Made by a program: the position numbers and the translations under genes
Notes under the pieces: generated by a model
The model's database searches: none
Seen by the model: the letters and a program-made list of their open reading frames with translations, nothing else
What the model was told of the DNA's origin: nothing
Source of the DNA: Kamptonema formosum PCC 6407
GTDB taxonomy: Bacteria > Cyanobacteriota > Cyanobacteriia > Cyanobacteriales > Microcoleaceae
Assembly (NCBI RefSeq): GCF_000332155.1
Contig: NZ_KB235903.1
Location: 715,156 to 779,155 of the forward strand
Length of the DNA: 64,000 bases
Direction of reading: 5' to 3'
Part shown: positions 1 to 64,000 of the stretch, one piece after another
Numbering within the stretch: the first letter of the stretch is position 1
Layout of the letters: each line of letters opens with the position of its first letter

Positions 1-502
1 AGTCTGGTGATATCAAGTTCAGTTAATTAATCATTATTAGGAACACGGACAGGTTTCTGGATCTCTGGTTTAAGCCGGGAGATATTCGCAAACTTGCTCT
101 CGATCCGAATTATATATAATTAACCGGATTTGATATTACGACTTAACTGCTGTTGTTGGTGCTAAAGTAATTAAATAAATTATATCAGTTCGTATTTTAG
201 TAAACACCGTCTAATTAAGGCTGTACTCAGAGTCTCAAATCCATAGCTGAACAGCTTTCTATTTTTTTTTTGGGAAGAGGTACTAGCATTTCGAGCTATA
301 GCAACCGTTTTGACGGTTAAGACGTTATTAATTGCTGAAACCCTCGCTTTTATTGCTGTCAACATCCCTGTCTTCAGCCTTGAGCTTAAAATCTTACTAT
401 TTGTTGATGAGCGAATATTAATTACCGATCGGTCACTGAGTATTTAAGAGAAATCCCAAATCTAAAAGGAGATCTTGAAACAATTGCTGTATTTAAATAT
501 AC

Positions 503-540
503 AAAGCATCAGAAAATTTCTGATGCTTTTTCTTTATATC
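503..540 (+). terminator. Perfect 13-bp stem hairpin followed by a T-rich run
   Basis: aaagcatcagaaa/tttctgatgcttt inverted repeat, followed by ttctttatat. No obvious upstream ORF in the window. Confidence 0.35.
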
Positions 541-713
541 TGCTTTAGAGATATTAAAAAATAATTAATGAATATTTAATTGTTTGGCATGAACAAAAGA
601 TCATTACTAATAAAGCCGGACAGTGGACAAAAATTTTTCTCAATCGACAAGGTTGTAAAGAACAGAATAGCTTTTATCAATATGGTACGCTGCCTAAAAC
701 CCTATTAAATTCA

Positions 714-1397
714 GTGATGGGCATTTGGCAACAACATCCAGGTGCGGCACGGATGTTAATTTGGTTATTATTTAAAACCAAAATGGGTAAAGAACAGCGT
801 GTCACAGTACCTACATTAATGCGCGTAGCGTATGGTGAGAAAAAATTCAATACTTTATCTTCACAAAAAGATGAACGCAAACGGCTAATGAAAATCTTTG
901 AAAATGATTTAGAAGTTATCAGTTGCTATGGAATAAACCCAGTATTCGATCCCATTACTTATCCACTAGAAATTCAACCCCTATGGGTGAAGCTCAAAAA
1001 TATTCCAGAAGAAGCAGAGGCGGCTTTAGACTTTTGGATTGCAGATGGTAGTAAGAATAATCGCCTAACTGATGTGGCACCTCGTGGTAAGTGGAATCGT
1101 TTAATGAACGCACGAGTATTACATTTTGAAATCCCGCCTGAATGGGAATCTCCCACCAAAATGAAAGTTATTCAGCCTCAAAAAACCAAAGAGAGAAATA
1201 GAACCAAGGTTAAACCATCGGTTGAACTTTCATCTCAACAGATTATTGAGGCAAGGAAGATAAGGCTTTTGAGTCAGAGAGAATTAGCATCATTAATGGG
1301 CAAAAGTCAAAGCTGGATTAGAGATATTGAAAATGGTCGCTTTCAAGTCAAGGGAGAAGACCAAATGTTACTGCGGAAAGTGTTAGGGATGATGTAA
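714..1397 (+). CDS. Hypothetical protein with C-terminal XRE-type helix-turn-helix
   Basis: C-terminal LSQRELASLMGKSQSWIRDIENG resembles an XRE-family HTH. GTG/ATG start. AT-rich context distinct from the nif genes. Confidence 0.5.
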   Translation: MMGIWQQHPGAARMLIWLLFKTKMGKEQRVTVPTLMRVAYGEKKFNTLSSQKDERKRLMKIFENDLEVISCYGINPVFDPITYPLEIQPLWVKLKNIPEEAEAALDFWIADGSKNNRLTDVAPRGKWNRLMNARVLHFEIPPEWESPTKMKVIQPQKTKERNRTKVKPSVELSSQQIIEARKIRLLSQRELASLMGKSQSWIRDIENGRFQVKGEDQMLLRKVLGMM

Positions 1398-1507
1398 CAG
1401 TTGTCAAGTAAGTGAGGTATGGATCTACAAATTACCAGGTGTACCTCAATTGTCTGAGAGTTGATATCAGTCAGATAAAACTCCCCCACGTCTTGAGATG
1501 GAGGAGT

Positions 1508-1558
1508 GACAAAAGTCTAACCTAAGCGTCAGGAATGTCAAAAGTCTAAGCTAAGCGT
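1508..1558. repeat. Two tandem ~23-bp direct repeats (gacaaaagtctaacctaagcgtc / gtcaaaagtctaagctaagcgtt)
   Basis: Read directly. They sit at the 3' end of nifT on the minus strand. Confidence 0.5.
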
Positions 1559-1749
1559 TTGGCTTCTACTGTTTGTGGTAATTTCAATGGTTCGAGTAAA
1601 TTAGCAATTTCTAATTCCCAACCATTTGTCAAAGTCAAGATTTTGTTCCCATTTAATTCCGTTTCACTCACTACTTCCTCTTCCAAATCTTTCTTGGCAA
1701 CGTAAACCATTAATTTGCCGGTTGTACCGCGACGTAACATTACTTTCAT
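1546..1749 (-). CDS. nifT: NifT/FixU small nitrogen-fixation protein
   Basis: 67 aa, MKVMLRR... KKDLEE ... NGWELE motifs typical of NifT/FixU. Lies downstream of nifZ as in cyanobacterial nifVZT groups. Confidence 0.75.
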   Translation of the reverse strand: MKVMLRRGTTGKLMVYVAKKDLEEEVVSETELNGNKILTLTNGWELEIANLLEPLKLPQTVEAKRLA

Positions 1750-1760
1750 CTTTAATTACC

Positions 1761-2039
1761 TCAAATTACTGTTTCAAATGGTTCTAGTTCTCTGGCACGA
1801 CAACCAACAATATAGCCTGTTCCCATAAAATGCACAGCATAAATATAGGAGTTTTGTAAAAATGTCCCGATAGAAATCACATAGCCAATTTCACCCTTTT
1901 TTGCTAAAGTGGCCCCAATTTCCTGACCCGGAAAGGTTCCATCATTACGGATTAACTTGCGTGTTTGGACTTTTTGACCAATTTCAAAACAAGGAGGCAA
2001 GTCAAGTTCTAATTCATCTAGCTGCATAGATTCCCTCAA
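1761..2039 (-). CDS. nifZ: NifZ
   Basis: 92 aa with NifZ-like motifs (PPCFEIGQKV..IRNDGTFPG...GEIGYV...Y.V.F...G.IVGCRARELE). Confidence 0.75.
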   Translation of the reverse strand: MRESMQLDELELDLPPCFEIGQKVQTRKLIRNDGTFPGQEIGATLAKKGEIGYVISIGTFLQNSYIYAVHFMGTGYIVGCRARELEPFETVI

Positions 2040-2154
2040 TAGAAAAACTAAGTTTAGAAGTTTGACGAAATTAATTGTACTTGTTTGGCTGATGTTTAAA
2101 CCTCAAGGGAGAGAACATGGGCTATTTCTCTCTGGAATGTCTGCGGTCAAATAG

Positions 2155-2919
2155 CTACTTTTGACCAACTTGAAGGCGAAGAATATGCTCCTCTAATTTC
2201 TCAATTCGATCGACTAAACTGCGAATCAGTGCCGCTTCTGCATCTGGCATTTTTCCGTGTTCTAGTGGACAAGTATTTTGAGGAATGCGACGAATATTTC
2301 TACCAGGAACACCTACAACTGTACAATCTGAAGGCACGTCTCGTAATACAATAGAGCCAGCGCCAATGCGGACATAATCACCTACTTCAATATTACCTAA
2401 AACCTTCGCACCTGCCCCGACAACAACATACTTACCAAGAGTCGGATGACGCTTACCGCTTTCTTTTCCCGTACCTCCCAAAGTAACGCCCTGATAAATT
2501 AGGGTGTAATCTCCTAAAATTGCTGTTTCCCCAATGACTACTCCCATCCCATGATCGATAAATACCCCCTTACCAATGACCGCGCCAGGGTGAATTTCGA
2601 CACCGGTGAAGAATCGGGTTAGGTAAGAAATTAGACGGGGGAAAAAGGGAACTTTAAGATTGTGTAACCAGTGGGCAACCCGATGCATTTCCAAAGCATG
2701 AAACCCTGGGTAAAAGCAAAGAACTTCCAGCCAATTACGGGCGGCGGGGTCGCGCTCGAAAATAATCTGAAAATCAATTTTGATTGTTTGCCACCAGTTT
2801 AGAAGTGGATTAGTAGATTGGGCATCCTCTGTTGCTGCTGGAGTGGTTGTACGACCTTGAGCATACAGTTTTTCTTGTGAAATAGGCTTAACTGTTAAAG
2901 GGGCAAAAGTCTGTAGCAT
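2155..2919 (-). CDS. cysE: Serine O-acetyltransferase (nif-associated CysE paralog)
   Basis: Left-handed beta-helix hexapeptide repeats (GAVIGKGVFIDHGMGVVIGETAILGDYTLIYQGVTLGG...). Position divergent from nifB matches the cyanobacterial cysE2 arrangement. Confidence 0.85.
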   Translation of the reverse strand: MLQTFAPLTVKPISQEKLYAQGRTTTPAATEDAQSTNPLLNWWQTIKIDFQIIFERDPAARNWLEVLCFYPGFHALEMHRVAHWLHNLKVPFFPRLISYLTRFFTGVEIHPGAVIGKGVFIDHGMGVVIGETAILGDYTLIYQGVTLGGTGKESGKRHPTLGKYVVVGAGAKVLGNIEVGDYVRIGAGSIVLRDVPSDCTVVGVPGRNIRRIPQNTCPLEHGKMPDAEAALIRSLVDRIEKLEEHILRLQVGQK

Positions 2920-3070
2920 TGCTTTCCGGGGGGTGAAAAAGCCGTAATCTCCATCTCCTGCTTATATCAGATAGTTGAAAACTAGGTAGTTTGCTTAACC
3001 TGGATAGAATTATTAAATTAATTAAAGATGTACTCAAGCACCAAATGCCTTGATAGGAGAGGGATTCATT

Positions 3071-3768
3071 TTTTTTTGGGGCTATAGGTACGAGTATTTT
3101 TGGCTATAGGTATGAGTATTTATCAGTGACGTACTCAGTATTTATGTACTCAGCCATAAGTCTCTTTCAGCAAGTATTTCAGACTATTTACGTACCAATT
3201 TTGGGGAAGAAAAAATTGTACTCACCATCTTTTTAGGACTTACTGGGTCTTTAACCCTGTTGGTTAAGTCGTGCTTTGTCAGAATGACTGTCTAGAAATT
3301 ATTTTTTAAATTTTTGTATATCTAACTACTATTTAAGCTTTTATGGCTTACAGTAAAAGTAGCGAGCATCATTTTTTATGTGGCACTTGAGGCAAATCCC
3401 CTATTATTACTTTTATTTTGTCTGTATCATTAGATACAATCAATAACTTTGGTAAAGAAATCGCCAAAAAAAATCCCAGGTCATAAAAAACTGATATATT
3501 AGATACAGAATTAAATTTAAGAATACCGTCAGCCATCTCTCCAAAAGATCGTCTCGGTTATCCCCCTTCTCAATTGCCCTATCAGATTAAATTTGGGGCA
3601 TCAAATTTATATTTTTTGAGTACCCATCAAGCCAGTAGAAAATTTGCTATAAATCTCATCAAACCCATGCGCCAACTGGGTTAGCTTTGAGTACAAAAAT
3701 ACCGCTTCTCGGCTACCTAAATACTTATCGCTTAGACCAAAAATACTCGTACCTATACCCCAAAATTT
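3071..3768. repeat. ~30-bp inverted repeats (tttttggggctataggtacgagtatttttgg at 3071-3102; reverse complement at 3737-3768) bracketing ~640 bp of the nifB leader, with an adjacent direct copy at 3102-3122
   Basis: Read directly on both strands. GAGTAC-containing motifs recur inside (3131-3155, 3618, 3690, 3813). Confidence 0.55.
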
Positions 3769-4111
3769 TTTTTCAAATCTATTTTTCCCTTACAGAGTAA
3801 GGATTACAGGTTTTGAGTACCTTCTTAATTAGTTTAATAAGTCTTATCCCTAGCCATCTCTGCGGGAGGCAATTGAGTAGCTGCTATAAATTTCATAACG
3901 CCAGATGCTTAACCCGCCAAAGGTAATAGGTAATAGGTATTTAAGTAATTGGTAAATTCAAACAGTACCAAAAGCCAAATAACCGATGGATTCTGGGGGA
4001 AGTTAATGAATGGAATGGAGCCTAATATAGGGCCCAACGGATAAACAAAATAATTCCTGTTTGTTCATATTTCCTATAGCGTTGACGAGTCCACTGAATC
4101 CCATAAATTCA

Positions 4112-5566
4112 ATGACACCCCAACCTGGAATCCTTACTAAAACAAGCGCTACTCAATCTACTGGTTGTAGTTCTTCTAGCTGTGGTACTTCCACCGATGG
4201 AATTGACGAAAAACTTAAAAAGCGGATTGAAAACCATCCGTGTTATAGCGAAGAAGCACACCATCACTATGCCAGAATGCACGTTGCAGTTGCTCCCGCT
4301 TGCAACATTCAATGTAATTATTGTAATCGGAAATACGACTGTGCTAACGAAAGTCGTCCTGGGGTAGTTAGTGAACTGCTAACACCCGAAGAAGCCGCTC
4401 ATAAAGTATTAGTGATTGCCGGCAAAATTCCGCAAATGACAGTATTGGGAATTGCGGGCCCAGGCGACCCATTAGCCAACCCGGAAAAAACTTTCCGCAC
4501 CTTTGAGTTAATTTCTGATAAAGCCCCAGATATCAAGCTTTGTTTATCAACTAACGGCTTAATGTTGCCCGATTATGTTGAAAAAATTAAGCAACTCAAC
4601 GTGGATCATGTCACCATTACTATTAATATGGTAGATCCCGAAATCGGCACACAAATCTATCCTTGGGTTCACTATCGGCGGAAGCGTTACAAAGGCATTG
4701 AAGCAGCTAGAATTTTGCACGAACGGCAAATGGAAGGCTTACAAGCACTAAAAGAAGCCGATATTCTTTGCAAAGTGAACTCAGTAATGATTCCCGGAGT
4801 TAACGACCATCACTTACCAGAAGTAAATGAAGTGATTCGTTCTAAAGGGGCATTTCTTCACAACATTATGCCTCTGATTTCAGCACCAGAACATGGCACA
4901 CACTTTGGTTTAACTGGTCAGCGCGGGCCGACACCAAAAGAACTGAAAACAGTGCAAGATAACTGTGCTGGCAACATGAAGATGATGCGCCACTGTCGCC
5001 AATGTCGGGCCGATGCTGTAGGACTCTTAGGCGAAGACAGAAGCCAAGAATTTACTAAAGATAAATTCATGGAAATGCAGCCAGAGTACAACATTGAATC
5101 ACGGCAAGAAGTTCATGCTGGCATTGAGAAGTTTAAAGACGAACTCAAATCAGCCAAAGCAAAGCTCAAACCTAGTCAGAAAGTTGCTAACAGCCCCAAA
5201 ATTCTTGTAGCAGTAGCAACTAAAGGCGGTGGTTTAGTAAATCAGCACTTTGGTCATGCTAAAGAGTTTCAAATTTACGAAGTAGATGCTAACGAAGCTA
5301 AATTCGTCGGTCATCGCAAAATCGATCATTACTGCCAAAGCGGTTACGGCGAGGAAGCGACTTTAGAACACACGATTAAAGCTCTTTCTGATTGTAAAGC
5401 AATTCTAGTTTCCAAAGTCGGCGAATGTCCGAAAGCGGATTTACAAACAGCAGGTTTAGTTGTAGTGGAAGCTTACGACGTAATTGAGAAAGTTGCCCGT
5501 GCATTTTATGACACCCATATTCTCAAAAGCTCTAACGCTATTCCTGAGATTGTAGGTTGTATTTAA
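4112..5566 (+). CDS. nifB: Nitrogenase FeMo-cofactor biosynthesis radical-SAM protein NifB (with C-terminal NifX-like domain)
   Basis: [14 protein letters not shown] radical-SAM motif and C-terminal dinitrogenase-cofactor-binding domain. The ORF track starts on TTG at 4061; first ATG is at 4112. Confidence 0.9.
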
Positions 5567-5660
5567 TGGCTCTAGTTGATGGGTATGAGGTATAGCAGCC
5601 GCTTCCTAATTGCTAATTTATAAAGCTGTACTTCATTCCATTCACAACTGCTTCTTGCTT

Positions 5661-5712
5661 CCCAATTCCCAATTTCTAATTCCCTTTCCCATTTCCAATT
5701 CCCTGTTCCTAT
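5661..5712. repeat. STRR-like tandem heptamers (CCAATTC family) in the nifB-nifS spacer
   Basis: cccaattcccaatttctaattccc... Confidence 0.7.
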
Positions 5713-5733
5713 TGTCAATCTGAGGACAAGATT

Positions 5734-6942
5734 ATGTCAACTTGTATTTACCTAGATAATAATGCCACAACCAAGGTAGATCCAGGAGTGTTGGAAGCAA
5801 TGCTACCCTACCTAACCGAATATTATGGCAATCCCTCCAGTATGCACACCTTTGGGGGAAAAGTAGGAAAAGCTGTAAAACAAGCCAGAGCACAAGTAGC
5901 AGGTCTTTTGGGAGCAGATGATTCAGAAATTGTGTTTACCAGTTGTGGCAGTGAAAGTAACAATACAGCAATTAGGGCTGCATTAGCCGCTCAACCAGAT
6001 AGACGACATATTATTACTACCCAAGTAGAACACGCTGCTGTAATTAATGTTTGCAAACAACTAGAAAAACAAGGTTACACAGTTACTTATCTATCAGTTG
6101 ACCGTCAGGGACAATTAGATTTAATGGAATTGGAAGCTGCATTAACTGGAAACACAGCTTTAGTTTCCACCATGTATGCTAACAACGAAAGTGGGACAAT
6201 TTTCCCCATAGAAAAAATCGGTGCTTTAGCTAAAGAATATGGTGCAGTCTTCCATGTTGATGCAGTACAAGCCGTAGGTAAAATTCCTTTAAATATGAAG
6301 GAAAGTACCATTGACCTATTAACACTATCAGGTCATAAATTACACGCCCCCAAAGGCATTGGTGCTTTATATGTAAGACGCGGTTTCCATTTCCGTCCGT
6401 TGTTAATAGGCGGACATCAAGAACGGGGCCGGAGAGCAGGAACAGAAAATGTAGCGGGTATAATTGGTTTAGGAAAAGCAGCAGAACTCGAATTATTGCA
6501 TATGCCAGAAGCAATTCAGCGAGAAAGCAAATTGCGCGATCGCCTAGAAGAAAACCTGCTACTTACTATTCCTAATTGTGAAGTAAATGGCGACCCTGCT
6601 CATCGCTTACCTAACACCACTAATATTGGCTTCAAATACATCGAAGGCGAAGCTATCTTACTCTCATTAGATCGATACGGGATTTGCGCTTCTTCTGGTT
6701 CTGCTTGCACTTCTGGCTCTTTAGAACCCTCTCATGTTTTGCGGGCAATGGGTTTACCTTATGTTATCCTTCACGGTTCGATCCGATTTAGTCTTAGCCG
6801 TTACACAACTGATGCAGAAATAGATCGAGTTTTAACTGTAATGCCAGGAATTGTAGAGAGATTGCGTTCCCTTTCACCCTTCAATAGTGACTCTGCTGAC
6901 TGGTTGCAAGATAGACAAGAAGCCGTAACAGTTAGTAGATAA
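5734..6942 (+). CDS. nifS: Cysteine desulfurase NifS
   Basis: Class V aminotransferase/NifS motifs (SGHKLHAPKGIGALYV, active-site SSGSAC). Confidence 0.9.
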   Translation: MSTCIYLDNNATTKVDPGVLEAMLPYLTEYYGNPSSMHTFGGKVGKAVKQARAQVAGLLGADDSEIVFTSCGSESNNTAIRAALAAQPDRRHIITTQVEHAAVINVCKQLEKQGYTVTYLSVDRQGQLDLMELEAALTGNTALVSTMYANNESGTIFPIEKIGALAKEYGAVFHVDAVQAVGKIPLNMKESTIDLLTLSGHKLHAPKGIGALYVRRGFHFRPLLIGGHQERGRRAGTENVAGIIGLGKAAELELLHMPEAIQRESKLRDRLEENLLLTIPNCEVNGDPAHRLPNTTNIGFKYIEGEAILLSLDRYGICASSGSACTSGSLEPSHVLRAMGLPYVILHGSIRFSLSRYTTDAEIDRVLTVMPGIVERLRSLSPFNSDSADWLQDRQEAVTVSR

Positions 6943-6970
6943 AGCAGCAGTGAAAGCATAAAAAGCTTTT

Positions 6971-7027
6971 CAATTCTCAATTCCTAATTCTCAATTCCCA
7001 ATTCTCAATTCCCAATTCCCAATTCCT
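6971..7027. repeat. STRR-like tandem heptamers (TCAATTC/CCAATTC)
   Basis: caattctcaattcctaattctcaattcccaattctcaattcccaattcccaattcc. Confidence 0.75.
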
Positions 7028-7055
7028 CCTCATACCCTTAATTTGGAAAACTGCC

Positions 7056-7952
7056 ATGTGGGACTACACTGAAAAAGTATTAGACTTATTCTACAACCCG
7101 AAAAACCAAGGGGCAATCGAAGAAACCAACGAACCAGGAATTGCCGTAGTCTTTGGCGAAGTAGGTAGTATTGCTTGCGGTGATGCTTTAAGACTACATC
7201 TCAAAATCGACGAACCCCAAGATACAATTCTCGATGCTCGTTTTCAAACCTTTGGTTGCACCAGCGCCATTGCTTCCTCTTCCGCTTTAACAGAATTAAT
7301 CAAGGGTTTGACATTAGATCAAGCCTTAAAAGTCACCAACAGAGAAATCGCAGATTTTTTAGGTGGTTTGCCTGAAGCTAAAATGCACTGTTCTGTAATG
7401 GGACAAGAAGCCTTAGAAGCTGCCATTTATAAATATCGTGGCATTGAACCAGAAGCACACCCTGAAGATGAAGGCACTTTAATTTGTAGTTGCTTTGGTA
7501 TCAGCGAACCGAGAATTCGTCGGGCAATTGTCGAAAACAATTTAACTACAGCAGAACAAGTAACTAGCTATATCAAAGCTGGTGGTGGTTGTGGTTCTTG
7601 TTTATATCCTATTGACGACTTAATTGCCGAAGTCTTCAAAGAGAAAGCCAACATCACCAAAGTTGCGACCGAGATTGCTTTTGCGAAAGAGACTAAAAAT
7701 CAATCACCTACACAACCTTTGACACCCATCCAAAAAATCTCTTTAATTCAGAAAGTTTTAGAAGAAGTGCGCCCATTGCTAATCGCAGATGGAGGTGACG
7801 TAGAACTTTATGACGTAGAAGGAGATATTGTCAAAGTCTTGCTCAAAGGAGCTTGTGGTTCTTGTCCTAGTAGTACATCCACTCTGAAAGGGTTAATCGA
7901 AACTACTTTGAAAGAGAAAGTTTTACCCAGTTTAGTAGTACAAGCACTGTAA
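7056..7952 (+). CDS. nifU: Fe-S cluster scaffold NifU
   Basis: N-terminal IscU-like domain, central CxxC ferredoxin-like domain, C-terminal NifU (CGSCPSS) domain. Confidence 0.9.
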   Translation: MWDYTEKVLDLFYNPKNQGAIEETNEPGIAVVFGEVGSIACGDALRLHLKIDEPQDTILDARFQTFGCTSAIASSSALTELIKGLTLDQALKVTNREIADFLGGLPEAKMHCSVMGQEALEAAIYKYRGIEPEAHPEDEGTLICSCFGISEPRIRRAIVENNLTTAEQVTSYIKAGGGCGSCLYPIDDLIAEVFKEKANITKVATEIAFAKETKNQSPTQPLTPIQKISLIQKVLEEVRPLLIADGGDVELYDVEGDIVKVLLKGACGSCPSSTSTLKGLIETTLKEKVLPSLVVQAL

Positions 7953-8151
7953 ACTAGCGGGCTATTGACTCATCAGATTTCCTACAACAAATTCACGAGT
8001 AATTATGAAATTTACCAGAAAATATCAAGAGGAGCGTCCTCCCCCCATAGTTAGGTTTCAGATTCTAAGTTTCACAATTGATACTTATTTCTGAACCGAA
8101 CCACTCAAGACCTCTTCTTAAACAACAAACCCACTCATTTACAAAGGATAA

Positions 8152-9060
<909 letters not shown>

Positions 9061-9089
9061 ACCCTAGTAATCAAGGGGATAGGCTAAAA

Positions 9090-9232
9090 CAAGAAAAGGA
9101 AAGATTTTCTTATCTAAAATCCCAAATAGGTCTCAGGTGTGAGGTTTCAGATGAATTATTGTTGGAGCCTGAAACTCAAAACCTGAAACCGACCTGAAAC
9201 CTATCCCCTATTCCCTATTTCCTATTCCCTAC
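9090..9232 (+). promoter_or_regulatory. nifH-nifD intercistronic structured region (GTTTCAG/CTGAAAC inverted repeats) plus CCTATTC heptamer array
   Basis: gaggtttcag ... cctgaaactc ... cctgaaaccg ... cctgaaacc can form alternative stem-loops. Followed by cctattccctatttcctattccc. Confidence 0.4.
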
Positions 9233-9252
9233 TCACTCAGAGAGGCAGATTT

Positions 9253-10737
9253 ATGACTCCTATCGAATCTACTACTATTGACCCTCAAGACTTAGCTGCG
9301 GAAGTTGTTGACAAAAAAGCCCTGATCAAAGAAGCTTTAGAACTCTATCCCGATAAAGCTAAGAAAAAACGGGAAAAGCACCTGAATGTCTACGAAGAAG
9401 GCAAATCAGATTGTGGCGTTAAGTCTAATATCAAATCCGTTCCCGGTTCCATGACCACACGCGGCTGCGCCTACGCTGGATCGAAAGGCGTAGTTTGGGG
9501 CCCAATCAAAGACATGATTCACATCAGTCATGGCCCCGTAGGTTGCGGTTATTATTCCTGGTCTGGTCGTCGCAACTACTATATCGGAACTACAGGCATT
9601 GATAGCTTTGGCACAATGCAATTTACATCCGATTTCCAAGAAAGAGATATCGTATTTGGTGGTGATAAAAAACTTGCCAAACTAATTACTGAACTAGACG
9701 AACTCTTCCCCTTAAATAGAGGCGTTTCGATTCAGTCTGAGTGTCCTATTGGTCTCATCGGAGACGATATCGAAGCTGTTGCCAAGAAAGCCAGCAAAGA
9801 AATCGGAAAAACCGTTGTACCTGTACGTTGTGAAGGCTTCCGGGGTGTCTCTCAATCCCTGGGACACCACATTGCAAACGACACTATCCGGGATTGGGTT
9901 TTTCCTCAAGCAGACAAGAAAAAGAAAGAACTGGGTCATGAAGGTACTCCCTACGATGTCGCAATTATTGGAGACTATAACATCGGTGGTGATGCTTGGT
10001 CTAGCCGCATTCTTCTCGAAGAAATTGGCTTGCGCGTAGTAGCTCAATGGTCGGGAGATGGCACGCTTCACGAAATGATGATGACCCCAACTGTGAAGCT
10101 AAATTTAGTTCACTGCTATCGCTCCATGAACTATATTAGCCGCCACATGGAAGAAGCTTATGGCATTCCTTGGTTGGAATATAACTTCTTTGGCCCAACT
10201 CAAATTGCTGCATCTCTGCGAGAAATTGCAGGTAAGTTTGACCAAAAAATCCAAGATAATGCTGAAAAAGTCATTGCTAAGTATGAAGCCCAAACTAAGG
10301 CCGTACTTGACAAATTCTACTCGCGCCTAGAAGGTAAGACTGTCGCTTTAATGGTTGGTGGTTTGCGTCCCCGCCACGTCGTTCCTGCCTTCCACGATTT
10401 AGGAATGAAACTAATCGGTACTGGTTACGAGTTTGGTCACAATGATGACTACAAACGCACGACTCATTACATTGAAGACGGCACCTTAATTTATGATGAC
10501 GTTTCTGCTTATGAGTTCGAGCATTTTGTCAAGGAACTCAAGCCAGATTTAATTGCTTCCGGCATCAAAGAGAAGTATGTTTTCCAGAAAATGGCGCTTC
10601 CCTTCCGCCAGATGCACTCTTGGGATTATTCTGGCCCTTATCACGGTTACGATGGTTTTGCTATCTTCGCCCGCGATATGGATTTAGCCCTTAATAGTCC
10701 AACTTGGGGATTAATTGGTGCTCCTTGGAAGAAGTAA
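9253..10737 (+). CDS. nifD: Nitrogenase MoFe protein alpha chain NifD (uninterrupted)
   Basis: 494 aa, contiguous. No excision element as found in Anabaena PCC 7120. Confidence 0.95.
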
Positions 10738-10897
10738 CCAAAACAGATTAGGGGAATACTACTAAGGATGAACGCTAAAAGTTTAAAATCCCCAAAACTA
10801 TCTCTCGATTTTCATCCTTAGTTCCTCCTAAATACAAGTTTTTTGTTATTTCCAACTCTCTACGCTACACTCCCTCATAAATATTGGAGATTGAGTC

Positions 10898-12436
10898 ATG
10901 CCTCAGAACAATATAGACAAAATTGACGACCACGTTACACTATTTCATCAGGAAGAATATCAACAGCTATTTGCTGGGAAAAAGGAATTTGAAGGCGGCC
11001 ACAGCCCAGAAGAAGTAACTCGAATTGCAGAATGGACAAAGACTTGGGAATATCGCGAGCAAAACTTTAGCCGCGAAGCTTTAACAGTTAATCCAGCTAA
11101 GGCTTGTCAGCCTCTAGGCGCAATTTTAGCAGCAGTAGGTTTTGAAGCTACCCTGCCCTTTGTTCACGGTTCTCAAGGTTGCGTTGCCTACTTCCGTTCT
11201 CACTTTACTCGTCACTTCAAAGAACCATTTTCAGCAGTGTCTTCTTCAATGACTGAAGATGCAGCGGTCTTTGGCGGACAGAATAATATGATTGATGGCT
11301 TGGCGACTTCTTATAATCTCTACAAGCCAAAGATGATTGCTGTCTGTACTACTTGTATGGCGGAAGTGATTGGGGATGACTTGCAAGCCTTTATTAATAA
11401 TGCCAAGGCTGCAGGTTCTGTTCCTCAAGAATATCCCGTTCCTTACGCTCATACACCTAGCTTTGTCGGCTCCCATATTACGGGTTACGACAATATGATG
11501 AAGGGAATTTTATCGAACCTAACAGCCGGTAAAAAAGCCGAAACGACTAACGGTAAGATTAACTTTATTCCCGGCTTTGAAACTTACATTGGTAACTTGC
11601 GCGAAGTCAAGAGAATTGGCTCTCTAATGGGCATAGACTATACGCTGCTGGCGGATAATTCTGAATATCTAGATTCACCAAATACTGGAGAATACAAAAT
11701 GTATCCCGGCGGTACGCCACTGGCAGAGGCAGCCGATTCCATTAATGCAGAAGCGACGATCGCTTTACAATCTTATTCAACCACTAAAACTCGCGATTAC
11801 ATTGATAGCGAGTGGAAGCAACCTACTTATGTCTGCCGTCCTGTAGGTATCCGGGGAACTGATGAATTCTTGATGAAATTATCGGCTCTGACAGGTAAAC
11901 CAATTCCTCAAGAATTGGAAGACGAACGGGGTCGGGCAGTAGACGCGCTAACGGATTCGCAATCATGGCTGCATGGCAAGCGGGTGGCAATGTATGGCGA
12001 TCCAGATTTGGTGATTGGATTAACCCAATTCCTGCTAGAAATTGGTGCTGAACCTGTGCATATCTTGGTAAGCAATAGCAACAATTTGTTTGAAAAAGAG
12101 TTGCAAGCAATTCTAGATGCTAGCCCCTTTGGTAAGGGTGCAACTATCTGGGGTGGTAAGGATTTGTGGCATCTACGTTCTCTCTTATTCACAGAACCCG
12201 TAGATCTATTAATCGGCAACTCCTACGGCAAGTATCTGTGGCGCGATACCAAAACTCCTTTAGTGCGAATTGGCTATCCTATCTTTGACCGCCACCACCT
12301 GCACCGCTATTCTACTTACGGTTATCAAGGTGCGATCAATTTGCTCAACTGGATTGTAAATACGCTACTTGACGAACTGGATCGCAATACCATTATCCCA
12401 GCGAAGACTGATATTTCCTACGACTTGATTCGATAA
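10898..12436 (+). CDS. nifK: Nitrogenase MoFe protein beta chain NifK
   Basis: 512 aa NifK. Confidence 0.95.
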
Positions 12437-12488
12437 ATAGGGTGGTGGGCATGGGAAGAGTTTTGAGTTAAAGAACTGAGTTAAAGAA

Positions 12489-12560
12489 CTAATTCTCCTT
12501 ACCTTCCCTGCCTCCCCTTGCCTTTCTCTGCCTCCCCCTGCCTCCCCTGTTCCTCCTCCT
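12489..12560. repeat. C-rich direct decamer repeats (CTGCCTCCCC x3-4)
   Basis: ccttccctgcctccccttgcctttctctgcctccccctgcctcccctgttcctcctcctcc. Confidence 0.6.
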
Positions 12561-12577
12561 CCCTATCTTCAAGTCCT

Positions 12578-12922
12578 ATGACTACTATCACCCACACGCA
12601 CGATAGCCACACGCACGATCGCCACCCTCACGACCATTACCTCGGCCCCAGAGAAAAGTCTGGTTTCGATCCTCTCTTCCTCCTGCGTCGATGGGTGGAT
12701 AGAGTTCCAGTAAGCGATCGCCAATTTGCCCATCTTATTTGCCAGGTAATTCCCTGTTGTTGTCCTTTTGAACGAGATGTTAATCTGTTCGGACACGCCT
12801 ATCACATTCCGCCTCTGTGCAAATTAAACCCTCTGTATGACGAGTTTGTTGGCTTACGCTTCCGCGCTCTTAGTTATCTAGCAGATGTTTGTTTAGAAGA
12901 CATCACAAAATACATCTGCTAA
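12578..12922 (+). CDS. Mo-dependent nitrogenase C-terminal domain family protein (Mo-nitro_C), between nifK and nifE
   Basis: His-rich N-terminus and Cys-rich core (CQVIPCCCPFERDVNLFGHAYHIPPLC). Position between nifK and nifE as in other cyanobacteria. The ORF track begins on TTG at 12518 inside the C-rich repeat; first ATG is at 12578. Confidence 0.65.
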   Translation: MTTITHTHDSHTHDRHPHDHYLGPREKSGFDPLFLLRRWVDRVPVSDRQFAHLICQVIPCCCPFERDVNLFGHAYHIPPLCKLNPLYDEFVGLRFRALSYLADVCLEDITKYIC

Positions 12923-13025
12923 GTAGAAAAGTTTTGAGTTATGAAGCGAGGAAAAGTCCTTAAAATTCTTTAATTCAAAACTCAAAACTCCTAACTCCTA
13001 ACTATTCTCTTTCCCCCTGACTCCT

Positions 13026-14408
13026 ATGAAGATTACTCAAGGAAAAATTAACGAACTCCTCAGCGAGCCAGGTTGCGAACACAATCATCACAAGCATGGG
13101 GAAAAAAAGAAGAAAGCCTGCCAACAACAAGCCCAACCTGGTGCGGCTCAAGGAGGATGTGCTTTCGATGGGGCGATGATTGCTCTAGTACCTATTACCG
13201 ATGTGGCACACTTGGTTCACGGGCCGATCGCCTGTGCGGGCAATTCTTGGGGAAGTCGAGGCAGTCTTTCCTCTGGTTCTCATCTTTATAAGATGGGTTT
13301 TACTACCGATCTGAGTGAGAATGATATCATTTTTGGTGGCGAGAAACGGCTCTACAAAGCTATTTTGGAAGTCCAAGAACGCTATCAACCAGCAGCAGTT
13401 TTTGTTTACTCCACTTGTGTTACTGCCTTGATCGGAGATGACTTAGATTCCGTTTGCGAAGCTGCGGCGAAGAAGATAGGAACTCCTGTAATTCCTGTTA
13501 ATTCTCCGGGATTTATTGGGAGTAAAAACTTAGGGAATCGAGTAGGTGGAGAATCGCTATTAGAGTATGTAATCGGGACTGCGGAACCTGAATTTACCAC
13601 GCCCTATGACATTAACCTCATTGGCGAATACAATATCGCTGGGGAATTGTGGGATGTAATGCCACTGTTTGAAAAACTAGGCATTCGCGTGCTGGCAAAG
13701 ATGACTGGGGATGCTAGGTATCAGGAAATTTGTTACGCTCACCGAGCCAAACTAAATGTCACAATTTGCTCGAAAGCACTGATCAATATTGCTCGGAAAA
13801 TGGAGGAACGCTACGGCATTCCCTACATTGAAGAGTCTTTTTACGGGGTGGAAGATGTCAACCGTTGCTTGCGAAATATTGCTCTGAAATTAGGCGATCG
13901 CACATTGCAAGCACGAGTAGAAGCACTAATCGCTGAAGAAACCGCCCAGCTCGATCGGGATTTAGCCCCCTATCGCGCTCGACTCAAGGGCAAGCGGGTA
14001 GTGCTCTACACAGGTGGGGTGAAGAGTTGGTCAATTATCTCTGCTGCCAAAGACTTAGGGATGGAAGTAGTCGCCACCAGCACCAAGAAAAGCACAGAGG
14101 AAGACAAAGCCCGGATTCGGGAATTGCTGGGCGCGGAGGGGATCATGATGGAAAAGGGCAATGCCCAGGAATTGCTGAAAGTGATTGCCCAAACCAAGGC
14201 CGATATGTTGATTGCCGGGGGGCGCAATCAATACACAGCCCTAAAAGCTCGCATTCCTTTTCTAGATATCAATCAAGAACGCCACCATTCCTATGCCGGA
14301 TATGCAGGCATGGTATCGATGGCCAGAGAGTTAGAAGAAGCTCTCTACAGCCCAATTTGGGAGCAACTTCGCCAACCGGCACCCTGGGAAAAAGAGGAGG
14401 CAATCTGA
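13026..14408 (+). CDS. nifE: FeMo-cofactor scaffold NifE
   Basis: NifD-like fold, 460 aa, directly followed by nifN. Confidence 0.9.
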
Positions 14409-14409
14409 A

Positions 14410-15708
14410 ATGGCTACGATCGCAACTCCCAAAAAATCAGTGGCGGTGAATCCGCTTAAACAAAGTCAGCCTTTGGGCGCTACTCTAGCGTTTTTGGGGC
14501 TCAAAGGGATGATGCCTCTACTGCACGGTTCTCAAGGATGTACTGCCTTTGCCAAGGTAACGCTAGTGCGACATTTCCGAGAAGCAATTCCGCTGGCGAC
14601 TACGGCAATGACGGAAGTAACCACGATTCTAGGTGGAGAGGAAAATGTAGAACAGGCAATTCTGACTTTGGTGGAAAAAGCTCAGCCACTAATGATCGGT
14701 TTGTGTACGACGGGATTGACGGAAACGCGAGGTGATGACATGGAGGGTATTCTCCGCACCATCCGCAAGCGCCACCCGCAATTATACGATTTGCCGATTG
14801 TGTTTGTCTCTGCACCGGACTTTCAAGGAGCATTACAAGATGGCTTTGCCGCTGCGGTAGAAAGCATGATGCGCGAACTTCCCCAAGTTGGGGAAACGCG
14901 ATCGCATCAGGTGACGCTACTGGTTAGTTCCGCCTTTTCCCCTGGAGACGTGCAAGCAGTCAAGGAAATCATCGCTGCTTTTGGACTAACTGCGATCGCA
15001 GTTCCCGATCTATCCACCTCCCTAGACGGTCATTTGGAAGACTCCTACAGCGCGGTGACAGGTGGGGGTACAACTCTACCAGAACTCCGGGCAATTGGTA
15101 GTTCTATTTATACCTTGGCCCTGGGCGAGAGTATGCGCGAGAGTGCGACGATCCTGGAAAAGCAGTTTGGGATTCCATTTGAGGTGTTTCCCCACTTAAC
15201 CGGATTAGCCGCTGTCGATGAGTTTTTACAAGCGCTTTCGGATCTCAGCGGCGTGGATGTGCCAGCAAAATACTGCCACCAACGCCGTCAGTTGCAGGAT
15301 GCGATGTTGGATACTCATTTCTACTTTGGACACAAGCGCGTCTCTTTAGCACTAGAACCGGATTTATTGTCTGCAACTGTCTGGTTATTGAAGGGGATGG
15401 GGGCAGAAATTCAGGCAGCAGTGACGACGACGCGATCGCCCCTGCTAGAAAAACTCCCAGTAGAAACAGTGACAATTGGCGATTTGGAAGATTTTGAGCA
15501 ACTGGCAGCAGGTTCAGATTTGTTGATTACCAACTCTCACGGCGCAGGAATATCTCGTCGCCTCCAGATTCCCCTCTATCGTCAAGGTTTCCCCATTTAC
15601 GATCGCTTGGGTAACGGTCAGCGTTGCACTGTCGGCTATCAGGGAACTACACAGCTTTTGTTTGATATCGGCAATTTATTTTTAGAGCAAGAAGAATCAA
15701 GCGATTGA
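14410..15708 (+). CDS. nifN: FeMo-cofactor scaffold NifN
   Basis: NifK-like, 432 aa. Start is 1 bp after the nifE stop. Confidence 0.85.
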   Translation: MATIATPKKSVAVNPLKQSQPLGATLAFLGLKGMMPLLHGSQGCTAFAKVTLVRHFREAIPLATTAMTEVTTILGGEENVEQAILTLVEKAQPLMIGLCTTGLTETRGDDMEGILRTIRKRHPQLYDLPIVFVSAPDFQGALQDGFAAAVESMMRELPQVGETRSHQVTLLVSSAFSPGDVQAVKEIIAAFGLTAIAVPDLSTSLDGHLEDSYSAVTGGGTTLPELRAIGSSIYTLALGESMRESATILEKQFGIPFEVFPHLTGLAAVDEFLQALSDLSGVDVPAKYCHQRRQLQDAMLDTHFYFGHKRVSLALEPDLLSATVWLLKGMGAEIQAAVTTTRSPLLEKLPVETVTIGDLEDFEQLAAGSDLLITNSHGAGISRRLQIPLYRQGFPIYDRLGNGQRCTVGYQGTTQLLFDIGNLFLEQEESSD

Positions 15709-15786
15709 AAAGGTTAGATTAACTCCGCATCATTTGGCTTGGTTATGCTCTTTCTTCTCTTTCATTTTCTCATGAGGAGGCAAGCA

Positions 15787-16191
15787 ATGAAAATTGCATT
15801 CACGACTAGCGATCGCGTTCACATCAATGCTCACTTTGGTTGGGCAAAAAAGATTGATGTCTATGAAGTTTCAACTGAGGGTTATCAATTCTTAACAACT
15901 CTCAAGTTCGAGGGCGATCTCAAAGAAGATGGTAATGAAGACAAACTCTTACCCAAAATTGAGGCCCTCGCCGACTGCACAATTGTTTATGTTTCAGCAA
16001 TTGGTGGTAGTGCTGCCGCCCGGTTAATCAAAAAGCGGATCACTCCCATTAAAGCCCAATCGGAAGAGCAAGAAATTAGCGATGTCCTCGAAAAGTTAGT
16101 CACAACTTTGAAGGGAAATCCACCGCCTTGGCTGCGAAAAGTCTTGCAACAGTCCAACCATTTCCCCCAAGAAGAATTAGAGTTAAATTAG
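15787..16191 (+). CDS. nifX: NifX (FeMo-co carrier, NifB/NifX family)
   Basis: MKIAFTTSDRVHINAHFGWAKK... dinitrogenase FeMo-co binding domain. ATG at 15787 preceded by gaggagg. Confidence 0.85.
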   Translation: MKIAFTTSDRVHINAHFGWAKKIDVYEVSTEGYQFLTTLKFEGDLKEDGNEDKLLPKIEALADCTIVYVSAIGGSAAARLIKKRITPIKAQSEEQEISDVLEKLVTTLKGNPPPWLRKVLQQSNHFPQEELELN

Positions 16192-16205
16192 AGGAGATTT
16201 ACCCA

Positions 16206-16664
16206 ATGAATGCAACTGAAACCGCCACCGAGAACACCTCATCTGATGTCATTAAGCATCCCTTTCTTCAGGAACTATTACGGCAAATCCGAGCCGAGGA
16301 TTCCTACGGTTTTTACCGCAATTGGTCGGATGAACTCATCCTCAAACCTTTTGTAGTCACCAAGCAAGAAAAGCGCAAAATCCCAGTGGATGGCGATGTT
16401 GAGCCTAATACCAAAGGACGCATTCAATTATTTTATCGCGCGATCGCAGCTCGGATTGAAAAAGAAAGCGGGCTACTTTCTCAGATAGTAATTGATTTAA
16501 GTCACGAAGGCTTTGGCTGGGCATTAGTCTTTTCTGGCCGTCTCCTACTGGTTGCTAGAACCTTGCGCGATGCTCAACGCTTCGGTTTTGACTCCTTAGA
16601 AAAGCTAGCAGAAGAAGGAGAAAAGCTCACCTTATCGGGAATTGAACTAGGTAAATCCTATTGA
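16206..16664 (+). CDS. NifX-associated nitrogen-fixation protein (DUF269)
   Basis: ~152 aa. Position after nifX and the HPFLQELLRQIRAEDSYGFYRNWSDE pattern match DUF269. Confidence 0.75.
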   Translation: MNATETATENTSSDVIKHPFLQELLRQIRAEDSYGFYRNWSDELILKPFVVTKQEKRKIPVDGDVEPNTKGRIQLFYRAIAARIEKESGLLSQIVIDLSHEGFGWALVFSGRLLLVARTLRDAQRFGFDSLEKLAEEGEKLTLSGIELGKSY

Positions 16665-16675
16665 GGAGAACTGTC

Positions 16676-17548
16676 ATGTTACATCTCACACCTACTGAGT
16701 TAGAACGCTACCGTCGCCAAATTATGCTTCCTGGTTTTGGGGAAGAGGCTCAAAAACGATTGAAGTCATCAACAGTATTGGTGACAGGTGTCGGTGGATT
16801 AGGTGGCACTGCTGCACTTTATTTAGCAGTAGCAGGAGTTGGGCGATTAATCCTAGTTCGAGGTGGAGAATTGCGCCTTGATGACATGAATCGCCAGATT
16901 TTGATGACTGACGATTGGGTAGGTAAGCCTAGAGTATTTAAAGCCAAAGAAACACTAGAGGAAATCAATCCTGATGTCCAAGTAGATGCAATTTTTGAGT
17001 ATGTTACACCCGAAAATGTAGATACTTTGGTACAAGCTGCCGATATTGTCCTCGACTGCGCTCATAACTTCATTGAACGCGACTTGTTAAATGCTGCCTG
17101 CGTGCAATGGGATAAGCCAATGGTAGAAGCAGCCATGAACGACATGGAGGCATATTTAACCACAATTGTACCGGGCGAAACTCCTTGTTTATCTTGCATT
17201 TTTCCCGAAAAACCTGATTGGGATAAGCGCGGTTTTGGCGTAATCGGTGCAGTATCTGGAACTCTAGCTTGTCTGACAGCACTAGAGGCAATTAAGCTAC
17301 TGGCAGGAATTGGCAAACCGTTACTTTCTCAATTGTTAACGATGGATTTAGGCAGTTTGGAATTTGCGAAACGTCGTCCTTATCACGATCCAAATTGTCC
17401 AGTTTGTAGCCACAAGAGTAGAGACAAATTGGAAAGCAAGTTGAATCAAAAATTCCCAACTCCAAATCCTTCTAGGTCGAGTGCAACCAAACGGGAAAAA
17501 CCGGGTATTCCTCTCCCCCAAAATTCCTTGCCAATCGCTATTTCGTAG
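16676..17548 (+). CDS. hesA: HesA (MoeB/ThiF-family E1-like adenylyltransferase)
   Basis: LTPTELERYRRQIMLPGFG...VLVTGVGGLGG Rossmann motif, CxxC pairs. The TTG in the track overlaps the DUF269 stop; first ATG is at 16676. Confidence 0.85.
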   Translation: MLHLTPTELERYRRQIMLPGFGEEAQKRLKSSTVLVTGVGGLGGTAALYLAVAGVGRLILVRGGELRLDDMNRQILMTDDWVGKPRVFKAKETLEEINPDVQVDAIFEYVTPENVDTLVQAADIVLDCAHNFIERDLLNAACVQWDKPMVEAAMNDMEAYLTTIVPGETPCLSCIFPEKPDWDKRGFGVIGAVSGTLACLTALEAIKLLAGIGKPLLSQLLTMDLGSLEFAKRRPYHDPNCPVCSHKSRDKLESKLNQKFPTPNPSRSSATKREKPGIPLPQNSLPIAIS

Positions 17549-17658
17549 ATGTTCTCTGCATCTAATTTCTGAAGTTAATCTCTACTTCCTCAGAATTAAA
17601 ACTGGGTAAAATTTACCCGATTAGCTATTAACCCTTACCAAATCTCTTAGGAGTCTTT

Positions 17659-18030
17659 ATGACAGTTACATTAACAGAAGTGGCCGAATTGCGGCTTCGC
17701 GCCTTTCTACAAGGTTCTAGCAAAGCTGAAAATCAGGCACAACGGGGAGTTCGATTTTCCATTGTGGATGGAGGCTGTAGCGGTTATCAATATTCTTTGG
17801 ATATTATCAACGAACCAAAGCCAGATGATGTGCTGGAACAACAGGGGAAAATCCGAGTATATATTGACAAGGAAAGCGCACCTTTATTGGAAGGTGTTGT
17901 AGTTGATTACGTTGAAGGTTTAACTCAAAGTGGCTTTAAGTTTTTAAACCCTAATGCTACTGATACCTGCGGCTGCGGTCAATCTTTCCAAGCAGGAAAT
18001 TGTACTCCTACAGGTGTGCCTTGTAGCTAA
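17659..18030 (+). CDS. hesB: HesB/IscA-type A-type Fe-S carrier
   Basis: GGCSGYQYSL ... CGCGQSF motifs. Confidence 0.85.
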   Translation: MTVTLTEVAELRLRAFLQGSSKAENQAQRGVRFSIVDGGCSGYQYSLDIINEPKPDDVLEQQGKIRVYIDKESAPLLEGVVVDYVEGLTQSGFKFLNPNATDTCGCGQSFQAGNCTPTGVPCS

Positions 18031-18073
18031 CCTTTCGCTGATTTTTTCTTTTTCGATTTCAAGGAATTGACAA

Positions 18074-18373
18074 ATGGCAACTTATAATGTGCGGCTGATC
18101 AACAAGAAGCGAGAAATTGATGTTACTATCCCTGTTGAGGATGATAAATACATTCTGACAGCGGCAGAAGAACATGATATAGAGTTACCTTTTTCCTGTA
18201 GTTCTGGTTCTTGTTCTAGCTGTGTTGGTAAACTAATGGAAGGCAAAGTCGATCAATCAGAGCAGGTGTTTTTAGAGGACGAACAAATAGAAAAAGGATT
18301 TGTTCTTCTCTGCGTAGCTTATCCCCGTTCTGATTGTACGATTCGTACTCACCAAGAAGCTTATCTGGTCTAA
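18074..18373 (+). CDS. fdxH: Heterocyst-type [2Fe-2S] ferredoxin FdxH
   Basis: Plant-type ferredoxin with CSSGSCSSC...C and a [10 protein letters not shown]-terminus. Confidence 0.9.
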
Positions 18374-18540
18374 TTTATCTCTGGTCGATTTAGTCTGTTG
18401 GGCGCATCAGTTGCGGGATTGCTAGTAAGCAATTGGTGCAACCGACAAGTATTCGCACCGAGAATAGAGCAGATGTTTAAACAGAGTAAATTCAATCCCA
18501 AATCTCAACTTGATTAGACTATTGAAGGAGACACTTAACC

Positions 18541-18837
18541 ATGACGACATTAACCGGTTTGACTTTTGGCGGTACTACCTGGACACCCCAATTTGTGGAA
18601 GAAATTAACCAAGATAAATGTATTGGCTGTGGCAGATGTTTTAAAGCTTGTGGTCGCAATGTATTACAGCTAAGAGCCCTGAATGAAGATGGAGAATTTG
18701 TTGAAAATGAGGAAGAGGATGAGATTGAACGGAAAGTGATGAGTATTATTCATCCCGAATACTGTATTGGCTGTGAAGCTTGTTCGCGAGTTTGCCCCAA
18801 AAATTGTTACACTCACAGTTCGCTCGTCCAAGCTTAA
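18541..18837 (+). CDS. fdxB: nif-specific ferredoxin III-like 2[4Fe-4S] ferredoxin (FdxB-like)
   Basis: Two CxxCxxCxxxC(P) motifs ([23 protein letters not shown]) separated by a long spacer. N-terminal [14 protein letters not shown] is typical of FdxB. Confidence 0.7.
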
Positions 18838-18853
18838 ATCACTGCTAATACTG

Positions 18854-19495
18854 ATGGAAGAGGGAGAAAAAAGTCAAGTTTTTGACCGAGATTGGACTGC
18901 TTATTATCAAGCAGTTGCGGGTCGCTCTCCACGCCCAACTTTACTAACAGCTTTAGCCAGATTTGAAACAGAGCAATCTTTTAATTCAAATCCTTTTGCT
19001 ATAGACCTTGGTTGTGGGGATGGGCGAGATACGATAGAGTTGCTGAAACGCGGGTGGCGGGTATTAGCAATTGACGGTCAAGTAGATGCAATTACTCGTT
19101 TACGTAACCGTTTAGATGTTGATTTTAAACTTCTAGAAACCCGAGTTGAGCGTTTTGAATTAGTTACTCTACCGGATTCAGTAGATTTGGTTAATGCTAG
19201 TTTTTCTCTCCCTTTTTGCCCCCCGGCTAATTTCTCTGAACTGTGGGAAAAAATAGCCACTTGTTTGAGGGAAGGAGGGCGTTTTTCTGGACATTTCTTT
19301 GGTGAACGAGACTCATGGGCAGATCGTAGTTATATGACTCATGTTACTCGTAAACAATTGACAGATTTGCTACAAAATTGCTGGAAGATTGAGGTATTTG
19401 AGGAAGAAGAGCATTTAGGAACAACCCCTTTGGGGGAGGAGAGATACTGGCATATTTTTCATATTGTAGCACGTAAACATCTCGAAAAATTTTAG
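18854..19495 (+). CDS. Class I SAM-dependent methyltransferase
   Basis: DLGCGDGRDTIELLKRGWRVLAIDG motif I. The longer ORF from 18767 overlaps fdxB out of frame; the ATG at 18854 lies 16 bp after the fdxB stop. Confidence 0.7.
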   Translation: MEEGEKSQVFDRDWTAYYQAVAGRSPRPTLLTALARFETEQSFNSNPFAIDLGCGDGRDTIELLKRGWRVLAIDGQVDAITRLRNRLDVDFKLLETRVERFELVTLPDSVDLVNASFSLPFCPPANFSELWEKIATCLREGGRFSGHFFGERDSWADRSYMTHVTRKQLTDLLQNCWKIEVFEEEEHLGTTPLGEERYWHIFHIVARKHLEKF

Positions 19496-19502
19496 GTAAA
19501 TT

Positions 19503-19769
19503 ATGACAGCACAACGCGAAGAGCTTTACATGAATTTGATTGATAAACTGTTACATTGTCCCAATGGCAAAGAACCAGAGGTATTAGATAGTCATCAAGA
19601 TTTGATTGATGCTGGTTTAATACAAGCTATGGCAAAAGTAGCGGCATACTTTGCTCACCATGATAATCCAGACGCATCTAAGTTCTTAATTCATGTTGCC
19701 CGTGAATTGTCAAAACAGTTAGGATTATATACCGAACCTAATCAAGTTGCCCCCACTGAAAATATCTGA
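19503..19769 (+). CDS. Small hypothetical protein (88 aa) at the 3' edge of the nif cluster
   Basis: Begins 7 bp after the MTase stop. No recognisable motif; not NifW-like. Confidence 0.45.
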   Translation: MTAQREELYMNLIDKLLHCPNGKEPEVLDSHQDLIDAGLIQAMAKVAAYFAHHDNPDASKFLIHVARELSKQLGLYTEPNQVAPTENI

Positions 19770-19803
19770 ATATTTCCCGTGTTTTTAGACCGGGAATCTC
19801 AAA

Positions 19804-19860
19804 AATTTACACATAAACCAGAGTTGAAACACTTTTAGCAATCTGGTTTATGTGTAAATT
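19804..19860. terminator. 16-bp perfect inverted repeat hairpin (aatttacacataaacc ... ggtttatgtgtaaatt) between convergent genes
   Basis: Read directly. Likely a bidirectional terminator for the 88-aa ORF and mop. Confidence 0.45.
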
Positions 19861-19900
19861 ATAGGTATGTAAATTATAAGTATGTAAATTATACAGGACT

Positions 19901-20003
19901 TATGCACCTAACCAAAGAAACCGGGTTTTTTGACGAAAATACTTCGTTGTTACCCACCGATGATCTCAAAAACCCGGTTTCTGGAGCCATGAGCGTAAGT
20001 CCT
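19901..20003. repeat. Nested palindromic element: outer arms aggacttatgc/gcgtaagtcct enclosing two inverted copies of the GAAACCGGGTTT(C/T)T repeat
   Basis: Read directly. The same inner repeat pair recurs at 24882-24950. Confidence 0.5.
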
Positions 20004-20015
20004 ATTATATAGGTA

Positions 20016-20225
20016 TTAATCAACAGCAATAATTAAATCTGATGCCTTAATTACTGCGTAAGCTTCTTTGCCTTCTACTATTTCTAGATTGGCAGCAGAT
20101 GCTTTTGTGATAATGGCAACTACTTCAAGTTCAGGAGCAATTTCTAGCGTTACTTCAGCATTAACTGCTCCCACCAATACTTGTTTTACTTTAGCTTTGA
20201 GAACGTTACGAGCGCTAATTTTCAT
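20016..20225 (-). CDS. mop: Molybdopterin/molybdate-binding Mop (TOBE-domain) protein
   Basis: 69 aa starting MKISARNVLKAKV...; single Mop/TOBE domain. Confidence 0.8.
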   Translation of the reverse strand: MKISARNVLKAKVKQVLVGAVNAEVTLEIAPELEVVAIITKASAANLEIVEGKEAYAVIKASDLIIAVD

Positions 20226-20978
20226 TTTTCGAGCTTACCTGGTATTTTCATTAATATTGTATCACCCAAATCTATATTCCAATTGTAATTAAATTTACAT
20301 TTGAAGGTGTTGTTTCTACAAGTTGAGCCTGAAGTTTTTGTTTGTTTATAAATATTGTTTGCAATAACATTTATTTACTTCAAATAAATGCTTAATAAAT
20401 AACTTTAAAAACAGAGGCAGTAAAATTTAGTTGAATAATCCACATTAAATTGTCACAAATATTTTCCCGATTACTCCTACCTTGTATCGTTGCAATACTG
20501 CCATAATTAGTCAAACAGTCAAACACTAATCAAACAATTCATTATTGACTTGTTTAAAGCCATATTCACTCAACTTTATTAAGCTATAAAGTTGAGAAAC
20601 TACTACTTGAATCTTACTTTCCAGATTCGTCATAATATACCATTAGCATTTCATAAAAAATTTTTTCAGAGTTGAATTTTGAGAATCATCGACCATTGCT
20701 GTTATTGTGAGAACTAAGTAGATTAGCGGGAAAATACATTAAGTATGTCATTCCGAGTGAAACGTTGACGTAGCCTGCCCGTTAGGGCTTAGCAATCCCA
20801 ACGGCGAGGATAGCTTTACATTCTGTTACATACCAAGATTGCTCTGCACCTATCTACTTAACTAGAACCAAACTTACACATTAATGTGTCAAACTCAGAT
20901 CACCCGAACTCTTCTTAAAATGGGTTTAAGGAATATCTCTGGGTAAGTCCTACATCAAATACTTTGGAGAACAGAATT

Positions 20979-23384
20979 ATGACACCTGTAGAAGTTGAAA
21001 AAACACCAATGACTGAGCAAGAAGTAGAAAAGCTGTGGGAAGCATTTAAAATGTTTGATGCGGACGGTAGCGGTGCTATTTCAGCAGAAGAACTGGGTCA
21101 AGTGATGCGATCCTTGGGACAGAGCCCCAGCGAGACAGAACTGCGGGACATGATTAAAGAAGTAGATGTTGACCTGTCGGGAAGTATCGATTTTGAAGAA
21201 TTTAAAGCGTTAATTGTCTCCCAACAAGGCGATCGCACCAGCCGCCTAAAACTAGCATTCAGCGTCTTTGATGAGGACGGCAGCGGTCAAATCACCGTCA
21301 ACGAGCTGCGTAGTGTGATGAGTCAGTTTGGGCTGACAGATAAAGAACTTAATGAGATAGTACAAGAAGTCGATCATGATGGCGATGCCTCCATTGACTT
21401 TGAAGAGTTCTGTAAACTGGTGCCCGAAGAGTCCGAGATCGCTACAGGTTATCAAGACTCACCCATTCCCCCCACCACTTCACCTCAGCCAACTGCAACT
21501 GATGGGAGTACAACAGCCACCGAAAGCACACCCACGATCGCCAACGAGGTAGAACCCAGCACCACACCCACACCACAGGAAACACTCAGCGAAATAGATG
21601 CAGAGGTAGCAAGACTCACAGAACTACTCGCCAAACACCCACAGAACGAGACAAAGCGCGGTACATCGCGCTTACAGATGCAAATTGGTCTATTTCGCCT
21701 AATCCAGGGAGCCGCCTATCGCTGCTTCCGCGAGAGTTTCTCCGCCAACCACGAAACTCACCTGCGCGTCAGAAATCTACCCTACAGAATCACTGATTTC
21801 GTGCGGTTTGTGAAGACTGCGATCGCGCTTTACAAAGGATTAGGGATCGTCGAACCAGCTTGCAACCCCTTACTGGATGCAGTGGTAGAATCAATTACTA
21901 ATGAGTATGCTCGACTAGAAGACCGGATTAAGAATTGGAAAGCGATCGAAAAAACCCCAGAAATGTTGGCAGAACAAAAAGCCATGTTAGAGGCGCGGGG
22001 TAAATCTGCCACTGTCAAAGAAAAGTTTGCCGCCGGAGTTGAGTTTGCCATCACCATCAAGAAAAAACGTCTCAACTTGCGCGATGTTGCTGAAGGTGTA
22101 CTTGCCATCAATGAGCTCAACCGACTCAGGAAGATGGAACTCAATCAAGAGATTGCTCCAGAAGTAGAGCAATCAGCCGGAGATCCCAAAGATTACCTCA
22201 AAAAGTGGAACCGAGTCCTCCTCTCTGATGCCTCCGAACAAGTCGATGGTGCAATGATGCCAGTAGCTTATTGGTATGAGGAATTTATGCCAAAACTGTT
22301 GGCTGCTTTCAGCGTTAATACCGTCGCCGATATCCAAAGTAATACCGTTCCTGACGAAGCAGCTTTGGACAAGTGGTATCAATCTACTAAGGAGTCAGGA
22401 GAATTTAACGTTTATGGTGCCGATGTTGCAGACGGCTTTTCCAAATGCACTCCCCAACAAAAACTAATGCTTAAACAAGCTTGGCGACTCACTCACAACT
22501 ACTTAAATGGGGTGCAAAAACGGCGGGAACGTCAGGAATTTGGACGCGACTCTGGCGCACTTTCCCATTATGTATCATTCATTGATATATCCCTGGGCCG
22601 CAGCGATATTAAGGATGCTCAGATGCGCGTCAGTTTTCCATACTATATCGGGCCAGCGGTTTGGCGTTTCTTCCACACCAGTGCGGAAATTGTATCTACT
22701 AAAACGCCTGAGAAACAAAAAGCCTTGATAGCCGTTTTCAAGGAGTTTTTTCAACTGTTTGCCACGATGTATCCCTGTCCCTACTGTCGCCATCATCTCA
22801 ATGCCTATGTTGTGCAGAATAAGGAAGTGGAAATGTACCCTGTGGAGTACCTCGTACTCGGCCGCGACGTGAATCTTACTGACTTTAAGGTATCCCTAGA
22901 AGCAAAGCTTTCTACTGTGGTTGATGGCCCTTCTCTGCGCTTATTTTTCTGGAAGTTACACAACACTGTGTCTTCATCTATTGCTCGTTCGGAAGAGTGG
23001 TATCACAAGGATGAAAAAGCTTTTTACACTACTCGCTATTGGCCGAGTCTTGACTCGGAGTTAGCGCGTGCCAAAGCACTCAAACATATCAGCATTTCAA
23101 CCGATCGCATCTATGGTCTTTATGGGATGCTGAAGCCTGCATCGCGGCTTTCGGCTGTGAGAACTACATTGCAAAAGCTTTTGGAAAAAGGCGATATCGA
23201 AGGGATTAAGGCGGCCTGTACGATCGCAGAAGATTATATTAAGGATTTGGAGGAGGCTGCGATCGGCGGAAATTTCCTACAAGATACATATTACTTCGAT
23301 CCTGACCTGGTTGATAAAGCTCCACACTTTACTCCTGATGAAGAACAATTTGCCCGCAGTGGTGTGTTTGTGGAGGTTGTTTAA
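20979..23384 (+). CDS. Fusion protein: four EF-hand Ca-binding motifs, a Pro/Thr linker and a C-terminal Erv1/ALR-type sulfhydryl oxidase-like domain with CPYC motif
   Basis: EF loops DADGSGAISAEE, DVDLSGSIDFEE, DEDGSGQITVNE, DHDGDASIDFEE. C-terminal W..FHT....P......I..F..F...YPCPYC.HH ... FFWKLHNTV matches the Erv1/ALR consensus (W..LH..a..yP....F..l...YPC..C... W..LHN.VN). The track's TTG start is at 20964; first ATG is at 20979. Confidence 0.6.
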   Translation: MTPVEVEKTPMTEQEVEKLWEAFKMFDADGSGAISAEELGQVMRSLGQSPSETELRDMIKEVDVDLSGSIDFEEFKALIVSQQGDRTSRLKLAFSVFDEDGSGQITVNELRSVMSQFGLTDKELNEIVQEVDHDGDASIDFEEFCKLVPEESEIATGYQDSPIPPTTSPQPTATDGSTTATESTPTIANEVEPSTTPTPQETLSEIDAEVARLTELLAKHPQNETKRGTSRLQMQIGLFRLIQGAAYRCFRESFSANHETHLRVRNLPYRITDFVRFVKTAIALYKGLGIVEPACNPLLDAVVESITNEYARLEDRIKNWKAIEKTPEMLAEQKAMLEARGKSATVKEKFAAGVEFAITIKKKRLNLRDVAEGVLAINELNRLRKMELNQEIAPEVEQSAGDPKDYLKKWNRVLLSDASEQVDGAMMPVAYWYEEFMPKLLAAFSVNTVADIQSNTVPDEAALDKWYQSTKESGEFNVYGADVADGFSKCTPQQKLMLKQAWRLTHNYLNGVQKRRERQEFGRDSGALSHYVSFIDISLGRSDIKDAQMRVSFPYYIGPAVWRFFHTSAEIVSTKTPEKQKALIAVFKEFFQLFATMYPCPYCRHHLNAYVVQNKEVEMYPVEYLVLGRDVNLTDFKVSLEAKLSTVVDGPSLRLFFWKLHNTVSSSIARSEEWYHKDEKAFYTTRYWPSLDSELARAKALKHISISTDRIYGLYGMLKPASRLSAVRTTLQKLLEKGDIEGIKAACTIAEDYIKDLEEAAIGGNFLQDTYYFDPDLVDKAPHFTPDEEQFARSGVFVEVV

Positions 23385-23425
23385 CCCTCAGTAAATTCAA
23401 TCCTCAATAATTTACTCAAAGGTAT

Positions 23426-23457
23426 GTAGTTGCGCTTTAGCGCAGACAGCGCAACTA
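23426..23457 (+). terminator. 10-bp stem hairpin (tagttgcgct / agcgcaacta) 40 bp after the EF-hand/Erv gene
   Basis: Read directly. Confidence 0.45.
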
Positions 23458-23712
23458 TAGCTAGGGGCTAGGGGCTAGGGAAGAAGCGAAAGAAGGGAAA
23501 GAGAATAAAAGTAACAACTTCGTCGTCAACACTCAGCCGAACGGTTCGAGGATTTAGAATGCCCTAATGGTCTTGACGGTTGCTATAGCAACCTTCTTAG
23601 TAGTTAAGACCTTCTGAGTTCCACCAAACTAGCTGATTCTCTTCCCTTCTTCCCTAGCCTCTTCTTCCTTCTTCCCTAGCCCCTAGCCCCTAGCCTCTAG
23701 CCCCTCTTCCCC
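23458..23712. mobile_element. MITE-like element with ~30-bp terminal inverted repeats built from GGGGCTA heptamers; internal palindrome ggttgctatagcaacc
   Basis: Left end agctaggggctaggggctagggaagaag; right end cttcttccctagcccctagcccctagcc is its reverse complement. No ORF inside. Confidence 0.45.
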
Positions 23713-23793
23713 TGTCATAGTTCCCTGACATTTGACTTGCAACTCGAAGTCGTTATGAGTATGATTTAAAAAGAAGCAAAAAATAGAGCCGCA

Positions 23794-24054
23794 ATGAGGA
23801 TAGAAGAAATACCTATCAAACAGATTCGCCGCCCCCTGCCGCGAGTCAACGACCAAACCAAAGTAGCCGCGCTCATGGAATCCATCCGCGAGGTAGGATT
23901 AAAAGAGCCAATCGACGTGCTAGAAGTAGATGGCAAGTATTATGGCTTCTCAGGTTGCCACAGATATGAAGCTTGCGATCGCCTCGGCCTCGAAACCATC
24001 CGCTGCAAAGTCCGCCGAGCCCCCCGTTCCGTTTTGCAGATGCACCTAGCCTAA
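23794..24054 (+). CDS. srxA: Sulfiredoxin (ParB/Srx-fold)
   Basis: 86 aa with Srx active-site FSGCHRY and the PIDVLEVDGKYYGF pattern. Confidence 0.75.
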   Translation: MRIEEIPIKQIRRPLPRVNDQTKVAALMESIREVGLKEPIDVLEVDGKYYGFSGCHRYEACDRLGLETIRCKVRRAPRSVLQMHLA

Positions 24055-24150
24055 GAGGTTAGCTGAAGCCAGCTCATCCTTTTAGCAGATGCTTCTGTCA
24101 CCAGTTTTTTCTAAAATTTCTCTAATTACAATTAACTTGAGGCAAACATA

Positions 24151-24714
24151 ATGAGTAAGAACAACCACAAACAAGCTCTTTACCCAACTCGTATCGATCT
24201 GTCCGCAGAAACGCGCACTAAACTTGTTGGGATTCTTAACGACACTTTGGCAAACACCCTCGACTTAAAAACTCAAGTCAAGCAAGCCCACTGGAACGTC
24301 AAAGGCTTAGATTTTTACCAGTTACACTTGCTCTTTGACGAAATGGCAGGAGAATTAGAAGAGTACGTCGATATGTTTGCCGAAAGGATCACAGCTTTGG
24401 GCGGGTTGGCTTTGGGAACAGCCCGCATCGCCGCCGCAGAATCGAGCTTGCCAGAGTACCCCTTCGATATCCTTGATGGTAAATCCCATATTACCGCCTT
24501 AGCCGATCGCTATGCTCCCTATGGTAAGTTGTTGCGGGATGCGATCGATAAGACAGGAGAATGGGGCGATGCTGACACTGCTGACTTATACACCGAAGTC
24601 TCGCGGGCGATCGATAAGCGGCTGTGGTTCTTGGAAGCCCACCTGCAACCCTCAGAGATTGCTTCAGAAGATGAGGAAGTGGCTGGGAAAAAAGAAAAAG
24701 TCAAGCACAAGTAG
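24151..24714 (+). CDS. dps: Dps-family DNA-binding ferritin-like protein
   Basis: Dps ferroxidase-centre pattern (KQAHWNVKG...HLLFDE...E..D) and a Lys-rich C-terminal tail. Confidence 0.85.
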   Translation: MSKNNHKQALYPTRIDLSAETRTKLVGILNDTLANTLDLKTQVKQAHWNVKGLDFYQLHLLFDEMAGELEEYVDMFAERITALGGLALGTARIAAAESSLPEYPFDILDGKSHITALADRYAPYGKLLRDAIDKTGEWGDADTADLYTEVSRAIDKRLWFLEAHLQPSEIASEDEEVAGKKEKVKHK

Positions 24715-24789
24715 AATTGGTTAACGGTTAACTATTAACAGTTAACTGTTAACCGTTAGTTGTTTGCTTACTGAGTTAGACATTATAGA

Positions 24790-24847
24790 GTGGTGCGGAC
24801 ATCTTGCCCGCGATTCTCTAGGATAGCGGGCAAGATGCCCGCACCAC
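24790..24847. terminator. 22-bp stem palindrome (gtggtgcggacatcttgcccgc / gcgggcaagatgcccgcaccac) 75 bp downstream of dps
   Basis: Read directly. Confidence 0.5.
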
Positions 24848-24881
24848 AAACTACAGCACTTTCAAGGTAAGTGAGGTACAG

Positions 24882-24950
24882 AGAAACCGGGTTTCTTGAA
24901 TAAAACCGATTTCTGGCGATAAATAAGCGAAGAAACCCGGTTTCTGGGGT
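24882..24950. repeat. Second pair of inverted GAAACCGGGTTTCT repeats (same family as 19917-19990)
   Basis: gagaaaccgggtttcttg ... gaagaaacccggtttctgg. Confidence 0.5.
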
Positions 24951-25063
24951 GTACTTCATAAACCTGGAATCCGCTCTATATAATTCTGATGTACTCGGAA
25001 TTGACACTCTCAGGTCTAAAGACACTGAGATTCTTGAAGAGCCCAGATTATGAATAAAATTTT

Positions 25064-25117
25064 AACCAATTACCAATTACCAATTACCAATTTCCAATTT
25101 CCAATTTCCAATTTCCC
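25064..25117. repeat. STRR-like heptamer array (CCAATTA/CCAATTT)
   Basis: ccaattaccaattaccaatttccaatttccaatttccaatttccc. Confidence 0.7.
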
Positions 25118-25139
25118 AAAGACTTAGAAGGGATAATGC

Positions 25140-25796
25140 GTGACAGTTAAAATTTCAGATTACACCCTCGAATTGCAACGCCTGATGCAACAGGCGGGGT
25201 TTTCTAGTTTGAGAGCGTTGAGTCAGGCAAGTGGCGTTTCTGAACTGGATTTGATCCGCTTGCGGCGGGGGTTAGCTTTGCAGACGCGAGCAGATACGCT
25301 AGTAAAAATTAGTCAAGCTTTGGAAATTTCTATAACAGAGTTATTGGCAACTTTTGCTCCTGGGTCTGTAGAATTGCCCCAGGAGTCAGGATCGGCAGCA
25401 ATAGCACAGGAATACGATCGCCTGCAAACTCAGATGCAGCAGCAGCGAGAAACTTTAATACAGGAATTTCAGCAACAAACATTGCAAATCTTGGAATCTT
25501 GGATGCTGCAATGGCCAACTGCGGCAAGTAAAGCTCAGGAAAATCCCGACTTATCAGCAGTGAAATTGCTGCCATTACTACGGCCAATCGAACAGCTATT
25601 GCAGGAATGGGGAGTAGAGGCGATCGCCACAGTCGGAACATCCATTCCCTATGACCCCCAATTTCACCAGCTAATGGAAGGAACCGCTCAGCCAGGGGAA
25701 ACAGTCAAAGTGCGCTACACTGGCTATCGGCAAGGAGACAAACTTCTCCACCGCGCCAAAGTCAGCCCCATTACTTCCAAAGTTCTCGAAACTTGA
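25140..25796 (+). CDS. HTH-domain protein with GrpE-like C-terminal domain
   Basis: N-terminal LRALSQASGVSELDLIRLRRG (HTH). The C-terminal PYDPQFHQLMEGTAQPGETVKVRYTGYRQGDKLLHRAKVSP resembles the GrpE C-terminal beta-domain. GTG start. Confidence 0.45.
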   Translation: MTVKISDYTLELQRLMQQAGFSSLRALSQASGVSELDLIRLRRGLALQTRADTLVKISQALEISITELLATFAPGSVELPQESGSAAIAQEYDRLQTQMQQQRETLIQEFQQQTLQILESWMLQWPTAASKAQENPDLSAVKLLPLLRPIEQLLQEWGVEAIATVGTSIPYDPQFHQLMEGTAQPGETVKVRYTGYRQGDKLLHRAKVSPITSKVLET

Positions 25797-25950
25797 TAGA
25801 ATTATGGCTGTCTGACCAACCTTTAATCATCAAGCTTTTTGTGGATCGTCCTAAAAAAGGTTGTTATTAAGAATCCTCGCGTCTTTAGACTGGGGAGTGT
25901 CAAACTAAAGTAATCTGGCTACTGATAATCGGATATAGCACGTGGAAAAT

Positions 25951-26277
25951 ATGAGTCCTGTAGTTAAAATTATTCAACCCTCCGGCATTTTAGACGGTAC
26001 AAAGGCAAGTCAATTCCGCCAAGAGATTAGCGATCTAGTGGAATCTGGGGCAGATGTGGTATTAATAGACTTCCAAGATGTGACATTTATGGATAGTTCT
26101 GGCTTAGGCGCTTTAGTCCTGGCGCTGAAAACTGTACGCGCCGCCGGCAGCCAACTGGTAGTCTGTTCTATCAACGAGCAAATCAGAATCTTGTTTGAAC
26201 TCACTAGCATGGATCGAGTTTTCGAGATATTTCCCAGCCGCGACGCTTTTAATACCAAGATTCTCTCCAGCAGCTAA
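25951..26277 (+). CDS. STAS-domain anti-sigma-factor antagonist (SpoIIAA/RsbV-like)
   Basis: DFQDVTFMDSSGLGALV with the phosphorylatable Ser in DSSG context. Confidence 0.8.
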   Translation: MSPVVKIIQPSGILDGTKASQFRQEISDLVESGADVVLIDFQDVTFMDSSGLGALVLALKTVRAAGSQLVVCSINEQIRILFELTSMDRVFEIFPSRDAFNTKILSSS

Positions 26278-26333
26278 ACTTTTTAGGCGATCGCCGCTTG
26301 CAAATTTCTCCAAAATGTGCTAGAGGAGATAAG

Positions 26334-27467
26334 TTAGCCAAAGTTGACTTTGAGTAAAGACCAATCATCATCAAAAGCAGCTTTGGCGTTTAAATTTTGA
26401 ACGTAGTTAAAAACTCGGTCAAGATCGTCAGCATTTCTGTTGTGAGGAGTAGTAATTAGGTCAATAAAAGCATCAAGCCCCCAGATATTGCCATCAGGTT
26501 GATGAATCTCGTAAACCCCATCACTGAAGATATACAGCGTACTCAACTCATCTACATAGCAGGAATTATCGAGATATTCAGCATCTGGGAACATCCCAAC
26601 TGGCATTCCGGGAGTTTTTAGGCGTTTGGCTTTGGGGATACCTCCATCTGTGGATACCAAGACGGCGGGGGGATGGCCGGCACTGGCATATACTAGCTGG
26701 CGCTGAGGTCGGTTGTAAACACCGTACCACATTGTAAAATACTTGTCATTTTGATAACTCATCTGAAAAGTAGTATTGAGCGATCGCAGCACCTCGCTAG
26801 GTTGGTAGTAGTTAATATTGGGAATAGCTCGCGATCGCAGCAAATTTAGAACTGCCACAGAGGGAAGCGCCGCCCTCAAACCATGTCCAGCCACATCCAG
26901 CAAGTAAATCGCCAAATAATCAGAGTCCAGCCAAGTATAGTCAAAGCAATCTCCACCCAACTGCCTCGAAGGGATAAACTTCGCCTCCACGCTCACAGGT
27001 TCCGTCAAAGGATCTGGGAGTAGCGATCGCACATACTCAGCCGCCTCAGCTAACTCAGCCTCCAGTAACCCCTTAGCAATTTGTAAATCTCGGCTGAGCT
27101 GGTGTAGGCGCAGCCCCGCCCGCACTCTGGCTTGCAACTCATTGAGTTCAATCGGCTTAGAGATAAAATCATCCGCGCCAGCATCAAGACCCTTAACGCG
27201 ATCGGCTACCGATCCCAGCGAAGTCAACAAAAAGAATTGAGTAGTTGACAAATCTGGATTTGCCTTAACTCGGCGGCACACCTCTATTCCCGTCAGACGC
27301 GGCATAATCCAGTCGCAAATGATCAGAGCTGGGCGCAACTGTTGAGCCTGTGTAATACCGTCTTCGCCATTGCTCGCTACCGTAACCTCATAACCCTGTT
27401 TTTTCAGGGTTCTTCTCAGCAGCTCTTGAACGGCAGTATCGTCGTCAATAACCAGAATTTGAAACAT
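26334..27467 (-). CDS. Response-regulator receiver fused to PP2C/SpoIIE-type phosphatase (RsbU-like)
   Basis: N-terminal receiver (ILVIDDD...ICDWIMP). C-terminal GGDCFDYTWLDSDYLAIYLLDVAGHG PP2C motif. Confidence 0.8.
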   Translation of the reverse strand: MFQILVIDDDTAVQELLRRTLKKQGYEVTVASNGEDGITQAQQLRPALIICDWIMPRLTGIEVCRRVKANPDLSTTQFFLLTSLGSVADRVKGLDAGADDFISKPIELNELQARVRAGLRLHQLSRDLQIAKGLLEAELAEAAEYVRSLLPDPLTEPVSVEAKFIPSRQLGGDCFDYTWLDSDYLAIYLLDVAGHGLRAALPSVAVLNLLRSRAIPNINYYQPSEVLRSLNTTFQMSYQNDKYFTMWYGVYNRPQRQLVYASAGHPPAVLVSTDGGIPKAKRLKTPGMPVGMFPDAEYLDNSCYVDELSTLYIFSDGVYEIHQPDGNIWGLDAFIDLITTPHNRNADDLDRVFNYVQNLNAKAAFDDDWSLLKVNFG

Positions 27468-27657
27468 GGGGGCTCAGGTAGTACAAGTTTTTCAAGGTCT
27501 GGGGGTAGTCAATCAATAATCTTCACTCAGCACGCTTGCCACAATTGAGTATAGTCTAATAAGATAGCAGTCGAGCTAAATGCTAGGCGAGTCAACAGTC
27601 GCGCTCAATTTAGACTTAGACTTGATTTAAAATACGGCATAACTTTAGTGGCTTAGC

Positions 27658-28122
27658 GTGGTTGAATTAAAAAGTTCTGACAAGTCGCCAGTACCGGGGA
27701 AAGCCCACATTCAAGTCAATCCAGATCTGAAGGAATTAGACCCTGTTTTGTCTTGGTTTGCCCAATTGCATCAGCCGCCAATTCCCACCAGTATTTGGCT
27801 CAGGTGTCAATTAGCCCTAGCTGAGGGTTTTACCAATGCGGTTCGCTATGCCCACAAAGGCAAACCGGACATTCCTATTGACATTGAGGTAGCCCTGTTT
27901 CCCGAACGCTTAGAGATTAGAATCTGGGATTACGGCCCATCCTTTGATTTAGAACAGAAAATCAAGGAACTATCCGACGATCGAGTGGATACGTTTTCTG
28001 GTGGCGGCCGAGGCGTAAAATTGATGAAGGACATAGCCGATCGTCTGAGTTATACCGCTACTGCCGATAACCGGAACTGTCTATTAATCGTCAAAGGTTA
28101 TTCCCCCCAAATTGAAGCATGA
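27658..28122 (+). CDS. Anti-sigma factor / serine kinase (RsbW/SpoIIAB-like HATPase_c)
   Basis: ALAEGFTNAVRYAH ... GGGRGVKLMKDIADRLSY GHKL ATPase motifs. GTG start. Confidence 0.65.
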   Translation: MVELKSSDKSPVPGKAHIQVNPDLKELDPVLSWFAQLHQPPIPTSIWLRCQLALAEGFTNAVRYAHKGKPDIPIDIEVALFPERLEIRIWDYGPSFDLEQKIKELSDDRVDTFSGGGRGVKLMKDIADRLSYTATADNRNCLLIVKGYSPQIEA

Positions 28123-28177
28123 ATGGTTGGCAGGTTGGGGGGTTCAGTCAAATAATTGAGAAGGAAACAACCCTGCT

Positions 28178-28939
28178 CTAGGAAAGGGGATTGAGCCAAC
28201 GTAGGATTTCCCGTTTTAACTGATTCAGTTCCCGGTAGACTTGTTGTTTCACCCACTGACCAATAGCATCTAGGGGGGTAAAAACTTGACCAACAGGCCA
28301 GCTTACATCTTGACCCAAGGGCGTTTGGTGGTTGCCGGCCATTGTCTGTAACGCAACCATACCGGGAAAACGGGGTTGGAGTATCTTTGCTAATATTATG
28401 CTCTGGTCGAGATTGTCATCGGCAAATTTCACTAGGAGGTTACGCCGAATTTGATAGTGTTCTTGGACTATACGATTAGTTTCTTGGGGGGAAGGAGTAA
28501 ACTCAACGTTAAAGACGGGGGATATTTGCTCTACGATCGGGATTGCGTCGCGGGCTGCATAGTTGTTAAAAGAAATCAAGATATTACCCGCCCGTTCTAC
28601 GTCAAATAGACTGCCGATGAGTAGGTGTAACTTGCAACCCATGCTGTGTCCGATGCCGTAGATGGGGAAGTATGCCTTGCGTAAGGTTTTAGTAGCGTAC
28701 AAGCGATCGAGGGCGTTTTCAAATTTGTTGAGGACATCGCGGGCGATCGCAACATGATCTAAAGTATTCACAAATGGTGTAGCAACCACAATATATCCTT
28801 GTCCTGCCAATTCCTCTAATAGCCACCGATAGGTCAATTGCGGTGCTGTGGCTACAAAAGCCCCCCCTAGAAAATGTACGATCGCGCTAGGTCGCGGTGG
28901 AATTAATACCCAGTTCCCAGAAATTTCTTGCCAGTCCAT
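28178..28939 (-). CDS. Alpha/beta-hydrolase-fold protein (DUF1350-like)
   Basis: GIGHSMGC nucleophile elbow; ~250 aa. Confidence 0.55.
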   Translation of the reverse strand: MDWQEISGNWVLIPPRPSAIVHFLGGAFVATAPQLTYRWLLEELAGQGYIVVATPFVNTLDHVAIARDVLNKFENALDRLYATKTLRKAYFPIYGIGHSMGCKLHLLIGSLFDVERAGNILISFNNYAARDAIPIVEQISPVFNVEFTPSPQETNRIVQEHYQIRRNLLVKFADDNLDQSIILAKILQPRFPGMVALQTMAGNHQTPLGQDVSWPVGQVFTPLDAIGQWVKQQVYRELNQLKREILRWLNPLS

Positions 28940-29089
28940 AAATTAATATCTTAAAACTATAGCTAAAGGTAGAAGGCAGAAAGCCGTTTTTGAGTGTACC
29001 CAAATCATGGTATTAGTGATACAGCAACCGCTAAGACCCTTATGGGCTCTGAATTACTCAAACCGTTACTTTTATTCTATTTTCCTCCT

Positions 29090-29290
29090 TCTCTTACCCT
29101 TCTTACCGGAGCATCGTAGCCCCTAGCCTAAGCGCCCCTTTTTACCCTAGCGACGATAATAATTACCTATGATGCCCTTAAGTATATGTCAGAACTTCAG
29201 GCTGAAGGTAAAATTAGGCACTTAGCTTTGATAGGACTTAACGGTTTAAGAGGGGCTAGGGGCTAGGGGCTAGGGGCTAGGGAAGACGGA
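29090..29290. mobile_element. Second MITE-like element with imperfect GGGGCTA-based terminal inverted repeats
   Basis: Left cccttcttaccg..tagcccctagcc versus right ggggctaggggctaggggctagggaagacggaagaaggg. No ORF. Confidence 0.35.
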
Positions 29291-29989
29291 AGAAGGGTTT
29301 AGAATCAGGGTTTTAAATTTAGAATGTCTTAACTGCCTTGGCAACTGCTATATCAGAAAAATATTGGGGGCAACCCGAATCAAATACGGGAATGTTGAAC
29401 GCTACCAGCTTAAAAAAATATAAAAAAATGCTGGATGCTTATGGGAATTGGAGTTGATTTCAAAAGTTACTGAGTGTACTTAAAAATATGCCGATAAGCA
29501 CAATGTTAGTATCTCTAATATGTCAGTTCGATACATTCTAGATCGAACAAAGGATGGGCGATAGGGAAGATCGAGGAAATGGAGAAATAGGGAGTATGCG
29601 GGAGATGGGAAAGGTGCTAGGAGTGTAGCCTTCTGGATACAGATCGCATCGCCCCAGATCGCCCCAGCACCTTGTAGCGAGCGTTAATTCAACAAATATC
29701 TAGGAACTGGGGTTACGTAGCTGAAGTTACGGTGTATCAATTTAAAAAAGCCCTTAGTTGAAAATACTGACTAATATAAATTTATGATGAAGTTGCATAA
29801 AACTTACTAGACAAGATGAGGGGAATAAGAGATATTATACTTAAGAAGCGAAAATTTACATAATATAGTCTAAATTAACAGACTGATAACAGACTTAATG
29901 GCTCTTAAGCCAAGTTAAGAGCTTCTTTATAAGAACTATCAGGGGTTTTATAAGCGTAGTAATTCAACACTTAGAAAAGGGAATCAGCC

Positions 29990-30802
29990 ATGAAATTAAT
30001 TCGGAAAGCAACTCTAACAACAGGATTGTTGATAGCCGCAGCTACATTTGGAACGGCTGCCCCTGCTCAAGCGTTCTCTCTCTACTTTGGTGAAGATTTG
30101 GGACAGGGAGAGCAAGTGCGCCTAAATGCCACTCCCAACGCTAATAGAGCCAGAGATGAGTTCCTCTCTAACCTCATAGGAGTAGGAACTGAAAACTTTG
30201 AGCGTTACTCAGTGGAAACGGAGGCTCCTCTGTCCATCAGTTTCGGCAGTGCTGGAACCGCCACTCTCCTTGGCAATGGTTTTATCGATAGTGTTAACGG
30301 AAATACTACTAATGGAGTGGGACGCTATCCAATTTCTGGTAATAAATACTGGGAGGCTAGCAATCTATTCGGGATTACCTTCTCAAAGGCAGTAGCTGCT
30401 TTCGGCTTTTACGGGGTTGATATTGGTGATTTTGAGGGACAACTAACGTTAACGCTGTTGAACACTCTTACCAATTTCCAGCAGACAGTCACGGTTCCCC
30501 ATACGATGCAGGGATTAGGCGGTGGAGTGCTCTATTTTGGTTTGATTGCTGAATCGGATGAACTGTTTGACCGAATTATGTTTGGCAATACTGCACCAGG
30601 AGTAGATTATTTTAGTTTTGACAACATGACGGTGGGTAGCCTCGAACAAGTTGTGCCAACGGAAACGGTTCCTGATGGAGGCCTTGGTCAAGGATCGTCG
30701 CAACCAGTACCCGAACCCTTGAGTATGGCGGGGATGATCTTGGGAGGGGCGATGCTTGCTGGTACTCGGAAGTTGCGCCAAACGGCAAAAAGTGGTGACT
30801 AA
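29990..30802 (+). CDS. Secreted PEP-CTERM sorting-domain protein
   Basis: N-terminal signal peptide. C-terminal VPEP + hydrophobic stretch + RKLRQ, the exosortase recognition motif. Confidence 0.7.
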   Translation: MKLIRKATLTTGLLIAAATFGTAAPAQAFSLYFGEDLGQGEQVRLNATPNANRARDEFLSNLIGVGTENFERYSVETEAPLSISFGSAGTATLLGNGFIDSVNGNTTNGVGRYPISGNKYWEASNLFGITFSKAVAAFGFYGVDIGDFEGQLTLTLLNTLTNFQQTVTVPHTMQGLGGGVLYFGLIAESDELFDRIMFGNTAPGVDYFSFDNMTVGSLEQVVPTETVPDGGLGQGSSQPVPEPLSMAGMILGGAMLAGTRKLRQTAKSGD

Positions 30803-30934
30803 CAAAGGCTGAAATGGCATTGAGCAGTAAAATCCGATCGTCTTTATCCCTTGCTAAGGAACTTTTTCCTTAAAGTTAGGAAATCCCTGGGCGTTGCAGT
30901 TGGTAACTTGCTAAGCTTGAGCTAATTGCTCCCG

Positions 30935-33055
30935 ATGAGGGAAGTTATGAAAAGTTGCACAGAAAAAATCGCTCTGCTTCATTGTAATTATCAAGTCAAA
31001 GTTCGTACTCTGAAATGGTTAGTTGCTATCCTAGCAGCAACACTGACGATCGCAACAGTAGGGGCAGTCAAACCTGCACCTGCTGCTGAGCTAGTAACGC
31101 AAGCTAACTCTAGCCAAAGGCTCAGCCCAGTACCCCAGATGAGTCCGCAAATAGAGACAGTACAACAAGACTTACTGGGTGGAATCTTACCAATTATTCT
31201 GATCGGTGGCGCAATCGTCTGCATTCCTCTATTTTTTGGGGGTTTGGTGGTAATAGGCGATCGCGAAGTCGGCATTATCAGCAAAAAATTTAGCTTTTCG
31301 GGAAAATCCCTGCCCCCCGGCCGTTTAATTGCCCTCGATGGCGAAGCTGGATATCAGGCCGATACCTTACCTCCAGGGTGGCACTGGGGCTATTGGCCCA
31401 TACAGTACAACGTTCGCAAAGAACCCGTTACTGTAGTCCCCCAAGGTGAAATTGCTCTAATTGTCGCCGCAGATGGTGCGCCCATTCCGCCGCAGCGCAT
31501 TCTCGGCAAAGTTACAGATTCTGATAATTTCCAAGATGCCCGTAAATTCCTCAAAAGTGGTGGGGAAAAAGGTCGCCAACTGGGTATTATTACCACTGGT
31601 ACTTACCGTATTAATACTGCTCTGTTCACGGTAATTACTGCTGCTAACGCCGCTAAACATGGCATGAGTGCCGAACAGTTACGCCTCTACAGTATCAACC
31701 CCGATAAAGTTGGAATTGTCACCACATTTGACGGTATCCCGATTGAAGCTGGCGAAATCGCGGGAGAAACGATCCCCGATCACGACAATTTCCAAAACGC
31801 TCAGAAATTCATCAGTGGCGGTGGTAGGCGCGGGTTGCAAGAACAAGTTTTGCTCTCTGGTTCTTGGAACCTGAACCCTTGGTTTGCTGGTGTCGAACAA
31901 GTGGCGATGACAGAAATTCCGATCGGCTATGTTGGCGTGGTAATTTCTTATGTAGGCAATACCTCGGAAGATGTCAGCGGTGCTGCTTTTACTCATGGAA
32001 ACTTAGTAAATCCTGGCAATAAAGGTGTTTGGGTTGCACCTCTTTATCCTCGCAAACATCCGCTCAATACTCGGATTTTAAAAGTAGAGTTAGTGCCTAC
32101 TACTAACATTGTGCTTAACTGGTCGAGGCGCATGGAAAGACATAGTTATGATTCTCAACTTTCGTCTCTGACTGTGTGTTCTAAAGATGGTTTTTCCTTT
32201 GATTTAGAAGTATCACAAATTATTCACGTCGGGGCTTTAGATGCTCCCAAAGTGATCTCGCGGGTGGGTTCGATGCAAAATTTAGTGGATCATGTTTTGC
32301 AACCGACTATTGGCAATTACTTTCGTAATTCTGCCCAGGCTTATACTGTGTTGGACTTTCTGACGGCTAGAAGTGAGAGACAAGCGGAGGCTGCGGAGTA
32401 TATTAAAAGCGCACTTCGTTCTTACGATGTGCAGGCAATTGATACTTTGATCGGGGATATTTTGCCGCCTGCGGAACTGATGCAGACGCAAACCGATCGC
32501 AAAATTGCTGAAGAACAACGCAAGACCTATGATGTGCAGCAAATGGCTCAAACTCAACGGCAGCAGTTGGTACGGGAAACGGCCCTCGCGGATATTCAGC
32601 AAGAAATGGTTAAATCTGAGCAGGGTGTGAAAATTGCTGAGTTGAAGGCGAATGCTCAAATTCAGGAAGCAATGGGGGAGGCCGAGTCAATTCGGATGAC
32701 GGGAAATGCTAAGGCTGAAGCTTATCGCGCGGGGGTGGTGGCTTTGGGAACTTCTGGCTATACAGCGTTGCAGCTTATGCAGGTAATTGGCGATCGCCAA
32801 GTTCGGGTTGTTCCCGATGTTGCTGTCACTGGTAACGGCGGTGGTACGGGGTTAATTGATGGGTTACTGGGGATGATGCTGTGGAATCAAAATGGTAAGC
32901 ACGAAAGTTCTGATCCTACAACACAGGGAGAATCGACTGTTTTGCCTTCTGTCACAACAGCAGTCTCAAATCCGGCGGGATCTCCTGCGGCTCAAAAAGC
33001 TAAAAGCGATCGGCACTTGCATAAATCGCCCCTAGATTCTCCTCCTTTAAGCTAG
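30935..33055 (+). CDS. Flotillin / SPFH (band 7) family membrane protein
   Basis: N-terminal TM, SPFH domain, long Ala/Glu/Gln-rich coiled coil (AEEQRKTYDVQQMAQTQRQQL...), Gly-rich C-terminus. Start ambiguous (TTG 30926, ATG 30935 or 30947). Confidence 0.7.
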   Translation: MREVMKSCTEKIALLHCNYQVKVRTLKWLVAILAATLTIATVGAVKPAPAAELVTQANSSQRLSPVPQMSPQIETVQQDLLGGILPIILIGGAIVCIPLFFGGLVVIGDREVGIISKKFSFSGKSLPPGRLIALDGEAGYQADTLPPGWHWGYWPIQYNVRKEPVTVVPQGEIALIVAADGAPIPPQRILGKVTDSDNFQDARKFLKSGGEKGRQLGIITTGTYRINTALFTVITAANAAKHGMSAEQLRLYSINPDKVGIVTTFDGIPIEAGEIAGETIPDHDNFQNAQKFISGGGRRGLQEQVLLSGSWNLNPWFAGVEQVAMTEIPIGYVGVVISYVGNTSEDVSGAAFTHGNLVNPGNKGVWVAPLYPRKHPLNTRILKVELVPTTNIVLNWSRRMERHSYDSQLSSLTVCSKDGFSFDLEVSQIIHVGALDAPKVISRVGSMQNLVDHVLQPTIGNYFRNSAQAYTVLDFLTARSERQAEAAEYIKSALRSYDVQAIDTLIGDILPPAELMQTQTDRKIAEEQRKTYDVQQMAQTQRQQLVRETALADIQQEMVKSEQGVKIAELKANAQIQEAMGEAESIRMTGNAKAEAYRAGVVALGTSGYTALQLMQVIGDRQVRVVPDVAVTGNGGGTGLIDGLLGMMLWNQNGKHESSDPTTQGESTVLPSVTTAVSNPAGSPAAQKAKSDRHLHKSPLDSPPLS

Positions 33056-33122
33056 CTTGATTGTGGTAAGTTCGTATGTATTGATATTTTGTACCATTAT
33101 CAATACTACGAGAAATTGACTC

Positions 33123-33407
33123 ATGTCTGAAACGTTTTCAACTGAAATTAGCGATCGCATCTGCTCTCACATGAACGAAGATCATGGGAATGCTGTAGTG
33201 CTTTACGCTCAAGCATTTGGTGGCATTTCCAGTGCAGCATCAGCACAAATGCGGGCAATTGATGCTACTGGCATGAATTTAACTGCTCAAGTCAATGGCG
33301 AAGATGTGCCCGTCCGTGTTAGCTTCGACCATATTTTAAAAGATGCCGAAGATGCTCACCACACTCTGATTGCTATGGTTAAACAGGCGCGGCAACTTAG
33401 CGAATAA
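33123..33407 (+). CDS. DUF2470-like small protein
   Basis: HMNEDHGNAV motif; 94 aa. Confidence 0.4.
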   Translation: MSETFSTEISDRICSHMNEDHGNAVVLYAQAFGGISSAASAQMRAIDATGMNLTAQVNGEDVPVRVSFDHILKDAEDAHHTLIAMVKQARQLSE

Positions 33408-33715
33408 ACTAAATTTAAGCGATGTTAGGCTTGCTAATTCTTTCGATCTCTAGACTTACACACCGAGCGCGAAAACAAATCAGAGATTGTTTGGGGATTA
33501 GTTAATTCCTGGCAATACTTCCGACTGCTTCGCTGCGATGCCTTCGGCCGGCGTAGCCATCGCAACGACGAAAGATGCTAAGCTTGCCTAATTCCAAGCA
33601 CAACTACCAAGACAGTTAGGACGTTCTTAAATTACGGAAATTATTGCTTTGATTGCATATTATTTCTGATTTAAAACTGCTGAATTTTGCAATAAATCTA
33701 AAATCGTTAAATTCA

Positions 33716-35299
33716 ATGATAGAAAATCCTCTTTATCCTAAAGGCAGTAATGCTGTTATTGGAGACGAAAATGCGCCTTTGTCTCCACTTGTAAAAAAAC
33801 TAAATTTAATGATTTTGGCGCGTTACCCACTACTATATATTGTCGCCGCCGAAGAAGAACCCGCCGAAGAAATAATTTCGCAAGTAGCACGAGAGCTAAC
33901 TCCTTCGCGCCGAATTTTATTGTGGGATATTGTGCGCGGCTGGGATGACAATGGCTCTGCTAAAGGCTCAGTAATGGCAGCACTGGATCGAATTAGCAAA
34001 ACTTCGGCTGAGGAATATACAATATTTGTACTGCGCGATTTACATCCTATTTTGAAATATCCCTACACAGAAAAAAATGCTCCCGCAGTTCGGGAGTTGC
34101 GGAATTTGGCACGGGAATTAAAGCGCAGCCGTAAGACGATAATTTTAACTTCTCACGTACTGGAATTACCAGAAGAATTGAAGGAGGAAGTAACAGTAGT
34201 TGACTTTCTTTTACCCAACGTAGAAGAGATTAATTATTTAATTTCTCAGTTTACCGATCGTCCAGAACAGTTAGAGATGAGCGACCTAGCAAAGGAACAG
34301 TTAGTAAAAGCTTGTCAAGGATTAAGTAGAGCTAGAATTAGGCGGGTTTTAGCTAAAGCCTTAGCAGCAAAACAGCAGATAAATGAGTCCGATATAGATG
34401 AGGTATTGGAAGAGAAGCGACAAGCAATTAGGCAGACGGGAATTCTAGAGTTTTTTACGACAAAAGAATCGCTAAAAAGTGTAGGGGGATTAGATAATTT
34501 AAAAGAGTGGATAAAACTGCGACAGGATGCTTTTACTGAGGAGGCTCAGCGCTACGGTATACCTAATCCTAAAGGAGTTTTGCTCGTAGGAATTCAAGGT
34601 AGTGGTAAATCACTTGCTGCTAAAAGTATTGCTCATGAATGGCATTTACCACTGTTACGAATGGATACTGGGAAGCTATTCGGGGGAATTGTAGGGGAAA
34701 GTGAAAGCCGCATTAGGCAAATGATTGAGTTAGCAGAAGCGATCGCGCCTTGTGTTTTGTGGATAGATCAAATTGACCTGGCTTTTGGGAATATTAATAG
34801 CGCTACAGAAAGGGATTCAGGTACGTCGCGGCGGGTATTTAGCAGTTTGATCAATTGGATGCAGGAAAAGACAAGTTCTGTGTTTATTGTGGCAACTGCA
34901 AATAATGTACGAATGTTGCCGATTGAGTTGTTACGAAAGGGTAAATTTGATGAGATTTTCTTTTTAAGTTTGCCCCATGAAATGGAAAGGTTAGAGATTT
35001 TTAAAGTACATTTGCAGCGGTTGCGTGGCGAAAGGTTAGGAGAGTTTGATTTGGCTTTGTTGGCAAGGCGTACTCAGGATTTTAGTGGTGCAGAAATTGA
35101 ACAAGTTGTGATTGACGGGTTATATCGGGCATTCGGGACTTTTGTCAATGGACAGCGTAAAGATTTGACAACGGAGGATATTTTAAGTGCAATTGAGGAT
35201 ACTGTACCATTGGCTGCGTTCGCAGGAGATAGAATTCAAGATTTGAATCAGTGGGCGACTGAAACTGGGGCGAAAATAGCATCTAAGGATAAGTATTAG
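33716..35299 (+). CDS. AAA+ ATPase, Ycf46-like
   Basis: Walker A GIQGSGKS, Walker B VLWIDQID, second region of homology. ~500 aa with a C-terminal AAA module as in cyanobacterial Ycf46. The track's TTG start is at 33653; first ATG is at 33716. Confidence 0.65.
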   Translation: MIENPLYPKGSNAVIGDENAPLSPLVKKLNLMILARYPLLYIVAAEEEPAEEIISQVARELTPSRRILLWDIVRGWDDNGSAKGSVMAALDRISKTSAEEYTIFVLRDLHPILKYPYTEKNAPAVRELRNLARELKRSRKTIILTSHVLELPEELKEEVTVVDFLLPNVEEINYLISQFTDRPEQLEMSDLAKEQLVKACQGLSRARIRRVLAKALAAKQQINESDIDEVLEEKRQAIRQTGILEFFTTKESLKSVGGLDNLKEWIKLRQDAFTEEAQRYGIPNPKGVLLVGIQGSGKSLAAKSIAHEWHLPLLRMDTGKLFGGIVGESESRIRQMIELAEAIAPCVLWIDQIDLAFGNINSATERDSGTSRRVFSSLINWMQEKTSSVFIVATANNVRMLPIELLRKGKFDEIFFLSLPHEMERLEIFKVHLQRLRGERLGEFDLALLARRTQDFSGAEIEQVVIDGLYRAFGTFVNGQRKDLTTEDILSAIEDTVPLAAFAGDRIQDLNQWATETGAKIASKDKY

Positions 35300-35302
35300 A
35301 AA

Positions 35303-35500
35303 GAAGGGGCTAGGGGCTAGGGGCTAGGGACTAGGGAAAGAGGGGGAGATGGGCGAGGGGGGAGATGGGGGAGATGGGGGAGATGGAGAGGATGGGTAAT
35401 TAGCGATTAGCGATTAGCAATTAGCAATTAGCGATTAGCAATTAGCAATTAGCAATTAGCAATTACCAATTAGCAATTAGCAATTACCAATTACCAATTA
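35303..35500. repeat. Compound STRR block: GGGGCTA x4, GGGGAGAT x5, AATTAGC/AATTACC x14
   Basis: Read directly. Continues with AATGGCT/AATTGGT heptamers at 35933-35973. Confidence 0.8.
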
Positions 35501-36217
35501 CCTATCTACTTCCACCCGCAGACTCATCTTTTGGTGGATTATCTTGTCTCTGGGCGTAAATATTTCCTGATTTTTCAATTAATCTTGAATCTCGTTGCTT
35601 TGATATAATGTCATTACGAGGAACCGATTTAAGAACTGTCGAAGCTTCAGCGACTAAGGGGTGCGCGATGACTACCCTGGCTGAAGGCATCGCAATTGCT
35701 AATGCTGCGGTTCCGGTCAAAAATAGAGAATGCACTCTGGAAAAACTTAGCTTCATCTCCATCACCAAGAGAAAGCGGTCTATGTTTTTCAATATTTCAC
35801 GGCAATCGAGCTCAATGTTTGTCTGTGTAGTTAAAACTCACAAGGTAAGAGGAAAAGATAGCTGCATACACATCTGTGAATCTGCCTACACAAAGACACT
35901 ACTTTTTTACTTAGGGGGCTAGCTTAAGAGTAAATGGCTAATGGCTAATGGCTAATTGGTAATTGGTAATTGGGATACACAGATTTTACAGATTCCTCTG
36001 ATTTCACAGACTAAACGATCGTGACTCTAACTAATCCGTGTAATCCGTGTAATCGGTAAAATCCGCGATCGTAACTGGTAATTGGGAGGAAAGTTAAATG
36101 ATTAATAAGTGAAATTAGTTGCTTTATTGCTGATTTATGGTTGTATTTAACCGTACAAAATTCCCTATAAAACTAAAATATTTAGCAATACACTAGCATT
36201 AACTATAGGAAGCAAAG

Positions 36218-38077
36218 ATGAATCAATTAGAGTTCACGAAAGCATTTACAGCTTTGACACCAAGACAGCAAGAAGTGTTGTTAAAAGTTTTAGCTGGTGA
36301 AAAAGATGCAGATATTGCTGCTTCGTTACATATCACCAAAGAAACTGTGAGAAAACATATTGAAAATATTTGCGAAGCCTTTGGTTTGAGATATCAACAA
36401 GATCATGGCTTATCGCACCGCCCTAATTTAATTGCTCTATTTGCTAAATACAGACCGGAATTATTTAGCCGTTATCCTCAAAATAGCAGAAATAATACTC
36501 AAGTTTTGCTCAGCTACTACCGTAGTTTTGAACTAGATTTAGGTTTAATATCGCAGTTAGATGCGGCATTAAAAGCTAATGGGTGTAGAGTCTTTCAAGC
36601 TGGCAGTAATCTGCGAATGGCAAAAAACGGCCCACAGCAAATTTACGCAGAATTGAATCAAAGTGATTATTTATTGCTACTTTTATCGCCGCTTTCAGCT
36701 TGCAGCGAGATGGTGACAGAAGAGGTAAGGACTGCCAAAACTCTGCAAGGTTCGCGGGAGGGCAAACCTGTAATTATTCCGATTCGGATTAATTGCCCTT
36801 TTAGTTTACTAAACCATGATTTACGTGGCTATCTTCAGGGAATTAATGATTATGAGTGGTTGAAACCTGATGATACAGCAAAAATTGTCACGAGAATATT
36901 AGAAGTGATATTAGGCAGCAAAAGGCAAGAGGAAAAAGTAGTAGATAGCGGCTTAAATTCGTCTACAAATCAAGAGAAAGGAAGAAATTTAGAAACGCCA
37001 ACAGCTTTCCCGATAGTTTATGCTTTGACTCCAAATTACCCACCACAACCAATAGCAGAACCGGAGTTACCGAGAGGACAAGTCGAGTTAGCTTCTGCGT
37101 TTTATGTGGAAAGACAAGGAATTGAAGATCGTTGTTATGAGGCGATCGCGAAACCAGGTGCATTAATCCGCATCAAAGCGCCTCGCCAGATGGGAAAAAC
37201 TTCTCTAATGGCGAGAATTCTTCGCCGCGCCGAGTTGCAAGACTTTGCCGTAGTCCCTTTAAGCTTTCAGTTGGCAGATAGTAAAGTTTTTACCGATTTA
37301 GAACAGTTTTTGCGGTGGTTTTGTGCAAATGCTGCTTTGCAGCTAGATTTGCCGGATCGCTTAGCTGAATATTGGAATGGGATTTTTGGTGCTAAAGTAG
37401 CTTGTAAATCTTATTTTGAAAGATATTTGCTAGCAAATATTACAACTCCTTTAGCTTTAGGTTTAGATGAAGTAGATGTAGTGTTTAGATATCCTGAATT
37501 AGCCGCTGATTTTTTGGGATTGTTGCGTGCGTGGCACGAGGAAGCTAAAAATCGGGATATTTGGAAAAAATTGCGTTTAGTTGTCGTACACTCTACAGAG
37601 GTTTACGTGCCGATGGATGTCAATCAATCGCCATTTAATGTAGGTTTACCGATTGAGTTGCCGGAATTTAAACCGGAACAAGTGAAAGAATTAGCATTGC
37701 GGCATGGGTTGGCTTGGGGTGCAAAAGAAGTTGAGCAATTAATGGCAATGGTGGGAGGACATCCTTATCTGATTAGGTTGGCTTTCTATCACATTTCCCG
37801 ACAGGAAATAACTTTGTCAGAATTGTTAGCAACAGCACCGACTGATGCGGGACTTTATAGCGATCATTTGCGGCGGCATCTGTGGAATTTAGAACAGCAT
37901 CCAGACTTAGCAGCCGCTATAAAAAAGGTGGCAGATAGTGCTAGTCCAGTGCAACTAGAGTCAATGCAAGGTTTTAAGTTGCATAGTATGGGATTAGTGG
38001 AGTTTCAAGGTAATCAAGTAAGGCCCCGCTGCAATTTGTACCGCAATTATTTTAAGGTGCGTTTAGGAAATGAATAA
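36218..38077 (+). CDS. Three-domain protein: LuxR-type HTH, TIR-like domain, AAA_35 (STAND-like) ATPase
   Basis: LTPRQQEVLLKVLAGEKDADIAASLHITKETVRKHI (LuxR HTH). VLLSYYRSFELDLGLISQLDAALKANGCRVF...LLLLLSPLSACSEMVTEEV (TIR-like). IRIKAPRQMGKTSLMARI P-loop (AAA-like domain). Confidence 0.6.
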   Translation: MNQLEFTKAFTALTPRQQEVLLKVLAGEKDADIAASLHITKETVRKHIENICEAFGLRYQQDHGLSHRPNLIALFAKYRPELFSRYPQNSRNNTQVLLSYYRSFELDLGLISQLDAALKANGCRVFQAGSNLRMAKNGPQQIYAELNQSDYLLLLLSPLSACSEMVTEEVRTAKTLQGSREGKPVIIPIRINCPFSLLNHDLRGYLQGINDYEWLKPDDTAKIVTRILEVILGSKRQEEKVVDSGLNSSTNQEKGRNLETPTAFPIVYALTPNYPPQPIAEPELPRGQVELASAFYVERQGIEDRCYEAIAKPGALIRIKAPRQMGKTSLMARILRRAELQDFAVVPLSFQLADSKVFTDLEQFLRWFCANAALQLDLPDRLAEYWNGIFGAKVACKSYFERYLLANITTPLALGLDEVDVVFRYPELAADFLGLLRAWHEEAKNRDIWKKLRLVVVHSTEVYVPMDVNQSPFNVGLPIELPEFKPEQVKELALRHGLAWGAKEVEQLMAMVGGHPYLIRLAFYHISRQEITLSELLATAPTDAGLYSDHLRRHLWNLEQHPDLAAAIKKVADSASPVQLESMQGFKLHSMGLVEFQGNQVRPRCNLYRNYFKVRLGNE

Positions 38078-38104
38078 TTAAAAAACTAGAGATAAAAAGT
38101 TGAC

Positions 38105-39277
38105 ATGAGATATGAAGTCAATTTAGAATATACTTATCAAGTTGGGGGCTGCTTGCCGCTAGATGCACCAACTTATATCACTAGAAAAGCCGATATTGAG
38201 TTAATGGAAAGTTTGAAAGCCGGAGAATTTTGTTATGTGTTAAATTCACGCCAAACTGGAAAGTCTTCCTTGCGAGTTAGAACGATGCAAAGGTTGCAAG
38301 CTGAAGGTTTTGCCTGTGCAGCAATTGACTTAACGGCAATTGGCAATCGCAATATTGAAGCTCACCAATGGTATGCTGGTTTAGTTTATAGTTTAGCTAA
38401 TGGTTTTGATATTTTAGATCGGTTTGATGTCAGTCGCTGGTGGTGCGATCGCGAACTACTTTCTCCCGTGCAAAGGTTTAGTCAGTTTCTTGAAGAGGTG
38501 CTGTTAAAAGAGGTTGCTCAAAATTTAGTCATTTTTATTGATGAAATTGATAGCATTCTCAGCTTGAACTTCCTTCCTGACGACTTTTTTGCTGCGATCG
38601 AAGCTTGCTATAATAGACGTGCAGAGGAGGTAAAATACAGGCGACTTACTTTTACAATCTTGGGTGTGGCAAACAAGAGCGATTTGATAATTGACAAACA
38701 TCGGACGGCAATTTTTAGTATTGGTAGAGCTATTCATTTAGAGGGTTTTCAGTTGCAGGAATGCCAGCCTTTAGCCGCTGGGTTAGCTGAGAAATTAGAG
38801 AATGCTGAGAATGCGATCGCAGAGATATTATCTTGGACGGCAGGACAACCATTTCTAACTCAAAAGCTATGCAAACTATTAATACAAAAACTTCTGAATA
38901 ATTGTCAATCCCGAATCCTAAATTCTCCAACTGAAGTTTCTGAGTTGGTAAATTATTTAGCCATTAATCAGATCGTAGAAAACTGGCAAGGACAAGATGA
39001 GCCAGAGCATTTAAAGACAGTGCGCGATCGCGTACTCAGAAAATCAGATCGACCTAGCCACCTGCTAGAATTATATCAGCAAGTTTTGCAAAACAAACAA
39101 ATTGTTGTTGATGATAGTTCTGAGCAATTAGAATTGAGACTTTCAGCATTAGTAGTCAAACGTGAAGGAAAGTTGGAGGTTGCTAACCGGATATACAAAT
39201 CAGTTTTTAACATTAATTGGGTGGAAGAACAATTAGCACTTATGCGCGAGAATGCCCTTCCCATTTTTAATTCTTAA
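38105..39277 (+). CDS. AAA_35 (AAA-like/STAND) ATPase paralog
   Basis: [19 protein letters not shown]-loop and hhhhDEID Walker B (VIFIDEID); paralogous to the C-terminal half of the upstream gene. 27 bp gap. Confidence 0.6.
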
Positions 39278-39297
39278 TTTTTAATTATTAATTGCTT

Positions 39298-40191
39298 ATG
39301 CCCTATAGCTTGGTTTTAAACTTATTGCCATCTTCGCCAATCCCACCCCAATTTTTGACTGGGCGGCATCTTCATGCTTTGTTCTTAAAATTAGTAAGTG
39401 CAGTAGATACTGATTTAAGTGCTTATTTGCACGATCAAGCTAATGAAAAAGCTTTCACCCTTAGCCCCTTACAAGTATCTAAAAAAGAAGGGCAAAAAAT
39501 TAAGATAATAGGGGAAAATAAGAGAATCGATCCTCTAGGTTCTAGGACTTTACAGTGGGAATACAAACAAGTAATTAGCGGAAATACACCGATTTGGTGG
39601 CGTATTTCTCTTTTAGATGATAGTTTATTCGCCCGCCTGACTCAACTTTGGTTGCACCTAAATTTCGATCGCCCTTGGCATCTCGGCCCCGCAGATTTAC
39701 ACATTACTAGCATCTTAGCAGTACCGCAACCTGCCCAGCCTTGGGTGAATGCGATTTCCTATACACAATTATACGAGCAAGCTTCAGCAGAAGAACGGCA
39801 AATTGCTTTTAGTTTCTGCACTCCGACTAATTTCCGTCAAGGTCAATACGATACACCGATGCCAACTAGAGACACTATTTTTGGTAGCTTGCTAAATCGC
39901 TGGAATAAATATAGCAATATTCCTCTAGATCGTACTATTATCGAGCCTATTTTTCCCAGCTTTTTTGACATTCATACTGAAATGTTAGCTGATTCTCGCA
40001 GTAAATTTATTGGGTGTGTCGGCGAAGTTAGCTATCGAATTATGGGCGATGTTGAGCCGCTAAAGATTAAACAAATTAATGCCTTAGCAGATTTTGCTCT
40101 CTATAGCGGAGTGGGGAGGAAAACACCGATGGGTATGGGAATGGTACGGCGGCTGCAAGAGTTCAGTAATGCTAACGGTTACAGAATGTAA
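39298..40191 (+). CDS. cas6: Cas6-like CRISPR-type endoribonuclease (orphan, no array)
   Basis: N-terminal MPYSLVLNLLP...GRHLHALFLKLV (Cas6 RRM fold with candidate catalytic His). C-terminal glycine-rich loop GVGRKTPMGMG fits GhGxxxxxGhG. 20 bp after the upstream gene. Confidence 0.55.
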   Translation: MPYSLVLNLLPSSPIPPQFLTGRHLHALFLKLVSAVDTDLSAYLHDQANEKAFTLSPLQVSKKEGQKIKIIGENKRIDPLGSRTLQWEYKQVISGNTPIWWRISLLDDSLFARLTQLWLHLNFDRPWHLGPADLHITSILAVPQPAQPWVNAISYTQLYEQASAEERQIAFSFCTPTNFRQGQYDTPMPTRDTIFGSLLNRWNKYSNIPLDRTIIEPIFPSFFDIHTEMLADSRSKFIGCVGEVSYRIMGDVEPLKIKQINALADFALYSGVGRKTPMGMGMVRRLQEFSNANGYRM

Positions 40192-40819
40192 GATTACCGC
40201 GACCATCTGGATTTCCATTAGAAATCCACCCTTTCAGCGGGGATTCAATTTCAATCCAGTTAAGATTTTCCACTGTTCTAATGATTACTGGAACGTCTGT
40301 AGGTTTGACTATTTCTCCATTCCTGACTCGCCCTACTAGACGAGACTTAGTGGTAGCATCTGAATGAATTGCTAAACCATCTTGCGCTGAGGAATTGACA
40401 CGGTAACAGGGGTTTTCAGCCAGAGATATTTTCATGGCTATGGCGGTGACAGTAGCTTTAAAACTGCCATTAATCCAACAGCCGTATTCTATCTCTCCTG
40501 AACCTATGGTATTAACATCGCGGCTGACTCTATACCAATAAGTCTCTAATTGTCTTTTCTCTGTATGGGGAGTATCAACCTCTCCAAAGCACTGATTTTG
40601 CAGTTCCATTCCTAACCCTAAATCCATATTAGATAGCCCAAACTCTAATCCTGCATCTTTGAGGTTTTCCCAAGGTTGCCACAAACTCCAACCTCGTTGA
40701 GAGATATTAGTAGGGCCATTTGGATTGTCTGGATTCGCTTTAACAGGTAAGGAGGAAATTATTAAGGTGGCGATAGCTGAAATCGCTAGAGTTGAGGGAA
40801 ATAAATTGGGTAATTTCAT
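40172..40819 (-). CDS. Secreted protein with C-terminal bacterial SH3-like domain
   Basis: Signal peptide MKLPNLFPSTLAISAIATLIISSLPVKA. C-terminal region is SH3b-like. Its 3' end overlaps the cas6-like 3' end by 20 bp (convergent). Confidence 0.5.
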   Translation of the reverse strand: MKLPNLFPSTLAISAIATLIISSLPVKANPDNPNGPTNISQRGWSLWQPWENLKDAGLEFGLSNMDLGLGMELQNQCFGEVDTPHTEKRQLETYWYRVSRDVNTIGSGEIEYGCWINGSFKATVTAIAMKISLAENPCYRVNSSAQDGLAIHSDATTKSRLVGRVRNGEIVKPTDVPVIIRTVENLNWIEIESPLKGWISNGNPDGRGNLTFCNR

Positions 40820-40901
40820 GGTAATTATCTTGTCTAATCCCGTTAGACCTCAAAGGTTAACGGGATGAAAAAATTAGTAGATTGTAAGATTGAGCAATTA
40901 G

Positions 40902-41762
40902 TTAGTTAGTTGAGGATGATTGTATCTGTTGTACCTGTAACCAAGCGGCTAAATCTGCTACATTAGAGAAGTCAAGCAGCGCTTCTCCCAAGTTTTCTAA
41001 TTGAGGGATTGCTAATCTTTGAATCTGTTCGCTTAGTTGTGGTTCTAACTCCCCAAAACGCCGTGAAATCTGGCGTTGTAGAATTGCTACTTCTCCTCGC
41101 TGCATACCTTGTTGTACACCTTGTTGTACACCTTGTTGCAGAATATCTTGATAGGTGACTGATTCTCTCATAATATCCTCTCTGAATAATTGACGAATCA
41201 ATTTTTTCTCAAACCGTAGACCAGCTAGGACGAAAACACAAGCTGAGATGTTATTCCGTTGCTCTGTTTCTTCAATGATAGCAACTTGCTGAGCAACTTG
41301 CTCTAATAAAGTATTAGGGTTGTCGCTTTGAGCTAAAGCAGCCAGGGGTAAAAGTTCTGGTGTAACTAAAAGTGGAGCGGGATTTTGTTCCCACATCCGA
41401 ATAATTCGATAGCGGTGTGTCGTATAATTATCTTGATATTGATTCTGCAATACTAATTCTGAATTAGTACGTTTGAGGAAAATAACTACCTGTTCAATAG
41501 GTAAGCGATATTTCCTTGTTAATATAGCTTTATATTCAAGCATCCGCAAGGGAATTGGCGGATTTGAATAGGGTACTGTTTGAAATTCTAGATGCAGAAT
41601 TTGGTTATCAGTTTGTAGCAAAACAAGAGCATCTGCCTCAATCGGTTCGGGTATAATTTCGGTTTTAAGTACCCGGATATTTTCCGGTTCTGTATTTAGT
41701 AGCCAGCGGACAAATGAGGCTGGAGATTTTTCGGCGAGATATTTACAAGTGTTGTCGTACAT
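40902..41762 (-). CDS. Rpn-family recombination-promoting nuclease/putative transposase (PD-(D/E)XK + DUF4351)
   Basis: N-terminal YDNTCKYLAEK...; C-terminal ILQRQISRRFGELEPQLSEQIQRLAIPQLENLGEALLDF (DUF4351); QQGVQQGVQQGMQRG repeat. Confidence 0.7.
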   Translation of the reverse strand: MYDNTCKYLAEKSPASFVRWLLNTEPENIRVLKTEIIPEPIEADALVLLQTDNQILHLEFQTVPYSNPPIPLRMLEYKAILTRKYRLPIEQVVIFLKRTNSELVLQNQYQDNYTTHRYRIIRMWEQNPAPLLVTPELLPLAALAQSDNPNTLLEQVAQQVAIIEETEQRNNISACVFVLAGLRFEKKLIRQLFREDIMRESVTYQDILQQGVQQGVQQGMQRGEVAILQRQISRRFGELEPQLSEQIQRLAIPQLENLGEALLDFSNVADLAAWLQVQQIQSSSTN

Positions 41763-41861
41763 GACTCTACAATCGATTTTTACACAACTCAATTCCAAAG
41801 ATTAGGTTAGTTGTTATCTCTACTGATAACTCCGCTGGCTTTTTGATACTAGAGCAACTTT

Positions 41862-42188
41862 TTACTCTTCTTTTGGCTTAATTTCGCTGACAATTTCATA
41901 AATATCAGTATCAGGAACTTTAGCAAATAAATGATTCATCTGCTTCAATATTTCCTGGTAAGCTTCGCTTTGATTAGATGCCATATCTTCTACGCTATCC
42001 CAGAAAATTATGGCAAGTCCTTTGTCTGTCTCCGGCAATTGTAGTAGGTATGCTCCCTTAAAACCATGAGCATAGGTTGATACAGCCTTTTGATAAAGTT
42101 GCTTGGCTTCTTCAAACTTACCGGGTTTAAATTCTCCGATGGCGACGTAGGCAAATTGATGCCGCAGAAAATCTAGAAATTCTGACAT
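41862..42188 (-). CDS. Hypothetical small protein (possible ABM/Dabb-like fold)
   Basis: 108 aa from the ATG. No secure motif. Confidence 0.35.
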   Translation of the reverse strand: MSEFLDFLRHQFAYVAIGEFKPGKFEEAKQLYQKAVSTYAHGFKGAYLLQLPETDKGLAIIFWDSVEDMASNQSEAYQEILKQMNHLFAKVPDTDIYEIVSEIKPKEE

Positions 42189-42536
42189 TAGTTTTACTTT
42201 GGGTAAAGGTTGATACACAAAATAGAATTTTACCCTATAACTGTAATTTTAGTAAATGCGGCTGTAAGTATTTATTTAAAAAGAAAAATTATATTGTGAG
42301 ATGGGCAAGACTCCTGTCTGTCCTGATTTAGAGGTCGGTGGGAGGCTAATTTGTCTATACTGGATCGAGATTGAACAAAGTATGCTAGTATTAGCGCCAA
42401 CTGTTGAAGCATTAAGGCTAGACAATAGCATAAGTCAGGAATTAGGATTCATAATTGATATATTATCCTGAATAGCTCAGGATTCAGAATTAAAACTCTA
42501 ACTCCTAAATTATTTTTGAAACTACCAATAATCAAT

Positions 42537-43673
42537 ATGGCCTTAGTTAAAATTGTAATTGTTGAAGATGAAAGAATAATTGCTCTTGACCTTAAGAGCA
42601 GTTTAAATAAATTCGGGTATGAAGTCTGTGGAATATTTTCTTCGGGAGAAAAGGCCCTAGAAAAAATTGGCGAACTCCAACCGGATTTAGTTTTAATGGA
42701 TATTCTTTTGAAAGGTAAGATGGATGGCGTGCAAACGGCTGAAAAAATTAGCAGCAAATTTCAGATCCCTATAGTATTTTTAACCGCTCACACCGATGAA
42801 ACTAATTTGCAGAGAGCGAAAGAAACTTATCTTTTTGGATATATTGTCAAACCTTTTGAGGAAAGAGATTTGTACACAACTGTCGAGATTGCTCTTTATC
42901 GGGCGAAAGCGGAATCTGAAATTCGGAAAGCCTTAGAAAAAGAAAAGGAACTAAACGAACTAAAATCCCGATTTGTTTCGATGGTTTCCCATGAATTTCG
43001 CACGCCGTTAGCAACGATATTATTTTCGGCTGGTTTGCTGGAAAATTATGGTCAAAAATGGTCAGAAGATAAAAAAATTACTCATTTACAACGCATTCAA
43101 ACAGCAGTCAAGCAGATGACAGTACTTTTAGAAGATATCTTAATTATCGGCAAATCAGAAGCGGTGAAACAGGAATTTAAACCCGTTACTATAGATTTAA
43201 AAAAATTCTGTATTGAAATTATAGAAGAATTGCAACTGGTGGCGAATGAACATGAGATTATATTTGAGTGTAGTGCCGAGAACACTGAGGTAGAAATGGA
43301 TGAAAAGCTGCTAAGGCAGATTCTCTGTAATTTACTGTCAAATGCTATCAAATATTCCGATCGAGGGAGCCGGATTCATTTCGATCTGACTTTTAGGGAG
43401 GCTGAATTTACAACTAATGATTTAGAATTAAATCCTCCTGCAAAAGTTGCTATTTTCCGCATTCAAGACGAGGGAATTGGGATTCCCCTAGAAGATAGAC
43501 CGCGAATGTTTGAGACATTTTACCGTGCTAAAAATGTGGGTACAATATCAGGGACAGGATTAGGTTTAGCGATTGTTAAAAGGTCTGTAGAGTTGCACGG
43601 AGGTCAAATAGAAGTAGGCAGCGAAGTAGGAGTAGGAACAGTTGTAGCAGTTACTTTACCTGTACCAAAATAG
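42537..43673 (+). CDS. Hybrid response-regulator receiver / histidine kinase
   Basis: Receiver (KIVIVEDE...DLVLMDI), HisKA (MVSHEFRTPLATI), HATPase_c (GTGLGLAIVK). Confidence 0.8.
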   Translation: MALVKIVIVEDERIIALDLKSSLNKFGYEVCGIFSSGEKALEKIGELQPDLVLMDILLKGKMDGVQTAEKISSKFQIPIVFLTAHTDETNLQRAKETYLFGYIVKPFEERDLYTTVEIALYRAKAESEIRKALEKEKELNELKSRFVSMVSHEFRTPLATILFSAGLLENYGQKWSEDKKITHLQRIQTAVKQMTVLLEDILIIGKSEAVKQEFKPVTIDLKKFCIEIIEELQLVANEHEIIFECSAENTEVEMDEKLLRQILCNLLSNAIKYSDRGSRIHFDLTFREAEFTTNDLELNPPAKVAIFRIQDEGIGIPLEDRPRMFETFYRAKNVGTISGTGLGLAIVKRSVELHGGQIEVGSEVGVGTVVAVTLPVPK

Positions 43674-43965
43674 AGGTGAGTGGGAGTTGGGGTTGAAAAC
43701 AGGAGATTACTGTTTATACATCTGTAACTGAAAAACTGGAGCGGCGATCGGTTCTTGACATTGCTATAGCCTTAAGATATACTTTTAACTAAGTATAGGG
43801 ATGGCTGGTTATGAAGATTATAAATTTAAAATTAAAATTAAAGATGGTGGCAACTCGCCCTGACACTAGCTGATATTATATAAACACAAATTAATTGCAT
43901 ATTATTGCCTGTTAGCAATTGTTAATTGTTAACGAGCAATCACAGTTAACGGTTAAAGTTAACAA

Positions 43966-46900
43966 ATGGGGGATGTTATGGATAGGGTAGAAATGTACAG
44001 GACAATTGAAACATTGCAGCAGCGAGTAAAGTTCTTAGAAGCAGAAATTACTCAACTGCTTGACAGTAGGAAGAGGGAACTGGAACAGCAGGTACTAGAA
44101 CGGACGGTATGGCAACAGCAGGTGAAGCGAGAACGGCTTTTAGCGAGTACGGCCTGGGGGATTCGCCAGTCCTTGAATCTAGAGGAAATTTTGAGCGGGG
44201 TAGTCAAGGAAGTACGCAATTTGTTGCAGTGCGATCGCGTGGTTGTTTACCAGTTTGGCTCCAGAATGGACGGTACGATCGTTGCAGAATCCGTCGCTCC
44301 CGGTTGGTCTAAAACTCTGGGCAATTATATTCCCGACACCTATTTGCAGGAAAATCAGGCTTTAAAGTACCGCTGGGGACACAAGCAAGCGATCGCAGAC
44401 ATTTCTCAAGCTGGGTTCAAAGATTGTCATCGGGAATTATTAGAACGCTTGCAGATTCGCGCTCAACTCAGCGTTCCCATCTCGATCGAGCGACATTTCC
44501 CACTCGCGAGTCAGGAAACTCAAAACTCTACCCCACTGCTGTGGGGTTTGCTATTTGCCAATCAATGTTCTGCGCCGCGTCTGTGGCGAGAGTCAGAATT
44601 AGAATTGCTAGACGAACTAGGAGTACAAATCGCGATCGCCATTCAGCAGAATTGCTTGTTTGGTGAGTTGCACGCTGAACTCACAAAACGCCAACAATTA
44701 GAAATTGCCCTTACTGAAAGCGAAGAAAGATTTCGCTCCATTGCTAACAGTCTCCCTGTCTTATTATGGATGTCCGATCCCACCGGGGAACGCAATTTTT
44801 TCAATCAAACTTGGTTAAACTTCACGGGGCGCACTCTTGAACAAGAAATTAATCACAGTTGGATGCGAGGGTTGCACCCAGAAGATTGCCAGAAATCTGT
44901 AGAAACTTACCTTTGTGCTTTCCACCAACGGCAAAGTTTCCAAATAGAATACCGCTTCCGACGCGCTGACGGCAAATATCGCTGGCTGTTGGATAAAGGA
45001 GCCCCCAGATTCTCCTCAGATGGCAGTTTTGCCGACTATATTGGCTCCTGTATTGACATCACCGATCGCAAATGGGCGGAGGATGGGCTATACCAAAGCG
45101 AACGCCTCTATGCAACGCTAACAGAAGTCTCGCCTGTAGGCTTCTTCCGCACGGATGTTGAGGGGAAAAATTTATATAGCAACGAGCGCAGTTGCGAAAT
45201 CACTGGCCTCGAACCAGGAGAAAGCGTAGGATATGGTTGGACAAAGAACCTGCATCCAGACGATCGCGATCGCGTTTTAGCTGAATGGCATCAAGCCATT
45301 CAAACAGAGGAAATATTTAGCTCCGAATATCGGTTTCTACGCCCGGACGATACTGTAAAATGGGTATTTGGTCAAGCCGTAGCTGAGAGGGAAGACAACG
45401 GCACAGTAGTCAGTTATATTGGCACTATTACCGACATTAGCGATCGCAAACAAGCTGAAGCCAAGTTGCAAACAGCCTACCAACAATTAACTTTTCACGT
45501 CGAAAACTCCCCTTTAGCCGTCATCGAATGGGACAAACATTTTCGAGTAAAACGCTGGTCAAAGCAAGCAGAAAAAATCTTCGGTTGGCAAGAAGAAGAA
45601 GTTTTGGGGCTTCACCCTAACGAGTGGTCAATTGTATTTGTCGATGAGATCGAGAGCGTGAATGAAGTATTAAGCCGCTTGCTGACTGGGATGGAGTCTC
45701 GAAATACTAGCTACAACCGCAATTATACCAAAGAAGGTGCAGTGATCTACTGCGAATGGTACAATTCCGTACTCTTTGACAGCGCCGAAAATCTGATATC
45801 TATCCAGTCATTAGTTCAAGATGTAAGCGATCGTAAAGGTGCAGAAACAGCCCTACAACATTTAGCCGGAGAGTTAGAAATTAGAGTTCAGGAACGAACG
45901 CAGGAATTAGCTACCACCGTGAAACTTTTACAGCAAGAAATTGCCGAGCGCGAGCAAGCCCAAAAAGAATTACTTGTGGTTAAAGAGCGCTTACAATATT
46001 TGCTATCCGCTAGCCCGACAGTGATTTATAGTTGCAAGGCAGAAGGCAATTACGCCACAACTTTTATCAGTGACAACATTGCCGTTTTGTTAGGATACAA
46101 ACCCACAGATTTTATAGAAGAATCTAGTTTCTGGATTAATGGCATTCACCCCGAAGACGTACCGCGTATTTTCAATGAAATGATGTCCAATTTTGGCGGC
46201 AGTAAGCACATCCTTGAATACCGCTTTTTAGACGCATTCGGAAATTATGTTTGGTTACAAAATGATTTAACACTGGTACGAGACTCAGCGGGAAATCCCT
46301 TAGAAATAGTTGGTTCAATGATCGATATTACTGCTAAAAAACTAGCAGAATCAGCACTTTTAGCAGCTAAGGAACAATTACAAGCCGTGATCGATGCCGT
46401 CCCTGGATTTGTGTCTTGGATTGGTGCAGATTTGCGGTTTCTGGGGGTGAATCGGCAATTAGCACTGATGTTTAATCTGTCTCCCGATACGTTTGTTGGC
46501 AAGGAAGTCGGATCGATCGATTGTAATTTTAACTGTACAGATTTTATTAGTGATTTTTTTACTGCTTCTGACACCTCAACCAGTCAAGAAATCACCCTCG
46601 CACTTGCCAGCGATCGGTTATTACCTCAGAGCCGTACTTATTTAGTAGTTGCTCAGAAATATAACCAGGAACAAGCTGCGATCTTTGTAGGAATTGACAT
46701 CACCGAACGCAAACAAGGCGAGGAGCAAATCAAAGCTTCACTTAAGGAAAAAGAAGTATTGCTCAAAGAAATTCATCACCGCGTAAAAAACAATCTACAA
46801 ATCATTTCTAGCTTGCTCAAACTTCAGTCTAAATATATCAAAGATCCAGAATCAATGGTACTCTTTCTGGATAGCTACAACCGGATCAGATCGATGGCTT

Positions 46901-47364
46901 TGATTCATGAAAATTTGTACAGAACCACAGACTTAGCTAGAATTGATACTGCTGAATACATCCGCAAATTGGTATCGAACTTGTCTAGCTCTTATGGCTG
47001 TTCGTCAAGACTAATAGAAGTCAAACTAGAAATTGAAAGCATTTGTTTAGATATTGATACCGCAATTCCTTGTGGTTTAATTATCAACGAACTGGTTTCA
47101 AATGCTTTTAAATATGCTTTCCCACAGGGTCAGAAGGGAAAAATATTAGTGAGTTTTAAATTAGAAAATAACACTAACTTTGTTTTAAGAGTCAGCGATA
47201 GCGGCGTTGGCTTCCCTGAAAATTTTGACTGGGAGCAAACCGAATCTCTCGGATTGCAGCTAGTTGTGAATTTAACCGAACAATTAGGCGGTAATATAGA
47301 ATTAGATCGAAGTCGCGGTACAGACTTTCAGGTATACTTTGCCAAGAATACCCGTACTAAATGA
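43966..47364 (+). CDS. Multi-sensor (GAF + multiple PAS) signal-transduction histidine kinase, HisKA_2/HWE-type
   Basis: GAF domain near the N-terminus. Repeated PAS blocks (e.g. YRFRRADGKYRWL, YRFLRPDDTVKWV). C-terminal EIHHRVKNNLQIISSLLKLQ H-box and GHKL ATPase. Confidence 0.8.
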   Translation: MGDVMDRVEMYRTIETLQQRVKFLEAEITQLLDSRKRELEQQVLERTVWQQQVKRERLLASTAWGIRQSLNLEEILSGVVKEVRNLLQCDRVVVYQFGSRMDGTIVAESVAPGWSKTLGNYIPDTYLQENQALKYRWGHKQAIADISQAGFKDCHRELLERLQIRAQLSVPISIERHFPLASQETQNSTPLLWGLLFANQCSAPRLWRESELELLDELGVQIAIAIQQNCLFGELHAELTKRQQLEIALTESEERFRSIANSLPVLLWMSDPTGERNFFNQTWLNFTGRTLEQEINHSWMRGLHPEDCQKSVETYLCAFHQRQSFQIEYRFRRADGKYRWLLDKGAPRFSSDGSFADYIGSCIDITDRKWAEDGLYQSERLYATLTEVSPVGFFRTDVEGKNLYSNERSCEITGLEPGESVGYGWTKNLHPDDRDRVLAEWHQAIQTEEIFSSEYRFLRPDDTVKWVFGQAVAEREDNGTVVSYIGTITDISDRKQAEAKLQTAYQQLTFHVENSPLAVIEWDKHFRVKRWSKQAEKIFGWQEEEVLGLHPNEWSIVFVDEIESVNEVLSRLLTGMESRNTSYNRNYTKEGAVIYCEWYNSVLFDSAENLISIQSLVQDVSDRKGAETALQHLAGELEIRVQERTQELATTVKLLQQEIAEREQAQKELLVVKERLQYLLSASPTVIYSCKAEGNYATTFISDNIAVLLGYKPTDFIEESSFWINGIHPEDVPRIFNEMMSNFGGSKHILEYRFLDAFGNYVWLQNDLTLVRDSAGNPLEIVGSMIDITAKKLAESALLAAKEQLQAVIDAVPGFVSWIGADLRFLGVNRQLALMFNLSPDTFVGKEVGSIDCNFNCTDFISDFFTASDTSTSQEITLALASDRLLPQSRTYLVVAQKYNQEQAAIFVGIDITERKQGEEQIKASLKEKEVLLKEIHHRVKNNLQIISSLLKLQSKYIKDPESMVLFLDSYNRIRSMALIHENLYRTTDLARIDTAEYIRKLVSNLSSSYGCSSRLIEVKLEIESICLDIDTAIPCGLIINELVSNAFKYAFPQGQKGKILVSFKLENNTNFVLRVSDSGVGFPENFDWEQTESLGLQLVVNLTEQLGGNIELDRSRGTDFQVYFAKNTRTK

Positions 47365-47397
47365 GCCGATATAAATTATCAAGGAGCTAGCAACACA

Positions 47398-48111
47398 GTG
47401 AAAAAAATTTTAGTTGTTGAAGATGAAAAATTGATTAGGCTTAACATTTTAGAGTGTTTGGAGAATGCCAATTTTGTGGCATTTGGTGCAGAAAATGGCA
47501 GCAAAGGTATTCAATTAGCAGGAATATATCAACCAGATTTGATTATTTGTGATATTATGATGCCCGACATTGACGGCTATTCAGTTCTAACAAAAGTACG
47601 CCAAAATATTGTTACTGCTACTACTCCTTTCATTTTTTTATCAGCTAAAAGTGAAAGAGAAGATATGCGTTTGGGTATGGAACTGGGAGCAGATGATTAT
47701 ATTACCAAGCCTTGTACGCCTACAGAACTACTCAGCGCGATCGCAGCCAGATTAGAAAAACATAATGCCTACATTCAACAGTCTGCTAGCGAACGCGATC
47801 GCGCTAAATCTTTACAAAAAAGAGTCCAAGAACTCCAGCAAATCAGTGAAACTAGAGAAGAACTACTAAGAAGACTTTCAGAAGACTTACGAGATCCGAT
47901 GTCTAATATCAATATGGCGGTGGAAATGTTGAAATTAGCCCCTTCTCAGCAAGCTCGCGATCGCTACCTCAAAATTTTGCAGCAAGAGTGCGCTCGCGAA
48001 TTAACAATCCTCAATCAAATCTCCAACTGGCAAGATTTTTTAACTCCCGAAAATATCCGGCTACTGAATAGATTGAATATTTCTAATAATTCTAATCAGC
48101 ATAACCCATGA
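47398..48111 (+). CDS. Response-regulator receiver with HisKA-like C-terminal extension but no ATPase domain
   Basis: Receiver (KILVVEDE..DLIICDIMMPDIDG) plus coiled-coil/H-box-like region. GTG start with AAGGAG RBS. Paralog of the next gene. Confidence 0.7.
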   Translation: MKKILVVEDEKLIRLNILECLENANFVAFGAENGSKGIQLAGIYQPDLIICDIMMPDIDGYSVLTKVRQNIVTATTPFIFLSAKSEREDMRLGMELGADDYITKPCTPTELLSAIAARLEKHNAYIQQSASERDRAKSLQKRVQELQQISETREELLRRLSEDLRDPMSNINMAVEMLKLAPSQQARDRYLKILQQECARELTILNQISNWQDFLTPENIRLLNRLNISNNSNQHNP

Positions 48112-48218
48112 TGAAATCATAGTACATTTAGCAGGAATGCTAGCAAACAAACTATTGTCGATCTTCATAGTTTAAGATTTATAAAAACTATTTAAGCAAA
48201 GAGAGGAGAATAAAAATA

Positions 48219-49307
48219 ATGCCTAAAATCTTGGTAATAGAAGATGAAGAATTAATCAGAGAAAACATTTTAGAACTGCTGGATGCTGAGGAGTTTGAAG
48301 CTCTAGGTGCAGCCAACGGAAAAATTGGTGTAGAGATGGCAGCTCAACAACAACCAGATTTGATTTTGTGCGATGTGATGATGCCAGAACTTGATGGTTA
48401 TAGCGTTTTAGCTGCTTTGCGATCGCATCCACTTACAGCCACCATTCCCTTCATCTTTCTAACAGCAAGAGCTGAAAAAGCTGACACCCGCAAAGGCATG
48501 GAGTTAGGAGCAGATGATTATATTCCCAAACCTTGTACGCCAGCAGAATTGCTAGCTGCGATCGCAACTAGGCTACAAAAGCAAGCCATAATTAACAAAC
48601 ATTCTGAAAAAAGAATGGATGATTTACGTAGAAATATCACTCGTTCTCTGCCTCACGAACTACGAACTCCCCTAAATGGAATTCTGGGTTTTACTGAAGT
48701 TCTTATATCCGAATACGACTACCTAGAACCATCAGAAATTAGGGAAATCATACAACGAATTCACTATTCTGGAAAGCGCTTAGAGCGGCTAATAGTAAAT
48801 TTTTTAATTTATACAGAGCTGGAAATATTAGCAGCTAATCCACAGCGCATCAAGACACTCCGCGACACTCTGGTGAACTCTGCTGAAGCTGTGATTGCAG
48901 AACAAGCTTGCCAACAAGCTAAACAGGCACAAAGAGAAGCTGATTTACAACTAAACCTCCAAGATTTCTCCGTACCAATGGCGGCAATATGGCTAAATAA
49001 AGCAGTAGAAGAACTTACAGGTAATGCTTTTAAATTTTCGCAGCCAGGTACGCCAGTCAGGATATCAACTGTGGTGGAGAATAATATATTTATATTATCA
49101 GCAACTAACAAGGGTCGGGGCATGACCGCCGAGCAGATTGCTCAACTAGGAGGTTATATGCAATTTGAACGTAAAATTTATGAACAGCAAGGTTCTGGTT
49201 TAGGATTGAGTATTGTTAAACATATTGCTGAATTGCATGGTGGAAAATTAAAAATAGAAAGTATTCCCAGTAAAGAAACTACAGTTTTCGTTTTTCTTCC
49301 TTTGTAG
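48219..49307 (+). CDS. Hybrid receiver / histidine kinase (full HisKA + HATPase_c)
   Basis: Receiver, SLPHELRTPLNGI H-box, GSGLGLSIVKHIAELHGG G2 box. Confidence 0.8.
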   Translation: MPKILVIEDEELIRENILELLDAEEFEALGAANGKIGVEMAAQQQPDLILCDVMMPELDGYSVLAALRSHPLTATIPFIFLTARAEKADTRKGMELGADDYIPKPCTPAELLAAIATRLQKQAIINKHSEKRMDDLRRNITRSLPHELRTPLNGILGFTEVLISEYDYLEPSEIREIIQRIHYSGKRLERLIVNFLIYTELEILAANPQRIKTLRDTLVNSAEAVIAEQACQQAKQAQREADLQLNLQDFSVPMAAIWLNKAVEELTGNAFKFSQPGTPVRISTVVENNIFILSATNKGRGMTAEQIAQLGGYMQFERKIYEQQGSGLGLSIVKHIAELHGGKLKIESIPSKETTVFVFLPL

Positions 49308-49387
49308 ATGTAAAGTTGATTGATTATTATACAAATAAAAAGCTACACTCTAAACTGTGCTAAGTAGTCGGATATAATTAAACTCCG

Positions 49388-49451
49388 GGTGGGCGCTCGC
49401 CGCAAAAAACCTGTAACTCATAGAAGAAGATGGTTGCGGCGAGCGCCCACC
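49388..49451. terminator. 16-bp perfect inverted repeat (ggtgggcgctcgccgc ... gcggcgagcgcccacc), bidirectional terminator between convergent genes
   Basis: Read directly. GC-rich stem in an AT-rich context. Confidence 0.6.
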
Positions 49452-50639
49452 TTACAATTTATTGCCAAGGTACTCAACCTTCCAAGATATTTGACGACCT
49501 GAACGACCTGAACGAACAAAACGAAATCCTTCGTATTCAAAGCTGACTGAGTTTTTAGTAATGAACGAAGTAGATACACCAAGCAACTGAGCAATTTGGT
49601 TAGTTGTTAATTCTGATCGTTGAGATGCTGCTTTTTTCAGAGGCTCTAGATGTTCTGGTGGACGATTAACTTCCAGTAAAGTAGATTGAAATTGACTATC
49701 TGAGGAGGATAGGGATTCACAACTGGTACTAGATGAAGCCCGAATTTTAGAGAAGGATTGAGTAAAAGATAAAGCAATTCCAAGATTGGAAACAATCAAA
49801 TAGGCGATAAAACTTGGGGAGGAAAAAGCAACTCGCCCGTATCTTACGATAGGGATCTCGCGATTATTATTGAAACGTCGGTCTGGTTCACCATCACGGC
49901 GAACATATTTCCAAGTTTTCCCAATAACTGTTGCATCACTTGGAAGCGACTCTTGCTCTACATATTCCAAATCTTGCAAGGATACCTGTACTTCATTGTA
50001 AGAAATTGCACTATAAACACCATCTTGAAATACAAAAAAGCGATCGGGAAGTAGATACAGTTTAATGCTTCCTGCATCAACACCCCAAACATCAACGTTA
50101 GTTTTGAGAAGATTGGGATTTTGCTTCCCAATTTTTGCTCGCTGTCGTATGAGTGCTGAGTTAGAGCCAGCATTTCTCTTCCAATCACCGACGGCGACTT
50201 GTGATTTCAATCGCCATGAGCTTTTTGTTGCAGATAGATTGGAAAAAGACGCAATACCGTCATAAAATTTCTTCTCTGAATAGTCATCAGAAAACTCATA
50301 AAAAAGTGGCGTTGTCTTGCGTTTAACATCTGCCTTGTAGACTACATAAGTAACAACTGCTAAAATGATAGATAATGGAACGAAAACAAACAGTAGAATT
50401 AATGTGGCAATTCCACAGTAGATAGAATAGTACGGACTTTTAACTCTTTTGTTAATTTGATCAATAATTTCTGCTGCTGACCTATCTAAAATTACTTCCT
50501 CGTAATCTTCTGAATCTTCATGTGTAGAGCCATAAGCTCTTTCAGGAGCTTGATAAGTCTTCTGTTGATATGTAGTACCTTTTTTACCAACTTTAATTAC
50601 AGTATCTGGAACCTGCTGCTTTTTTTTAGATGAAGTCAT
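49452..50639 (-). CDS. Hypothetical membrane protein (395 aa), AT-rich gene
   Basis: Lys-rich N-terminus, one TM (IYCGIATLILLFVFVPLSIILAVVTYVVY), large C-terminal domain ending in an HTH-like LTTNQIAQLLGVSTSFI. No family recognised. Confidence 0.5.
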   Translation of the reverse strand: MTSSKKKQQVPDTVIKVGKKGTTYQQKTYQAPERAYGSTHEDSEDYEEVILDRSAAEIIDQINKRVKSPYYSIYCGIATLILLFVFVPLSIILAVVTYVVYKADVKRKTTPLFYEFSDDYSEKKFYDGIASFSNLSATKSSWRLKSQVAVGDWKRNAGSNSALIRQRAKIGKQNPNLLKTNVDVWGVDAGSIKLYLLPDRFFVFQDGVYSAISYNEVQVSLQDLEYVEQESLPSDATVIGKTWKYVRRDGEPDRRFNNNREIPIVRYGRVAFSSPSFIAYLIVSNLGIALSFTQSFSKIRASSSTSCESLSSSDSQFQSTLLEVNRPPEHLEPLKKAASQRSELTTNQIAQLLGVSTSFITKNSVSFEYEGFRFVRSGRSGRQISWKVEYLGNKL

Positions 50640-50649
50640 TGTAATATAG

Positions 50650-51369
50650 TTAGTCCTTATGGGTTGGAATTGATTTATTCAAATGAGTGAAGTAGTGTTG
50701 GCTTCCTAGAACAATACCTAACGACAACATTACGATGAATATGAAACCAACAATCATGAACTTGGATTTTGAAAAGTTGTCAGCTTTGCGTGACTTTTCT
50801 GTAGACTTAGGTATGAAGTTACTAGGTGATAAAACTTTGTAAAGACGACTTGAAAATAAATGCAATTCATCCTGAGAAGTTAGTTTATAAATTCTATTAG
50901 ATTCTAAAATTTTTGAATTTTTAACAGCTTCGATCAATTTAGGATCGGGGGAACTTGGACGAAAATTGTCCCACTGATATTCACAGCTCTCATAGAATAA
51001 TTGAAATTCCGCAACTTTGAAAAATCTAGCTTCGTCTTTGTCGGCAATTACAAGATACTCAGCTTCATTTATACGTCCTTTTTTGAATAATCGATTAATG
51101 TAATAAATCGCCTGGGCAATAACCTTTGCTGCAACCTCTATATCGCCAAGTTTGACTGAATACTTGAATTCAAATAGAACCTTATTGACCACTAAATCAT
51201 GTCTTTCCTGAGTCTTAACTGGTAGAGAAAACTCTCTGATATAAGCAGCCTTAACTTCTTCTTCATTGGTTGCACTCTGTAGAGCCTCAATAAAACTAAA
51301 CTCCTGAGCTTCTGACCAGAGCTTTCCTTGTTGATTTGTTCGCTTTGCTTGCTCTTCCCACGCCCCCAT
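50650..51369 (-). CDS. Hypothetical protein (239 aa) with C-terminal TM. Possible PD-(D/E)XK-like motif
   Basis: HDLVVNKVLFEFKYSVK (D-x6-E-x-K). C-terminal FMIVGFIFIVMLSLGIVLG TM. 10 bp upstream of the 395-aa gene, so a likely operon. Confidence 0.45.
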   Translation of the reverse strand: MGAWEEQAKRTNQQGKLWSEAQEFSFIEALQSATNEEEVKAAYIREFSLPVKTQERHDLVVNKVLFEFKYSVKLGDIEVAAKVIAQAIYYINRLFKKGRINEAEYLVIADKDEARFFKVAEFQLFYESCEYQWDNFRPSSPDPKLIEAVKNSKILESNRIYKLTSQDELHLFSSRLYKVLSPSNFIPKSTEKSRKADNFSKSKFMIVGFIFIVMLSLGIVLGSQHYFTHLNKSIPTHKD

Positions 51370-51686
51370 AAAGAAAATTCCTAGCTGTAAAGCTTTATCA
51401 ATGGTGACACTATCCTAACTTACCGCACCCATACCCTCAAGTTCAACGTGCCAACTGAGGGTGAAAAAACTTAACTATTAATTTAATTGTGCCGCATACT
51501 CAGCAAGCAATCAAGGAATTATCGAAAATTCATTTCCCTTATCCTGTAGTTAGGCCTGATCTTAAAGAGAAGGCTACCGCGCCCTTGGCTGTTCCCCTAC
51601 AACTCAAAACTCCTTCCCTTTACCATCTTGACTACTCTAGGGCTAGCGTGGACTAGACTGGGTATGTTGATTTTGGTTAAAATATC

Positions 51687-51983
51687 ATGAACTCTTCATC
51701 TAAAGGCCGCCTAGTTTGGAACCATTCCACCCACATCCCCGGTTTAATCCCCATCCTAGAGCGCCTCACCTATCTAAACGGCATTCAAACAGTCACTCCA
51801 GCCGTCATCGGCCATGTTAGAGGCCATATTCCCCGCTTAACATTAAGAGTATCAGTACCCATTCGCGGCGGATTTAAACTAATCGCCAGACAGGGTAAAA
51901 CTGTACAAGAGGTATTTATATTAACAACTCTGAGTCAAGGCGACTTAGAAAGTGCGATCGCGCAAGCCTTACTCAAGGGGTGA
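51687..51983 (+). CDS. Small conserved hypothetical protein (98 aa)
   Basis: Clean ATG ORF. No secure motif. Confidence 0.4.
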   Translation: MNSSSKGRLVWNHSTHIPGLIPILERLTYLNGIQTVTPAVIGHVRGHIPRLTLRVSVPIRGGFKLIARQGKTVQEVFILTTLSQGDLESAIAQALLKG

Positions 51984-52049
51984 AAAAGTTAAAAATTTTC
52001 AACTAATCCTTCCCACATATCAGTTTTCAATTGATTACGTACTGCTCTT

Positions 52050-52120
52050 GATTAGCAATCAGCAATTAGCCATTAGCCATTAGCAATTAGCTATTAGCCA
52101 TTAGCAATTGTTGATTAGCT
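52050..52120. repeat. STRR-like heptamer array (AATTAGC/CATTAGC) overlapping the last ~10 codons of cpcF
   Basis: On the coding strand it is translated as ...MLANQQLLMANS*. Confidence 0.7.
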
Positions 52121-52716
52121 AACATTGCACGAGCCCGAACTGCCAAAATTTCATCTGTCTTGATTATTTCCTCAAGCCGAGCTAAAACCTCAGCTAACCA
52201 ATTAGCCTGCACTGTCGCCGCAGCCAAAGCTTGCAATCCTCCCACTGCTGCATAGCGAACCACCCACTCCGGGTCTTGAGACGCTTGTAGCAGGGTTTTG
52301 CAAGCTATTAATTGAGCTTCTGCAACCCTTTCTGGTGGCAATTGTTGCCAGCAAATCGTCCCTAAACCCTTAGTGGCGGCGCGACGCACGCTAAGAGCAA
52401 AATCATTAATGGCTGCATCTACTAAAACCTCTAAACCGCGTGGATCTCCAACTCCCGCTAAGGCGCGAATTGCCCAAGCTCTAGCACCGTAATTATAGCC
52501 GTCAAGCTGTTCTAGTAAGGGCAGTACGGCGGGTTCTCCCACTTGAATTAGACCTTCAACGGCTGCAACTGCGGCACCGGGGTTGTTATAGCCGAGAACT
52601 GTAATTAAAGTGGGAATTGCGCTCTCTGAACCAGTTGCAGCTAAAGCTTTAACTGCATTTAATAAGCTATCGGCTGAATCTGCTTTTTCAACTTCACGAA
52701 TTAGTTCTATTACCAT
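52087..52716 (-). CDS. cpcF: Phycocyanobilin lyase subunit CpcF (HEAT repeats)
   Basis: PBS-lyase HEAT-like repeats. Position after cpcE. Confidence 0.75.
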   Translation of the reverse strand: MVIELIREVEKADSADSLLNAVKALAATGSESAIPTLITVLGYNNPGAAVAAVEGLIQVGEPAVLPLLEQLDGYNYGARAWAIRALAGVGDPRGLEVLVDAAINDFALSVRRAATKGLGTICWQQLPPERVAEAQLIACKTLLQASQDPEWVVRYAAVGGLQALAAATVQANWLAEVLARLEEIIKTDEILAVRARAMLANQQLLMANS

Positions 52717-52868
52717 TTATTTATGTTAAGACTTACTTACTCACTACTATTTTCTGTCATTACGACCCAAGGGAACTAATCTAAGGGTAGGAAGCCAGCC
52801 CGAAGCAATTGCTACTCTCGATTTTTCGTTGCTGTTACTAAGTCCTGTAAACATTAAGAGAGAGAACT

Positions 52869-53699
52869 TTAGAGCAAACTATCCATCAGGGTCATTACTT
52901 GGACAGATTCATCAGATAAATAGAGGGATGGTGTTTGGTTCAGGTGGTGTTCTAATATTCCTTTAAGAGCAATCAGTTTAAGGCTATTTTCTGCTAAAGT
53001 TTCTGCGATCGCCACAGCTCCGGGCAAATAACCGATCGCTCCTAAATCCATTAAAGCCGATCGCCGCAATTGCAAATCACCGCCCTCTAAAGCTTGAACT
53101 AGGCGATCGCCATAAACTGCTTGACCTGTTAACTGGTACATTGCTCGCGCAGCAGCGTATTGTACCCGTTCTACAGGATGGTCTAGAAATGGGGCAATTA
53201 AGTCTGTTGCCGATCGAGCTTGGAGGGTTCCTAATGCTTCAATCACGGCATCATAAGGCTGTACTAAGTGAGGTTTTCCTGGTACTCGCACCGCAGCGGC
53301 CAAACCCCCTTCTAGCAATTTTACCAGTGCCGGAATGACCGTGCGATCGCCTAGCATTTCTAATGCCTGTACCGCCGCTTCCCGCACGTAATAGTCGGAG
53401 CATTCTAAACATTTAATCAGCGTCGGTATCGCTTGTTTATCTTCCAGTTTCCCCAATGCCCGCGCTGCATTGCGTTGTAGGGAATAGTCCCCCGCTAGAG
53501 TCAGTTCTGACTCTTCTTCCAAAGCGGCAATTAAACCTGCAATTGCCTCTGGTTCCTTAACTCGAAACCGACCAATCCACCAGGCGGCATAATAGCGAAG
53601 GCTATAATCTTGGTGGCTCAAATTCGCGATCGCCACATCCACCGTTAAAGACTCGGCCCCACTCATCTCCGGTGGCAAACCTGCTTCTGAATACTCCAT
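52869..53699 (-). CDS. cpcE: Phycocyanobilin lyase subunit CpcE
   Basis: HEAT repeats. YYAAWWIGRFR N-terminal motif typical of CpcE. Confidence 0.8.
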   Translation of the reverse strand: MEYSEAGLPPEMSGAESLTVDVAIANLSHQDYSLRYYAAWWIGRFRVKEPEAIAGLIAALEEESELTLAGDYSLQRNAARALGKLEDKQAIPTLIKCLECSDYYVREAAVQALEMLGDRTVIPALVKLLEGGLAAAVRVPGKPHLVQPYDAVIEALGTLQARSATDLIAPFLDHPVERVQYAAARAMYQLTGQAVYGDRLVQALEGGDLQLRRSALMDLGAIGYLPGAVAIAETLAENSLKLIALKGILEHHLNQTPSLYLSDESVQVMTLMDSLL

Positions 53700-53811
53700 A
53701 ATTCTTTATCTAGCAATCACCAAGAGGGTGAGAAAATTTTTAATTACTAAAACCATTAATTTAGATCGCCTTTTCTTTCAGACTTCTGCTATAAATGGTT
53801 AATTGCTAACA

Positions 53812-53885
53812 ACTAATTCCCAAATGCTAATTTACATAACTAGCAATCAGTAATTAGCTATTAGCAATTAGTTATTAGCTATTAG
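53812..53885. repeat. STRR-like heptamer array (AATTAGC/TATTAGC)
   Basis: cagtaattagctattagcaattagttattagctattagctattag. Confidence 0.7.
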
Positions 53886-53888
53886 CTA

Positions 53889-54143
53889 TTAGTTCTGCTC
53901 GGCTTCGACCGCACCATTTGTCAATGGTTGAATGCTAACAATTGTTCCACCTAAGCGAGCAATCCGTTCCATTTCCTGATTCATCCGGCTGTAAGGCACG
54001 ACGATTAATGTACTGCCAGAGCGAATCTGATAGTCATTGTGAGCCGTGTTTTCATTTTGGCGCAAGCCAGTCACTTCATAGCGAAAGCAGCGAGTGCTAG
54101 ACGAGGAAGTGCTTGGTTTTCCAGCTACGTTTTGACTCAACAT
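53889..54143 (-). CDS. cpcD: Phycobilisome small rod-capping linker CpcD
   Basis: CpcD-like domain (RCFRYEVTGLRQ...IRSGSTLIVVPYSRMNQEMERIARLGGTIVSIQPL). ATG at 54143; the track's longer ORF starts further upstream. Confidence 0.75.
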   Translation of the reverse strand: MLSQNVAGKPSTSSSSTRCFRYEVTGLRQNENTAHNDYQIRSGSTLIVVPYSRMNQEMERIARLGGTIVSIQPLTNGAVEAEQN

Positions 54144-54226
54144 TGTGCTTTTCACTTCCAACTTTTGAAGATTTATCAACCAAATTGCCAATGCTTAACA
54201 GTTAACATTTAACAGTTAACTGTTAA

Positions 54227-55096
54227 CTAAATAGCAGTAACGCTGGCAATTCTGCCACCCAGGCGATGAATTTTCTGCATTTCATTGAGTAGTGCTTCGC
54301 CAGGTATGACGAAAGCCCTGCTGCTGCGGCGCACACTGGGATATCCGCCAACACGAATACCTGCCACTTCAAGGCGGTACAAACGACCTTCTTTGCCGTA
54401 AGCTGCTGCGCCACCTAAACCAGTGCTAGGAGTAACGTTGGCACTAGAAGGACGATAAGCCCAGCCGTCGTTGCCGCCAGAGGGCCCAATAATCGCACTC
54501 ACCGTGTTGGAACCAAGTTCTCCAGCTAGGCGAGAGGAGTTACCTTCTAATTGAGCGCGATCGCTATTAGCATAGCCCCGGTATAAGCGGAATATGCGGG
54601 TAAACCCAACAGATCTTTGTCCTCGTTGAAAGACAAAGGCTCGGCAGTAAGGCACAATATCTTCACCGAAGTTTTCTTGATACTCTACAGAGTCAATGTA
54701 GGAATCAATATCAGCATCGTAACCTTGAGATTGGTACAAATTCAAATGATGGATCACTTCCGACTCATCGTAGGGAGCGCGACCTAGCAAATGTTTGTAG
54801 TTAAGTTCAATCAACCGGGTTTGGAAACTGTTGTAGAAAAACTTGGTTTTGTACAGTTCCGATTTCGCCACAGCCCGGACAAATTCCCGTACTGTCAAGC
54901 TACCATCAGACAGCAAAGACTCAGCACCGACTAGACGCTCTGATTTCATTACGTAGTCGTTACCCAATAGCTGACGATAAACAGCCTTAATCACAACTTG
55001 TGCGTCTTCTTTAGTCCAATTTTGACGCAATTCAAGCTTGGGTGCATCGCTATAAGCTGATGTTCCTAGTCTTGATGCTTGAGCGGTAATAGGCAC
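54227..55096 (-). CDS. cpcC: Phycocyanin-associated rod linker CpcC
   Basis: PBS-linker domain plus C-terminal CpcD-like domain; 289 aa. GTG start preceded by GGAGGA. Confidence 0.85.
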
Positions 55097-55556
55097 GTCA
55101 AATCCTCCTGTGATTCACAATATCGTTCTTCGATTTGGGATTTTAGATTTTAGATTTTGGATTTATCCCTAATACACAAATAGAGAGATTAAAAATTTCA
55201 GAAAAAGCAAACTTTTCCCTTGCTAAAGCTAGGGGCTTGTTCCCAAAAAATCATCCAAAATTAAAAATCTAAAATCTTACAGCCAGTTGTTGGTCGTTAA
55301 CTTTTAACTGTTGGCGGCAAAACAGTTAATGGGCAACTGATAAAGAACTGTGTCCCTGATTTAGCTAGGGAAATGCTTATGATACTGCCGCATACAGTCA
55401 ATTTTTTATCGGTTTGCTCTTAATTAACTTCCAACCAGAAAACTTGTTTATTGCTCTTTGCAGCATCTACTGAAAACCGAAGATGCCCGGGAATGTAAAC
55501 AACCGCTAACCTATTTGCTAACAGCAGCTTACCTTTCCGGGCATCACGAGCGCGAT

Positions 55557-56045
55557 CTAGCTCAGGGCGTTGATTGCGTAGTCGATGTAGGAGTTAGCTT
55601 CAGAGGCAGCGTCGCCACTTAAACCGTGATTAGCTTTGATGTACTTGAGGGCTTCAACGTACCAGCTAGGAGACAACTCGAATGTGCGGTTGATTTCGTC
55701 GAGTCCTGCAATCAGGTACTCGTCGATGGGGCCGGTACCACCAGCAACCAAGCAGTAAGTGATCTGGCGCAGGTAGTAACCGATGTCGCGGGCGCACTTG
55801 GCTTTACCACGAGCATCAGAGGCGTAGTTATTCCCTTGCATTTGAGTGGTGTAGGGGAATTTGTTGTACACTGCTTGAGCTGCACCATCGGTCAAGCGCT
55901 GAGCGTTAGCGCTCAAGGATTTGGCGGCTTCTAAGCCAGAGGTGGCTTGGCGGAAGCGACCGAAAGCTACTTGGAGTTCGGTGCTGCTCAGGAAGCGGCC
56001 TTGAGAATCGGCGGCTGTCACTGCTTCAGTCAAAGGGGTTTTCAT
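55557..56045 (-). CDS. cpcA: C-phycocyanin alpha subunit
   Basis: 162 aa MKTPLTEAV... with chromophore Cys in KCARD. Confidence 0.95.
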
Positions 56046-56147
56046 TGTTGAGGTATCTCCCTAGTGTTTTGCTTTGGTGTTCGTAACAAGTTTGTTTTGT
56101 GCAGATGCGATCGCTCGCGTCTTACAGAATATGACCGACAGGGCTTT

Positions 56148-56669
56148 TTAGCCTACAGCAGAGGCAGCACGGTCGAAGTAGCCACCGATTTCAGAAACCA
56201 AGGAGCTGCAATCACCACGAGTGATGCCATTGGTATCGTTAACGATCGCGATCGCTGCTTCCTTCATTTTTTGGACACCGGCTGCAACAGAACCACCGGG
56301 AACTCCCAGAGCTTGGTAAGTTTCGCGGAGACCATTCAAGCAGCGATCGTCTAAAATGCTGGCATCGCCTGCGAAAGTTGCGTAGGTGACATAACGCAAG
56401 ATGATTTCCATGTCGCGTAAGCAAGCTGCCATACGACGGTGGGTGTAAGCATTACCGCCAGGAGCGATCAATTGGGGCTGTTCGGCGAACAAAGAACGAG
56501 CTGCGTTAGCAACGATGCTGGAAGCGTTGCCGGTAATCCGGTTAACTGCATCAATGCGCTTGTTGCCATCTGCAACCATGCTGCTCAGGGCATCCAATTG
56601 ACTGTTGGCGAGGAATTCGCCGCGAGCGTCAGCTTGGGAAACCACTTTGGTGAATGCGTCAAAACTCAT
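56148..56669 (-). CDS. cpcB: C-phycocyanin beta subunit
   Basis: [20 protein letters not shown]... with MAACLRD and GDCS chromophore sites. Confidence 0.95.
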
Positions 56670-58292
56670 GAACGAACTCTCCTACTTTTGGACTTAATTA
56701 CGATACAAAACTGTTCAGTTAAAATCGATTCAGGCTGCTAGAGAGCCTGGAAAGGTTGAATACAGACCCCAGCTACTAGGCTGGCAGGCTTGGTTTCTGT
56801 CTTTGCCTCTGCTCTGGCTTTTTCCTGCCTGGCAACGGGCTCTTAAGAAACCTTAGAGAATTTTACACCGTTTATGAGAGGTAACAAACCTTGTCAATCA
56901 GTGTTTTTATTAACTGTTCGCCTGTTGTCTTAACCCTTCAGATAATCTTTATACAATGATGTCGAGCGTTTGTTTATTACAAATTATTACGGAATTTAAT
57001 CTTTTTTCATAGATTAAAAGTGGTAGGACTTAGCTCTAAAATTTACTCCTTTTGATAGATGCGCTTGCAGAGCTTCAACAGTCTAGGAGCTTCAGCTCTA
57101 CCTTAAGTGGGCAGAGTAGGGATTGGGCAGGAAAGACCTAAAGCGCGATCGCCCTTGGGCGATGCCCCTTACTCCCCGTTTTGTTAAGTAATGTAAACTA
57201 AATTAAAATTTAGTATGTAAGAAGCGGTGAAAGGGACTACTACGAAATATTTGAATATTGTCGTAGTGACTTGAGCGGCTCCCGATGTTTTAGTTAGGAA
57301 GTTGAGCGGCTACTAGGACTTAAAAATACCATCCGAACCATGACTATAGTCTAGCACCAGATACGCGACCCAAACATTCTGTGACTATTTCCTCCCTTGC
57401 ATTGCTAAATATTAGTGAAAGCTACTTTCTAAGCTTTCCCTAACCATCCGCTCTCTTGCTCTAGTAATAAGTACCGATGAATGCTACTTTCTAACCAACG
57501 AGCGGGAGGTTGTACCCAATCCTAGTTAACTGTTATAGTGGGTATCATTCCGCGATTTATCGTAGTAATTTTCACAAATAATAGCCCGCTCGCCCTAATC
57601 ATACCAAATAGTTCTGCCCCTAGAATTCTCTCGCAGTTTTAACGACAATCTCTCAAGCAACCAACATTTAGATAGCATTTATATTCATCAAAAGTAGCAT
57701 TTACAAGGTAAAAAAGCCGATCTCGTACCCATGTGTACGTGAGTGTAAAGGATAACATTCTTGGTAGTGCTGTTTGACAAGTCTCGCTTTTTGTTTTACT
57801 GTCACCGCTCGATTTCATACATATAATTACACCTTAACTAATGTTATAAATACAGCGAATCAAGTCGCTATTACCACATATTTCATGAGAAAAAGAGTGA
57901 ATCAAGTTGCGCCTCGAATATATTTTAATTCTAATGATCCTAGTAGCGATTGGAGTCGTTTTTGCGTACACTAATCACGACCCGAAATTCCAATTTCTTT
58001 ACTTTAGTTTACAAAAGTGCCACGATTAGGGAAGATTACAAGTCAAAGGTCAAGACTCCCGCCAGTAGTCAAGCTGCGGTGTAAGAGTTAAAATCCTTGG
58101 ACTCAAAGGATTGACCACAACTACTTGGGTAAAACCCCAAAAAATTGCTAATTTTTATGTAGTGGTGGGTCAAAGTTATTCAGCCGGAGGAAAGTAAGCG
58201 GACACACAGAGAGAAATACGCAATTTTTCTTCTCCCTCCTGCTTCCTTTTTTCTCCCACAACAAACCCCACAAGCCCAATGCCTTAAGCCCA

Positions 58293-61133
58293 ATGCCCCA
58301 TCCTCAAACTATGCCTTCAAATTCTCCGTTAGCTTGGCACAGCCTAGAAATTGACAAAACCCTGCAACAGCTAAGCAGCGACCCCGACACTGGTCTGAGC
58401 GCTCAAGAGGTGTCACAACGCTTGCAGCAATACGGCCCGAACGAACTCGAAGAGATAGCAGGGCGTAGCCCTTTGTCGATTTTTATCGACCAGTTCACCA
58501 ACATTATGCTGTTGATGCTGATGGGCGTGGCTGTAGTTTCGGCTATTTTGGACATCAGAAGTAACAGTTTCCCCAAAGACGCGATCGCGATTTTTGCCAT
58601 AGTCGTCCTTAACGGTATCTTGGGCTATCTCCAAGAAAGCGGTGCCGAAAAAGCCCTCGCTGCCCTCAAAAACCTAGCTTCTCCCCTAGTGCGAGTAGTG
58701 CGCGATCGCAAAATTTCGGAAATTACCGCCAAAGAACTCGTACCGGGAGACATCATGCTGCTGGAAGCCGGGGTAAAAGTAGCAGCCGATGGCCGTCTGA
58801 TCGAAGCATCCAACTTGCAAGTTAGAGAATCGGCCCTCACAGGGGAAGCTGTACCAGTCACCAAACAAGCTGGGGTAGAACTCAAAGAAGATACATCTTT
58901 AGGCGATCGCATCAACTTAATTTTTCAAGGCACAGAAGTAGTCCAAGGCAGGGCAAAGGCGATCGTCACCGGCACCGCAATGGATACGGAACTGGGTAAA
59001 ATTGCCGCCCTTCTCCAGTCCGTAGAAAGCGAACCAACACCGCTACAACAGCGGATGACTCAGCTAGGAAACGTTCTAGTCTCAGGAGCCCTGGGCTTAG
59101 TTGCCATCGTCGTCATTGGCGGAATGCTCAAATTTGATGGCGGCGGGCTGGGGTTCGATACCAGTAGATTTGAAGAACTGCTAGAAGTCTCCCTAAGTAT
59201 GGCAGTGGCCGTCGTTCCCGAAGGTCTATCAGCCGTAGTCACAGTCACTCTGGCACTAGGAACTAGGCGGATGGTCAAGCGTAACGCCCTAATCCGCAAA
59301 CTGCCAGCAGTAGAAACTTTAGGTTCCGTCACCACGATTTGTTCCGACAAAACCGGTACCCTGACTCAAAATAAGATGGTAGTTCAGGGAGTCAATACCG
59401 CCAGCTACAGGGCGGCCCTGACTGGGGAAGGCTATGCCCCCATCGGCGAGTTCATGGATAGCGCCTCTAACAAAATTGAGAATTTAGAAGAATATCCCGA
59501 ACTCGAATCTATACTCGTCGCCTGTGCAGTCTGTAATGATGCAGTATTGCAGCAAGAAAAGGGCGAATGGATAATTTTAGGCGACCCCACAGAAGGAGCT
59601 CTACTTTCCTTGGCGGGAAAAGCCGGGATTTACAGGGAACAGCAAGCTAGAGTTTTACCTCGCGTGGCAGAGTTCCCCTTCTCCTCGGAACGCAAGCGGA
59701 TGAGCGTGATTTGCGAAATGCCAGGACATGGAGGGAAATGGGCTGTACCTCTGGAAAATGAGGAAGAGGCAAATTATTTAATGTTTACCAAGGGCTCTCC
59801 AGAATTGATTTTGGAGCGCTGTAAATCTATTGTCACGGGCGATCGCGCCGATTTTCTCACTGATGAAGTTCGCACCAGCATCCTAGAGCAAAATAATGAC
59901 ATGGCAAGTCGCGGCCTGCGCGTACTTGGTTTGGCTTATAAATCTTGGGAAAGCTTGCCGTCAGAAGCTTCTGAAGAAACTAGCGAGACAGAGATGGTTT
60001 GGCTAGGGCTGGTGTGTATGCTAGACGCACCTCGACCAGAAGTAAGGGACGCAGTGGCAAAGTGTCGCGACGGTGGTATCCGCGCCGTGATGATTACAGG
60101 CGATCACCAGTTAACGGCAAAGGCGATCGCGATCGATTTAGGAATTGCCCAAGCAGGCGATCGCGTCCTCACCGGTCAAGAATTAGAAAGGCTCAGTCAA
60201 GAAGAACTCAAGGAGTTAGTTAGTAGCGTCAGCGTCTACGCCCGTGTCTCCCCAGAACACAAACTGCGAATAGTTAAAGCCTTGCAAAGTCTAGGCAAAT
60301 TTGTCGCCATGACAGGGGACGGCGTAAATGACGCTCCCGCCCTCAAGCAAGCAGATATCGGTATTGCAATGGGTATTACCGGCACCGATGTCAGCAAGGA
60401 AGCTAGCGATATGGTGCTGATCGATGACAACTTTGCCACCATTGTCGCCGCCGCTGAGGAAGGGCGAGTTGTTTACACCAATATTCGCCGCTTTATTAAG
60501 TACATTTTGGGTAGCAACATTGGCGAAGTTTTGACAATTGCAGCCGCTCCTTTAATAGGTTTGGGAGGAGTTCCCCTCTCGCCTTTACAAATTTTGTGGA
60601 TGAATTTAGTTACAGATGGCGTTCCTGCTTTAGCTTTGGCAGTGGAACCAGCGGAGCCAAATGTAATGAAGCGACCTCCTTTTAGCCCCCGCGAAAGTAT
60701 TTTTGCCAGAGGGTTAGGTCTATATATGGTTCGCATCGGGATTGTTTTTGCAATTATCACGATCGCGATGATGGCTTGGGCTTATAGCTTTACTCACGCT
60801 CCTGAGTATACGGGCGATCGAGACACTTGGAAGACGATGGTGTTTACAACTCTCTGTTTAGCTCAGATGGGACACGCGATCGCGATTCGCTCTAATACTC
60901 AACTAACCATTGAGTTAAACCCGATGACTAATCTCTTTGTTTGGGGAGCTGTAATTGTCACTACTATTTTGCAGCTAATGTTGATTTATGTTCCTTTCCT
61001 GAGAGACTTCTTCGGCACGCAGATTTTGAGTCCGATGGAACTTGCTATTTGCTTTGGTTTCAGTGCGTTGATGTTTGTTTGGATTGAAATGGAAAAGCTG
61101 TTTGTGCGCTTTTACCGTAAATCTCAGCATTAG
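58293..61133 (+). CDS. pacL: P-type Ca2+-transporting ATPase (PacL-like, P2A)
   Basis: DKTGTLT phosphorylation motif, [12 protein letters not shown], 10 TM pattern; 946 aa. Confidence 0.8.
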
Positions 61134-61202
61134 GATTTGCTGGGTAGAAATACAATAAAGAATTAGTAGTTTGGGTGGAGCATAGCGAAACCCAACTCTA
61201 AT

Positions 61203-61296
61203 TAATTAAAAATTAAAAATTAGAATTTAAAAATTAACACCTAATAAATCAATAGCTATCAACCAACAACTATCAACTAACAACTAACAACTAACT
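61203..61296. repeat. A/T-rich tandem short repeats (AAAATTA and CAACTAA families)
   Basis: aaaaattaaaaattagaatttaaaaattaa ... caactatcaactaacaactaacaactaact. Confidence 0.6.
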
Positions 61297-61302
61297 ATTC
61301 TG

Positions 61303-62490
61303 ATGTATTTGAGAAGTATCCACCTCCGACAGTTTCGCAACTACCGAGATCAGAAGGTAATATTTGATGCTCCTAAAACAATTTTGGTTGGCAATAATGC
61401 TCAAGGAAAATCTAATTTATTAGAAGCAGTAGAGTTGCTTTCAACTCTCAAAAGCCATAGAGCAACACGCGATCGCGATTTAATCCTTGACGCTAAACCC
61501 ATAGGGCAAATTGATGCTAGCTTAGAACGGCAAACTGGGATAATTGATTTAACTTTAACCCTTCGCAATCAGGGAAGGCGCACTGTTGGACTCAACGGCG
61601 AACCTCTGCGTCGGCATTTAGACTTTTTGAGCGTACTCAATACAGTACAGTTTTCGAGTTTAGACTTAGATTTAGTGCGAGGTAGCCCAGAACATCGGCG
61701 GGACTGGATCGATCGCTTAGTCACGCAATTAGAACCTGTCTATGCTCACATTTTACAGCAATATAACCAAATTCTGCGGCAGCGAAATGCTTTTTTGAGG
61801 CGAGAGAAAGAGCAAGCGAACAAAGGAGAATTACCAACCACCAATTACCAATCACCAATTACTAATTACCAATCACCAATTACCAATTCCGAATTAGCTT
61901 TATGGGATGCACAATTAGCAACTGCGGGAGCTCGTGTTATCCGCAGACGCGATCGCGTTTTAGAGCGGTTAATCCCTTTAGCTCAAAGTTGGCATCGCTC
62001 AATTAGTGGTAGTATGGAGGTTTTAGATGTTAAGTACATACCTAATGTAGAAGTAATCCAAGAATTAATTGCTCGCGATCGTCTTGAAGGAGTACGTCAA
62101 GCTTTTTTAGATAAAATTAGGGAAAGAGCGATCGCCGAATATTACCAAGGTACTACCTTAGTCGGCCCTCACCGAGATGATATTTCTTTTACTATTAATA
62201 ATACTCCTGCTCGTCAATACGGTTCCCAAGGTCAGCAGCGCACTCTAGTATTAGCATTAAAATTAGCCGAATTACAACTCATTGAAGAAGTTGTTGGCGA
62301 ACCTCCCCTATTATTGCTTGACGATGTACTTGCAGAACTAGATCTCAATCGCCAAAATCAACTTTTAGAGACTATTCAAGAGCGATTTCAAACTCTAATT
62401 ACTACTACCCATTTAGGTGCTTTTGATGCCCAGTGGTTGCAGCAAACCCAAATTTTATCAGTCCAAGCTGGACAAATCACTCAAATTTAA
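61303..62490 (+). CDS. recF: DNA replication/repair protein RecF, with in-frame heptamer-repeat insertion
   Basis: Walker [14 protein letters not shown], signature and Walker B ([12 protein letters not shown]). 395 aa. Confidence 0.85.
61831..61890 (+). repeat. STRR-like heptamer array (CCAATTA/CCAATCA) embedded in-frame in recF (encodes [20 protein letters not shown])
   Basis: ttaccaaccaccaattaccaatcaccaattactaattaccaatcaccaattaccaattcc. Confidence 0.75.
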
Positions 62491-63042
62491 AGTTTATATT
62501 TAAGATTGTAGATTGACAGATTAAATATTTAATGGTATGTCCAGATAATTTGATAGTAATTTAGTTCTGCGATCCCCAAATCAAGATAGGATGAAAGTTA
62601 AATTTAATTACGGATTTTCCGTTCCATTTCTAATGAGTCTTGTCAGGAACTCAGGGCTCAAGCCACTGAGCTTGTAAGAAGTTGCAAGCTATTCTGACCA
62701 GCCTAAGCCTTAAGTGGCTACGTTTTTTGAGTCACGACACCGGCGAATGCGAAGCTAGTTTTCCGCTCTGTCATCTGCAATTAAACAGTTTTAAAGTCAC
62801 TGAAACAGTGTTGCAGGTTTAACAAGCTCTTAAAACATTGGCGAAGCTAACATCACCCCGCAAGGGAGGCTCGAAAGAGCAAAACATTATGCGTACAGGA
62901 TTGCGAGGTTTGAGATGGTAATTGTCCCATCGAAAGTACATTACAAAAGTACACCAAGCTAAACAATCCCAAGGCGGTAATGGACAAAAAAGATTCACGG
63001 TGGTTAAAACCACCGTGTCGTTTCCCACATACCGAGTTTTTT

Positions 63043-63441
63043 ATGAAGCACTATGTTTCCCGCCTGCTAGCCTTGGTTTTGGTGGTTGTCATCGGCTTAA
63101 TCGGCTGTTCCAATGTCCCGTCCACTCTGACTGGAGATTATCGCCAAGACACATTAGGATTAGTCAACAGTTTGAGAACAGCGATCGCCTTACCAGACAA
63201 TTCCCCAGATAAGGCCCCCGCTCAAGCAGATGCGCGTCAAAAAATCAATGATTTTGCCGCTACTTACCGCCGGGATGGAACGCTGACCAAGCTTACATCC
63301 TTTACAACAATGCGAACAGCATTGAATTCTTTAGCTGGACATTACAGTTCCTATCCCAACCGTCCTCTGCCGGACAAATTGAAGAAGCGCCTAGAATCCG
63401 AATTTCAGCAGGTAGAAGCTGCATTGAAGCGAGGAGCTTGA
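63043..63441 (+). CDS. psb27: Photosystem II assembly lipoprotein Psb27
   Basis: Lipoprotein signal with LIGC lipobox. GDYRQDTL...LRTAI..P pattern of Psb27; ~132 aa from the ATG at 63043. Confidence 0.7.
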   Translation: MKHYVSRLLALVLVVVIGLIGCSNVPSTLTGDYRQDTLGLVNSLRTAIALPDNSPDKAPAQADARQKINDFAATYRRDGTLTKLTSFTTMRTALNSLAGHYSSYPNRPLPDKLKKRLESEFQQVEAALKRGA

Positions 63442-63666
63442 GCGATCGAGGAAATTTGAAGGATGAAGTTTGGGGCAGAAATTAAGTATTTTCAGGCTTC
63501 ATCCTTCACATTTAAGGACTTTCACAGGAAAGTCCTAGTCATTTTTACGCCCGTTCTCCAAGGGCGTTTTTTAAGTGTGCGATAATGCTGAAAAGTTTGG
63601 CAGGGTGCTGAATAACTATTGAATCCTGTCCTTTTACTCCCTTGCGAGCCATCTTCTGATTGCCTT

Positions 63667-64000
63667 ATGAAATTTGCCTTAACTCGGAACACCACGCCTC
63701 AACGCCAGCGGCAGATATTGAGCGCGGTTGCTGCGATTTTAACCAGTAGCCTTTTCCACCCCTTCATCCTCAACAAACCCGCTCAAGCGGAAACTTTAAG
63801 CTACTGTAAGTTATCACCAAATGATGTTCAGCAAAAAGAAAATTTACGCCAAGAAGCATTAACAGGAAAGCCAGAAGCTCAGCAAGCCTATTTTTCGATT
63901 TTGGCTGAACACGCACGACAAATGACAGAGTGCCGCACTAGAACTTGGCCGCAAACTCAGGCAATTTGGTTGCGTTTATATCCCTGCGATGCGAGGCCCG
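63667..64000 (+). CDS. Partial ORF (3' end beyond window): secreted hypothetical protein
   Basis: ATG start, signal-peptide-like ILSAVAAILTSSLF..AQA; runs off the window end. Confidence 0.35.
   Translation, partial: MKFALTRNTTPQRQRQILSAVAAILTSSLFHPFILNKPAQAETLSYCKLSPNDVQQKENLRQEALTGKPEAQQAYFSILAEHARQMTECRTRTWPQTQAIWLRLYPCDARP

What the first reader, a model, noticed from the sequence alone, without database searches (positions are those of the whole stretch)
20979..23384. Calmodulin-like 4xEF-hand fused to an Erv1/ALR-type sulfhydryl oxidase domain with a glutaredoxin-like CPYC motif, flanking the nif cluster
Four canonical 12-residue EF loops occupy residues ~30-150 (DADGSGAISAEE, DVDLSGSIDFEE, DEDGSGQITVNE, DHDGDASIDFEE). 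A Pro/Thr-rich linker and a ~350-aa helical region follow. Then comes a segment matching both halves of the Erv1/ALR FAD sulfhydryl-oxidase signature: W-RFFHT...YPCPYC-HH and later FFWKLHNTV. The redox pair is CPYC, the classic glutaredoxin active-site spacing, not the CxxC variants usual for Erv proteins. Erv1/ALR domains are mainly eukaryotic or viral. A Ca-sensor fusion in a cyanobacterium, directly between the nif cluster and sulfiredoxin/Dps genes, suggests Ca-regulated thiol oxidation possibly tied to heterocyst redox control.
Basis: partly seen in the sequence, partly recalled or inferred. Interest (0 to 1): 0.78.

Follow-up and report, generated by a model that had tools for sequence, protein, structure and literature searches.

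The report
Calmodulin-fused Erv/QSOX-like thiol oxidase
A filamentous cyanobacterium encodes a strongly conserved, uncharacterised cytoplasmic protein that joins a true calmodulin-like calcium sensor to an Erv/QSOX-type flavin thiol-oxidase body, probably making disulfide (and perhaps peroxide) formation calcium-dependent; its position next to the nitrogen-fixation genes is accidental.

Summary
Window 20979..23384 (+) encodes an 801-aa protein. It has four canonical EF-hands that are 48% identical to vertebrate calmodulin. A disordered Pro/Thr linker of about 55 aa follows, then a ~570-aa helical body containing an Erv1/ALR domain (Pfam PF04777, 41.1 bits against a cutoff of 27.6). CPYC aligns on the catalytic CxxC of Erv1, Erv2 and ALR.

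Three things are new here:
- The whole body is one conserved unit. It also occurs, without canonical EF-hands, in marine Synechococcus and Rhizobium, and without an EF domain in eukaryotes (a choanoflagellate, a thraustochytrid). A giant-virus protein matches the whole module.
- CPYC is the only conserved cysteine pair.

The nif/sulfiredoxin/Dps adjacency is not conserved, even in 93–95%-identical Kamptonema genomes. The organism is non-heterocystous. There is no glutaredoxin fold.

The best explanation is a cytoplasmic, Ca2+-gated FAD sulfhydryl oxidase, analogous to NOX5 or CDPK. The domain combination is already auto-annotated in databases ('thiol oxidase', 'ERV1/ALR-related'), but I found no experimental study. 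I rate it a new variant of a known kind, of moderate to high interest.

The parts
20979..23384 (+). Complete CDS, 801 aa plus stop; a stand-alone gene
   Evidence: ORF list. Start supported by orthologue N-termini. Shared by 80 of 80 species loci with no conserved neighbour.
21009..21422 (+). Calmodulin-like domain, residues 11-148, two EF-hand pairs
   Evidence: Pfam EF-hand_7 1e-32. 48% identity to calmodulin, E 1e-47. Family profile aligns with calmodulin residues 4-144. Four helix-loop-helix units in the AF2 model.
21057..21092 (+). EF1 loop DADGSGAISAEE (residues 27-38)
   Evidence: D1, D3, S/N5, S9 and E12 invariant in 120-121 of 121 orthologues.
21165..21200 (+). EF2 loop DVDLSGSIDFEE (residues 63-74)
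   Evidence: D1, D3, S5, G6, D9 and E12 in at least 119 of 121.
21270..21305 (+). EF3 loop DEDGSGQITVNE (residues 98-109)
   Evidence: D1, D/N3, S5, G6, T9 and E12 conserved.
21372..21407 (+). EF4 loop DHDGDASIDFEE (residues 132-143); the only loop that stays canonical in the divergent Synechococcus/Rhizobium homologues
21426..21593 (+). Pro/Thr/Ser/Glu-rich disordered linker (residues ~150-205), variable in length and sequence
   Evidence: Composition. pLDDT about 30. Poorly aligned among orthologues.
21663..22238 (+). N-terminal sub-domain of the catalytic body (residues 229-420): small beta element plus long helical hairpin with a variable tip; fold and function unassigned
   Evidence: AF2 pLDDT 88-99 outside the tip. 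No PDB or Pfam match. Conserved in the bacterial, eukaryotic and viral homologues.
21660..21785 (+). Nearly invariant motif GTSxLQMQIGLFRLIQGAAYRxFRESFSANHETHLRxxxLPY (residues 228-269)
   Evidence: Invariant columns I236, R240, L241, Q243, G244, A245, A246, R248, F250, R251, A256, T260, H261, L262, L267, P268, Y269 in 38 sequences.
22251..22538 (+). Putative pseudo-Erv (HRR-like) helical domain, residues ~425-520, with conserved PVxYWYExFMPxLL and AWRLTxxYLNG motifs
22632..23078 (+). Erv1/ALR-type domain (residues ~552-700), the putative FAD-binding helical bundle
   Evidence: PF04777 41.1 bits against GA 27.6. Erv2, Erv1, ALR, R596 and pB119L are the only PDB sequence hits. pLDDT mostly 83-98.
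22662..22679 (+). Helix-1 motif WRFFHT (W562, H566 invariant)
   Evidence: Aligns with W..(F/L)H of Erv2, Erv1 and ALR. Invariant.
22776..22787 (+). CPYC (C600, C603): putative redox-active disulfide and the only conserved cysteine pair
   Evidence: Aligns on the catalytic CxxC of Erv2, Erv1 and ALR. C600 in 44 of 45 and C603 in 43 of 45 sequences; other Cys not conserved.
22812..22928 (+). Family-specific ~40-aa insertion between Erv helices 2 and 3 (residues 612-650), with invariant E616, Y620, P621, E623, L627, G628, L644
   Evidence: It breaks the Pfam and PDB alignments at this point. Invariant columns. Structured in the model.
22950..22970 (+). Helix-3 motif WKLHNTV (W658, K659, H661, N662, V664 invariant)
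   Evidence: Sub-threshold alignment to HVHNTVN of plant Erv1. Invariant. Used as a search pattern.
23079..23381 (+). C-terminal helical extension (residues 701-801) ending in the conserved FLQxTYxFDPxLxxxxPHFTPEEExFARSGxFVE tail
   Evidence: Long helices 708-737 and 740-764. Y771 and R793 invariant.

Best explanation
The gene encodes a soluble cytoplasmic flavoenzyme. Its ~570-aa body is built like the catalytic half of QSOX: a degenerate pseudo-Erv domain packed against a true Erv1/ALR domain. That Erv domain would bind FAD next to the C600-P-Y-C603 disulfide. Thiols of a substrate would reduce that disulfide, and the electrons would pass to FAD and then to O2 (giving H2O2) or to another acceptor.

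Instead of QSOX's thioredoxin domains, the N-terminus carries a bona fide four-site calmodulin domain on a flexible ~55-residue tether. On a rise in Ca2+, this domain would clamp a target helix, either in cis on the body (relieving autoinhibition or opening access to the CxxC) or in trans on a partner or substrate. Disulfide and oxidant production would then follow the cellular Ca2+ signal, in the manner of NOX5/DUOX/RBOH or of CDPKs with their fused calmodulin-like domain.

Shown here: the domain identities, the catalytic-motif conservation, the tethered architecture, the absence of export signals, and the stand-alone gene status.

Inferred: FAD binding, oxidase activity, Ca2+ dependence, the substrate and the electron acceptor.
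For: Erv identity
- PF04777 scores above its gathering cutoff.
- Only Erv-family structures are hit by sequence or by profile.

Catalytic competence
- W562, H566, Y598, P599, C600, C603, W658, K659, H661, N662, R686 and W688 are invariant or nearly so across bacterial, eukaryote-like and virus-like homologues.

Ca sensor
- Four canonical loops, invariant at the liganding positions in 121 orthologues.
- 48% identity to calmodulin.

Tether
- pLDDT is about 30 over residues 152-205, and pTM falls from 0.87 (body alone) to 0.69 (full length).

Cytoplasmic location
- There is no hydrophobic segment (maximum KD19 is 1.2), and the N-terminus runs directly into EF1.

Selection
- 73-82% identity over 800 aa across Nostocales and Oscillatoriales-type genera.
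Against: No biochemical data exist for any member.

Only one cysteine pair is conserved. There is thus no shuttle disulfide or Trx module of the kind most Erv/QSOX enzymes use to reach protein substrates, which leaves substrate access unexplained.

The AF2 model gives no confident docking site for the EF domain. Contact maps were not available.

The divergent Synechococcus/Rhizobium homologues have degenerate EF1 and EF2 loops, and the eukaryote-like ones have no EF domain at all. The body therefore clearly functions without a four-site Ca sensor.

A thiol oxidase in the reducing cytoplasm is unusual outside viruses.

Confidence: 0.55

Rival explanations
1. The enzyme is a constitutive thiol oxidase, and the EF-hand domain is not a Ca2+ switch. 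Instead it acts as a structural, dimerisation or substrate-docking module, or as a Ca2+ buffer in the way proposed for CSE. Activity would then be independent of Ca2+.
For: Homologues in Synechococcus and Rhizobium keep the N-domain at the same length but have lost the acidic ligands of EF1 and EF2. Eukaryote-like homologues lack the domain altogether. No docking is predicted. The CSE paper argues for a buffer role for another cyanobacterial EF-hand protein (PMC13578307).
Against: In the filamentous-cyanobacterial clade all four loops are invariant at every liganding position in 121 orthologues. The domain is 48% identical to calmodulin, including the target-binding helices. That is the signature of a maintained Ca2+-dependent conformational sensor, not of a decaying scaffold.
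Confidence: 0.2
2. The Erv-like body is not a sulfhydryl oxidase. It would be a redox or flavin sensor, or a scaffold, that signals through the conserved N-terminal sub-domain (motif GTSxLQxQIGxFRLxQGAAYRxFR...). The CxxC would act as a thiol switch that reports oxidative state and integrates it with Ca2+.
For: About 200 residues of the body (229-420) are as conserved as the Erv part, yet match no known fold or family. No shuttle cysteines are present. Several homologues lacked the [YFW]PCxxC pattern (for example P0156, P0161, P0163, P0166, P0174), although the alignment shows variant motifs such as YACPYC or LACPYC in most of them and a broken one (YPCLYR) in P0166.
Against: All positions that characterise catalytically active Erv enzymes are invariant or nearly so. 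Every characterised member of PF04777 is an FAD sulfhydryl oxidase (my own knowledge).
Confidence: 0.15
3. This is the first reader's model: the protein is a Ca-regulated thiol oxidase dedicated to nitrogenase or heterocyst redox control, working together with the adjacent nif, sulfiredoxin and Dps genes.
For: In this window the gene lies between the nif cluster (nifB to hesB at 4061-18030, mop at 20016-20225) and the srx and dps genes (23794-24714).
Against: The adjacency is unique to this genome. Synteny with 93-95%-identical Kamptonema genomes ends at the gene borders. None of 15 neighbours is found in any of 80 species loci, and no neighbour is conserved. The gene is separated from mop by a ~750-bp spacer, and mop is on the opposite strand. 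The host is non-heterocystous. Homologues occur in marine Synechococcus, Rhizobium, eukaryotes and a giant virus.
Confidence: 0.04

Closest known systems
QSOX (quiescin sulfhydryl oxidase) catalytic half: HRR/pseudo-Erv + Erv (PDB 3lli, 4p2l, 3qd9)
   Different: - No thioredoxin domains and no second or third CxxC.
- Cytoplasmic rather than secreted, with no signal peptide.
- An extra ~200-aa N-terminal sub-domain, a ~40-aa insertion inside the Erv domain and a ~100-aa C-terminal extension.
- An N-terminal calmodulin domain.
- Sequence identity is only 13-14%.
Single-domain Erv1/ALR/Erv2 and viral Erv oxidases (yeast Erv1 4e0h, AtErv1 2hj3, ALR 1oqc, Erv2 1jr8, mimivirus R596 3gwn, ASFV pB119L 3gwl)
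   Same: The helix 1 and helix 2 signatures G..W..(F/L)H...YPCxxC..H align directly, and these are the only sequence-level PDB hits. The helix-3 W..HN.V motif is present.
   Different: Those enzymes are homodimers of ~100-190-aa subunits and usually carry a shuttle disulfide on a flexible arm. Here the partner is an in-chain pseudo-domain, no shuttle pair is conserved, and the core is interrupted by a conserved insertion, so Pfam covers only positions 2-57 of 93.
EF-hand-regulated oxidant-generating flavoenzymes (NOX5/DUOX/plant RBOH) and CDPKs with a fused calmodulin-like domain
   Same: The logic is the same: a calmodulin-type four-EF-hand module is covalently tethered to a catalytic domain, so that Ca2+ switches a redox (NOX5) or catalytic (CDPK) output. 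This is an analogy from my own knowledge and was not tested here.
   Different: The catalytic folds are unrelated. NOX5 is a membrane haem/FAD/NADPH enzyme and CDPK is a kinase. No junction or autoinhibitory helix has been identified here.
CSE, the Ca2+ sensor EF-hand protein of filamentous cyanobacteria (PMC13578307)
   Same: It is a cytoplasmic EF-hand protein characteristic of filamentous cyanobacteria, which shows that these organisms use EF-hand Ca2+ signalling.
   Different: CSE is a small stand-alone EF-hand protein with no enzymatic domain. The paper does not mention Erv or thiol oxidase.

Membership tests
Erv1/ALR sulfhydryl oxidase family (Pfam PF04777) | Sequence match to the family model above the curated threshold | tested here: met
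   41.1 bits against a gathering score of 27.6, E 2.4e-10, though only profile positions 2-57 of 93. Homologues P0143, P0147, P0155 and P0158 also pass.
Erv1/ALR sulfhydryl oxidase family (Pfam PF04777) | Redox-active CxxC at the end of helix 2 in the YPCxxC context | tested here: met
   YPCPYC aligns column for column with YPCGEC (Erv2), YPCREC (AtErv1), YPCNWC (Erv1) and YPCEEC (ALR). Conserved in 43-44 of 45 homologues.
Erv1/ALR sulfhydryl oxidase family (Pfam PF04777) | Flavin-contacting signature residues: W-x3-H in helix 1, H-N in helix 3, and a basic/aromatic pair in the last helix | tested here: met
   W562, H566, W658, H661, N662, R686 and W688 are invariant. The equivalence of helices 1 and 2 is shown by alignment. 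Helix 3 is aligned only sub-threshold. The assignment of the last helix rests on my own knowledge.
Erv1/ALR sulfhydryl oxidase family (Pfam PF04777) | Four-helix bundle (plus a fifth helix) fold | tested here: met
Erv1/ALR sulfhydryl oxidase family (Pfam PF04777) | Bound FAD and thiol:O2 (or cytochrome c) oxidoreductase activity | not testable with these tools
   Requires purified protein.
QSOX family | Pseudo-Erv (HRR) domain immediately upstream of the Erv domain in one chain | tested here: inconclusive
QSOX family | N-terminal PDI-like thioredoxin domain(s) with a CxxC that shuttles electrons to the Erv domain | tested here: not met
   No thioredoxin-fold family is hit. No second conserved cysteine pair exists. 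The protein is therefore not a QSOX; it only shares the architecture of QSOX's catalytic half.
Calmodulin / calmodulin-like four-EF-hand proteins | Two pairs of canonical 12-residue EF loops with acidic ligands at positions 1, 3, 5 and 12, in helix-loop-helix units | tested here: met
Calmodulin / calmodulin-like four-EF-hand proteins | Ca2+ binding with a conformational change that exposes target-binding surfaces | not testable with these tools
   Needs ITC, NMR or a hydrophobic-dye assay.
Glutaredoxin (CPYC active site) | Thioredoxin fold carrying CPYC at the N-terminus of helix 1, with a glutathione-binding site | tested here: not met
   No Glutaredoxin or Thioredoxin Pfam hit. CPYC lies inside the all-helical Erv domain.

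The most novel reading that the evidence does not exclude
The ~570-aa body (unknown sub-domain + pseudo-Erv + Erv with insertion + C-terminal helices) defines a distinct, ancient class of cytosolic thiol oxidases that has never been studied. It is shared by cyanobacteria, some alphaproteobacteria, diverse protists (where many members look N-myristoylated) and giant viruses.

In filamentous cyanobacteria it has been coupled to an authentic calmodulin. That would create a bacterial Ca2+-to-disulfide/H2O2 signalling enzyme, a soluble functional counterpart of NOX5/RBOH. The nearly invariant N-terminal motif would be its substrate site or its calmodulin-target site. In eukaryotes the same site might be served by free calmodulin in trans.
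Probability: 0.3. Interest if true: 0.8.

Novelty: new variant of a known kind. Interest (0 to 1): 0.6.

Why it matters
Erv/QSOX oxidases are textbook enzymes of eukaryotic compartments and of cytoplasmic DNA viruses. Bacteria are thought to make disulfides with DsbA/DsbB or VKOR in the periplasm.

Here a cytoplasmic Erv-type oxidase is held at 75-80% identity across filamentous cyanobacteria and is wired to a real calmodulin. If it is active, that would give:
- a direct molecular link between Ca2+ transients and thiol redox or peroxide signalling in multicellular cyanobacteria;
- a bacterial example of a fused-calmodulin enzyme;
- an entry point to an uncharacterised protein class that is also present in protists and giant viruses.

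It is directly testable, because orthologues exist in tractable strains such as Nostoc punctiforme ATCC 29133 (ACC81453.1 / B2IWJ9).

Tried and rejected
- Foldseek of the 602-aa model against the PDB gave no hit with E <= 0.001. It is uninformative for this long helical multi-domain query.
- The afdb50 library was not available.
- A PDB search with the full-family profile A1 was swamped by calmodulin. I repeated it with the trimmed profile A2.
- hhalign of the pseudo-Erv half against the Erv half found no similarity.
- Residues 225-420 against the PDB gave only a spurious line.
- NCBIfam gave only a sub-threshold XopAW hit (75 bits against a cutoff of 120), driven by the EF-hands, and nothing for the body.
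- PADLOC gave no defence-family hit.
- Rfam found nothing in 19500-25000.
- The promoter/terminator scan was not above shuffled expectation.
- The full-length AF2 model could not show EF-domain docking: pTM was 0.69 and no contact output is given.
- Seven completed literature searches, including searches by accession, found no study of this protein. One further query failed on syntax.
- A link to nif, srx and dps was considered and rejected. The 'histidine kinase' name carried by some database entries was also rejected: no HisKA or HATPase domain is present.
Full report
**What is there.** Window 20979..23384 (+) is an intact 801-aa ORF. A TTG five codons upstream is possible, but all orthologues begin MT(S/P)V..., which fixes the ATG.

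The N-terminal domain is a calmodulin-like Ca sensor:
- Pfam finds four EF-hands in residues ~17-150 (EF-hand_7 at 1e-32; EF-hand_1 in four stretches).
- The loops lie at residues 27-38, 63-74, 98-109 and 132-143.
- Residues 11-148 are 48% identical to vertebrate calmodulin (72% positives, E 1e-47).
- In 121 orthologues, loop positions 1, 3, 5, 9 and 12 are essentially invariant in all four loops.

After this domain comes a 55-residue T/P/E/S-rich segment. It is predicted disordered (pLDDT about 30) and is poorly conserved.

**The Erv claim.** The Erv1/ALR assignment is well supported:
- PF04777 scores 41.1 bits against a gathering cutoff of 27.6 (E 2.4e-10) over residues 560-617.
- phmmer of the C-terminal 301 residues against all PDB sequences returns Erv2, yeast and plant Erv1 and ALR (12 of its 17 lines). 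The five weak unrelated lines (E 0.67 to 1.4) are noise. G..W..FH and YPCPYC..H align on G..W..(F/L)H and YPCxxC..H.
- A profile of 17 diverse family members improves this to E 4e-6. It adds mimivirus R596 and ASFV pB119L, and gives a sub-threshold second segment pairing KLHNaVsss with HVHNTVN of plant Erv1.
- Pfam matches only profile positions 2-57 of 93 because a conserved ~40-residue insertion (612-650; invariant E616, Y620, P621, E623, L627, G628, L644) separates helix 2 from helix 3.
- Among 45 homologues, C600 and C603 are the only conserved cysteines, present in 44 and 43 of 45.

The CPYC dipeptide is a family constant. However, the CxxC dipeptide differs in every Erv structure aligned here, and no thioredoxin-fold family is hit. 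The 'glutaredoxin-like' reading is therefore a coincidence of four letters.

**Architecture of the body.**
- An AlphaFold2 model of residues 200-801, built on a 45-sequence alignment, is confident (pLDDT 86.8, pTM 0.87).
- An Erv domain is only about 110-130 residues. About 220 aligned residues therefore imply that residues ~425-520 form a pseudo-Erv (HRR-like) domain packed on the true Erv domain, as in QSOX.
- That inference rests on aligned length only. I could not see the residue alignment, the two halves share no profile similarity, and Foldseek found nothing.
- Upstream lies a further ~200-residue sub-domain (229-420). It opens with a nearly invariant motif, GTSxLQMQIGLFRLIQGAAYRxFRESFSANHETHLRxxxLPY. 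It matches nothing in the PDB or Pfam.
- A ~100-residue helical C-terminal extension with a conserved tail completes the protein.
- There is no hydrophobic segment (maximum KD19 is 1.2) and no signal peptide, so the protein is cytoplasmic.
- In the full-length model the EF domain folds canonically, but pTM drops to 0.69. That gives no evidence for a fixed docking position.

**Relatives.**
- The protein is the orthologue of a very conserved family (73-82% identity, 785-808 aa). It occurs in Kamptonema, Microcoleus, Tychonema, Lyngbya, Microseira and many Nostocales, including Nostoc punctiforme ATCC 29133 (ACC81453.1 / B2IWJ9).
- 256 of 185,579 species-representative genomes encode a relative.
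- An exhaustive search with residues 200-801 finds 242 clusters at 50% identity.
- Versions of about 750-785 aa occur in marine Synechococcus (KORDI-100), other Synechococcales and Rhizobium spp., and NCBI names them 'ERV1/ALR-related protein'. Their N-domain is homologous and of equal length, but EF1 and EF2 have lost their ligands and only EF4 stays canonical.
- Versions of about 620-670 aa have no EF domain and start with MGxxxS/T-type N-termini. They include proteins of the choanoflagellate Didymoeca costata and the thraustochytrid Hondaea fermentalgiana.
- Long Asn-rich versions of 885-1484 aa also exist.
- A 1140-aa Yasminevirus (Klosneuvirinae) protein matches the whole module (Foldseek E 2.7e-20, probability 1.00).
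- Most of these keep YPC(P)xC, and nearly all keep WK(L/F)HNxV.
- The patchy bacterial distribution, the eukaryote/virus-typical Erv fold and the calmodulin-like N-domain suggest transfer from eukaryotes or viruses into bacteria. I did not test the direction.

**Genomic context.**
- The window does hold nifB, S, U, H, D, K, E, N and X, DUF269, hesA and hesB upstream. A methyltransferase and a Mop/TOBE gene on the minus strand follow, and then the target gene.
- Downstream come a ParB_N/sulfiredoxin-like gene, Dps and a partner-switching module.
- This arrangement is not conserved. DNA homology to the two closest genomes (L006 at 95% and L007 at 93% nt identity) spans only window 20859..23461.
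- None of 15 window neighbours is detectable next to the gene in any of 80 species. De novo clustering of flanking ORFs finds only the gene itself in all loci.
- In Oscillatoria nigro-viridis PCC 7112 and in Kamptonema UHCC 0994 the neighbours are unrelated. In the latter they are a contractile-tail sheath and tube, a kinase-WD40 gene, a Na+/Ca2+ exchanger and an Eco57I-type methylase.
- The gene is thus a stand-alone unit. Its adjacency to nif, srx and dps carries no functional information.
- The source organism is a non-heterocystous filament.

**Mechanism.**
- The best-supported reading is a cytoplasmic FAD-dependent sulfhydryl oxidase of QSOX-like pseudo-dimer design. Its access or activity would be gated by a tethered calmodulin domain in response to Ca2+.
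- The closest analogies are NOX5/DUOX/RBOH and the fused calmodulin-like domain of CDPKs. These come from my own knowledge and were not tested.
- Open points: how substrates reach the single CxxC without a shuttle disulfide or Trx module; what the invariant N-terminal sub-domain does; and what the EF domain binds.
- Rivals: a Ca2+-independent role for the EF domain, a non-catalytic redox-sensor role for the body, and the nif/heterocyst model. The last is essentially refuted by the comparative context.

**Novelty.**
- Databases already label members 'EF-hand domain-containing protein', 'thiol oxidase' (UniRef), 'ERV1/ALR-related protein' or, wrongly, 'histidine kinase'.
- One paper notes in passing that PF04777 occurs in Nostocales and Oscillatoriophycideae (PMC10598087).
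- Seven completed literature searches, including searches by accession, found no study of the protein. The 2026 CSE paper on cyanobacterial EF-hand signalling does not mention it.
- It is therefore not a new detection. It is an uncharacterised, architecturally distinct variant of the Erv/QSOX oxidases.

Noticed in passing
window 20859..23461, compared with L006 and L007: Synteny with the closest Kamptonema genomes (93-95% nt identity) begins about 35-120 bp upstream of the ATG (20944 in L007, 20859 in L006). It ends between the stop codon (23387 in L006) and about 77 bp past it (23461 in L007). The gene sits as an isolated conserved block in different neighbourhoods in each genome, and no repeat or mobile-element signature was looked for at the junctions.
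   Followed up: partly
L007 981..5089 and 10401..11522: In Kamptonema sp. UHCC 0994 the orthologue is flanked by phage-tail sheath and tube genes, which suggest a contractile injection system or a prophage remnant. A Na+/Ca2+ exchanger gene lies 2.6 kb downstream. No such exchanger appeared among the widely shared flanking-ORF clusters, though I did not test for it directly.
   Followed up: partly
window 21830..22144 (-): A 104-aa antisense ORF inside the gene is 'conserved' in 67 of 80 loci. This is a shadow of the strong conservation of the sense frame, not evidence of a gene.
   Followed up: yes
window 36218..38077 (+): A 619-aa protein combines a GerE/LuxR HTH, a TIR_2 domain and an AAA_35 (AAA-like) domain. 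This is a TIR-STAND-like architecture reminiscent of defence or signalling NTPases.
   Followed up: no
window 25942..28122: A partner-switching module lies just downstream of dps: a STAS anti-sigma antagonist (25942-26277), a response-regulator-SpoIIE phosphatase (26334-27467, minus strand) and an HATPase_c_2 anti-sigma kinase (27658-28122).
   Followed up: no
L005 (metagenome contig carrying P0158): The EF-less 618-aa homologue sits in a densely packed contig with Hikeshi-like, Ariadne/RBR E3, NEL E3 and Sel1-repeat genes. That is a eukaryote-like gene set without obvious introns, so the contig may come from a giant virus or an intracellular symbiont.
   Followed up: no
database names of P0059, P0069, P0071, P0091, P0114, P0118 and Yasminevirus A0A5K0UAY3: Several orthologues, and the giant-virus homologue, are annotated 'histidine kinase' although no HisKA or HATPase domain is present. 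This looks like a propagated misannotation.
   Followed up: partly
P0418, P0420, P0422: Some members closest to the choanoflagellate protein (40-43% identity, 680-766 aa, source unknown) do carry EF-hand Pfam domains. The EF-Erv fusion may therefore not be confined to bacteria.
   Followed up: no
window 12518..12922 (+) and 18767..19769 (+): A Mo-nitro_C family ORF lies between nifK and nifE. A SAM-methyltransferase plus an 88-aa ORF with no family hit lie between hesB and mop, at the distal end of the nif cluster.
   Followed up: no
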